Assembly (NCBI RefSeq): GCF_001949145.1 | Contig: NW_019091357.1 | Location: forward strand, 1,853,704 to 1,917,703 | DNA from: Acanthaster planci | Taxonomy: Eukaryota | DNA length: 64,000 nt | Direction: 5' to 3' | Shown here: piece after piece, positions 1 to 64,000 of the stretch | How positions within the stretch are numbered: the first letter of the stretch is position 1 | How the letters are laid out: each line of letters starts with the position of its first letter | Translations under genes and position numbers: made by a program | Notes under the pieces: generated by a model | The model's input: the letters and a program-made list of their open reading frames with translations, nothing else | Databases searched by the model: none | Told to the model about the DNA's origin: nothing

Positions 1-615
1 AATGACATGTATCAGGTCATGCGTGTTTTCACAATAGAAGCTGGTCTGCGAAAACCCAATGTCAGAACCAGTTCAGGGAGCTACAAAGCACCGACATTTT
101 GCTAAAACATAGAAAATGTCAACCTAACAGAAAGAGTATTCCATCCCATTAATTCAGGTGATGCCGGTTAATATACTATTGACTGGTTTATACGAGGTCA
201 TTTTTTTTCTCAGCGCATTTATTTCTGAAGCCATTATTTGAGCAGCGCAGTACAAAGTTATATTCACTAGGTGGCTATCTTAAATCCTGTTCCCCGAATT
301 CACAAGACTAATCGAGCACTCTGAAGCGGGGAGGTGCCCAACTTTTTTTTTTCTGAAACTATAGGGTTTGTCTCACTTTGAACAATATTTTCATATCAGC
401 CCAAAAGTGGCATGTCTATCCAAAATGTGGAACTACACTGAGGGAGCACGATGATATATTGCTCCCACACCCCTAAATTTTTGAAACAATTTTTACTGGG
501 GCTGCCTATTTCAATTCAAGATGGGCGACGGGTGCATAAAGTCAAGTAAGCCCTGGTCATGTTCTGCTCAAGATCCAAAAGTAAGTCGGTTATGTTGAAC
601 TTCTTTGTTGTGCAG

Positions 616-3470
<2,855 letters not shown>

Positions 3471-4176
3471 CAAGAGAAGGGAGAGACTTAATTCAAGATG
3501 GCATTAAAGTCATCCTTGGACTGACTAGACATCACAGATGCAGAGGGACATTAGCCTAGATGGGATAAATGGATTAGATTGTCGTAGTGGCTAGATGACA
3601 ATACTTGTTATTTGCACAATTGAAAAAAAAATGACATGGACATCGATAGAGTTTCAAAGTATATGTACTGCATGGACATTTGGGACTCGAACATTAATGG
3701 AAAACATCAAAGAAGGGTTGAACTTGTACAAGACGGAGAAACAGGGATGGGACAAAAGCACGTTGATATCAGAGGGAGATCGGCTTTATTATACTGTTGT
3801 AAGAGTTTGGATTGTAATTGCATAAAATTCAACATAATGTTAACTGAATTTTCTCAGTTTGAAAAGCAAAAGGTGAAGGGTTGAACGTTATTTGTTCATT
3901 TGAAAAGCTAAAAACAATAATGTTAGCAACATATTGATTGGCATGAATTGTAAATCCTTGCGTAGATGAACACTCCTATAAACCAGGCGTTTTGACTGAA
4001 ATTAGTGTCTACCGGCTCAGTTATTGCTGTGTGACTGCTAAGATGAACTAGTCTTGCTTAAGTTGTGATACACTTGGCATTTGTTATCTTCTTGTCTGTT
4101 ACTCATTTTGATCTTATAAGCCAGTAAAGGCAACGATCCGTCAGCACACTCCATATTGCAGTGGGCCTTTGGGCAT

Positions 4177-4298
4177 ATAGAGGCTTTGCATGGCTGCCAT
4201 CTTGTAGGCATGTGCTTCTGTTCCCCAGGGAAATCTGTTTGCATACACCGCGGAACAAAAGCACTGGTATGCAAAATGGCAGTCATGCAAGCCCTCTA
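4177..4298. mobile_element. Short palindromic MITE-like element, family B copy 1
   Basis: Imperfect inverted ends TAGAGGCTTTGCATGGCTGCCAT...ATGGCAGTCATGCAAGCCCTCTA; a related copy lies at 43215-43335. Confidence 0.6.
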
Positions 4299-4699
4299 AT
4301 GGGGCGTCAGTTTTCTGGAAGCGAGACTTTACTGAGTTTGACCAGTTGATCACTCCTTTAACATCGTTACATTTAAGCAGGGACACGGAGACATTTCCAA
4401 CTGGGGTTTTCGTGGTACGCCCTTTTTGTTAGTGCGTGACACTAGCGACAGCACTGCTGGGGACGATACGTAAGCCTACACTGGAGGATATTGTGCACGT
4501 GATCTGAATCGGTTAACCTCTGCTTTCCCATAGCGGTGCATGCTAAATCATGGCGCTGTAAATTGTGAAAGATAGTGTACATGTGCAAATAATGTCTTTA
4601 ATACAAGGAGTTTGGACTTTTGAGGGCAGCACCCGTCCGGCTTTTTTTCTTATCTTCATGCTGTCGAAAGATTGATGAAATTGAGTAGGCCTACGTGAC

Positions 4700-5391
4700 A
4701 GTTTGTCCTACGCTGAGCAACGCGTCTCTGAACCAAACGCACGCGGGTTGATTCGTTTCCTAGTACACTGGTAAGTACAATGCTTGCTGGTGGGGTCTAT
4801 GAGAGTTTTTGTACCGCTTATGACCGTATAATTATTGTAGCGAGGGGATTTCATTGTTTTAAAAAAGATTGCTGTGATTGTTTTGTTGTAGTTTAATGGG
4901 AAAAGTTGTCAAGTGAATGAAATGGAAATATCACGCCACTTCGACAACTTTTCGGTTATGTCAGCGGCAGATCGAACTCTAACTTATTCACATTCCGTAT
5001 GTGGGCTTTATTTCTTGTGAAATTCGACATCTTAAAAGAAGCCTAAGTTCAGTGTTGCCACCAAGATCCGTAATACAGGCCACCAAGTATATTAGGGACA
5101 AAGAACATCCTGATTCAATCAGCATTTCAGATTAAAAGCCTTGCATCACTTTCCTTTCATTTAATTGTCAAGTTCCGGTCCACCTTCGCGGTGCTTCTTC
5201 GATCTTCCTTTCGTCAACCTTTTATCGTAGTTTTCCTTGTTCACCTGCCAATTATTTGATTTTGCGTGTGTATGTGTTTCACATGTCAGTTGTTTTTGAA
5301 ATTTATTCTGTGGTTCCGAAATGTACGTTTATAGAGCACTGAAGCAAAGCTTATCAATTCTAACCATTTTTTTTATTGCTCGATATTGTAG
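4700..5391 (+). other. Putative non-coding first exon (ending 4770) and 5'-UTR intron (4771-5391) of the UGM-like gene
   Basis: Strong donor CTG|GTAAGT at 4770/4771, and acceptor TTTTTTTATTGCTCGATATTGTAG| at 5391, just upstream of ATG 5426. The start of this exon is a guess. Confidence 0.4.
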
Positions 5392-5425
5392 GCTGGACAC
5401 GACGACTGTTCCATGCACCATAGGA

Positions 5426-8400
5426 ATGGCGAGTCAATGCAACTTTGTCAGCAGCTCACTGGCAGTCTTTGCCCTCGTTTGTCTTCTCCTGTCTCGCTTC
5501 AACCAACCTCTGGAAGCCAAACTGGCCAAACCCGACCACGCAGTGCTAGATCGGGCGCCAGTACCGGATCCTGATCTCGGGGATGCCACAAAATCCCCCC
5601 TGGCCGGGGAGACATCTTTTGGCGGCAGCGACCAAGGTGAGGAGAGAATAGAAGAAACTGACGGCATGTCAAGGGTAGACTGGTATAAACGGCCGAAAGA
5701 CAACCGACTTGGGGATTCAGGAGACGTCGAAGACCACTGTGGTAAGCAGATCAGAAAAATTTTTTTCGGTTGCGTTTTTGGCAAGGATGGGATCAATGTG
5801 GGGCTGAAATGACGCCCATCGAGTTATCGTTAACGTCCAATACTCAGGCCTCTTGAAGATTTTGAACCATCGGAGGCCAAAAAAAAACCAGTTTAAAACT
5901 TGATCACACATACCGGTGATCACACATACCGGTAGATAAACTAAACTTAGCATTGTTCAGAATAGTGACGATCGATGGTTTGCGGTTTCTATATGCTTTT
6001 GACTTTGGATAGCAAGGCAACCATGTAACCTTTCCTCCTTTTTTGAAAAAAGTGCAGCTGTTCTTGATTTAACTTGGTCTGATTTCCCCTTTCATGTCAT
6101 CTAGCCATTCCCGACATTTTGTCCCAATGACATTGTTCAAGTGCTTCGAGATAATTTAAAATTGTACACACTGAAGTTCAGAGTTTCATTCGTAATTCAA
6201 AAGAAACTGTAGTAAAAACGGTCCTCGAACAAGATCAGTAGCCATCCGGTTGAAACAAAAATTGGGTGTTGAATTTCAATGTTGAATCAATTTTGAAGGT
6301 GTTAAATTTATTTTCTATAATTTGGCACTTTCGACTGCTTTGGTGTGAACTTGAACGCATTTCCATGTTGCTGTGTTAATTCTTAATTAAGGCATAACCA
6401 CGCAAAAGAGGAAATGCTGGTTTTTCAGTCTTCAGTTTGTAGAATTTCTCTTTATCGTTTTCTTTCCTCTCAGAAATCTACCCTGATCGATGCCATCACA
6501 AGGATAACAGACACCGAATCGTCATCATCGGCTCCGGTCCTACCGGTCTGGGAGCAGCCCAGAGACTCTACGATCTCAAACAGGAAGACAATAACACCGT
6601 GGTCACCATCTTAGAGGAGCAAGATAAGCCAGGAGGCCTGGCCTCGTCTGAAAGGGACGATCAGGGATTTCTCTGGGACATCGGAGTCCACGTCGTCTTC
6701 TCCCACTACACCTACTTCGATCGAGTCCTGAATCTGGCCGTGCCCGAGTGGAACTACCGTCGCCGGGCGTCTTTTGCCTTCATGATGGGATCGGATGGGA
6801 TCAGACGCTTCATACCCTACCCCGTTCAGAACAACATCCACACCATGGACAAAGTGGATCAGCAGCGAAGCCTGTCGGGTCTGGAAGAGATCGCCAGGTT
6901 CCCGGCCGGCCGGAAACCCAAGAACTTCGACGAGTGGCTGCTGCAGAAATTCGGGGCGGGCCTCGTTGATGTCTTCATGAGGAAGTACAACCGGAAGATT
7001 TGGACAGTGGACACCACAGAGATGAACTCAGCCTGGGTCGGCGAGCGGGTTGCTGTGCCAGACATTGACGAAATCAAGACCAAGATTGCGGAGGTGGACA
7101 GTGGGGCAAACGCTAAGGATTCCGAGTGGGGACCCAATCGCTTCTTCCGTTACCCGAAATCCAACGGCACGGGTGGTATGTGGGAATCAGTTGCTAGACG
7201 CCTCCCGAGGCGATGGTTCAATTTTCACTCCAAGGTCACCGGCATTGACATTGACCGGAAAGAGATCGCTGTTGAGGTGGGCAAAGATATCAAGAGTCGC
7301 CACACTATGAAATACGATAAACTAATATCCACGGTCCCTCTAGATAGTTTTGTCGGTTTTGTTAAGAGCAGCGATGCGTTACTCAGTGACCTGCAGGGAC
7401 TGGCGTCCCAGCTCATCAACACCCACACTCACATTGTGGGCGTGGGTCTGCTCGGTCAGCTACCCCCAACCCTCGCCGATAAATCCTGGGTTTATTTCCC
7501 GGACTCCGATTCTCCGTTTTACCGCCTAACGATGTTCTCCAATTATTCCGACGACCACGTGCCAGACCCGGCCGCTCACTGGTCGCTCATGTGCGAAATA
7601 GCCGAGCCGGAAATGAGCTCCGATCCAGCGTATTGGAACAGAGACAATTTAGTCAACGAGTCAATACGAGCCTTAGTCTTGTACGGCTTTATAACTGCTG
7701 ATATGGTGATCTCCAAACACTACCGTCGAGTAGAACACGGATATCCTGTTCCTTCTTTAAGTAGAGACATGATCCTTGACAAAGTCCAACCTTGGCTACG
7801 GTCCAAAGACATCTACTCCCGCGGCCGGTTCGGAGGTTGGAGGTACGAGGTTGCGAATCAAGATCATTCCTTCATGCAAGGGGTCGAGGCCGTGGACAAC
7901 CTTGTCCACGGCGTTCCGGAGTTAACGTATCCGGACCCGAATTTGGCCAACTCCAAGAAGAACACGGATCGAATTATCCCGCTGGACTTGGAGGTCGTTG
8001 TAGCCGCTGAACGAGACGAGAGCCTGGAGTGGCTGAAGCCGTTTGCTGAACACACCCTGGTGTACCACTTAGGAACTGACTTGGGACCGTCGCTCCAATT
8101 CTACGCCTGGCAGCGCCTTGAAAGTGTCCATGTCAGAGCACAGGTATTTCTGCACCACATCTGTGTGAATTACAACCAACTGGCAGACCTGACGATCTTC
8201 ACGCAGGGAGACGAGGAGACGAGCAGGTGTCTTCGTTGCCTGAGGAACCCGCGTCAGTTGCCCTCTGCTCCGATTCGGGTCGATCCATGTGAGTGGAGAG
8301 ACTGTTACGGCGACAGCTTGGAAGCTGGTGGCGATCATCAGTTCCCGCGATGTTCCCAGGACAACCCGGCGAGCATGGCCAAAATTGTGCCCGTCTTGAA

Positions 8401-8596
8401 TCAGAATTGTTGGGGATCTGCGATGCCGCTGACGCGACACTGCTGGAACGAGTGCTTCGGAGCAACTAAGGAAATGATTCAGAAACATCCGCTGGATCGT
8501 TATTACCAAGCCTTTAATGATCTGGGTAGAATTTCCGATGAAGATGAAGATAAGGGTGACTTTCTACAGACATTGTGGATTAGAATTTTTACCTAA
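5426..8596 (+). CDS. glf: Eukaryotic-type UDP-galactopyranose mutase (FAD-dependent) with N-terminal signal sequence and C-terminal DUF3431-like domain, ~812 aa
   Basis: Exons 5426-5741 (phase 1 donor G|GTAAG) and 6474-8596. The spliced product restores the Rossmann motif RIVIIGSGPTGLGAA upstream of ORF 6599. Motifs collinear with fungal/trypanosomatid/nematode UGM: PGGLASS..GFLWDIGVHVVFSHY.YFD, PYPVQNN, FMRKYNRKIW, WVGERVAVP, WGPNRFFRYP..GTGGMW, DKSWVYFPDSDSPFYRLTMFSNYS, HGYPVPS, SRGRFGGWRYEVANQDHSFMQGVEAVD, ELTYPDP. Confidence 0.88.
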
Positions 8597-8737
8597 TTTC
8601 CTGAGGTATATTTCACGCACCCACGAAAGATGCTACTTCTAATTCACGAGGATCAACACCTGTATGTTTTAAAATATAGTAGCTCTACCAATCAAGTAAT
8701 TCTTCAGCTTCTAGATCGAGTAAACAGTCAGCTCATT

Positions 8738-8808
8738 GACTGCGTTCTACGCTCTATTCTTTCGTTTAGACGGTGGCTGCGTTCTACGCTCTGTTCTTTC
8801 GTTTAGAC
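8738..8808. repeat. Two-copy tandem repeat (~38 bp unit) in the UGM 3' region
   Basis: CTGCGTTCTACGCTCT(A/G)TTCTTTCGTTTAGAC occurs twice in tandem. Confidence 0.7.
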
Positions 8809-10002
8809 TGTTATCGAATGAATGAGATGATAGAAATATGAATTTATTTGTAAACGGATTTAAACATTTTATGATTTGTGCCAATTGTTATCAATATCAA
8901 GGAAAATAATTCTCGAATTGGTATAAGGCGTTAGGAAGTTGTCTGTGTTAACAGTTTTCCTGCACTTTTGAAATATCAACTATGGTCATAACTACCGTGC
9001 ATTTTAGTATTATCCGTGTACTGTCTTTAATTACGAGTGCGTTCGTTTATTTTATTTTGTTAATTTTTAAATCGTCTTTTTTGCGCCGATGGCCGCCCAT
9101 AAAACCTGAGGCCAAGCATAGACATGGAGGAGAAACCCCAGGTCTATGGGCCAAGATTGCATGCACCGGACTAAAACAGGCGCCCATAGAAAAGAGCGCC
9201 AAATCAGTGAGAAACAGCGCCGCCTAGTGACGCTCAGGGACAGCTTGGTCTTGTGTGTTTCACTGCAAAGTCAAGATTATTATGACACCTCGGCCCAAAA
9301 TGCTTTTCATCATTACCAGTGTTCAATTTTTTAATTCTCCCCTCCCGCAAAATCCCCCCCCCCCAAAAAAAAAGTAGTCAAACTCCAGGTCTGAATTTAG
9401 CCACTCGCCTTTCTGCAAAAGTCCACAAAATGCAGGTTTTTGAGAGTAAAATATCCCAAGTTAGAAGCCACAAGTCCCAAATGTTTGTTCACGTCGGTCC
9501 CGTTGGATCTCAAAATATTAATGAGCTCGCGCGCAGGAATCTACCGAGTGGAATGCACCCCTTAGACAAAGGAGTCCAAAGTAAGGCGGTTTTTTAAGGG
9601 AGAAAACTTGAGAGGAAAGCCTTACACCAAGCCCAATTTATACATTTTACTCTCTACTTTTACTACTCGTATTTTGAACTCCTAACTTTTCCCCTCGCTT
9701 TACTCTTTGGTTTCTGAATGCCATCACGCCACGGGATAAGACTCACCACATCAGCGATCAAAATAAAGACTTCCGTGGACTCAATTGCTTGATTCGCAGC
9801 AATGGCTAATGTAGGGCGTCAGACAGCTCTGACGAGGATTACGATCCAGGTTCAAATGTTATTACACAAAAGACTCGCAAAGTATCTTCTTTCGTCGGGT
9901 AAAGAGGACATTTTACTAAAATTTCCGTTCCATCGGAAATGACAAGGAAACCCCATTATTTTTCGTCTGTTTTGCATATAGAATATTCCCTTAAGCAATG
10001 CA

Positions 10003-10176
10003 AATACGGGCGTCACAGAATACAAACCATGAGTTTGAAATGCGTCGCCCAATCACAACGCGCGAAATTTGTCCACCCTTTTCAAACGCGCATTGGGTCG
10101 ACAGATTGTGCGCATTGTGATAGGCCAACACAATGCAAACTCTTGGTAGCGCACTATATTATGAATTGCCCGTATT
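10003..10176. mobile_element. Palindromic MITE family A, degenerate copy
   Basis: AATACGGGCG...CAAACTCTTGGTAGCGCACTAT...GAATTGCCCGTATT, homologous to 14390-14565. Confidence 0.7.
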
Positions 10177-10656
10177 ATAAGCAGTAGATGTAACCTGCTT
10201 GAGTCAATGTCCTGGTATAGGAAAGCATTGGTAGATAATCATTGGACGTGAATAATTATTACACAAAATAATTCAATCCTTGCTGTTACTGAGCGAAAGA
10301 TTTTATTTTTTTAGTTCATACTGATTACAGGCCAAGTAGCTTAATACAGCTTATTCTAGAAAAGGTACTGCGTTTAATGAGTGCTTCTTCAAAAATCATT
10401 TGGAGTACAAGCGGTTTTTTATAGCGGAAGTAAAGGGGAATCTGGAAATCCTTTCTTTTTTGGGGGGGTGGTTGTGGGCATTAAATTCTAACAAAAAAAA
10501 TAAAAATTACAAATTGGTTGAAAAGCGTTGTTTCAATTAACAAAATTCATTTAGGTGAACACGAATTTTTCTCTACCGGAACTGGTCACGTGACAGATTT
10601 TCTCCAAATAGAAGTTTTTGGTATGGGAAGAAGATTAGACAGCACCAAGCGGATGG

Positions 10657-13600
10657 TTAATCTCTTTTGGGGCGACGTCCCCCACGTCTCCGACTGCAAC
10701 ACGTGTACCAGAGTAACACGTTTGCGCCACAAATGACAGCGAAAACCAGCAGCAAGATCAGATAAACATCGATGAGGTTACGCTGGACGAAGTTCAGGTC
10801 AAACACGGCCGGGCGGAGGTGGTTCCCGCCGAACTTGGTCACGTGAAGGATCCAGTTCGCGATGGTCTCCGCTGGAGGGTTCATTCTCACCAGATCTCGA
10901 AGAATCGCGGAGTAATGCTGTGCGTTCTTGCGGTACCTGAGAGTCAAAAAGGAAGCAAGACAGAATGGATCCCAATAGACCTCTGTACCGATGACACCGC
11001 ACGTTATTTCATGTGTGCTTACCTATCAGTGGACCCTGCACCCTACTGGCTCCACAGGAATGCGCATGACATGTAAACACGGCGTGACATCATCAGTACA
11101 TGGGTATGTTGTCACGCGTTCCTGAGCTTGGATTTTATTTCTGAGCTTCACTTTTCCCTACGAGATGTTTGAAGTGTGTTTTGCGAGTATACTTAATTTG
11201 GGTCTGTTCTGTTCTGCCATTGGTGGCTGTAATTGCAATTTTTTGATGGAGGAAGTTCATGTGAGTTTGGAATATGGGCGATTCACAATAGTGCGTCACC
11301 AAGAGTTTGCAACGCGTTGGCCAATAGTAAAGTGCGAAATCTGTCGACCCTTTCCTAACACGCGTTGGGTCGACGGATTTCGTGCATTGTGATTGGTTAA
11401 CGTGTCGCAAACTCTAGGAAAAGCCCGTACTGTTTAAATGTGGCTGCACAGGCGTCGCTAAACTCTTGTAAACGGGGGAGTCATCTTGAAATTTTCCGAC
11501 GGACATGGTAGACTGATTCCCATCTGATTCCCTGACCTAACATTTAAGAAACCCCCTTCCTTCCTCTTTCGTTCTTTACTCTTTCCTAACCAACCATGAC
11601 TATGCCGACAAAACTGGCCCGGGGGTGTGGCACCCCTACCCTCATCCCCGTATAGCGACACCTGTTTCCGTGACTGAAACTGAACCTGGGGACAACTTAC
11701 TTTGGATTATTAACTACCTCCACGACGGCGTCCCGTAACCTGTCCGATGTCACGCTGGTAATGTCGCCGAGAGAGAGGGCGAAACCTCGGGCCACGGCGC
11801 GGTCGTTGTTGTCAAACATGTCATGTAGAAGCGGTATGCTGACGATCGGGAGTCCGGCCCATAACGCTTCCTGCACGCTGTTGATCCCACACTGAGTCAC
11901 AAACGCTTTGGCGTTCTTGTGTGCTGTACACAAAATGGAAGAAAAACCAAATGTCAACGAGAGATTTCCAAAGGAGCTCAATTTCTTCCAAATGTTTTTT
12001 CTCTGTTTATTGATGTGAATCCTGTTTGTTTCCTTTTTGCCTTTTAAGTTGCCTCATGTGGAGGACATGAGCCGTTCGTCTTGTCTTGAGCCGTTCTTTT
12101 TGTCATATACATGTTTTACGCAGCACTGAAATTTCTTGATTCTCCTTGCATTTGAATGCTTAATCCGAAGCCTTTGCCTGCATTTGAGTTGTTTTCTTGG
12201 CAACCAGCGTCAGTTTCTTCAAGCTATTGTCTTTTTATTCTCTGTCTTTTTTCCATATACGTCTACGGCCTTGTTAGGTTAAGCAGATCGCCTCTTTGGG
12301 ACACATCTCTTGAGTACCATTGGGATTCTAGCAGTTGATTTCAGATTTGGTGACACTCGACTTTTACGGGTCTCTTCACTTTACTTATTTTATTTCAGTT
12401 CAACTTACACAAGAGCTGCAAGAGGGGGATCCAGTTGACCATTTTGGTGTTCTCGCCGAGGTTGAGACCGGTGAAGTTGATGTTGGATTGCCAGAGGACC
12501 TTCTGGGGCAGCAGAGCGAAGCCGTCGGCAAACATTTGCGCCTGTTCGACCTCCATCGCCTCGACATGGGAACCGAGGGAAAATATGACGAATCCGGCCA
12601 GAGCTTCGTCAACGAACTTGGCAACATCATCCCGGAGCTGGAAGTAAGAAAAAATAACAGAAACACTCATGTTTGGACGTGCCTTCAAGAACCCGACCAT
12701 GACAGTAGTTGTTGCAAGGGAGCATATCATTGGCAAATATAAGGCCTATAGAAATAGCTTCTCCTGGCATAGTCGTCGCATTACAATTTTAAAAAGGTGC
12801 CTGAAGTTTTCTTTGTTTTCATTTTGCATATTGATCTCTGCTTTTGCACTTGTCTGGTTATGCTTTTTAAAAGCTAACGTAAGTGCACCTTAAACTATAA
12901 GGGACATCTTTATCTAGGCATGACGTCACACTTGAGGTTTAGGATTGCTGGTTACCTTCTGCCAATATTATTGATACGTTAGGGAACCAGCCCCACTTTT
13001 TATCGGAAAGGTGAAATTAAAGTTTTCGATCTTTTTCTTGACCAGTGAGGGCACAATTGCTTTCATGCCATTGAAGAAAGACACTCTATATTTTTCTCGT
13101 TAAAAATGTGAACGTTACATCTTGTTTTGCACTGAAAATATTTAAGAGAAGAACAATTAATCATTCAAGAAAAGGATTAGAGGATTAGATATTCCATCCC
13201 AGGGTTTACTGAAATCTTATAACTGAGCAGTTGCTGCACGGGGGTTTCCTGCGAATGGTATATCCCACTGTTGCCCATGAGTACCTCGATTTGCATGAAC
13301 ACAAAAGCCCCAAACAGAAATAATACATTACATGCGCCCTGTATATGCCACTTCCTTTTCTACTTTCTTACCGTGTAGTTCTCTCTCTTCCCGCCAATTA
13401 GAGAGGCATACATGAGCGTATTCGGCTGCATCGGTCGGGGAAATTCTAACGGATAGTTCATGTTGAACACCCACAGCCGAGCTTTCATGAGGGACTCGGT
13501 GATGTGAACTTCTGGTTTAATGTTGTACTTCACTTTAAGCTGCTGGTACCGCGTGGGGAAATCGGAAAATATGTATTCACTTGTCCAGTGGAAAATGTAG

Positions 13601-15305
13601 TTAATTACCCGCTGCGACAGCGTCATTCGGTCGGTGAATCCGAGTTGATGGGCCGGAATGTAAGACGGATCGGTTGGGACCCGGAACCTGCGAGAGAAAG
13701 AGATGGGGGCAGTGTTGCTCTTCCCTTACGGGGCTTCAATGGAGGCAAAATGCATGGCGTAATTTTTAGAGCATCTAGTGGATAGCGTTTGTTTTGAATT
13801 ATAACACGGGTCAACAGTTCCACGTGCGCGCTAAATGTACATGCGTGGAGTATAGGATGGCAAGTAACCCACAGTGCCTTGCGCATCAGTTGCTGTGACG
13901 TTTAATAAGGCATTTCACCTTTCCCAGCCCATGAGCCCTGGGGACGAGTGAAAGGGATAGCAAAAATCTAGTAGTCTTAGCACAAAACGTTCTCATCGTT
14001 TGAGCTCTTACACAGCGATTCCAATAGTCTGGCTCTTGGACCTGTGGGAAGTATGAAACCATCAGCATTGCCCCCCCCCCAAAAAAAATTGACAATTTCC
14101 AAACTATTTCGAGGACTTAAAAGGCATTAGTACACTAAAAACTGGGCCTTTCTGACAAGGAAGTGGAAAAAGGCCCAGCTTTCCTATTTCCCAAGATTTC
14201 CCTTGAATGTGCTTGTAGACATTTTGTACAAACACTGACTACTTTTGTGTTGGCAGCCGGTTTCCAGAACTCGCATTTTGCTTCATCAGCCGTAAAGAGG
14301 GGGACATTTTCGTTTACCAGTCACTAGAGGTGTTATTTATTTCTGTGGATTTTTCTTAATGTTTGCTCGAGATTTTGTCGCACTTTGCGAATACGGGCGT
14401 TTCACAATAGTGCGCCACCAAGAGTTTGCAACGCGTTGGCCAATCGCAATGCACGAAATCTGTCGACCCAATGCGCGTTTGGAAAGGGTCGACAGATTTC
14501 ACGCGTTGTGATTGGCCAATGCGTTGCAAACTCTTGGTGGCGCACTATTGTGAATCGCCCGTATTTCCACAGCTGGCCATATATAGTTTTGTCACTGAAA
14601 AAGGAGTTCGCTTGAGGCGCAGCAAAGGAGATGTGCATTTGGTGCTTGGCAGAAGAGTGCAATATCTAGAAGCAACAAATACCAGTGAAATACTCACAAG
14701 GGCCCGTACTTGTCCGGCATGGCACACCAGTTAGCTAACTGCACGAAAGGGATGTCCAGTGCCTCTGCCACGATCGCGTTGCAAAGTGAGAAGTCATCCG
14801 CGACCATCATGTCAAACTGCTCACGACGGAGTCTCGCCATAGTCTTCTCATCCCTCAACAAGGCGTCACACTCGTCAATAAGCAGATAGATCACTAACGG
14901 TTTACCGGTCCGGAGGGTTCGCAAGATCAAGCGGGCTATCCCCGCCGCAGAACTCAGCTCTCCCGAGAGGGAGTAGTGAGACAGTTCCCGGAACACGTCG
15001 CGCCGGCCCTCCGTCGTGTAGTTAGACTGGAAGAAGATGAAGGAAAAGAGATCGTTGTCGTTTGTCTTGGGCGCCCGCGGCCCGTCGCTGCCGACCAGGA
15101 AGAACACGTCGTGCCCCTGACGCGCCAAGACCTTTCCCGACTGGCTGAGCTGCATGCCGTGACTTCCAAGTTTCTCGAAGGAGTAGTACAAAAACTTGTA
15201 TTTTTTGAAGTCTTGCTTAGTCTCCTCGCAGCCTGTCGGAAGCGGTGCTGCTGAAAAGCACATCAACATCAGGAGGAGAGTCCAGGCTGAGAGTGCGGAA
15301 TTCAT
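10657..15305 (-). CDS. UDP-glycosyltransferase (GT1, animal UGT / UDP-glucuronosyltransferase-like), type I ER membrane protein
   Basis: Exons 15305-14698, 13687-13372, 12637-12409, 11923-11701, 10936-10657 (TAA), phases 2/0/1/2 consistent. Signal peptide MNSALSAWTLLLMLMCFSAA, LGSH (catalytic His), LARQGHDVFF, FDMMVADDF, VPTDPSYIP, MTLSQRVIN, LEFPRPMQPN, GFVIFSLGS, UGT signature, C-terminal TM helix and basic tail RRGGRRPKRD. Confidence 0.92.
11271..11429. mobile_element. Palindromic MITE family A copy in the last UGT intron
   Basis: AATATGGGCGATTCACAATAGTGCGTCACCAAGAGTTTGCAACGCGTTGGCCAAT...GCCCGTA; the right arm is partly deleted. Confidence 0.75.
14390..14565. mobile_element. Palindromic MITE family A, best-preserved copy (~176 bp, ~80 bp arms)
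   Basis: Left arm AATACGGGCGTTTCACAATAGTGCGCCACCAAGAGTTTGCAACGCGTTGGCCAATC... is almost the exact reverse complement of the right arm ...GATTGGCCAATGCGTTGCAAACTCTTGGTGGCGCACTATTGTGAATCGCCCGTATT. TA sits at both ends. Confidence 0.85.
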
Positions 15306-15894
15306 GGTGGCCTTCGTTAGCAACACAATCTGCAAATGGCGCAAATGACAGAAACAGTGAGACTGTAATGTTTCCAAGATTCCATCCCGCAATGCAGAAG
15401 TTGGCATTGACACTACATACATTCAAGGGCGGATCAAGGAGGCCATCGAGGGCCATGCCCGCTCCAAGAAGCCAACTTTATTTTCTTATATACATAATGA
15501 GAGGGGGGTCATTTGTGGTCTATTTCTTTTCCCTCCAAAAAGACCTTTTGCTTTTGCCTTTTTTCCGGGGGGGGGCGTGCCATGCATGTTTCAAACAAGG
15601 GAATTTACACATTAAAAAACTCACCCAAAATTCGAGACCCTAATGCAGAACAACAAGGTGTCGAGCGACGCAGAAGTGCTGTCAGATCAGTTCAGATATC
15701 GTAGCCCGTCTGAACACTTCTACCTTTACGCTTGACCTTTCGTTTATTTATAGACGGCAGAATTGAAGTTCATTCTCTGAACATTACCTGTATCAAAGTC
15801 TCTGTTAGAGACAGCGAATGCTGAAGTGTAGGCTGAAATAATTAATACCAGGAATGTCATGGCACAAGTGCCTGGCAGAATGGCGTTTGGACAG

Positions 15895-16087
15895 CAGTGG
15901 CGTAACCACAGGGGGGCTGGGGGCACGTGCCCCCCACAAATCCCCGGTGCCACCAGGTGCCCCCCCCCGAAGAAAACGGATGAATGGATATTGATCAAGG
16001 CTAAAACAATAGCTTGCACCCTAAAAAACCACATACTGAAACTGGTGCCCCCTCATAAGATGCTGGTGCCCCCTTTGTGCCTCCACT
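15895..16087. mobile_element. CAGTGGCGTA-type short non-autonomous DNA element with G/C-run internal repeats
   Basis: Starts CAGTGGCGTAACC, has repeated GTGCCCCC motifs, ends ...CTCCACT; similar in style to 42475-42691. Confidence 0.45.
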
Positions 16088-16258
16088 AGTAACATCTAGC
16101 TACGACGGTTGGACAGATTTTATAAACATGCAACTCATAATACCACAAATGACTTATGCAAGACAAGACGCATTAAAGGGTAGCTACAATGGAATTGTTT
16201 TTAATGCAGCCATCAAAATGCACCTGTGTGTCTCAGTTAATGTCATTTTCAATTTGTG

Positions 16259-16505
16259 TTTCACTGTTTCATAGGGTATTTTACTGCATTTTTTGTTTCT
16301 GTGCTGATGATATGTCCATATTCATGAGCAAAACTGTGATGTCATCCCAGGAAGCAAGCCTTGATGTTAAATTGGTTTGTGCACAAAAAGTCCTATCTTT
16401 GAAGACTTAGCTTGACTGACTTTTGTCTCCTTTGGTGATTCACTGTTGTATAAGAATATACCAATAAGAGAGCAATCAACCCTTGCTGTGAAAATCTGTT
16501 TTCAT
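16259..16505. repeat. Dispersed repeat family C copy 1
   Basis: Collinear with 20560-20808 (TTCACTGTTTCA..GGTATTTT..TGAGCAAAA.TGTGATGTCATC..AGGAAG..CACAAAAAGTCC..TGATTCA.TGTTG..CAATAAGA). Confidence 0.7.
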
Positions 16506-16981
16506 TGAGTATTAAAAGTTGAACAGAAAAAAATATGCACCCAATGTCTTCCCTAGATGACATAGTAAGGGCAAAGTTACTTTACAAGTCTGCTTAGAGA
16601 TGAGCAAAGATTGGAAAGGTCTTTTTTTAGATTTGCATTAATTCATTTATTTGCTCGTCATCCTCATGAGTATGTTTAACAAGACGCCATCTTGGCAAGG
16701 CCATTTAACCAACATTCCTCACAAAGACAGGTTATCAATATGCAAACAGCCGTGGAGTGCCTAAAAGCGTAAACATGCATTGTGTGCAGTCCGCTACAAC
16801 ATCACAACAGCGTCCTAAGTTGTCCGGGAAAGCGTGGATGGTTTTAAATATATTAAAAACTACATCTTTCAGTGTAGGTAACCAATTAGGCATGCACGAT
16901 GCACCAGTGCGGTGATGCTACTATCAAGTTTTATTACGGCCTTGAATTTCGGCTGAGTTGGGCTGTATCACGAGATGAGAC

Positions 16982-17036
16982 AATACGGGCGATTCACATT
17001 ACCGTGCGCCACCAACAGCTTGCCACAAACTGGCCA
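16982..17036. mobile_element. MITE family A fragment (left arm only)
   Basis: AATACGGGCGATTCACATTACCGTGCGCCACCAACAGCTTGC. Confidence 0.55.
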
Positions 17037-17945
17037 CTTTTCAAGTTTACGGTCGACACGCTGCTGCGATTGAGCGCACCCAAAACAATCTTTATGACTA
17101 CCTAACACCCATTCGCAGTAAGGAATGTTGAATTTTCAACCAAGACAAATATTCGGAACAATTGAAAATTCCCACGCACAACGCAATTGGCGAATGAGAC
17201 TCTGTCGACTATTTTGGAAAGAAAAGGCCTCTCCGTGACAACCTTTAGGTGGCGCACTAAATTGTGAATCTAAGGTTGCACAATCATTATTAAAAAGTAG
17301 CGTAACGGATAGTCCTTTGTGGTTTTTAGCTGTGCGACAGTCGGCCCCTTGAATGAAGTTCCGTGAGACTAGGATTTTCTGGCAACCAAGGTGGCCACCC
17401 ATGTTGCACATTATCGGTTTGAACACCGATAACGTGCTCTTGGACAACCTGTGTTATATTTATTAGTACCCGTGAACCCATCAAAAACGCCCCTCTTATC
17501 TCTCTCATTGACAAAGAGGGGGCGTGATTTTGGGTGAATTTCACGTTTAACCAGGATGACATTGAACAGAGTTCTGGGGGGTCGCGACACTGTTGTGCTT
17601 GCAGACTAAGCTAGTAACTTTATTCATATCATTCAGAAGTAGGTGAGCTAAACTTGCGTTATGCGGTAAACCTGCCGTCAGAGTTCAGAGAACAGACAGT
17701 TTCTTATTTCAGGAAAATCGAATGTCTTCGAGAAATTTTGTAGTGATCAATCTACTCTAAGTAAAATCTTTATTCTGATGGTGAAGTGAAACTGTTCTTC
17801 TCATCTGAACAAATTTCACGACGGGCGAAATGTTAGAAGGCGGGGCGTTTCTTAATCTAGCTTTTGCAATTTGCACTTTGAATCTCCTCAGATTTTCTTG
17901 TCCGACCATTTGTTGCATCTTCCCCCTTATGACGAGTGGCGACAT

Positions 17946-20900
17946 TTAAGCCGCAAAGTACGCCGAGCCGAACACGTCATCTCCCTTGTAGTCGTAGGTC
18001 TGGATATTGGCGCTGCTTCCGTTGAGCTTGAGCTTGCACAAGGCGTTGGGCGACTTCAGGAAGCAGGTGGAGAACATGGCCACTTCGAACTCGGGGCTGC
18101 CGCCGATCATGATGGAGGTGATTGGCTTGACTCGATTAGACCACTTGAACTGGAACTTGACAATGCCATTCTGCCGAAGGAGAAAAAAATCTTCACTCGT
18201 CACAGGATAGTCGCACGCGGATGACCTCACAAGAACAAGGTAGTCAGACTACTATTTTTACTATTCATACACACTGCTGGATAGCAAGGTTACTGAACAG
18301 CTAGTCTTGTACCAAGACGGAAGGAACTTTATAGCGGACTCGATCGAGCATATGCCGCGTGCACCGATTTCTATTGCGCCCTCTACCAAGACGGTAGAAC
18401 GAGCCGTCGACTGGTGAAATGAAGTCACAAGAGGGCGCAATAAAAATCGGCGCGCGCAGCACGTGCTCGATTGAGTCCGCTCTCGACTTCTGCCGTCTTG
18501 GCTGAAGACTACTGACCAGCAAGACTGCAGTTTTCCTAAATTGACAGTGTGGCCCCAAACTCATGATTATTAGGTATGCAGGTAGACCACATGTCGGAAA
18601 TCCGGTCAGCGGGTTCGACGGCTCGAAATAGGAAGGACCAACTCAGTATAATTAGAGACTACTAGGCGACCGAGAATAGAGGAGGGGTGGAATGAATTGA
18701 TTCGTTCTGCTATGATCAGAAACTATGTGTTACGATCCCAGTTGATCCAAATTCTTTGATCATGTGTGTCTCCCCGAAAAGGTATTTTTGGAATTCACGC
18801 ACGCTTTTAAATCCTATAGAAGACTCCGCAGTCATTATTTTGTTTCGTTCACAGTGAGTGACTTTTAATATGCCTTAACATGTGCGTTACAAAATAGCCA
18901 GTGTTGGGTCAGCACCTCCGCGCCGTCTTCTACCGGTCTGCTCCTCTTCATCGCCTGACGGTGGCCGAGGCTGTCACCGCGCGCTGTGGGACCGTGGACC
19001 CCGGAGTGGCTCCATGCAGAAGCCGAATCTCGGGGTTCCCTTACCGACCTACCTGTCTGAGCTGGGCTGTTCTGGCGCCAGTCGTGGCGGTGCTTGGCCC
19101 GACGACTGTGCTCCTTTAGCCGTGGCACTGACTGGGCGTGGCCTTATCTTTCTCGTCTTTGTTTTGGGCTCTTTAAGGTAATTATGCTCGGCCAAATTGA
19201 TTTGCCTCTTAGTCCATTAACATGTCTTTGCCGGCTTGTTAATATTCTTTGTATAATGGTGCTGTACTCATGTAAATATGTTTACTTTTATGCTTTTTCT
19301 TGTCCAAAACTCACGGTGTTTTTGCATGAGAAGTTTAAGTTGCAAAAAACACTAGATTTACTTAGTTTTAAGTTATTGCTTTGCTGGTTTAAGTTTTTAA
19401 TTAAATGTTGTTTCAAATTAGTTCCTTGCCATCCTTTACCCATATTTTAATGTCCGTATTCCCGTCTTTTAATTTTCTTCTGCCGTGCGTTCTCCGTGCA
19501 TGTATGCTCCACGAGGTTTAATGGATCGGGTTTTCTATTATCGTCTGTCAGTTATCTTAAATTATCTGCCTTAAAGTCACCAGCCGCTGTAATTCAAATT
19601 TGCAACATAAACAGAGCCATCTTTTGGGATTAGAATTAAGCAGTTTTTATTTCTAGTTTTCAATCCCTCGGTTTTATACGAAGTCCCCTAGCTATTTGAG
19701 AATTTTAAAAGTCTGTTCATGCTTAATTGGTGGCAACGCAACCATAACGTGTACATTTCATAGTCGTTTGTGAACCAGCAAATTGCAGTTCCTAGAAATG
19801 CACCAAAGGATCCTCTGTTGCAAGGAAAATTGCGCCCTCTCTTGATACAGCCCTGGGTTCATATTGTGGTTCAAATCTACTCATATAAATAGGCTCGGTG
19901 GCGGAAATGTTGAACTTAAACAAAAACCGCTCGTGATTATCAGTAGCTTACTTGGATTTCTACTGACATTGGAACTTGAGTTTTGACCAGTGGTCGAGTC
20001 ATGGCTCACCTGTATTTTATTTAAGTACCCATGATAGTTGGCGAGGCCATTTTTTTCCAGCAGGTACAGGCGCACCCAGTTGTGGAACCCGGACACCGAC
20101 GTACTGCTGGACCATTCGCCGACAAAGACGTGCTCGAAGCCTGAGGTATCACTGGTGGCTTTGCGGGTGTAGGGCTTGAAGAGGAGTCCTCGAACGAAAT
20201 CTTTGTACTGGCTTAGACTTCCAGAGAAATAGTCTAGTCATTGTTTTGAAAAAGAAAAGAAAATGTCAACGCGTGTGTTCAGTGTTCGGCTACTCTGTGA
20301 TATAGTCCTCGGGAATTGAAATTCTCAGCACGATTAAGCGCGGGAATTTATTAAAGTGTAGCTGCATTGAATTTTTCTTCGACACAATTTTTCTGCATCT
20401 TTGTACTTTTCTTCCATGTATGAAAACGCTCATTCACTGCTTTTTGGTTGAATGCATAGAAAAGTGCACACTTTTAGAGGGTAGTTGAAATCGATGTTTT
20501 TTATTACAAACATGTAAAATGTACCTTGGTGCTTCAGTAAACCTTACTTGCAACTTTGGTTTCACTGTTTCAAATGGTATTTTAACGCCTTTTTTGTTTC
20601 AACGCTAACGAGAATTTCCATTTTTGTGAGCAAAATTGTGATGTCATCTTAGGAAGAAGCCTCAATAATTTTCCATTGGTTCGTACACAAAAAAGTCCGG
20701 CGTTTTTGGAGATTTTCCTGGACTAAGGTTTCTCTTCTTTGCTGATTCATTGTTGTTGATGTGCACAGCAATAAGAAACCATCAATCCCTCTCTCAGAAA
20801 TGTTTTCAGTTGCTAAATTCTGGGGTCACAGATAACTGTAACCTGGTGAATTAAGATGGAAGTATAAGATCTATAATTTCATACTGCAATGCTTGGACAA

Positions 20901-23900
20901 ATCTGTTTAGGAATGATGTCACTACAACACGACAGTTCTTCCTCATTCGCTGTAAAAATCATTATTTTTTTTCACTTTTAGTCAGAAAGGCTGACAACAT
21001 TTTCAAGGTTGGCCCAAAGAAATCGAGAAATGGCGATTTGTGACCCTTGAGAGAGCTTACTTTTCGCCGTCACGAACTTGTACGCCTGTGTCATAACCGC
21101 GGTTTTAAAGATGGCGTCCATGAAGGCGTCTTCTTCAGCCTGCTCAGCGGACGACCGGCTCTCAGTCGTGCCCTGACTGGTGACGTAGTTATCGAAGAGG
21201 TTGATGAGAGCCTTGAAGGTGGGTCTGGTCAGGATCGCCGGGTCGATGGAAGTGAAGAGTCTGGGGCGGAGATGGAGGGGATTCAAGCCGTTAACGGAGG
21301 GGTCCGTACTCGAAGTGGAGATGAGAGTAGTGTGAAACTTGACTGGTCCCTCTAACAATCTCGGGGCGGAGAAGGCAAAGAACCAGACCTTGCCTATTCA
21401 TGTAACATGTAAAGGTTTGTATGGTGGGTATGCACAGTCGAGTTGCTTGCGGTAACATCATATGTAGCATATGAACTCTCTCTTTTGTATGTGTGACTCC
21501 CGAATACCACCCGCCATTTGCTTATTCATGTTTAATATACGCGTTTTTGGTCGCCCAGTTGCTCTTAGGGTACGTCCATTTACCCACGTGATCGGACGTT
21601 CGGACACCTGCCGTTAAGGATAGATCGCAGTGCCGCGCGCAGCATTTTAGGTAGGCCTATCTACAGACAAACTCTCAAAGCTTTGATGAATGACAAAATT
21701 ATGTTGCACAAGAAAAAACGAGCAGCCAGCACCTGGGCTGGATCGGCACGACAACGACTGTATCACATGCAAACACGACACATATGATTTGATAAAAACT
21801 GCATAGTTACGTTGTTGGAGTGAAACTTAGCTGCAAAGCTCGACCAGCTATCGCTTTGACAACTCAAACCTATACTGTAATGGCAGTCGATCTCGGGGAA
21901 AGCGTATTGTCACGTGATACTTTGACATCTATTGATCAGACCCTATCAGGAACCATTAGCGTGCCGAGAGAAGTCCCCCCTCCCCATATCGACAGCCCTG
22001 TTTCCCGTTCCCTTGCTCAAGGGGAACTTCAGCAACAAATGTTGAGGTCGAGTGCGACAACAGTTCATTTCTCCCTCCCCAAGGGTCGTTACCTATTTCC
22101 CCAAGTCTTCATGTCAGGTGCAGCTCACCTGTTAGGTGACACGTCCGTCGTAGAGGATGAGCTACTGATATAATTGCCATAGTTGATCGTTATATCTGTG
22201 CCCACGGTGGCCCGACTGGTGTCAGCCTTCCATATAGCCGTGGCAAACGCCGAGATGTCAGCAGGCACGCCTGGGGCTAAATCACCGAGTAGCATAGCCT
22301 GTTACTAACTCTGACAAGAGCAGCAGAGCAAACACATCAAAGAACCCAGGGGCAAATGAGCAAGACTTTGAGGATGGAAGTAAATTGATTACAACTGGAA
22401 TGAAGAATCAAGGTAAGAAGAACCGTGGCAAACAAAAGTGGGGCCAGAGGGAAAAAACAGTGTTATCAATACAATACGGAAATACAAACATCTTTTTTGA
22501 AATTCATGGAGACGATTATAGCAATTACAAAAATTGATGTCCCAAAACAAAACCACCATTCCCACATAAGCTTGTTTTCGTACATGGTCGTATATTACAA
22601 GTGGTAAAATCCATATTTTTCCATTGATCGTTAAGAACTAAAAACTGCTCGAATCTTTGGTTTTGTTCTGCGCAAAAGTGCTTGAATTAACATAATTTGT
22701 TCAGTGGTTTCCAAAAAGGCATATGGATTTAAAATAATACACATATTTTGCAAAGCTTCGTTATGGCGACATAGCGACCTCAACGGACGTTTAGCAGGCG
22801 CTTATCCATATCTTGGATCCAAAGGAGCAAAAGAGATTTTTTTTTCCAAAAAATGACGACCGTCTAGATGTCGTTACCCATGAAGAATCTTCATTGCACC
22901 CCCTCCCCAGCGAAAGGTTGGCAAGAAGTCCCAAGGGTGAGCAACTTGCACCACCTCTTGCTCTCCCCCCCCCCTATCCTCCGCTGGATACGCCTCTAGA
23001 GTGAAGTCTGCAGCAGTCCATTTACCAAAAGCGAACTTCTAAAACGGTGATTACCGGTGCCACCACCTGTGCATAGACTGTCGTAGTCCGAGCAGCAGTT
23101 GCCATAGTTGGGGCAGAGGTCGTTGCATTGGCAGGGTAAGGTTTTGTCATAAGACGCACCGCATTTGCCGGCGCAGGAATCTATACAGGGTGTAAGCAGA
23201 ATATTAACTTACATAGCCAGCCGGGAGGGGGAGGGAGGAACTTGTCCCCTCCCCCTTCGGGGGAGGATTTCTAGTTGGGCGTTGAAAGTGCCGACACTTG
23301 AGAAGCGGTTCTAACGCCTCGGTGAGGAGATAATTCGGATATAATTGGACATTCGGTAAAAAAATCGCCCCCGCCGTTCTCAAGGCCTATTTAATACGTC
23401 ACTGACAAAACCACTGATACCCTCCGGTGGACACAGACAGGTTCATTAGGTTCACTGATAAGAATTTTTTTCAAACTAAAATGGAAGTCGATTTCGAATC
23501 GTTATGATTGGAGAGTAACAAATTTGGTCTCGAGGATCAACATTGTCCGAGTTAAGATTTTGTAGGGTAATCCTTCAATAGCATAACGATTCACTGAATA
23601 TAGCGCCACCAAGAGTAATTGCGGGGGTATTTTTTTCTTTTTTCAATGTGTTATGTGTAAAAAGTCGAAATCCGCTATTAATTATAATTATGGTTGTATT
23701 TGAATTTCACGAAAATTAATTAGCATTTTGGACGAACATCGAGGAAGCAGACAATCCGAAAAACTGTAGCACATATTTGAAGCGTTGAGTTGCCAGTGAC
23801 CCAGTGCTACATTAGCAGAATTGTAACGAGTCACTAATTGTTTGTGACTCGCATCGAGTCATTATAGTTTTTAAAAAGTCGAGGCTAGTCGAGTCAAATA

Positions 23901-24931
23901 TATAGCTCTATCAAGTCATCAATATTGAACACAAAACGATTAATGAAAATAAGAAAGTCATTTTTTAGCATTTTAAATTTACGTCAAAGTTTCTACATGT
24001 TATCATACGGCATCTTGCTCTTGATGATAGCACATAGCATGAACATTTTTAACCAGCACTACAAGTCATTCCAAATATATTTTCGCAAAGGAAGTTATTT
24101 TTATATTTGGGACTCGAGTCTAATCAACTCGAACTCGGGTCGTGCCTTCTTATGCAGAACTCGAGTCGAGTCATTTACCCGTCAGGAGTCGAGTAGAATT
24201 GCCAAACATTGTGTTGAGTTGACCTGAGTCGATGACTCGACTCAGGTCAGTGCAACTCTGCACATCAGTGAAGGAATCAGGATTCACGTATTCAAGTTAC
24301 GCATAAAGAAACGGTGTAGTAGAAGTTTCTCTCAATCAAAGTGGGAAGCGGCTGCATGTAAATCATGAGGAAAAAAGAGAGGAAAAAAGAACCATCAGCT
24401 CCCCAAAAAAGGAGCAGAAAAACCTATTTTCCGTACCTGCCACGCAGTACACATCGTAGTCGCTGCAACAGTCGCCATAATTGCTGCAGGCGTCATTGCA
24501 CTGGCAGGTGTGGCTGCTGCTATAGCCATCGCCACATCGTCCGAGACAAGATGAGGCTGCGTCTGCGTCTAGAGAGGAAGTACAAAATCTTAAGGACAAA
24601 AGAGAATTAGTTTCTTATCCGTAAATATTGAATTATATATCGTTAATCAGCCCCACATACCGCGCTATGTATATTCAAACCAAACACGTTTATCAACAAA
24701 CAAAACGCTCAAACGCAGTACTACATTTATCGTTATGATTTTCTCGTTTGTCCTTTTTTGATGGAAAGTCGCAACCTTTGCGAATTTTCCTTGAGTTCCA
24801 CCGATGGCACCCTCACCGTGTTGGAACTTCCCAGCGGCGTAGCACATCAGTATCACAAACACGATTAGGCTGACAACTACTGCAGACGCGACAGCAAGCT
24901 TAGTTCGCGAGGAGCACGTCGGAAAGGCCAT
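17946..24931 (-). CDS. ENDOU: Poly(U)-specific endoribonuclease (EndoU/XendoU family) with N-terminal hydrophobic segment and two somatomedin-B domains
   Basis: Exons 24931-24817, 24568-24437 (SMB1: CLGRC...CQCNDACSNYGDCCSDY), 23180-23055 (SMB2: CAGKC...CQCNDLCPNYGNCCSDY), 22276-22129 (alternative acceptor 22270), 21260-21061, 20233-20010, 18170-17946 (TAA); phases consistent. Catalytic motifs SGFEHVFVGE, GFHNW, WSNRVKP, IGGSPEFE, GSAY. Confidence 0.9.
19812..19865. repeat. Short dispersed repeat family E copy 1
   Basis: CCTCTGTTGCAAGGAAAATTGCGCCCTCTCTTG matches 48075-48131 (CCTCTGTTGCTAGAAAAATTGCGCCCTCTCTTG). Confidence 0.6.
20560..20808. repeat. Dispersed repeat family C copy 2 (ENDOU intron)
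   Basis: Collinear with 16259-16505. Confidence 0.7.
23816..24260. mobile_element. hAT-like non-autonomous DNA transposon
   Basis: Short TIRs CAGAATTG...CAACTCTG, many subterminal GACTCG/CGAGTC motifs at both ends with an AT-rich middle, and flanking 8-mers TACATTAG / CACATCAG (6/8 identical, a likely decayed 8-bp TSD). Confidence 0.65.
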
Positions 24932-25207
24932 GCTGAATAATACTTATGAATCCCACTCCTTCCTGCCGTTCACTGTCTGCCATTTTCAACTTTGGTATGA
25001 CCCAGGGTTCTCTTCGTTTGTGAGCTTGTGTCGTCGGACAACCTCAACGCAATCCATATTCTCTGAAGGCGGTTTAATAATCCACTTCCCCTTCAATCTT
25101 TGACCTTTAACCCTTAGTTTTTTTTCGAGCGGATGTTCTGAGTTATAATGTAGAATGCGTCTAGATTGCCGCTGTCACTGAATTCAAGGGCAAGTTCAAC
25201 CGGGGAC

Positions 25208-25310
25208 CGTTGTGCCGTCCCATCTTGCCGTCGCGGCGTGCCGTCGCGTTGTCGCGTGCTGCTGTCGTGCCGTCGTGTCGTGTTGTCCGTCGTATCATGC
25301 CGTCGTGCCT
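25208..25310. repeat. Degenerate GTCGT/GCCGT pentamer-like simple repeat
   Basis: GTGCCGTC..GCCGTCGCGGCGTGCCGTCGCGTTGTCGCGTGCTGCTGTCGTGCCGTCGTGTCGTG. Confidence 0.55.
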
Positions 25311-28300
25311 GACTGTTTAAAAAAGCGCTGGTGATTATCAAGGCCAATAGACGGCGTATGTCACAAGTCATAGAAGACACAGTGTGCATACATAATGGGT
25401 GAATAAATTATAGGGCCTACAAAAAGTGATCATGTGATGGTATCTATTGGTATGGTATTCAGTTTGTAAGTGTGGCGTCACTTCTGTTTAAACCACGCCC
25501 ACTGCACATGCACTGCACATACACAAAATGATCGCCATTAACGTGGGACCATGGAACCGGAAGTTAACGCGCAACTTCAGCGATCGTCCAATGGGAGCCT
25601 GCAAATCGTAGCGCGTTCGCCTTCGTAACGAAGTCACTTACGAACTGAAGTGGAACTAAGCTCTGTATGAATTTACCAAGGAACAGGCGACAGCAGGACC
25701 CGAAATATTACAATGTTAAATGTTACAGATATAAAGTCGGAACTAGCCTAGGTTAATTCTAAGGTTTGCTTGAAATCATGCTTGAAGACTTCATTCACAT
25801 ACACCAACAAGGTTGCCTCTGGGTTCGGGTAATTTTAATGTTTCTGGCATACTGACAAATATCTCAGGGAAAATACATTTAGGCAAATTTTTCCAGTCAC
25901 TCGTACAAGTTTGTACACACTTGACAACAAACAAGGGCAATGGCCATATAGGTTGGTGTCTTTAATAATGTTTGGGAATATGAATTCGTGCGCACGACCA
26001 TCAGAGTAAAAAAAACTTGATAAACATTATTCCATGTACCTGTACTTTCATGTGAATTAACACTACGAAATGCAGACAATATGCGACATAAAATACTTCC
26101 AAGTAATTAATGTATTCGATTACCATATTCAAAGGCGTCGGAATCAAACAAAACGCATGCGAGACCATGCATACAAATACAATGTGGTCGTATGTTCGTG
26201 CTCCAACACACATGACCATGTATGTACTTTGTGTCATCGGTCGACCGTGTAGTTGTACAAAAATTGGACCTCAAATTTTCACTGTAATGGAAGGCTGTTT
26301 TGGTATAAACAGGCGTGAAGTCAAGATCGGAAATTTTGACAAGGAATCGCGTAGCATCTAGTACGGTGCTGAAGTCAGTGGTAATGCTCGTAATCAGTCG
26401 TAGGAGGCGTACTGTACCAAACGTACCACTACTGAGAGGCTGGACAGATGGCGCAAAAAACCTGTCATAAAAAACCTCCAAATGCATTCATATGCGTCAT
26501 TCGTAGCTGCTGTAGAAAGTCCTTAACTTGTAATGTGTAAATGAATCTCAAAGTTGAAAAAAAATGACTTTTACATACAAAACTGGGGATGTTTAGGATT
26601 ACTTTTTTTGGAGAAACTTAAAGTCGTTGAACAGGTCTCTGAAATTCCACTTTTCGAAGTCTTCTTCGGCAGAAATGAAACATATACGACACTAAAACCC
26701 AGCTCTGCTCATAACGAACATCTTTGGTTTGAATCATTAGGTAGCTATCTCCGAGTTCCATAAAACGTGTTTGGCAAAAGTTTGGAAACAACTCTTGCAA
26801 ACAGCCTGCGCGAAACGGAGTCCAGCTCTCTCGTTGCTACGTGTATCTGGACGAATTCCTGCTAATGCGCACTAACTAATGGCCACTGTGAAGCACTCGT
26901 GTCTGCCGGTTGCTCAAATCAAGTTTTTCAGGAGCGACTTTCCACCCCTAATTAGAGTGCGAAATTGTAACAAGTCCAGGCACGATGATGACCCGGGGTT
27001 ACTCTTACATGCCGGATATTTCGTCAAGCTCAATGGACATGGTTTAGAGACTGTTTAAAAACCGTAAATCATTTGACCATCCCTTGAGACGTGACGATGC
27101 CTCATTATTTGGGGCAAAATGGGTTGAACTGAAGTCGGCAAGCAATATATTTTTTAAAGATATTTGCTCTGTTCCTTTAAAAAAAATACCGATCTAAAAA
27201 CGGAATAAAACAAACCGTGTGGCAGAAGTGCAGCTAGGAGGCCGAGTACCCACAATTTCAGCATGGTTGCTGTAGTGATGGAGGGCAAGTCCGAATGGAA
27301 ATTTATCACACAGAGACACTACTACGCCTTCGGCACATCTACTTGAAAATGACTGAGCTAGGCTTATAGGCCCTACTTATAACGAAGCACCGCTGCAGTT
27401 GCTAGATACCAGGCGCAGGCAATTGCCTGGGCACACCGTCGTCACGCTGTCAATCGCCGTACAATGTGAGCAGCAGGAGTATGGTATATCAGATAAATAC
27501 GACGATTACAACCATTTTTCTTCCGGTCCATTCCCTTTCCCTGGCAATTTTCCCAGGATTGAGGCATTATCAAGATAATATAATCTTTCACACGCAAGCG
27601 CTTTTGACTTCGTAGCAGAAACCCAAGCGTCAGTGAGTACGGTCAGCTATCGATATCGGAGCACTTTTTATTGCGTCCTTTATTTAGGGTAAACAAAATT
27701 CCATATAAATGCCGATAAAGTTTTAATGAGTTGTTTTTGCTGGTTAGTTATTCATTATTAGTATTTGCATCTTTCGCGGGGCCCCAATTCCGCCACAGAT
27801 GAAGGAAAAAATCCCCAAACCAAACCTTGGACACGCAAGCGGCTTCATGACGCGGTTTATTGAAACCTCCATTGGGTAAAGTTCATTTCAACATCCATGT
27901 ATGTTCATGCATGTGCACATCATGCTATATCGCGTGCATGTTGTCCGAAGTGACTGATCTATACACGCTGGAGTGGGAGGAGCAATGACGATTATGTTGG
28001 GGGGTGATGTGATTGCTGTCCTTGGTCAGTCTGGTTTGCTCCGCTGGGGGTAGGGGGCTTAAGAGGGCATGAGGCTGGTGGAGGGAGGCTGCACAGCACG
28101 TCAATTTAGTTAAGCCTATGAAAATTTGCACTGAACAAATTGTCATTCCAGTAGGGAATTCCACGACACCACGCCCCCCGAAATTACTGTTCCACAGATC
28201 TGCTGCTGCACCATTAAAACACAGACAGACAAACTGTTTTTTTTTTCATGTGCCATTTACCCTTTAATTTCACAAATCGTGCCCTTCCATAGTCCTGTGT

Positions 28301-28700
28301 AGTGATGGCGTATCACAACGTTTACCGCCCTGCATTGGTGGGCTGGAATGGGAGTCATCGGTGTACACGTACACACTGCTATCATGAGTGCGATTATCTT
28401 CGTTTCCAAATGACAATTGTTTTTTCTTAACCATCGAATTGAATCTTACATCGAAATTATCCTCCATCACCGGAAATGGTAAGATTGCACCTTTCACTTT
28501 CTACGCCGACTACTTGACGAAGACCCAAATTCTCAAGTAGGGCTTAAGAAGGAACGGCGCGAAAAGAGACTACTAAATGCCGCTCGTAATACACAACGCA
28601 TGCTCATTGACCTCTGATGACCTCCCAATTTCAAAACGTCGCCGGGAGAAAATACCGCTAGCGGCTAGGCTGTGGTAGGACTACGCTCAAAACTATCGAC

Positions 28701-31700
28701 ATGGATGACGAACAAGTGAAAGACACGGGCAAGGAATCACCACTACGCATCCAAAACAATGATCTGGACGAGACACTGCCACCCTGTAAGGAGTGTGAGA
28801 GGCATTTCTTCTCCAGAACCAACACATTCAATGTGTTTGATGGGGCGGTTGTCCTGATATCGATGGTCACGTTTGCTGCCGACATTGTGACGGGTACGGT
28901 ACTCGTACGTACATTAACATGACGTAGGCCACAGGCCAGCACTGTTTTCGTTATTTTCATTGCACTGTTACCTTTACCTTGAGACCGGAGGCGAAATCAA
29001 CTACACGTTCTCTATGCTAAGTTATAGCATTAGCAGTAGACATGGTAGATAGTTGACAGAGAACTTGATGTCTGTATTATTTTTTGCTCTTTTATCGGAA
29101 CGGCACGGGGGGGGTGGGAACGGGGAGCACAGATGCGCAAACATGGTGGTCATGATCAGATGATAGTCCATTTCTGATTCGTCCATGGAGGTTTTTATTC
29201 CTTCAAGGATAACTGATATGACAAGCAGAAGTGTAACAAATAGAATTATTAGAAGTATTTCCCTGGTTCTCTGCTTGAATTATTTTGGCTGTCGTATTCA
29301 CCTGTTCACGAGATGGGATTCATTTGTTTGTAACTGAAACAATTTAGACTTGTTAGGCCTACAACTTAAATGGGCCTACATGAAATACAATATACAAGAT
29401 TACGTGACTTCCCTCAAAAATATATTTTAAGTACGTACCGTACTGATGTAGATGCAGAATGGCTACTGGAAAGGCCTCAAACATGTCAAAGGCTGTAGGG
29501 GGAGCCTGTGAGTTTTTTAAGTAGCTGTACATGTGTATTCTCTCTATCAGAGATCCAGGAACCTCAAGTATTTCTGCATCATGTCGAAAAGCATGACAGG
29601 GGATTTTTCATACGCTAAATAAAGGCCTTAATGATGTCATGTCAAACGCAATAATGTATAGAGCAAGGAAACAGCTTGCTTCATCAGTGTCTGTCTTTTG
29701 GTTAGGATGGTGACAGAAGTGTTACAAGACTTCCAAATTTAGTTGACGACATTGTACAATAAATGGGCATTTATGGTGCCAGATTCTGCAACGGCACTAG
29801 GCCTTTTTATATGTGGTGAGTTCAATACGCACACTGCCCAGCAAGCATGTCAACCTGGATGTGACCCCCCCCCAACACACACACACTTAGCAGTTCCATG
29901 TATTTTCATTTTCCTAGGTGTTTTATTTTTCCATAGACACTGATCAGCTGATACATGTACATTGTACAAGTTTGTCTTTACTTCCAGTGGTAGCCCAAAT
30001 TCCTCCCTAACCGCTCCAAGCGGAACAAGAGAGGCGTGTTTTTTTGGGTACTCACCGCAAGGACGCGCCATGAGGCGTGCAAGTATATATGTGTGTTCGA
30101 CACGGAGCACACTGAGCACGTGTAACTAATTTACTCCGGCATGTAGAGTCTTTGCATACATGCAGAATGCTTGCAAGGACCCGCTTGTAACCACCTGTCT
30201 TTCTTTTCAACGATTGGGGGCGCACTTCAGCTCGGGGCGGATACCCCACAAGGACTTTTCAAGGCAAATAAAGCCCAAGTTACACGCTAGTCTGGCTCCT
30301 GTTTCAAATGCTGCAGATTGCTGTGGTACCATGCAGAAGTGCACAGCATCCAGTCTAACATCCTGGAACTGTAGCCACGACATTAAAAACAAAATCTTCC
30401 AGGGCCATGAACCAGTTGTTTATACAGCTAATCAATCATGAAATAGACAAAGCTGAAGCCAAACTTTCAACCAAAAAGCAAACTGAATGAATTTTTTTTC
30501 AGATGGCCTGGCAGCAAGTCAATATTTTGTCTACGGGGAACCAGGCTGGGGTTGCCTGACTCTCAGTTTTACCCTGGTTCCCTCCATCATCATACAGTTG
30601 TTCAGTGCACGCTGGTACTTAGCTGATGAAGACATGACTGGTTGGAGATGGGTCTTCCATTGCTGCCTCCTTGGACCCATAGAGAGGTACATGTATCAAT
30701 GTGTACATTTTGCACACCAGCCTCCACCCTCAATCTGGGATTTGTCCTTTTTTACAAATCTCAGACTTGTTTTAATCTTGGCTGCCTCTCAAACTCTGCC
30801 ATCAATCAATCTAAAATGTTTTAAACGTGAAATCAGAAAAACTGTCCTCCACGGTCACGTCAGACAGTCCAGCAAGTTTTTACGATCCACTCGAATAGTG
30901 TTCAGTGATTCATATATACGGTTCCACGCAATGGCTTCAAAATGTTTGTCTTTAAATCGTAGCTCAGAGCTAGCCTGTGGTGGACTTTTCTTTATTTGTT
31001 TGTTTGTTTGGTTTTTTTTTCTTTCAATAGATATCTCACTGTCTTTGAGACTGGACTGGAAGCCCGACGGAGCAGGGATCCACTTGACTTTGAGCGTTTA
31101 CATCACCAGCAGAGTGATGTGAGCATGCTTCGTTTGTTTGAGTCATTTTTGGAGTCGGCTCCCCAAGTTGTCTTGCAGCTCTACATCATGGTCGCGACCA
31201 ACGATGAAAACCTCTTCACAGGTGATAAATTATGGGGTTCTTTTCCAAAATTTCCCTTTACTGTACATCTAGTAAATTTTTTTTACCACATTTCATCAGA
31301 CCATTTCATCAGACCAAAACTTGTTTTCCCTATTTTTTCCATACAGGTATAGCCTGTATAGTGTCACTGATATCTCTCTGCTGGGCCATGGTTGCCTACA
31401 ATCGTGCACATCGCCGCGTAAGAGCGGACAAGAACAGCGTGTCAATAGCTGGCGCTGCCCTCCAGACTATCTGGCGCATCGGAATGATCTCGTCGCGCGT
31501 TGTTGCCCTGGTGCTGTTTGCCTCTGCCTTCCGAGCTTACACGTTTTTGGTAGTAGGTAAGTTTAAAATGTGTTATCTTTGATCACTTTCACCCATATGA
31601 AATGCAAGCTTTAATACCTGACTGAAAAGACAAGGATTAAAGCACCATCTGCAAAAGTGTTACCCCTGACCAACAGGCTTGTACATGTAGTCAGTTTTTT

Positions 31701-34700
31701 TAAATGTCCAGGCCAACTCCCTGTTGAGTGTAACATCAATGCTCCATCGTTGGATGTCTGAGTTAATTCTTTTCTCTTGGCTTCAGACTGAATCAGAAAA
31801 GATAGTTTGCTTAAGGATGCTACTTGAAGGATCCCTTCTAGTCTGAAAAGATACAGATCAGAAGTAGGTCTTTTCAGCTTAATGATGGTACAATAACATT
31901 GCATGATTTGCAAAGTCTGAAATTTCCATATGACCGAATCCCTACTCCTGTTTCTATGTGGTTTTTGGACCTTACAAGATGAGGAATGAGCGAGACCAAA
32001 GCTGATGCAGTTGGTATGAAGAGGCTCTTGACTTGAAAAATGAATTGTGAATGTACCTGCATTTTGACTTCTTTCCATGGAGCCTTCCCTTCTAGCACCC
32101 TACTCAAGCCAGCAGTTGTAACCATGTGATCCTGCAAACATGAGACATTTCCGTAGATCAGCTGAAATCTGCCATTATTCACTTGCCATCCACACCATCA
32201 CAATTTGAAAACTAGGACAATATCCTTTGCGTCTCTCAGACTCTCAGTTGCATCCCAGGTTCTGATCTCTGACAACTCGCTCCCTCCCCCGACCCCAGAA
32301 TAATTTTTGCCGTCCCTTTCCCGTCTGGCCCCAGGGATACACTGGCTGGCCATGGTGGCCTGGGTCTACCTCCAGCAGACCGACTTCTGCGACTCCTGGC
32401 TGGAGGAGAGGCTCTTCAACTGTGTCGTGGCAACTGTCTACATTTTCTGCTTCTTCAACCTGAAGGAGGGCAACACGCGGTACCGCATCAGCATCTTCTA
32501 TCTGGTGGTTGCCGTAGAGAACGTGGCATTGCTACTGCTGTGGCACCATTTTGGGATGCTGGAGGATTGGTACACCTTCCTGGGGTTCACGGTGGTGTTT
32601 GGTGGCTTCATCATTGGTGAGGTTTCATTTCTCTTCCCATCCCCGATATCTTATTAAATGTGGTGTCCCGATTTTTGTAAACATTTAATGCAGGTCGAGT
32701 GTTGTGAAAGGCAGTATAATGTAGAGAGAAATTATCATTTGAGTTCAGTTGGTGCCGGAATTTTTGGCGTGCCCGTGCTGTGTCTCTACACTTTAAGCTA
32801 CTATCCATGAAGCGTATGGACATTGTGACAGCTCAAGCGTGGAATGTTGAAGCTGTGTTTTTCTTCTTCTCAACACCATGCCGTTGAACTTGGGTTAAAA
32901 TATCATGGAATATTGCAAGAGGAGGGTGTGGGCCTGTCAGTAAATGGTATTATTTGGTTTACTTGACGGTCTCCTCCCCTCCCCACAGGTGTCACAACAA
33001 TGATCTTGTACTACAAATACTTCCATCCCAGAGGGGCCATATCATTCTGTAACAGCGCCCCCCGTGACAAGAATGACATCTGTCAACACGGTAAGTCCAA
33101 CCGTCTGTCAACTCTCGGTCATCGCCACGACAACTTGGATGCCGAGATCTTTCGCCGCTCCAGGACCCCTTCTCCACAGAACTCCCCTCACGATGAGCAA
33201 GCTGGTCACTGCTTGGAGGGCCCATACCCTGATATGGCAGTAACCCCCCATAAGTATTCACCCCCCAAGACTAACCCTGACTGTTTGGATTGGCGAACAG
33301 TACCCCCGCTCAGGAGCAAGAGCTTAAGCTGCTTGCTTTCAACAGAAAAGGAATGCCTAAATGGAAGACAGTTCTCACAAGGTACCAGATCGTTACAGTG
33401 CCTGGAGGAAACGGGTCGTCCATCTAAACTATCATCATTCCCTCCCCAAAAGTGCCCAGAATCGTGCACTTGTAGTTTTCAAGCTTATGAGCTGTCGGGC
33501 TTTGCCACGGACTTGGCAGATAGATTTGATAGGTGCAAAGAACTGGCACTTGCTGAGTCGTTACTGTCCGACGAGTCGAAGTTGAGTCTGTACTCTGCCC
33601 GGCCAGGTGCTGCTGTGAACCAAACGCCATGCCGAGCTTGCCTGAATTTGGGGAACAGTCAGTTAAAGCCAATAGCATCAGTTGGGAACAGGTTCCGATC
33701 CCGTTCCCAACCAAGTACACCATCAGTCACCCATTGGAGCAGTCCTGCTTATTATGAAATCCACCAATACCCCCACCCCGCTGTCCATTTGGCCACTAGC
33801 ACTGAGGCCCACCACCCACCCACTCCTCAAAATGCTGTGATTCCAGAAAGTACAGATAATGCAATGGAAATCAGCCGAGCGTCGGCTGACTTGCCTCCAA
33901 TGCCCAGCTTCATTGATTCCCCTCAAACGGCTGGCAAATTGAATGCATATGAAATCCAGAAAATATATGATCAGATACTTGAGAGGGAGCCCTTGCCCCG
34001 TGTCTCTAAAAGACAGTTAAAGTTTGATAAGGATCTTGAAGACTGTCATGTGAATTGCCAAGGAGGTCCCATTTCCAACTTTAGCGAGGCTTTTCAAAAT
34101 TGTCCCGGGGCTGTTGACAAAGCCAGGCAACCCAAAAGTCAGTTTGGCAAAGACGCTGCCTTAAATATAACAAAATGTAACCAGTTGCTCGATGCAAAAC
34201 TCAAAGCTTCAGCCAGAACTGATGAACATAAAAAGAAACCTTTCAAGTGTAAACTGCAGAGGGCGGAAAAGCCTGAACACGATGAGAGTGAATCATTTCC
34301 AGACATATACTGTGAGCAACTGATAACTAGCGAGGCCAAGCAGCCTGAAAATGAAAGAAGACTTTCAGAATGTGTGTCCAATGTAGCAGACCTCCCTTGC
34401 GATTCTGCCCCTGACAGTGAAGACTACAGGCACTTCATGCAGCAGACAAATCCCGGTGCTTGCCCAGAGCTAGGCACGCTGTCCCCAGAGGTTCTTGAGC
34501 CTAACCAAATACCACAACAAGCTGGCGTTAATGTCTCCGCTCTTGCTGGACCACCAAGTCCACGAGGACACGTTGTTCCCAATCTGGGAGGAAGCCATAG
34601 TACAGTGGCCTGCTTTCGTAGATTGTCGATGCAAGATGTTGCCGAGAACGATACCCTGGTTAACATCCCTGTCGTCTCAAAGATCTCTCACAAGGTCCAA

Positions 34701-35384
34701 GGAGGCGAAAATATCACTCCTGACCCGATCACAGGCCCCACTGATGAAACCGACATCTATCCATTCAACCAAACTTCTGATCGTCGATCAGTCTGTCCTA
34801 AGAACCTCTGCCAAGTTTCCACAGTTGGAAACTTGAAGGAGGAAGACTGTGAAAACCGTATGAACGCAGAACCAGCCTGCGTCATCGAAAATGCCCCTTC
34901 CTCTCCCTCACTTTCCCCCTGTCCTTTCGAGCCGATCGGTACAAACGGTAACAAAAGCAACCATCTCAGTCCCACGCAGACCACTCGTGAGCCAAAGCCC
35001 CTGGAAGACTCCACCTTTGCCGGTGACTCGCGGAAAAATGGCCAGCATTTCAAGAAAGCACAGAGAAGCGTTCTTCTTGCATCAGGAAACAAGAACCCCC
35101 CGCCCGCTCCTCTGCCTGTCCCGAGTTCGCCTCGCGGCGCAAGTCCCAAGGGCCACAAGGCCAGGCTTGGTCAGACAGGCGCTTGCCTGTCGTTGGATGT
35201 TCCCATCGCCCGCTCCGGACAGGGCAAAGAGAACAACAGCCCCTTGACTCCCCTGAGTGCCAGGTTGGCCCTCCTGTCTCCCACTCCCAACCCTTCCCCA
35301 GCCCTAAAGAAGCCTCCACGGAAATCCCTGGGTAGAATCCCGACCAATCTCGTGGCTGACAAGGTGGCCCTTTTTAACAATTAA
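28701..35384 (+). CDS. XKR: XK-related protein (XKR4/6/7-like phospholipid scramblase family) with a very long C-terminal tail
   Basis: Exons 28701-28893, 30503-30686, 31031-31221, 31347-31556, 32335-32616, 32989-35384 (TAA); phases consistent. XK motifs: FAADIVTD, QLFSARWY, DVSMLRLFESFLESAPQVVLQLYI, SLISLCWAMVAY, SRVVALVLFAS, HWLAM, FCFFNLKEGNTRYR, ENVALLLLW, MILYYKYFHP. Confidence 0.92.
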
Positions 35385-37984
35385 CTAAATGCGACGAACT
35401 TAACAGAAATGTGGGCACCTTGCATTTGGCAATATGCCAAAATGGCTGATGGCAAAACAAGACCACAGTGCTACATCGTAGCATCAGAACGTGCTCTTCT
35501 AAACATTGAAATAATGCATAGATATCATTACTGGAAACCAAAACAGAAGTGAAATTTGAGCTTTTTAATACACACATGCAATATTTCCTCGGCGTAGCTT
35601 TGCCCTGTTGAAATGTAATTGCAGGTAGGATGAATACATGGTTCATTTCCGTGCGAATACATAATTACCTCTTCACACAGTTATATATCCATATTTTGAT
35701 GGACACAAAATAAATACTGGTCGGGCTAGTTTGCTTGCGTTTGGATTTGTTTTACCAGTGATATAATCACACGTTGCATTATTCAATTCTAAACACACTT
35801 TAAAGTGAAAGGTTCGTTTTATTTTTTCAAGTCGAAGTTTTATTTATTTTGTACAGCGATGCATGCACTGTGCATGGTACATTAGTTTTCCGTTTGTGTC
35901 TTTTAAATGTAGGTCCTACCTATATTGTTACATACATCTCTCTTCGACTTTCGCTTTTTACTTGCTTGCCTTTTTTTTCAATGCAGCGACGTATACATTC
36001 TGCAGAAAGAAGAAGTAATATACTCTTTCTAGTTGTTTTGACATAACTGTATATTTAGTATTAATCCTACTACATGTACATGTGTTAAGCCGCGCTGTGT
36101 ACTCTCGATTTCGGCGTATGCTTACCAGGAGTTCCCTGGTTCCCTGTAAATGTTCAATCCTCGCTTCGGGGCGAGGGTGTGTCTGTCTCAAGTCTCCTGA
36201 AAAGTGTTCAGGATGTTAATACTTTTTCACACATCAGTTGTCGTCACTGAAGAATTGCCGCACTGCTGCCCGCCTGTGGGACGACAGATATTCTGTAAAA
36301 CTATTTTGTGAATTGTACAGAATAGATTCACGGGGAAGCATTTTGGCGAGAGAACTAGTTTGTGCAAATAGGCGACTCCACTTAATTTTATGAATTGCAC
36401 ATGCGGCTTGTGGAGCACGGGCTTGTTTGATATGTTTAATGCGCGAAACATGTAAATTCCAAACAGACAAACAGAAACCACGAATTTTAGTTTTGTGCAT
36501 CAAGTAGTCCAAAGGATAATGTTTATGAAATATGAATTACAGTATAGTGTATTTTGTTCCAACAAAAGTGTTTTAACGACGATTAGATTACATTTTTAGT
36601 AATGTACTTGCATGACTCACGTTGATATCTTTTAAACACCCTAAATTCAAGGCTCATGTTAAACTTTTATAAAACCAAAACAATGTGGTCAGCACTATTA
36701 TTTATAAAATAGGACACCATCTTAAAAAAATGAAGGGACGTATCTCTGGGTTTCGTTTTTAAAGAAATGATGGTATTTTAGAATAGCACGTCTTATTTGT
36801 ACTGTTAAACAAGTGCAGAATAACGGTATCCGAAAAAATGCAACATGTAGGCCTACGTACATAATACTTGCCATATTTTACCGTAAATGCATGTACACAT
36901 CGTGTTTAATAACTTAGCAGTTCTGCCATTTATTTACTCCATTATTGTGTCACTTTGCTGGCTAGTGTTTTACGTTAATACTGGTGTACATGTATGTTAT
37001 TGGGATGAAGTCGGGTGGGCTTTGGGATGGAGGTGTGTTCCACTTAAGGTGAAGGGGGGCGATCCGCCCATTCTGCAGAAATTGGCTGCTCAGTTATAAT
37101 ACAGGGGTGTGAGAATCCACCTTTTTAGCTGATTTCAGCTTTTTCGGGGGGGGTAGATGTTGACCCCGAATTTCAACTTTTATGTACACCTGGTCTGTAC
37201 AAAAGTATGGGAACTTTTTACATTTCAGCTTTTTGCCAGCTGTTTTCAGCTTCAATTTTAAGTGGCCACTCACACCCCTGATCATCGGATGTGCACCACA
37301 CATGGTTAAATCTGGCTTGTTTATAGCGTACCCGTAAAAACGCCGGGTAAATATGGGCTTGTTAGCTCCAAATGGCACAAATATTGCACGATATCTGAAT
37401 AACGTGCCTATGCGAATGGTTCGAAATAAAAATTGTTTATTTTTCGGATAGTTTTTGACATCTGACGGTTACCATTTTCTTTGATTCACATAGAAGTGGC
37501 TCTTCAGTTGGTGTCGTTGTTTGTTTGTTCGTAGTTGTGTTTAGCTGTAATGTTTTTGGATTGGGCGGGGTTTCATTTGGTCGTGTTGCGTTTGTAATTG
37601 CAATTCTCGGTAGAAAATATTTCAGGATGTGGTCGTCGTGTTTAATATGGAAACCAGAAGTAGTGGTCCATTACGCGGTACAACATTCTAGTTACATGTA
37701 GTCGTCGTTTTATGCTAAAGTGGGAACAAAAAGAGGTACATACATGTAATTGTTGTCAGACCGATAGCGAAAATGGACGGCGCGCTTGTAGGAGTAACAG
37801 TTCAGCTTGTTTATGCAAGTTGTTTTGATTGAGAACCAAGCCTTCACTTGTACGTGCATTGTGTTCGGGAGTTTCCAGTGATGTTAGTGATGAGTAAAAT
37901 CCAGTTTCATCAAAACAATGTTCAAGGCTTGGGGGGGGCTTGGGGAAGAGAACTACATGTACATGTACTCTCGAGAACGGAATC

Positions 37985-38200
37985 AGGTTTGTGTATCGCA
38001 ATATGTTCCTCGCCTTTCACCTCAGCGACCCAGGTTCGAATTCCGTCCAGGTCTGCATTGTGGATAGGGTTTTTCAGGCCCTGCCTGACTCCGTGGGTTT
38101 TCCCAAGAGCACTTTTTGTCCAGGGTTTTCCCCACGTCTGAAACTGAACACTTTTCATCGACCTCTCAGTGGGCCGTCCACGATTTCAGAAGACAAATAT
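37985..38200 (+). mobile_element. tRNA-derived SINE-like element
   Basis: tRNA-like head with CTCGCCTTTCACC and B-box GGTTCGAATTCC (38033-38044), followed by a non-tRNA body (TGTGGATAGGGTTTTTCAG..CCTGACT.CGTGGGTTTTCCC) and an A-rich end. Boundaries are approximate. Confidence 0.55.
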
Positions 38201-38301
38201 AATAAAGCAAAGTGCTTTGTCTTCCGTCTTCCCTCTTCATAAATGATATCGGAATGCCGTTGGACTTTGTCTTATTTTGTTTTATATTTCAGACAAAGCT
38301 G

Positions 38302-49865: not shown

Positions 49866-52800
49866 TACTGAAACATTGGAAAAGTGAGTTAAGAGGACTT
49901 AAGACCCTTTTTTTAAAGATCCGGTCACAAAACTTATATTTCTGTACACTCCTTCGTTTTTCCTTTCCTGACGTTCAATTTACTGTACAACAACGCCTTG
50001 AAGATGGATTTTCTGTACACATACCAGCTCTGTGTTTCGCCATACTAACGATTTTTTTTCCTATCCTAGTCTTGGTTTGTAATATCACGGTGCCCGGTCG
50101 TTGCCCGCGGCAACCTCGTGCCCAGATGGACTGCTGGTTATGCAAACACGACCCTCCACCCGCAGGGGTGGTATACGCCCGCCCGTGTCGCACCCTGGCC
50201 CTCAGGGGACAGGGTCCATTGTAACACCGGAAGAACAGATTCCTGGGGGGCAAGGGAGTTATGCTTATTAGCTGAGAAAAAATGGACGGTTTTGAACTTT
50301 AATCGGACACGTGCGCAAAGCTGAATTTTAGAAAATAAAACTAACGGTAAGAGTAGATGTTCTCTCTATTTTAGGTGCACGATCGTTGATGAAAGTAAAT
50401 TGTATCTCAGTAAAATGTGTTTAATATAAAAGCTGTCATGTGGGGGAAATTCTAAGAACAAGATAATTGGCGGATTTTTCTGTTGTGTCGGTGACATTTT
50501 GCAGGGATTGTTGAATTCTATAGGATTCAACAGCTTTTTAAACACCTTTTTGTTGGCATTTGGAACCCACAAACAGATACATCATCCGAAAAAAGAGACA
50601 GAACAGAAATCAGCCGCGACTCAGCAGCGGGGGACTTAGGCCTGACAACTGCCGTTCATTCATCGCAGTCGTAAAATAACGCAGAGGGACGGCAGACCGT
50701 GAAATGGCAGCGTAAATTAAAGCCACGATTGGTGGGCGTCCGACGGCGCGGGAACGGCCAAGGCGTGACGAGCTATGCGCGTTGATCACTCGAGGACGCG
50801 GATTGCTCGGAGTTCAAGTTGGTCACAAATCCCTCATGGGAGAGCTTTGCTCTTGTCGTCCCATGCTGATCGATGAAGGTTTATTGGGAACATCGCATTC
50901 CTAAATTTCTCGAAATGTGGTTACTTCCACTCGCTTGCTTGGCACGGATGTGTTATCTTCAGTTTTCTTCTGAATCTGCCTTTAATCTCGGAAAACATTT
51001 TCCTGTTCTCATACCGTGAGTTTACTAAAGTCAGATATTTTATTTTCATTTGACGTTTTCACCTCGTTGGGAATCTGGGAAACCCACGCTGTGTGTACCT
51101 TTCCTGACATCGGTCCGACTCCATCTTTTTATTTAATTCCAGCGCTCTCATTTTCAAAAGCAGAGATTAAAGGGGCCTGTCCAGTCTTGTTCACCCATGG
51201 AGTCAGCCCAGCAAAGATAGAAGTATTTTTCAATCAGTCCTCCTTTGGAAGTGATATTTCGTGTTTTTCCCCTTTAAACAATCGCTCTGTCCACTCCCTG
51301 TTGTTGCTCATATTACCCATCACCGCTGATGAATTCGTACTCGCCGGCCATAAATCAATGTGAGAAAAATTATTTCTGCATTATCGCGCCAGCCAATTAA
51401 CTGCATTGGTTTGGAGCCTGGCTGCGCGTCATGGATGTGATCTCCCCTATCGATACAAGCCAGAATATCGCGTATTAAGATGAACTTAGTTCATTGATCG
51501 ATGAGATTTAATGAAAAGTGTGGATTTGAAATCAAAAGTATGATTGATATCCGTTTTGTATTGTCACCATTTTTCAAAAAAAAAAGACTGCGGACTTTAC
51601 CTCGTCATTTTCTGAAGCATTTTGTTATATCATTTTGATTAGGTGTTGGAAGGTCCAAAGTCTTGGGCGTGGTGCGATCACCCCACATAGATTTTCATCC
51701 TATGCGCTTCATGGAAATATGTAGAGGGCGCTGCTAGCATTGCTGATATAAGACATGGAAACATATCGTTTAATATCTAAACTCTGTCAGTGAATTTGCA
51801 AGTTACCAAGTGACATTTCTCTGGGCACATGCGCCAGAATTAATGAATACCGCGTCGCTGAAAATATGGACGGTTAAGAAGACATCGTGAAACGCCTAAT
51901 AGGCCTACTACTCACTACAGTCGAATAATCAAAGACCAAAGCCCAATTGCTTTTAGTTTCCCAATTATGACAGGGGTGGACAGCTGGTTTCAAGATCAGC
52001 TGCTAATGAACACAGACTGGCAGAGAAGTCGTACTATTTTTTATTCAGATTCCAACGGGATTTTCAGCTCTAATACCGTTTGGAGGGCAGAGATAGGAAT
52101 GCGGTTTTAAATGCCTATTTGTTGAAGACTGCGTGCCTAAGTTCCACCCATTGTAAGCAAGACAACAGTTCACAGGCCAGACAGTCAAATGAAGCCGCGC
52201 CGAGCCGACGCGCTGTTGCACTCGCCCGGCCTTCGTCTATGCATTGTGTACTCCCTCCGGTGCGCGCAGCGGCTGGGACCAGCCCGGTGTGTACCGTCGG
52301 GCGGCTCACTCAACACGGTAGGCACGGCCGCCTTTATTGGGACCCCGGCTGGAGGTGACAGTTGCAGCCAGCCGAGATGATGGATGGCGGGACCCCGTTG
52401 TTAATCGCCGAGGAAGAGAGAGGTTGGTCCTCCCAAGTCATCTGTGACTGTGCTTGGCAGAGAGGAACTAGGACGGGGGAAATTAGCAGGGAAAATGAAG
52501 GAATTGGAAATGGATTGAGGAAGAAACGGTACTTGACATATTCTGATCATGCCGATTTGAAATTGACTTCTTCAATCTAAATAGCTGTCTACGTTGAGTT
52601 TCTGTTACTTAACAGTGATCATCAAACGATCAGTTTTATATCCGCATGCCCTGATCTGGACTTTTCTTGTAGGAAACTAGGAGACTAAAATTACATTTTT
52701 GGCTCACCGCATAGGCGAGCCTGTTCCCCCAAAAAAATCTGCTGTCTTTGCCAATGATTTCACGATGCTTGAGTCGGTACTAGAAGGCACGGCCCGAGAC

Positions 52801-54032
52801 ACGGTGTCCCCCCCCCGACCCCGGCTCAGAAATCTGTTAAGACTCGGTCTTGGTTAGCGTTTTGACTGTGACCAAACCCACTGAGTGCCACCTTCCAGAA
52901 AATGAGGGCTACCAAGTACCCCTCGCAAAATGTACCCCAGTTTGGCCACTGCCCCCTTCCCCTGTTTAAAAGGCAAAACTCGCGTTATTTCAATCTAGTC
53001 AACTTTGGGGGCAGATATAGCATTTTTGAGTATGTACCGCGATTCCTAAAAAAAAAAGATAAAACTGAAAATGCTACGCCTTTACCATAACATCGATCCC
53101 GACTGTTGTGCAGCAGGGGGCGTGCTAACCGTAGTTGGGATCAGCCTGATCAGTCAGGACATATGCTGCTGCTTGGACGGGAAAAAAGAAGGGTTATAGG
53201 ATACAGATTGGAGCATGGAACCATCTTCAAGATATTAATGTTTAGAGAAATTGTTCGGCTGTGAACTATGCAGAAGAGATTCATTGTGTTTACATTGGCA
53301 GATTTTTTTTGTCCCTGAGTTTCTCAGTCTGTAACCGAGTATACGACGGTAACCACTCTGGGTATGTACGCTATTGCCAACATGGATGGTAGCCTAAAAA
53401 TCTTTACACGTATACCATTCTTTAAAAACATTAACAAATCACTTCTAAACTCACTTTTTTCCTTTATTTATTGGTTAATTAATTTTCCAAGCGCCTCAAA
53501 GTGCAGTGAAATGAGTAATTAATCCACGCGAGCCCTGTTTCCTGAAATAAAAAGACATAAACTGTACGATCATTTTAAGGTCGACCGTGCACTTGGCTAA
53601 GCCCGAGGGGGTATGCTTACGCCGTCCCTGGAAGTATTGTATTGCATCGCACGTGCAGCTGCACTGTGCAAGCTCACCCTCCATGTGTTGAGCTCTCTCG
53701 ACCTCCCCTCTTTGAAAAATGCAGTGACCCTATCCTTTAGCCCCTCCTGATTGGTCAACGGGTTGCTTTTACCGTGTCTTTCTGGTAGTTAAAACAATGC
53801 GAATGATCATGGGGAGTTAGTCGTTAACGTGGCGATATTTTCGACTCTTGCCTGGTTAGTTTCGACACCGTCATTTTGCCGGAAACGCTGCTTTTGTGTG
53901 GCAACGTCGGAATCGTAAGATTTATAACACCGATGGTCGGTCAGTTTGAGTTGATCCGCAAGCAATTAAGAGATCAGAATTAAGAAAAAAATACGTCCGT
54001 TTTACCATCTTTGCAAACGATTTTGACTCGAA

Positions 54033-54638
54033 ATGACGAAGCAGCCCGAATTATCTCTGGACGCTGATCAAATGGATGCCACAGTACTGACCCTGCTTGG
54101 GGAACAGAATGACACCGGCCATGACAACACCGAGCAATCCAAGCCCAAGAAGCGAGGACGAAAACGCAAAGAGCCCGCTGACACCCAGACAGAAGCGGAC
54201 CCCAAACCCGCCAAACGCGGCCGGGGCAGACCCAGCAACGCTTCGGCGGCCGCTGCATCGGCCGCGGCCGCGTCGGCCGCCCGGGCCGCGGCCAATTCTT
54301 CCCCGTCCTCCTCGTCCGGGTCCGAAGTCTGCAACGCCGCCCGCGAGCGTTCGCGTGTCAAGACGCTCCGTGACGCCTTCCTGGATCTTCAGAGGTCCCT
54401 GCCCTCTGTCCCTCCGGACACCAAGCTGTCCAAGCTCGATGTCCTGGTCTTGGCGACGACCTACATCGCTCACCTCATGAAGACCTTGGACGGGGATGCC
54501 GATGTGCCGGAGTTTGGCTCTTTATTAAGATCGGGGCGAGAGGCGAGAGGCAGCGGAAGCAAAGACGGGGGAGACACTGGGGCAAACTTGGACCACAAGC
54601 ACCGACTCAAAGCCGACGGATACCTCCACCCTGTCAAG
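54033..54638 (+). CDS. TCF24: bHLH transcription factor of the TCF24/TCF23 group, first coding exon (the rest was not found in the window)
   Basis: [52 protein letters not shown] and DGYLHPVK are characteristic of TCF24/23. There is a donor AAG|GTCAGA at 54638/54639, where the family normally continues KWPMRSRLY. Confidence 0.88.
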
Positions 54639-56273
54639 GTCAGAATTTTGTTAATTAATTAGAAGAAATAATAGTTTCTATGCAGGAGGCGTAGTATTAC
54701 TTACAGATCAGTTTAAGAAAAGCTCATTGCAATTTACTCAAAACATGAGAGCTTCTACCTACTAAACAAAACTAGCAATTGCCAAAATGTTCGGTACAAT
54801 CCCTAAATGGCTTTCTAAAGTAATTCACCTCTAAATCTGAATATCACAGACGTTACGGATATCATGCCGTTTCACCCTTCTGTGTCTATTTTGGTGACAA
54901 AGTTTCTAAAAGCGTTTCTGTGAGTCATTCTGAACACTTGTCGTTCATGAATGTATACAGAGGCCATTGTAACTTTTAGTTCAAATTCTGTCTTGTTACG
55001 GCTCGCAAGTTGTTGTCGGAGGAATTAGCGCCTGACCGTTTTTATCCGTGTCTTCTTTGTAGTTCTGCAGTGTTGACTATTAAATTCATATGCTCTCCTC
55101 GTGAAGTGCAGCAAACCGTTTTTCCAGACGTCGTTGTTTGAATGCCGTTTGTGTAGAAACTTATAACCATCTCAAGCAACTTCAAGTTGATCACGGAAAA
55201 GTTTGTCTTGGAGCTTTTTCGTAATCCTATCCTGTGAACTCGAAATAGACAAACCCATTGCGGGTTTAGTGAACCATGAAACTGCATGCAAAACTGTAAC
55301 AAAACTAGGCGAAACAACAAGGTAAATTGCGACTTTTTGGCATAATATTCAATGATTATTTGGGACAACCAGTGGTCTAAGAAGTGATAAAATGAACAGT
55401 TGAACTCGATCTGCAATCTTCTTTCTCTACAAATGATACACTGACAAGCGATCCAACTTTATCTCGATCCATTATTCAGCAGCAGTCATAAATGTCTCAG
55501 ATCCATCTGAAGTCAATATTTTGACAAAACATTTAAGTGACGCTCCGAAGGTTTATGGTCGCTCTGCCCACGGCCCTAGCTCTTTACGGCCAAGTGCGAA
55601 TGATGTCTTTATGTACATGTACACCCGCGCCCGGGCAGTAGACTTGAACTCAAAGTTGGTCGCGTAGTTTATGCACAGCCACGTACCGTGCGTTACCCGG
55701 ACCGTGTGAGGTGACCGCAAATAGGCCAGTTTGGCCGGCGGGCTGTCATCGTCTTTCAGCGGCTCGAGCTGACGCAGAAACTCGGTCTTGGATCAGGTGT
55801 AACTGCGTTGCAGTCTCATACACTCCCCCTACACCTCTGCCGTGTTAATCGTGACTACAAAACGCGATATTCAAAGATGGCACCTTGCATTGTGAATGAT
55901 ACCATGGAGATAATGACTTCATCAGATACAGGCTAATTGCTACGAAAGTAACGCTATACTTTGTATATCAAGTAGTCTTTAATATGTTAAATCTTTGTTA
56001 CCTCTGTCATTGGCGTATTAAAATGTGTATTCGAAATTGGGGGGATGACCTACCATAGATATTTGACAAGCGAGAGGGGCGGCACACCATATACACTATA
56101 TAGGGGGCGATGTTCACGATAAAGACGTACATCTGAAATGTTTATCAAATTCACGCAGAATATTACATCAGAATGGCACATTTATTGCTTAGTGATATTT
56201 CAAACATTTTAGTCTTTAGGAAATCCTGTAAGTTCTTCACAGTCAGCTTTATTTTTGTTTGTGCTCATCACAA

Positions 56274-56372
56274 AAAAGTGGGGGGTACGTGATTCAATGG
56301 CCCACCCCAACCTCAAAAAGTGGGGGGGGGGGTGATTCAATGGCCCATTCCCCACCCTCAAAAAGTGGGGGG
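56274..56372. repeat. Short tandem repeat (~40-45 bp unit, 2-3 copies)
   Basis: AAAAGTGGGGGG..GTGATTCAATGGCCCA..CCCA.CCTC repeated. Confidence 0.7.
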
Positions 56373-59300
56373 GTATATATCCCCATCCCCAGGGATTTAC
56401 GCCCACGACCTCTGTATAGTTTACTGACACGACCATGTATACATCTTTATGCATATCTATCGATCCCTGAAAAATACTAATTCTATTCATCATATCGAAT
56501 TATAAAACATTCATCATAGTGGTAATTTCTTTTCTTTTCTTTTTTTTTTTGCTTTGACACTTATGCGCAGCCAAACATGGCTTTCAAAATGTAGGCTAAA
56601 CAATTTCTTCTGTTATTTCAGACATTCACAATAAAGTGATCTATTTTAGCAGAAAATAAAGCACACCATTTTTGACTTCTTTTTCGAAACATTGGTTTTC
56701 AATACTTTATAATCAGCTACCTCGAACAGGCGATGTCAAGAATGACATTTTACCTAGATTGTTAAGAAAATTAAATAATCAATTTGAACTTTGTGTTCTG
56801 AGGATTAATATGCAAATCACTATTACAGCCTACGGAATTTTACAAACAAGTAACCTCGTACACAAGGCGAGGTTCGCGGGTGCTATTTTCTCTAAATCGA
56901 GATCTAAATCTATTTTCTGACAAGTTTTCTCATTTTAGCGGCACATGCTGAAAAGTAGGTTTCCCAAATTAAAAAAAAAATAAGGCCAGCAAAAAATCCC
57001 CTTCCCCCATAAAAAAAAAACTTTACCTCAATCCTTTCCCCCCAAACACTGCATCTGACGCGATGTTAACTATGGAGAGCAATGACACCCTCGGACGATT
57101 TGCAAGAGCTTGATTCGTTTTTATACCGATGTGGCCGCTCTCAACTCGGGCTTGTTGGAACAACCCAAGAGCGGTCTCGAGTTGTCATCGTAGTAACTTA
57201 ACGGCCCTCGTGTAACCCAGGCCTGTCGGCGGCTCCTTAAGTTTCCTAGGCGGTAGTTTGCTCTCTCCCTTCTCATCTCCTTTCCCCTATGAGGTCATTC
57301 CACTTTCGGTTGTGATGACTTTGAGTTTCTGTACAGTGTAAGGGCAAATTATGTTATCTAATATCCCACGGAAGATGCGGAAGGGTTCAGAGATTGAAAC
57401 ATAATCTATCGCACGGCTTCGAAACAAGAGCTGGAAAATCCCTTTCTGTAGAAAAATTGACACTGTTACCAAATTAGGGCATGATTTTTGCCCTAATTTC
57501 AATACAAACAGAAACTTTAACATGATTTACGTCTGGTAATTTTAACTTAGTAGCCTCAAGCTTAGTGGCATGAAACCAACACGAGCTTTGCAGTGTGATA
57601 TAAAACGAAAATTTGAACCCATGGTCAACCGTATTCTTGAATAATCAACAGGGTTTTATAAACGACCTATTCCAATCTTTATGGGAGTCTGAGATTAAGT
57701 GCTGTGATTTCTAAGAATTTGAGTCTCTTTTTATGTTGCAATTGATATGTTTGGTTTTTGAACGTGCAGGCCCCTAATAGTAACAGATTTTACCTCAATT
57801 TCACCCTGAAACGTTTTCATAGCGAAGCAAAACAATCACTGAAGTATTTCCCTCGAATTTATCTAAAGATAAATCATGGGAACCACTGGCCAGGTGTCCG
57901 ATCAGCCGGCGTCTCTCGTGCCGTGGAATGGTGTCTTCGCCCCGGGCAGATCTCAGCTCGTTACACGGCAACAAAACCACTCACCGGTCCCTCAAGCGGT
58001 CTTTCTGCACGTGCGCCAAAAATAGACTTAGCTTTTTTTTTACCTTGGTAATCAAAATAGACTCGTAAAACGAGTGCAAAAACAAAAGACCGGTATATAT
58101 CCCCCGCCGGTAATTGCCGACACAGCGTGCCGCTGCTCTGACGTGCCCATGGCTGCTTTTTAATTAGACATTCTACTAGAGTTGCCAAATTGGACCTCCT
58201 TCAAACAAATCACTGCACGTGAGTTTAAGTTGAACATTTTCTTATAAAAAGCCGACTTTTTGCCCGTCGTTTCTGCCGCGCGTGTGCCGAGAGCCTGCTC
58301 CGTGCAGGTGCGCGCGAACGTGTTCCCCAATGCACTTGGCTTGTTCGTATTTTAGTTCCTGACATCTTGTGCTGTTGTTTTAAGACGACTGTTTCAGGGG
58401 AGAGGTTAACAGGAGGGCAGGGTTGCCCCAAGTGAACCCCTGGACCCTGTTTTAAGGATCAATGAACTCCGAATTATTTTCTACACTTGATGTTTTTCTT
58501 TTCCAAAAAGAAAATTCCCTTTTTTCAGAGCAGAAATTTGGAAGGAAATGGGAAGCAAACATGCTTCAATTTTGCTACAGAATAATAGTCAAAAAATAGT
58601 TTTAAAAGTGTCCCTAAAACGTCAATATTGCAGATCTCGCAAGAAATATAATTACCAGATTGCAAGCAATGGTCAGGAGAAACCGTGGTGTGTTTTTTTT
58701 TTCAAAAATCTCCACAGAAATTATAAAGACGTGTTTTAGTCGAAAGTCGATTGTTTCACCCAGATTGGTCGAGTTCGAGGTCCAGTGTGCTTCTTCTTTT
58801 AGTTCAAGGTTTTTCATTGCCCTACACCTGAGTGGACTGTCCGGTCACTAGGCTCAATGTCAAATCGCTCACTGAAGTTTTACTTTAGGCGAGGTTACGG
58901 TAAAGGCTTTCAGTCGAGCCACTTCTGGGGTGTCTTCTCGTAAGACCGCCTGATTTGAAGAAAAACATGCACACAATTGTAATGTTTAATGAGACACTTT
59001 CTGACTGTTATATCACTTTTGCCTTCCGTTTTTCAATATCATGATAAAGGGGACGATGAAAGAAAAGAAAGATCTTCACATGAAATTGTTTCTCCGAAGT
59101 GTACATGTTCTATCAGAGCTCAGAATACTGTTCGGTCACACCCCAATTTTTTTTCTAGTTATACGTCTATGATCTTTTTTAACGCCAGAACCTGATTAAA
59201 CTCGACTCGGTAAAGTAGTCTCTAACAGTGCACTTTGGGCCTCCGTAAGCATCAGTGTGAGACACGTTCATCAAAACTTCATTGGGCAAGCGGCTCGCCG

Positions 59301-62300
59301 GCTGTCCTTCCCCAGCCGTTTACATTCGCCTCCGGACCGTACACTGTTTGTTTAATTTCGCGCTGTTCGTAAGCCCGACGTTGACAGATTCGCGGGGCCG
59401 ACAAATTCGGTTAATGGAGCAACATGGCGGCCCGCCAACAACATGGCGAATGATACAAGGAACGGTGTACCAACTGGGTCATGCGCAAACAAATAATGAA
59501 GAGAGAAAATAATTGCTGTAAAACTCCCTCGGCCGAACTCGACTCATGATTTTCCTTCTCGCGGAGTCTGTTTAGACAGACGCATCATTAGTACTCCACT
59601 AAAAGACAGTTATACGTAAGATAAACATTAAACAACTTAAGCGTATAGTCTGGTGCACGATGATTAATGACTCGGAGTAGTGCTGTTAGCTGGAGAGGGA
59701 CTTGGGGCAAATCTACGATTGAGAGAGTTTCGATTAATGGAAATGCCCCGACGAAAGTGATGAGACGAGGTACTTGAAATTAAAGTCTGGTGTTGCTGCG
59801 ATTGGTTCTTTTTAATTGTTTATTCAAGTTGCCCACTTTAGTATTCAATCCTAGTTGGAAGGACTTCTTTTGAGATCAGTGGCCGGTATTCATTGGCGAA
59901 CACGGCACAATACAGTTTTGTTTCAGTACTGTTCTTACCAAACGCCTCGTATACGGATGCTGCACTAACAGATCATACTTGGAACCAAAGAATCAGACAG
60001 ACGTAAGTCCTTTTAAAAAAATCATTTTTCTGTCTTCGGGCAAAGAGAAAAGTACGCGTACAATTAGAATCTTGTATAACTTTTCTCCTTTACTACGTTT
60101 CAACACCGAGAACGTCAAAAAAAACACTGCAGTTTTAAGAAAATGTCCATTTTTTTTAACATGAACAGTATTTCTTTCGTTGTGGAATTACCAGCATAAT
60201 GACCACAACTTTGGTCTTGGACCACACAACTTGTCCGGGTCACCTGGCCAAATTGGGCTGGTCAGCTCGCGCACCTGATGACCGCAGTGACTGGGGCCAC
60301 TGACACCGGTCAGTCTGTAGGCGTCCGCTAACCCTTGATCCTAGCGCGTGGTGTACGGTCAAGCTTACCGGGGTAGCACCGGAACCCAAATCACACCTGG
60401 TGCCTGTGCCGGGTCGTTGTTACCCTCAGAATGGGTTTTGTGACATTCAAGGTCCGTGCGTCCTCGCCTGTTATCAAAATAAACAAACCCGAAAAACTGA
60501 CAGTTGCTGGCTTATTTCTGCTTTCATCCGCCTCGAACATTTTCTTCAAAGTTACATTTTTAAATCAGTCGAAATTTAGGATTAAGTCCAACACTAATTA
60601 AAAGGAAGAATCCTCGCCGACTGGTGACTTCGTGGAAAATGAAACCTCAAGTCGTGATAATTCTAGTGAGAAAGTTACTTTCTGCCGAAACACGATTCTA
60701 TTTGCTCTTACTTTCAACTCAAAGTAAAGCTCAAAGTCTCTTATTTTTTTTAAATGTCAAAGACACAGACACTGAAGTCTTACGTTTTTGTCCATCGGCA
60801 GCATCGCGTCACGCAGCTCGCCGAAGCGTTCTTTATCCCCTTGATGTGTGCCGTTTTGCCCGGGGGACCGTACCCGCCGACAAGCCGGTATCCCGTAGGT
60901 CCCGTCATCCCCTGCAACTCGAAGCTTGGTGAAGGCTTCCAAAAGTTTTAGCATGGTTTCTAGCTAACTGGAGATGCCTTTGTTAACATATCAATAATAT
61001 CCTTTTGCTGGATTCTTTTAAAGTGCGGGTTGACTACCTTGAGATCGTGGTTATTTTTATATGTGTTTCAAAAATTAGCTTAAAGAAAAAGCCATCTTGC
61101 ATTTCAAATACCTCCCTCCCAAAAAAACCCATAACAGTTAAACGTTTTATGAGTGTTTTGCTTCTCGCTTGCTATGATGATAAGTCTGAAGTTTTTTCGA
61201 GGATTTCAGTTGTCAAAATCAATTTATCTGCCCCGTTCAAGTAGTCCACTTTAGAAAACAGATATGTCTAATTTCACAGCCAAGTCAAAACTAACTTAAG
61301 TCCCTACCAACATTGTTGTGATTACCGGCACGCGGTCTAGCCTTGACCGGGCTACTACTCCAATTGTCCATAGTTCGTAGCCCGTGCGTGCCGATCGAAG
61401 AGTCCACTTCGTTAAACTGCAATTGGCGTTAATCGTAATATTTAGGCAACCAGGCCGTGGTTGATGAGACGAACCGCCCCAGAGTCACGAACGATACCAT
61501 GATCGATTTTTGGTGACCGCTCTCGCTTGCAAAATGAAGGTTAGGCAAACGATAACACTAAAATTATTCCACAACTTCAAGGTTCCTGCACAGGTTTTCT
61601 GGCTTCCGTCTCCTTAACTGGTATCTCATAAGATGCTCTTTGCGAGTACATTATCTACACAGTGAACAGTTTACTTGCATCAAGGCACTCAAGGTTTTCT
61701 ATACAGGGCGAGCGTTCATTTTTGTGCATGACAATAAAACTTTCTTAAATAGTGCATTGTAGTTGTACTTTTTTAAAAGTTCGTTTGCCACTTTAACATC
61801 CGAGCTTTAATGTCACATTACAGCCGGAAGCCATAATTTTACCGATATCGCTTTGAAGACATTAAATTCAGGACAGTGAACAATTTATGACATGTTTCCG
61901 TCAATGTGCTAACGATTTTATGTATCTCCTTTCCGGGGTCAAGTTGACAGTGATATATTAATGCATAAAATGTGACTGATACTTGTGTGGTAACTGGCTG
62001 GAACCACTATAAGTTTTTTTCTGTTATTGTTAATTCTGATCTCCAACTCAAAGCCTTGATATATATTTAAAGTTTACACCAAGTATATAAAAGAAATATC
62101 GATTTTTCAAATTATGCTCTGTAATTCTAATTTTGGTCAAATGGTGCAGACAAGAATAAAATAAATGGAGGGATACATCACTTTTTTTAAACAAAGCCTA
62201 GTTGTTGATTTAATTGAAGGCCAATCTTTTCCTACTGTAATACTGTATAAAGGGATTCGGTTCATAGTAGAAATAGCAACATTGTGATAATAAAACCTTG

Positions 62301-64000
62301 TGAGTGATCAAATCTAACGTTTTCAGTATCTTACGAGAATGATTCACAAGCCTAATTTTCAGAGAAAACCAAATCTTCCAGTGGTTTGTCATCTTCAACG
62401 AGAGCTAATTCTTGGTGCCATCGAATCGCCTCGTCCCGGAGTTCACTAGCCGCCGGCAAATGGCAGAGTGGCGACAACCTGGTTCCCGAGGAACCCGTCA
62501 ATATGCCCACCATATTCGGAGGGTCCCGACACATTAAGGATTAGAAATCAAAACTGGCGAAACTCGAGAAGCCGCTGAAATTGGCTGCGGGACCCGAGAC
62601 TGCCGAAGACAGATCAAACGCACGCCGGGCAGGGACGCGGCTCGTATCGTTTTAATCACAGACTCGTCCATGGTGGATACGAGGATGATGTCTCGACGCC
62701 ATGATCCCATTCCGTCGGCGTTAATGTTTATAGTTCGACATCATGTGTCCATTTGGTGAGATTTTCTCACCTTTTGTTGAAGCAAAGCACGTGGCACCCG
62801 CGCAAGCCAAACTCAATTAAAGAAAGCCATTAGCTTGTCTTGATTTCCTGAGTTATTAAACTTTCTTTACTCTTGTCTTTCCTCAAAACTCTCTTCGCAA
62901 CCATTCAACAAAACTCCTCCTGAGCGACACTTACTCATCTCGGTATCATTGTAATAATGTTTTTGTTGTGATTTTTATATACTTACTTTTTAGAAAGTAT
63001 TCCACCCCAAATGGCCAAGGTTTCTAAAGAAATCTCTCTCTCTTTCGATTTCCACTCAGGAAGTATTTGACATCAGGCCGTTTAGCCCCAAGTAATACTA
63101 ATTTATGTTATTGATTCTTCGGGGCTGTAAAGACCTCACACCCATCTCGTCAAGCTAAGACAAGATTCTGCAACCTCTCACTCATCCATGAGTTCTACCA
63201 CTCAGTTTGAGAAAACAGTCACTCGCAAACTCGATTGCTAAATCTGTCCTTTAGACTCGAGGTCGACCCACTCAGGGGTTGGTGCAATTATTACGTTCTT
63301 ACTTGGACTGTATACCATCCCAATTCAGAAAGTAAAACCCGAGTGCACAACTTTTCTGAAAAGTAGGTCGCGTGTTCCTCTCCAAGTAAGTCTTATTCTG
63401 ATCACTATTTTGGTCTAGCGCGTCCCCGTGGGATTTTACACCGGTGATATTCACACTCGCGTCAGTCGGCGATGCGGTCAGGGGATAGCGGTACTAGTGT
63501 GTAGCGTCCAAAAAATTCTCCTGGTTTTGTGGAGTTTCTGTGAGGTGCGTCACGCGTCGTTTCAGACCTAGTTCAGACCTGTTCGGGGGCGTCGAGTGAC
63601 AACTCGATTCCAGAGACCTGGAGACAGGTCTTAAATGCAACTGCGGTACCTTTTTACCCAAGCTGTCTTCCATTTACGACATCTTCAGAAAGTCCATCTT
63701 GTGAAGGAAGAAAAAACAGTTAAGCGCTTCAGTGCGCGTTTCTCTTGTATTTTGGTCAGTGGAAAAAGGTGTTAAAGTGTTGCATGTCTATTAAAAAACA
63801 CGTGATATTCGCCACGAAATGTTTCTTCTGCAGGTTTTTTTTGGGGGGCGGGACATGAATGGTTCAAATAAAGAATTATCCTGTTAACTCTGTCCTTGTG
63901 AGCAACTTCATTCGTGGTGAGCTTCAAGACCTAAAATGCAAGATTGAAACACGATGGCTGATTGTGAAAAGAAGCATTGAATTTGGAGTTCATTAGCGTC

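Follow-up and report, generated by a model that had tools for sequence, protein, structure and literature searches.

What does a UDP-galactopyranose mutase (UGM) do in a sea star, and in which compartment would it act? To our knowledge, UGM has been studied chiefly as a drug target, and animals are said to lack the enzyme except for nematodes. A preliminary description of the DNA analyzed here (the window, a stretch of 64,000 nucleotides from Acanthaster planci) had placed a eukaryote-type UGM at 6474..7980 in an apparent deuterostome genome. We find that this sequence is more than a simple UGM: it forms the central part of an 812-residue protein with a predicted signal or anchor at the N-terminus and a DUF3431 domain at the C-terminus.

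The gene was found to be composed of three exons on the + strand (Table 1). Its two introns were confirmed with RNA-seq reads, as was transcription without a break at the join between UGM and DUF3431. The first joint (4770|5392, GT..AG) skips 621 nucleotides and is present in 8 reads (6 starts) of RNA run X8. The second, 5741|6474, is present in 17 reads (14 starts) of X8, 4 reads each of X11 and X13, and 1 read of X15, and the RNA depth is zero over 5820-6439 within the intron. Exon 2 is bordered by an acceptor AG (5390-5391) and a donor GT (5742-5743), with RNA joints on both sides. Residues 7-111 of the Patiria miniata protein P0002 align by tblastn to 5447-5761, in the region of this exon. 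Exon 2 also contains an out-of-frame ATG at 5413, ahead of the start codon. The acceptor AG of exon 3 is located at 6472-6473, base 6474 is the first of the exon, and the exon runs into the 3'UTR to roughly 9100-9500, where the RNA depth drops. The depth is continuous over 6440-8900 and even from 6474 onward, and no joint was found in the exon 3 coding sequence or anywhere over 6474-8900. The spliced coding sequence of 2439 nucleotides translates to 812 amino acids with a single, terminal stop, and the RNA reads contain no frameshifting indels over it. The gene is thus spliced and transcribed as modeled, with one uninterrupted exon across the UGM-DUF3431 join. Expression was low or absent in some RNA runs (4 reads in X12, none in X9, and almost none in X15). 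The extent given originally was partly correct: 6474 is the start of the exon and 7980 is close to the end of the UGM homology (residue 502, nucleotide 7978), but the open reading frame runs to 8596 and the upstream coding exon had been missed.

Table 1. Features of the mutase gene in window coordinates
Feature	Position	Strand	Details
5'UTR exon, non-coding, 3' end	4740..4770	+	donor GT at 4771-4772; 9-read loose-end consensus in run X8 matches 4740-4769 exactly
Exon 2	5392..5741	+	start codon 5426-5428; codes residues 1-105 and base 1 of codon 106
Hydrophobic N-terminal segment	5438..5494	+	residues 5-23; predicted signal peptide or signal anchor
Intron 2	5742..6473	+	732 nt, GT..AG, phase 1; joint 5741|6474 in RNA reads
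Exon 3, coding part	6474..8596	+	residues 106-812 and TAA 8594-8596; frame open 6443-8596
Eukaryote-type UGM domain	6497..7978	+	exon-3 product residues 9-502, full-length residues 114-607; Rossmann GSGPTG
Histidine loop G-V-H	6683..6691	+	G-G-H in A. fumigatus UGM; His63 and Gly61 retained
DUF3431 (PF11913) domain	7985..8593	+	GT-A-like predicted fold; tail of ~205 aa
N.GRE.H.Y motif position	8123..8149	+	here S-V-H-V-R-A-Q-V-F, degenerate
EEGHY.ER motif position	8543..8572	+	here DKGDFLQT, degenerate

No further copy of the exon-3 product was found in the 64-kb window by tblastn. The neighboring genes are of animal type and include a spliced UDPGT, an XK-related exon, and an HLH exon. An 805-aa open reading frame in the window, unrelated to the UGM gene, gave no usable match in the ESM Atlas.

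The identity of the central domain was determined by sequence and by predicted fold. When all PDB chains were searched with phmmer, 14 distinct sequences matched at E ≤ 0.001, every one of which is a UGM from Aspergillus fumigatus or Trypanosoma cruzi. The best match was the A. fumigatus enzyme (E 3.8e-118), over residues 9-502 of the exon-3 product. Amine oxidases, protoporphyrinogen oxidases, and bacterial UGMs were all absent from the PDB matches at this threshold. The AF2 model of the full-length protein has a pLDDT of 82.2 and a pTM of 0.79, with the UGM part alone making up 70% of the chain. Using this model in Foldseek, UGMs were recovered with E values from 6e-50 to 3e-47, TM scores by target of 0.82-0.93, and 38-41% identity, so that the model shows the three-domain fold of UGM. 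The next class was that of the protoporphyrinogen oxidases, with E values of ~1e-22 and 13-15% identity. In Pfam the domain matches NAD_binding_8 (E 3.4e-10) and Amino_oxidase (E 2.1e-11), and the FAD-binding Rossmann motif GxGxxG is present as GSGPTG.

The substrate-contact residues of A. fumigatus UGM are listed in Table 3 of PMC3624792. In the alignment with the PDB match, the contact side chains R182, N207, Y317, R327, Y419, Y453, and N457 (A. fumigatus numbering) are identical in all seven cases. T18, L46, H63, V64, Y104, Q107, F158, N163, W167, R447, Q458, and S461 are identical as well. The changes within the contact list are D38E, S39E, G62V, F106V, and G456A. Among 44 other fusions, 183 columns of the UGM part are at least 90% conserved; the window protein keeps 180 of these and differs at 3. 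The domain is a eukaryote-type UGM with its substrate-contact residues retained, as first proposed, and it is predicted to be catalytically active. The motifs originally named are all present in the translation (WVGERVAVP, EWGPNRFF, KSWVYFP, SPFYRLT, EHGYPVP, SRGRFGG, and WRYEVANQDHS). The histidine loop is also present but reads G-V-H. In PMC3624792 this loop is given as G61-G62-H63 for A. fumigatus, with A or P in place of G62 in bacterial UGMs, and the contact of G62 with flavin N5 is ascribed to the backbone carbonyl. Among the 120 homologues listed, position 62 is G in 94, V in 6, and F, L, or D in one each, and it was not located in 17. The G62V substitution adjoins the flavin N5 contact and could reduce mutase activity.

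The relatives of this protein are UGM-DUF3431 fusions of sea stars, where they form multigene families, and of a sea cucumber and corals. The PF11913 domain appears in the precomputed annotation of 109 of the 120 homologues listed. The automated names are 'uncharacterized' or 'amine oxidase domain-containing' protein only, and thus one of the two oxidase labels anticipated for such genes is in use. The nearest proteins are from sea stars; the Patiria miniata match is 74% identical along the entire exon-3 product. Together with the spliceosomal introns and the animal-type neighbors, this agrees with the suggested deuterostome genome. The orthologues and paralogues lie on scaffolds of 2-48 Mb in annotated sea-star genomes. 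In a midpoint-rooted FastTree of the window protein and the 120 listed matches, built without an outgroup, P0002 (Patiria miniata LOC119727075) is sister to the window protein and is likely the orthologue. The sea-star forms that lack DUF3431 appear nested among the fusions in the same midpoint-rooted tree, which we take only as a lead.

At least 10 loci in P. miniata and at least 8 in A. planci were found among the 120 matches listed, some of them without DUF3431. The earlier suggestion that this gene is the likely source of furanose donors in the lineage does not stand, as it is one of many paralogues. The same expansion may have a bearing on which sugar is used. If the mutase had shifted to a different UDP-sugar (UDP-arabinopyranose/furanose, or a fucose or GalNAc analogue), the paralogues would represent a diversification of donors. 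The G62V change in a small subclade and the F106V change at a uracil-contact position are also in keeping with such a shift, and arabinofuranose is likewise found in sea-star glycosides. We consider this explanation unlikely, however, in view of the unchanged Galp contacts R182, N207, and N457, the unchanged contacts to the diphosphate, every one of which is retained, and the few departures from the conserved columns.

The C-terminal domain matches Pfam PF11913 with 27.1 bits (cutoff of 25; E 4.3e-6) over positions 1-70 of the 219 in the profile. It was modeled separately with AF2 (pLDDT 79.4, pTM 0.80). In a VIA fold search with this model, all of the top 50 rows were GT-A glycosyltransferases or nucleotidyltransferases, with Z values of 6.7-9.1 (the best being 9.1, 9.0, and 8.9), where values of 7-8 are common in unrelated models without a true match. 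Foldseek also returned mostly GT-A enzymes (best E 3.8e-4, TM 0.3-0.5). The candidate for a DxD motif is the acidic end of the strand LTIFTQGDEE, at a column that varies within the family (QGD, QAG, QAD, QGE). By HMMER the domain has at least 5343 representatives, and it is common in fungi and viruses. When 57 long representatives were scanned with Pfam, 7 were found to carry a eukaryote-type UGM, 1 (P0203) a bacterial-type GLF (PF03275), and 11 other glycosyltransferase-type domains. The clusters without a partner domain are largely viral. The names of 10 representatives were uninformative, although one JGI entry is called 'ankyrin repeat protein/mannosyltransferase OCH1-like enzyme'. A word-index search of low sensitivity for close stand-alone relatives of the window domain gave 0 of 79 candidates at E ≤ 0.001, and the canonical tail of P0003 gave 1 of 24 (P0123) among shorter proteins. 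The method is too insensitive for this purpose, HMMER having returned thousands.

The two most conserved motifs of the DUF3431 family have been lost from the window protein. The N.GRE motif is present in 94 of the 120 UGM-family matches listed and in 128 of the 149 top DUF3431 representatives. The HY.ER motif, in place of which the window protein reads D-F-L-Q-T, is present in 87 of these 120 matches and 81 of these 149 representatives, and its looser form, [HY][YFW].E[RK], in 126 of the latter. In total, the window domain departs from the family at 11 of 35 conserved columns, those motifs among them. The invariant residues Y32, W47, Y68, T75, F77, Y178, and W203 (numbering of the DUF3431 alignment) are retained. 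The window protein and its Patiria orthologue are 84.0% identical in the UGM part and 55.3% identical in DUF3431, versus 68-81% for DUF3431 in three other sea-star pairs. By these identities, the DUF3431 domain of this paralogue is evolving faster than its UGM part. A catalytic role for N.GRE and HY.ER would follow from their conservation, the activity of DUF3431 being so far a predicted one, and on that footing the domain has likely lost catalysis in this paralogue.

The N-terminus bears on the compartment. Residues 5-23 make up the only strongly hydrophobic 19-mer of the 812 residues (Kyte-Doolittle mean of 2.06), and the 8 top Kyte-Doolittle windows all begin at residues 2-11. The hydrophobic core is short (~16 residues) and is compatible with a cleaved signal and a membrane anchor alike. 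It is followed by an acidic, proline-rich, stem-like segment, and a FNxPL[ED]AK stretch past the hydrophobic segment is shared with Patiria P0002. All 15 of the named sea-star models in the first 30 rows listed have either a hydrophobic 15-mer (KD ≥ 2.0) ahead of the Rossmann motif or an unrecognizable motif. The named gene models of sea-star paralogues that lack DUF3431 have hydrophobic N-termini as well. An anchor is not warranted as a trait of the whole family, because 35 of the 82 homologues that start with M have fewer than 29 residues ahead of the Rossmann motif. Of the other 47, whose N-termini are longer, 19 are without a strongly hydrophobic 15-mer. Missed first exons are one possible reason for the short N-termini.

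From its hydrophobic N-terminus, we infer that the protein is carried into the ER/Golgi. The FAD-dependent interconversion of UDP-Galp and UDP-Galf would therefore take place in the lumen and not in the cytosol. According to PMC3624792, UGM requires reduced flavin, and the characterized eukaryotic enzymes are reduced by NADPH; the need for such a supply in an oxidizing lumen counts against a lumenal mutase. An alternative is a conventional cytosolic UGM, as in fungi, trypanosomatids, and nematodes, that feeds UDP-Galf to a Golgi transporter, with an N-terminal stretch that has no role in targeting and a DUF3431 that is an accessory cytosolic domain. All of the characterized eukaryotic UGMs are called cytosolic in PMC7278926, and the known reductant, NADPH (PMC3624792), is cytosolic. 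P0203, in which a bacterial-type GLF is joined to DUF3431, lacks a hydrophobic N-terminus, and DUF3431 could work in the cytoplasm, since its stand-alone clusters are largely viral. Nevertheless, a cytosolic location appears quite improbable to us. The Patiria orthologue shares the hydrophobic segment together with the motif behind it, and such segments are seen in the named sea-star paralogues. The tail is rich in cysteine (9 of the 14 cysteines of the protein lie in DUF3431), and for a DUF3431 protein of Aspergillus one TM helix is predicted in PMC5519750, with the bulk of the protein outside.

The losses in DUF3431, the faster evolution of this domain than in the other pairs, and the low or absent expression in several RNA runs could also be taken to mean that the gene is a decaying or non-enzymatic paralogue, which is transcribed but catalytic in neither domain. 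We judge this to be very unlikely, and a pseudogene was rejected. The 812-codon frame is intact and correctly spliced, with reads free of frameshifting indels. The UGM part remains highly similar to that of Patiria with its contacts kept, and even the diverged tail keeps the seven invariant residues. A foreign origin, by fungal or symbiont contamination or recent horizontal transfer, is scarcely credible and was rejected: eukaryote-type UGM is best known in fungi and protists, and many fungi and viruses carry DUF3431, but RNA reads labeled as this species confirm both spliceosomal introns, the neighbors are of animal type, and the orthologues and paralogues lie on large sea-star scaffolds.

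The best explanation, to which we assign a probability of roughly 0.68, is that this sea-star gene of three exons is expressed and encodes a protein made up of a signal or anchor at the N-terminus, a eukaryote-type UGM predicted to be active, and a GT-A-like DUF3431 in which catalysis has likely been lost. The mutase would catalyze the FAD-dependent ring contraction of UDP-Galp to UDP-Galf, reversibly, in a lumen where UDP-Galp is already available. In the canonical members of the family, the fused DUF3431 would be a furanosyltransferase that uses the thermodynamically disfavored UDP-Galf on site. The tail of the window paralogue would then be only a scaffold or acceptor-binding module, or have an altered activity. 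The products would be glycolipids or steroid glycosides that contain furanose, such as sea stars are known to have; starfish steroid glycosides and gangliosides are reported to contain Galf in PMC7278926 and PMC3509529.

A broader proposal can be offered tentatively, and we hold it to be doubtful. Echinoderms and corals may possess a self-contained Golgi 'mutase-transferase' machine in which a lumenal UGM, acting on imported UDP-Galp, is fused to DUF3431. The latter would be an unrecognized furanosyltransferase family, whose thousands of members occur in fungi, algae, and viruses, and would use up the UDP-Galf as soon as it is formed. Such an arrangement would bypass the UDP-Galf transporter and pull the unfavorable equilibrium. 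Its expansion might underlie the gangliosides and steroid glycosides with Galf that sea stars contain, and the tail of the window protein would be a dead docking module, perhaps for the neighboring UDP-glycosyltransferase.

No papers on a UGM-DUF3431 fusion were found in the searchable literature, which describes UGM as cytosolic, nor was an enzyme for the Galf-containing gangliosides or steroid glycosides of starfish found there. UGM is presented here as an expressed and expanded gene family of sea stars, with representatives in a sea cucumber and corals as well, and its members are candidate genes for the biosynthesis of those starfish glycosides. The predicted architecture challenges the textbook route of a cytosolic mutase, a UDP-Galf transporter, and a Golgi transferase, and it raises the biochemical question of how a lumenal flavin would stay reduced. 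Because DUF3431 has repeatedly been fused to UGMs, and to two classes of them, a testable hypothesis is at hand for the function of a domain with so many representatives.

The closest characterized systems are the UGMs of A. fumigatus (UgmA/AfUGM; PDB 3UTE and 3UKH, among others) and T. cruzi (4DSG and 4DSH). The likeness extends over ~494 collinear residues and includes the same predicted fold, the GxGxxG motif, His63, and all side chains that contact the diphosphate or Galp. These enzymes are free-standing proteins of ~480-510 residues, whereas the window protein adds the signal or anchor, an N-terminal extension of ~100 residues, and the DUF3431 tail, and has G-V-H in place of the G-G-H of A. 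fumigatus. C. elegans GLF-1 and the filarial UGMs resemble it as eukaryote-type UGMs encoded by animals. Nematode UGMs are probably single-domain proteins. Tunicate homologues of GLF were reportedly listed by Beverley et al. in 2005. Galf has been reported in nematodes (PMC7278926, PMC5244609). In the characterized systems, UDP-Galf is made in the cytosol and then imported.

For the tail, the comparison is with GfsA (PDB 8YRL), the galactofuranosyltransferase of A. fumigatus, which is described in PMC7278926 as a Golgi enzyme that uses UDP-Galf. The DUF3431 model aligns with GfsA over 151 residues with a Z of 7.4, within the range that is common in unrelated models. Relative to GT-A enzymes in general, the identity in the fold alignments is 4-14%, with no detectable sequence similarity and no clear DxD (QGDEE here). 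Patiria LOC119727075 has the same three-part architecture as the window protein and has also lost N.GRE, but it retains HY.E without the R, whereas most members of the family keep both N.GRE.H.Y and HY.ER. In P0203, a bacterial-type UGM (Glf, PF03275) is N-terminal to DUF3431 in two copies. P0203 differs from the window protein in the family of its mutase and in having no hydrophobic N-terminus, and it is an independent case of the pairing of a mutase with DUF3431.

The preliminary description proposed that nucleotides 6474–7980 encode a eukaryotic-type UDP-galactopyranose mutase (UGM), and this assignment was found to be sound. When the 707-residue translation of exon 3 (P0001) was searched against all PDB chains using phmmer, 14 distinct sequences were retrieved at E ≤ 0.001, and all 14 are UGMs from either Aspergillus fumigatus or Trypanosoma cruzi. 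The best match (E = 3.8e-118) is collinear across residues 9–502. The AF2 model of P0001 (pLDDT 82.2, pTM 0.79) was matched by Foldseek to eukaryotic UGM structures with E values of 6e-50 to 3e-47, TM scores by target of 0.82–0.93, and 38–41% identity. The next class, the protoporphyrinogen oxidases, appeared at E ~1e-22 with 13–15% identity. Every functional motif named in the preliminary description was located in the translation. The ligand contacts listed for the A. fumigatus enzyme in Table 3 of PMC3624792 were mapped onto the phmmer PDB alignment of P0001. All seven side chains that contact the diphosphate or galactose (R182, N207, Y317, R327, Y419, Y453, and N457, A. fumigatus numbering) are identical, as are T18, L46, H63, V64, Y104, Q107, F158, N163, W167, R447, Q458, and S461. 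The contacts that differ are D38E, S39E, G62V, F106V, and G456A. The histidine loop consequently reads G-V-H; bacterial UGMs are described as having alanine or proline at the G62 position, where flavin N5 is contacted through the backbone (PMC3624792). In the UGM part, Pfam recognizes nothing more specific than the Amino_oxidase and NAD_binding_8 families, and the homologues are thus named "Amine oxidase domain-containing protein" or "uncharacterized protein" in the database, much as had been anticipated for an automated label.

The gene extends beyond the stretch first described. The same exon continues for 616 nucleotides past 7980; the encoded tail scores 27.1 bits with the Pfam DUF3431 model (PF11913; cutoff 25, E = 4.3e-6), and an extra upstream exon contributes a hydrophobic N-terminus. 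A donor GT at 5742 and an acceptor AG at 6472–6473 join the upstream ORF to exon 3 in phase. Splicing was evaluated with raw RNA-seq reads carrying the same species label. The joint from 5741 to 6474 (732 nt skipped, GT..AG) is spanned by 17 reads with 14 starts in run X8, and by 4, 4, and 1 reads in runs X11, X13, and X15, respectively. The joint from 4770 to 5392 (621 nt skipped, GT..AG) is spanned by 8 reads with 6 starts in X8 and adds a non-coding 5′ exon. The spliced coding sequence of 2439 nt encodes 812 amino acids. The RNA depth is unbroken from 6440 to past 8900, with no joint at the UGM/DUF3431 boundary; both parts of the fusion thus lie in one transcribed exon, and the fusion does not stem from faulty annotation. 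Expression of the gene amounted to ~300 reads in X8, 42 in X11, 4 in X12, and 0 in X9. The features of the window are collected in the table.

Coordinates of the features identified in the window
Feature	Position	Strand	Remarks
Non-coding 5′ exon, 3′ end	4740–4770	+	placed via loose ends of RNA reads
Upstream coding ORF	ATG at 5426	+	aligns with N-terminus of P0002 (Patiria miniata LOC119727075 product; best homologue, 805 aa)
Open frame containing 6474–7980	6443 to TAA at 8594–8596	+	translation P0001, 707 aa
UDP-glucuronosyl/glucosyltransferase (UGT) gene (GT1, PF00201), complete, five exons	10660–15422	-	introns via RNA joints
Exon-sized ORF, XK-related domain	30487–31119	+	E 5e-13
805-codon open frame	32967–35384	+	locally GC-richer region
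Exon-sized ORF, basic helix-loop-helix domain	54027–54659	+	E 1e-13

An out-of-frame ATG at 5413–5415 in exon 2, 13 nt 5′ of the main start, opens an overlapping frame of 53 codons; the main ATG is flanked by A at –3 and G at +4. Within the 3′-UTR, 37 nt (8757–8793) are missing from 5 reads of X8, 2 of X11, and 1 of X13. This segment corresponds to one unit of a tandem duplication (15-nt overlap) and has the ends TT..TG, and its absence most likely reflects an indel allele, not splicing.

A word-index search for homologues returned 2140 proteins at E ≤ 0.001 among 7999 candidates scored, and 120 of these were listed. PF11913 is present in 109 of the 120 (700–800 aa), which are thus fusions of the same kind as the window protein. 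Among the 120 matches listed, there are at least 10 loci in Patiria miniata (9 with DUF3431), at least 8 in Acanthaster planci (7 with DUF3431), at least 1 in Asterias amurensis (without DUF3431), at least 2 in the sea cucumber Holothuria leucospilota, and at least 3 in the corals Desmophyllum pertusum and Oculina patagonica. The window product is 74% identical to P0002, its likely orthologue, and 54–65% identical to the other sea-star paralogues. The UGM-part tree (FastTree, midpoint-rooted, 121 sequences, none dropped) places it as sister to P0002 within a sea-star-specific expansion. The gene is thus one paralogue among many in an asteroid echinoderm, which upholds the suggestion of a deuterostome genome; calling it "the" source of furanose donors oversimplifies the situation.

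The sole strongly hydrophobic stretch of the 812-residue protein, residues 5–23 (Kyte–Doolittle (KD) mean of 2.06 over 19 residues), is predicted to be either a cleaved signal or a type II anchor, and we infer that the protein enters the secretory pathway. It is followed by FNQPLEAK, conserved as FNRPLDAK in P0002. An acidic, proline-rich segment of ~80 residues separates this motif from the Rossmann fold. Hydrophobic 15-mers occur at residues 7–18 in the named sea-star paralogues, including P0062 and P0077, which lack DUF3431. An initial methionine and a recognizable GxGxxG were found in 82 of the 120 listed homologues; 47 of these 82 have at least 29 residues before GxGxxG, and 28 of the 47 contain a 15-mer with a KD value ≥ 1.8. 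Many of the unnamed homologue models may be missing the separate first exon. A lumenal position is hinted at by the presence of 9 of the 14 cysteines in the last 145 residues, and also by a DUF3431 protein of Aspergillus nidulans that is listed with one predicted transmembrane helix and its bulk outside (PMC5519750).

The 208-residue DUF3431 tail (P0122) was modeled with AF2 from a 96-row alignment (pLDDT 79.4, pTM 0.80), and the model was searched against solved structures. Foldseek ranks the Stealth-type phosphotransferase CpsY first (E = 3.8e-4), followed almost entirely by GT-A glycosyltransferases (GT6, GT2, GT13, and others) with TM scores of 0.3–0.5. An independent search with VIA returned the nucleotide-diphospho-sugar transferase or nucleotidyltransferase fold in all 50 of the top 50 rows, with Z scores of 9.1 for heparosan synthase, 9.0 for dolichyl-phosphate mannose synthase, and 8.9 for ArnC; the galactofuranosyltransferase GfsA from A. 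fumigatus scored 7.4. Since these fold scores are middling by VIA's own calibration, a GT-A-like fold is assigned to DUF3431 with moderate confidence.

When a profile built from three tails (A3) was searched with HMMER, 5343 representatives were retrieved at E ≤ 0.001, of which 2804 reached 1e-10. The top list contained 149 new proteins, 59 of them with at least 380 residues, and 57 of the 59 were scanned with Pfam (two of ~3000 aa were left out). A eukaryote-type UGM was found in 7 of the 57, the bacterial-type UGM domain GLF (PF03275) in one (P0203), other glycosyltransferase-type domains in 11 (Gly_transf_sug, Caps_synth, Glyco_transf_7C, Galactosyl_T with GT2, LicD, and GT90), an FkbM methyltransferase domain in one, and ankyrin repeats in 15. 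These partners associate DUF3431 with glycan-building domains. Because both classes of UGM have independently acquired DUF3431 as a fusion partner, the domain is predicted to act downstream of UDP-Galf. Stand-alone forms of 200–300 aa are common, and the ESM Atlas clusters holding them are mostly viral. Several unnamed proteins of 800–3000 aa (P0135, P0136, P0144, P0156, P0165, P0190, and others) combine ankyrin repeats with 1–5 DUF3431 domains and DXD-type glycosyltransferase domains. In another class, of 400–470 aa, DUF3431 lies at the N-terminus and the C-terminal half of ~220 aa carries no annotation.

The tail of the window paralogue is degenerate. Conserved columns were defined in an alignment of 46 sequences (A1) by at least 90% agreement among 44, the window protein and P0002 being excluded. 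The window protein deviates at 3 of the 183 conserved UGM columns and at 11 of the 35 conserved DUF3431 columns. The hallmarks N.GRE.H.Y and EEGHY.ER read SVHVRAQVF and DKGDFLQT, respectively; N.GRE is kept in 94 of the 120 listed UGM-family matches, and 128 of the 149 top-ranking DUF3431 representatives have it as well. Relative to the Patiria orthologue, the UGM part is 84.0% identical and the tail 55.3%, whereas three other Patiria/Acanthaster pairs with similar UGM identity have tail identities of 68–81%. The tail is nonetheless intact, transcribed, and folded-looking, and it keeps the seven invariant residues of alignment A2. Catalysis has probably been lost or changed, with some structural or binding role retained.

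UGM is described as cytosolic, with an equilibrium of 11:1 in favor of UDP-Galp and import of UDP-Galf into the Golgi for the transferases (PMC7278926). With a mutase in the lumen and a transferase-like domain attached to it, UDP-Galf would be made where UDP-Galp already occurs, and in the canonical family members the DUF3431 domain would receive UDP-Galf directly from the mutase. Starfish are known to contain Galf in their steroid glycosides and gangliosides (PMC7278926; PMC3509529), and products for enzymes of this kind therefore exist. The flavin poses the chief difficulty for a lumenal mutase: the reductant reported for eukaryotic UGMs is NADPH (PMC3624792), and a lumenal reductant is not evident.

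The UGT gene lies tail-to-tail with the UGM-DUF3431 gene, ~1 kb away, and RNA joints confirm all four of its introns (10934–11697, 11924–12408, 12638–13371, and 13686–14695). Its expression is seen in X8, the highest run for the UGM gene as well, and nearly vanishes in X9 and X15; co-expression cannot be established from only four runs. It is a possible functional partner in the glycosylation of small molecules (steroids). Inside a UGT intron, the RNA depth at 14390–14565 is 20–46x versus 0–9x nearby in all four runs, and the reads show numerous loose ends as well as joints on the opposite strand to 10055, 11294, and 11353; this pattern suggests a dispersed repeat that is transcribed and has inverted copies within the window. 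The 805-codon frame had no Pfam match and an unconvincing ESM Atlas neighbor (best 0.77, recognition 1075), and it may be a large low-complexity exon. The XK-related and basic helix-loop-helix ORFs belong to ordinary animal genes, as expected on a metazoan chromosome.

In the literature searched, with subscription papers outside its scope, no echinoderm or coral UGM, UGM-DUF3431 fusion, or lumenal UGM is described, and DUF3431 (PF11913, IPR021838) is assigned no function there. The gene models of the homologues are already public, without names. Eukaryote-type GLF homologues were reportedly noted in tunicates in 2005. Bacterial-type UGM genes are described for Ciona (PMC13390645). It is the joining of a predicted signal or anchor, a UGM, and DUF3431 in one protein, transcribed and multiplied in sea stars, that departs from previously described UGMs.

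Follow-up and report, generated by a model that had tools for sequence, protein, structure and literature searches.

A spliced UDP-galactopyranose mutase gene of the sea star Acanthaster planci with a signal-like leader and a predicted luminal product

In reviews, the mutases that make furanose donors belong to microbes, fungi, protozoa and nematodes and work in the cytosol, and their product has to be carried into the Golgi. The known eukaryotic UDP-galactopyranose mutases (UGMs) are described as cytosolic and dependent on a Golgi UDP-Galf transporter (available excerpts of PMC7278926 and PMC5589893). A locus of the sea star Acanthaster planci raises the question of whether a mutase of this kind could work on the other side of the membrane. 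The preliminary description of a 64,000-nt stretch of genomic DNA (the window; contig NW_019091357.1, positions 1,853,704 to 1,917,703) had assigned a UGM with a signal peptide or anchor and an acidic stem to the secretory pathway. We found that splicing gives a single open frame of 812 aa, in which a signal-like segment, an 82-aa stem, a eukaryotic-type UGM and a C-terminal DUF3431 domain follow one another (Table 1). The locus is an expressed gene for a new form of a known kind of enzyme, whose location and activity are predicted from its sequence.

The N-terminus proposed earlier matches the translation of 5426-5743 and is joined in frame to the FAD domain across a phase-1 intron. RNA reads had been named as the check on this junction, and they bear it out: the joint 5741/6474 between exon 1 and the mutase exon was read 36 times in four of six raw-read runs of the same species label (unstranded libraries), with 18 reads (14 starts) in X8, 13 in X10, 4 in X11 and 1 in X15. 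The two runs without such reads, X9 and X12, had little or no depth on the mutase gene. In X8, the depth of exon 1 equals that of exon 2. Transcripts lacking exon 1 or starting downstream of it had been put forward as the case against the leader; exon 1 was read joined, and the four joints listed for X8 and X11 reads, at low depth, include none that skips it. The joint 4770/5392, which adds an upstream non-coding exon, was supported by 8 X8 reads and one X1 contig.

Table 1. Features of the mutase gene and its two neighbors, in positions of the window.
Feature	Position	Strand	Basis
GalE-like UDP-glucose 4-epimerase, 3' exons, upstream	614..3470	+	Pfam Epimerase on two of five exon frames scanned; six spliced RNA joints
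Upstream non-coding exon	4675..4770	+	Joint 4770/5392 GT..AG; in-frame stops before ATG 5426; 5' end unfixed (one RNA contig begins at 4675)
Exon 1: 34 nt of 5' UTR, ATG 5426, signal-like segment, most of the stem	5392..5741	+	RNA depth, both joints, translation
Predicted signal peptide or signal anchor, aa 1-31	5426..5518	+	Hydropathy; FNxPLxA-K kept in Patiria miniata orthologue P0003
Stem, aa 32-105, running on to about aa 113 in exon 2	5519..5741	+	Charge and composition of the translation
Phase-1 GT-AG intron, 732 nt	5742..6473	+	RNA joint; donor GT at 5742, acceptor AG at 6472-6473; inner intron bins without RNA depth
Eukaryotic-type UDP-galactopyranose mutase domain	6512..7975	+	FAD motif 6530-6547; histidine loop GVH within 6680-6694; E 3.8e-118 to 3UTE
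DUF3431 domain, predicted GT-A fold, decayed motifs	7976..8596	+	PF11913 E 4.3e-06; stop 8594-8596; without KDEL-type tail
UDPGT-family UDP-glycosyltransferase, downstream, convergent	10657..15422	-	Five exon frames match Pfam UDPGT; hydrophobic segment and basic tail at the C-terminus

ATG 5426 is the first in-frame start after an in-frame stop and is in strong context (gga ATG g). The two strands of the 64-kb window have 2208 ATGs together; 55 of them open 105 codons, and ATG 5426 alone among these 55 has an 11-residue hydropathy mean of at least 3.0 within its first 35 residues. Leader alleles seen in RNA carry one silent change and the replacements Cys19Gly and Leu21Ile. A 53-codon out-of-frame ORF (5413-5574) begins at a weak-context ATG 13 nt upstream of the main start and overlaps it; it could dampen translation of the mutase. 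In-frame Met81 could serve as the start of a leaderless form. Reads of two RNA runs jump over 37 nt of the 3' UTR where a short tandem duplication lies (8756-8794); the jump lacks splice ends and is likely an allele. A tblastn search with four relatives found no second mutase copy in the 64-kb window.

The leader is built around the core LAVFALVCLLL (aa 12-22; 5459-5491), whose hydropathy of 3.3 over 11 residues is the maximum of the protein, and 118 residues, this core included, precede the FAD strand. It ends with Pro28 at -4 and Ala31 at -1, within the FNxPLxA-K pattern shared with the Patiria orthologue. By general rules, a short core, a helix breaker and a small residue at -1 would fit a cleavable signal peptide, and the leader is likely cleaved after Ala31. 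The hydrophobic, signal-like start of the preliminary description is upheld; of the two forms that it allowed, a cleavable signal peptide seems to suit the segment better than an anchor does. The stem covers aa 32-113, a length of 82 aa against about 75 aa as first described. It is acidic, as had been claimed, with a net charge of -9, and enriched in Pro, Asp and Gly (34% versus 20% in the rest of the protein). We rejected the accompanying claim of low complexity, as 82-aa windows taken from the catalytic part span values (minimum 3.83, mean 4.06) that include its entropy of 3.96 bits. An acidic stem as a family trait was also rejected: the stems of 28 other hydrophobic-start relatives range from -4 to +5, and a charge of -9 occurs in this copy alone.

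Once cleaved, the protein could stay in the lumen in soluble form, and because its C-terminus has no KDEL-type tail, it could also be secreted. Outside the cell it would meet neither UDP-sugar nor NADPH, and a secreted copy would act as a sugar-binding or otherwise repurposed protein. The 11-residue core and the residues at -4 and -1, alike in the Patiria orthologue, are compatible with this, as are the missing tail, the decayed DUF3431 domain and the altered histidine loop. However, 12 of 13 substrate contacts are kept and the mutase sits on a short branch (FastTree, 0.12 changes per column), as in a working enzyme, and most paralogues look anchored. The three supplements of a spine secretion study (PMC10448888) held no match for Acanthaster gene ids or 'mutase', a weak blank as other ids may be used there. 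We consider secretion of a repurposed protein unlikely.

We then asked how widely the leader occurs. The exon-2 product has its best named matches in Patiria miniata (LOC119727075, 74% identity), Acanthaster planci and Asterias amurensis, followed by corals and a sea cucumber; databases call the sea-star relatives 'uncharacterized' or 'amine oxidase domain'. The survey covered 121 sequences (the window protein and 120 matches), and a start was scored as hydrophobic if it held a 13-residue segment with a hydropathy of at least 2.0. At least 30 residues precede the FAD motif in 39 of the 121, and 29 of these 39 are hydrophobic there. All 17 scorable named sea-star proteins have a hydrophobic start, as do two further ones without a matched motif. 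N-termini were short in 52 sequences and the FAD motif was unmatched in 30; many of these are probably gene calls that start at exon 2. The other 10 long N-termini scored below 2.0, with P0069, P0070, P0071 and P0088 clearly polar, and some relatives with polar starts may be cytosolic. In the tree, P0069, P0071 and P0088, with their long polar N-termini, form a well-supported subclade of the fusion family. Among corals, the proteins of Oculina, Acropora digitifera and Montipora foliosa show an N-terminal hydrophobic segment accompanied by basic residues.

The charges that flank the hydrophobic segment bear on its orientation. In 26 of 29 hand-picked hydrophobic-start proteins, and in 17 of 19 from named sea stars, the N-side is more positive than the C-side, and in the chosen sequences this points to a luminal catalytic side. 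The Acanthaster protein has no basic residue N-terminal to the core and a flanking charge difference of 0, so its own sequence leaves its orientation undecided. A reversed, P450-like anchor, which such neutral flanks would permit, would hold the mutase at the ER or Golgi membrane, facing the cytosol, draw on cytosolic NADPH and pass UDP-furanose to a transporter. This arrangement would solve the problem of flavin reduction, and plant arabinopyranose mutases do work from the Golgi's cytosolic side (PMC6861824, text available in part). It is at odds with the opposite charge bias in 26 of the 29 relatives, with fusion partners that are glycosyltransferase-type domains and with a modest sequon excess. 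A core of 11 residues is also short for a reverse anchor, and we regard this topology as quite unlikely.

Hydrophobic starts also occur further afield. Among 150 distant representatives, 109 have fewer than 25 residues before the motif, the motif is unmatched in 22 and the start is longer in 19; in 7 it is hydrophobic. Named proteins among these 7 and P0226 come from protists: Carpediemonas (anchor, UGM, DUF707, UGM), Mataza, Petalomonas and Ploeotia (anchor, epimerase, UGM). A Strigomonas row that also has a hydrophobic start may reflect a wrong start call. Scans of 35 long representatives found DUF3431 in 13 (one also with GT90) and an epimerase in 4. P0226, P0199, P0235 and P0292, which include proteins of the euglenids Ploeotia and Euglena longa, are NAD-dependent epimerase/dehydratase-UGM fusions, two of them with an N-terminal hydrophobic segment. 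P0196 (975 aa) joins UGM, GT90 and DUF3431 in one chain and is leaderless as called. In the P0186 cluster, several UGM models from Aspergillus and Penicillium, each about 530 aa long, carry about 22 extra basic N-terminal residues before the start of the solved protein, which represent either an upstream start or a targeting sequence.

Sequons are found at 1.38 times expectation in 91 close matches and 1.11 times in 81 short stand-alone relatives, a weak difference among related sequences. NGT before the GTGG motif is present in 52 of 121 versus 0 of 76, which is weak for the same reason. The NGT at aa 336 is common to 22 of 30 aligned relatives, and the NES at aa 500 to 3 of 30. We dropped an NYS sequon as a luminal marker, as it also occurs in the cytosolic A. 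fumigatus enzyme. A FastTree tree of 76 chosen rows has a weak backbone that cannot tell a single from a repeated origin of the leaders, nor identify a donor. An Atlas search with full-length P0003 returned bacterial clusters only, at 0.85-0.86, below the lead threshold.

Because the start is spliced and signal-like, and most sea-star and several coral and protist relatives are alike in this, these enzymes likely act in the ER or Golgi and not in the cytosol. The secretory placement made in the preliminary description gains strong support by comparison, from the spliced exon, the family-wide hydrophobic start, the type II charge bias and the fusions to predicted GT-A, GT90, DUF707 and epimerase domains, while location itself is still read from sequence. 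For the family as a whole, we hold entry into the secretory pathway to be highly probable.

Whether the Acanthaster copy could be active was assessed from its mutase domain. It aligns with Aspergillus fumigatus UGM (3UTE) over 494 residues and with PDB 4DSG, which we take to be the Trypanosoma cruzi UGM, at E 1.9e-114. Its GxGxxG FAD motif reads GSGPTG (aa 125-130). Substrate contacts from Table 3 of PMC3624792, a source available in part, were mapped by hand on the 3UTE alignment: of Y104, F158, F106, Q107, R182, Y317, R327, Y419, Y453, N207, N457, N163 and W167, 12 of 13 are identical, with F106 replaced by Val. His63, Thr18, Arg447, Gln458 and Ser461 are also identical to A. fumigatus. The six residues that we take to form the NADPH site (F66, H68, R91, S93, Y104 and R447) are all kept. 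Two of them, R447 and Y104, also appear in the contact data in the available part of PMC3624792. Whole-domain homology, the FAD motif, His63, the substrate contacts and Arg447 thus link the protein to the known eukaryotic UGMs, whereas the leader, the stem and the fused DUF3431 domain are additions to them.

A further difference from these enzymes lies in the histidine loop, which reads GVH instead of GGH (G61-G62-H63). GVH is shared with 6 other sea-star proteins, and GGH is found in 93 of 109 matched relatives. In the accessible text of PMC3624792, the two glycines of this loop are said to occur in eukaryotic UGMs alone and are linked with redox switching, and Table 3 there includes active bacterial UGMs in which Ala or Pro takes the place of Gly62. 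GVH may alter flavin reduction or protection, but because of these bacterial enzymes it need not kill activity. GVH, GFH and GLH are marks of a 12-sequence sea-star clade (support 99) that includes copies with further active-site losses. Such company, together with the GVH loop and a DUF3431 domain among the least conserved of 106 rows, would suit a luminal but catalytically weak or dead paralogue that acts as a scaffold or regulator of active paralogues in an expanded sea-star family. The retention of the substrate contacts and of His63, Arg447, Thr18 and Ser461, along with the tolerance of bacterial enzymes for Ala or Pro, argues against a dead enzyme, and we rate this alternative the least probable of those considered. 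An active luminal mutase is the reading that we favor for the Acanthaster copy, with fair but not high confidence.

Residues 607-812, which the preliminary description had passed over, match DUF3431 (PF11913) at 27.1 bits, against a cut-off of 25 and over profile positions 1-70 of 219 only; DUF3431 was found in most close relatives. In the Acanthaster copy, the motif LPNVGRExHTY reads LESVHVRAQVF and EExHYxERLW reads GDFLQTLW. Conserved positions kept number 40 of 68 here and 38 of 68 in the Patiria orthologue, compared with a median of 62 over 106 rows, and the domain is likely inactive in both copies. Two structures were modeled (mean pLDDT 80), of the window's domain and of P0152, an intact coral-cluster fragment. 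For both models, GT-A or nucleotidyltransferase folds make up the best 50 structure matches throughout (best Z 9.4 and 8.8), and Foldseek gave best E-values of 1.7e-3 and 1.3e-3, none at or below 1e-3. We predict a GT-A fold for DUF3431, and this glycosyltransferase-type fold, if the models hold, would be a first functional lead for the domain.

The first structure match of the window's domain was to residues 7-247 of Klebsiella WbbM (PDB 6U4B; Z 9.4, rmsd 3.7, 182 aligned). The GT111 domain of WbbM is a UDP-Galf transferase (PMC12269835), and the DUF3431 model shares its GT-A fold at 8% identity. Assignment to GT111 was dropped: unrelated GT-A enzymes tie with this match to within 1 Z, and the best 50 for the coral domain do not include WbbM. 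Searched by itself, the window's DUF3431 domain matched none of 37 candidates (113-361 aa) at E 0.001, and the Atlas look-alikes of an intact domain were mostly viral DUF3431 clusters. Among the literature matches listed, papers on DUF3431 deal with Aspergillus gene lists.

The mutase gene lies between an epimerase gene, named GalE by us on the strength of its motifs, and a UDP-glycosyltransferase (UGT) gene. Run X10 covers the exons of both the mutase and the UGT, which have almost no depth in X9, X12 and X15; GalE is covered in three of these four runs. GalE (614-3470), the mutase (4675-8900, +) and the UGT possibly form a small glycoside-synthesis cluster, for which these data offer a hint only. 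A palindromic dispersed repeat at 14383-14572, 11270-11429 and 10026-10157, with 87-nt arms that are 90% complementary, resembles a miniature inverted-repeat element and is abundant in RNA reads from other loci. Elsewhere in the window are EndoU ribonuclease exons with two somatomedin B domains (17946-24614, -), an XK-related gene (30487-31122, +) and a bHLH gene (54027-54662, +).

In the mechanism that we propose, the chain would enter the ER, where anchored paralogues would stay as type II proteins and the Acanthaster copy would likely be cleaved. The luminal mutase would make UDP-furanose donors out of imported UDP-pyranose sugars, close to the transferases that consume them. Its reduced flavin would bring about the ring contraction of UDP-D-Galp, or of the homomorphs UDP-L-Arap and UDP-D-Fucp, to the furanose, and would be re-reduced by luminal NADPH, of which ER hexose-6-phosphate dehydrogenase may be a source. 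UGMs turn over arabinose, inefficiently (PMC6861824), and the mutase equilibrium favors the pyranose 11:1 (PMC7278926; both in the portions available). Because of this equilibrium, an adjacent transferase would pull the reaction along, and the fusion likely serves this end. The ancestral member of the family may have been a mutase-transferase fusion, with the donor made and spent in one chain. Since its transferase-like domain has lost the family motifs, the Acanthaster copy is likely a mutase only, and it would supply paralogues or other transferases.

Luminal enzymes that interconvert nucleotide sugars are known from the Golgi, animal UXS1 among them. The plant Golgi UDP-xylose 4-epimerase MUR4 is alike in having an N-terminal anchor and a stem and in being a cofactor-dependent luminal UDP-sugar enzyme (PMC6861824, in part). 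Enzymes of the MUR4/UXS1 type work with bound NAD+ and no outside reductant, whereas the flavin of UGM needs re-reduction about every 1000 turnovers (available text of PMC3624792). Plant UDP-arabinopyranose mutases (GT75/RGP) are similar in providing a UDP-furanose donor for Golgi transferases, but they have an unrelated fold, are cytosolic without a signal peptide and need UAfT transporters (PMC6861824, same portion).

Among the literature matches listed, with subscription papers and bioRxiv supplements outside the scope of the search, we found no description of a leader-bearing, luminal, echinoderm or coral UGM. The gene is present in Oculina and Desmophyllum, which we presume to be robust-clade corals. 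Coral-mucus arabinose was dropped as a product, since arabinose is given as absent from robust-clade corals in the text available of PMC11189453. Starfish gangliosides carry beta-Galf, beta-Fucf and alpha-L-Araf in terminal or internal positions, and the transferases are only postulated in the available part of PMC8228791. Asterosaponins can hold L-Araf, by enzymes called unknown in PMC7760246 (excerpt).

Tentatively, and as a reading that is less likely than not, sea stars, corals and several protists might share a family, so far undescribed, of luminal mutase-transferase fusions in which the flavin domain makes UDP-furanose in the Golgi and DUF3431, as a new furanosyltransferase family, uses it up. 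The expanded set of sea-star paralogues would then explain the furanoses (Galf, Araf and Fucf) in starfish gangliosides and steroid glycosides, and the Acanthaster gene, between GalE and a UDP-glycosyltransferase, would be a mutase-only offshoot. The family provides named candidate enzymes for the furanoses of starfish gangliosides and for asterosaponin sugars. If the luminal reading is true, a UDP-Galf transporter would not be needed, and the leader-bearing mutases of sea stars, corals and free-living protists would constitute a second, luminal route to furanose donors, raising the question of how reducing power is supplied in the lumen.
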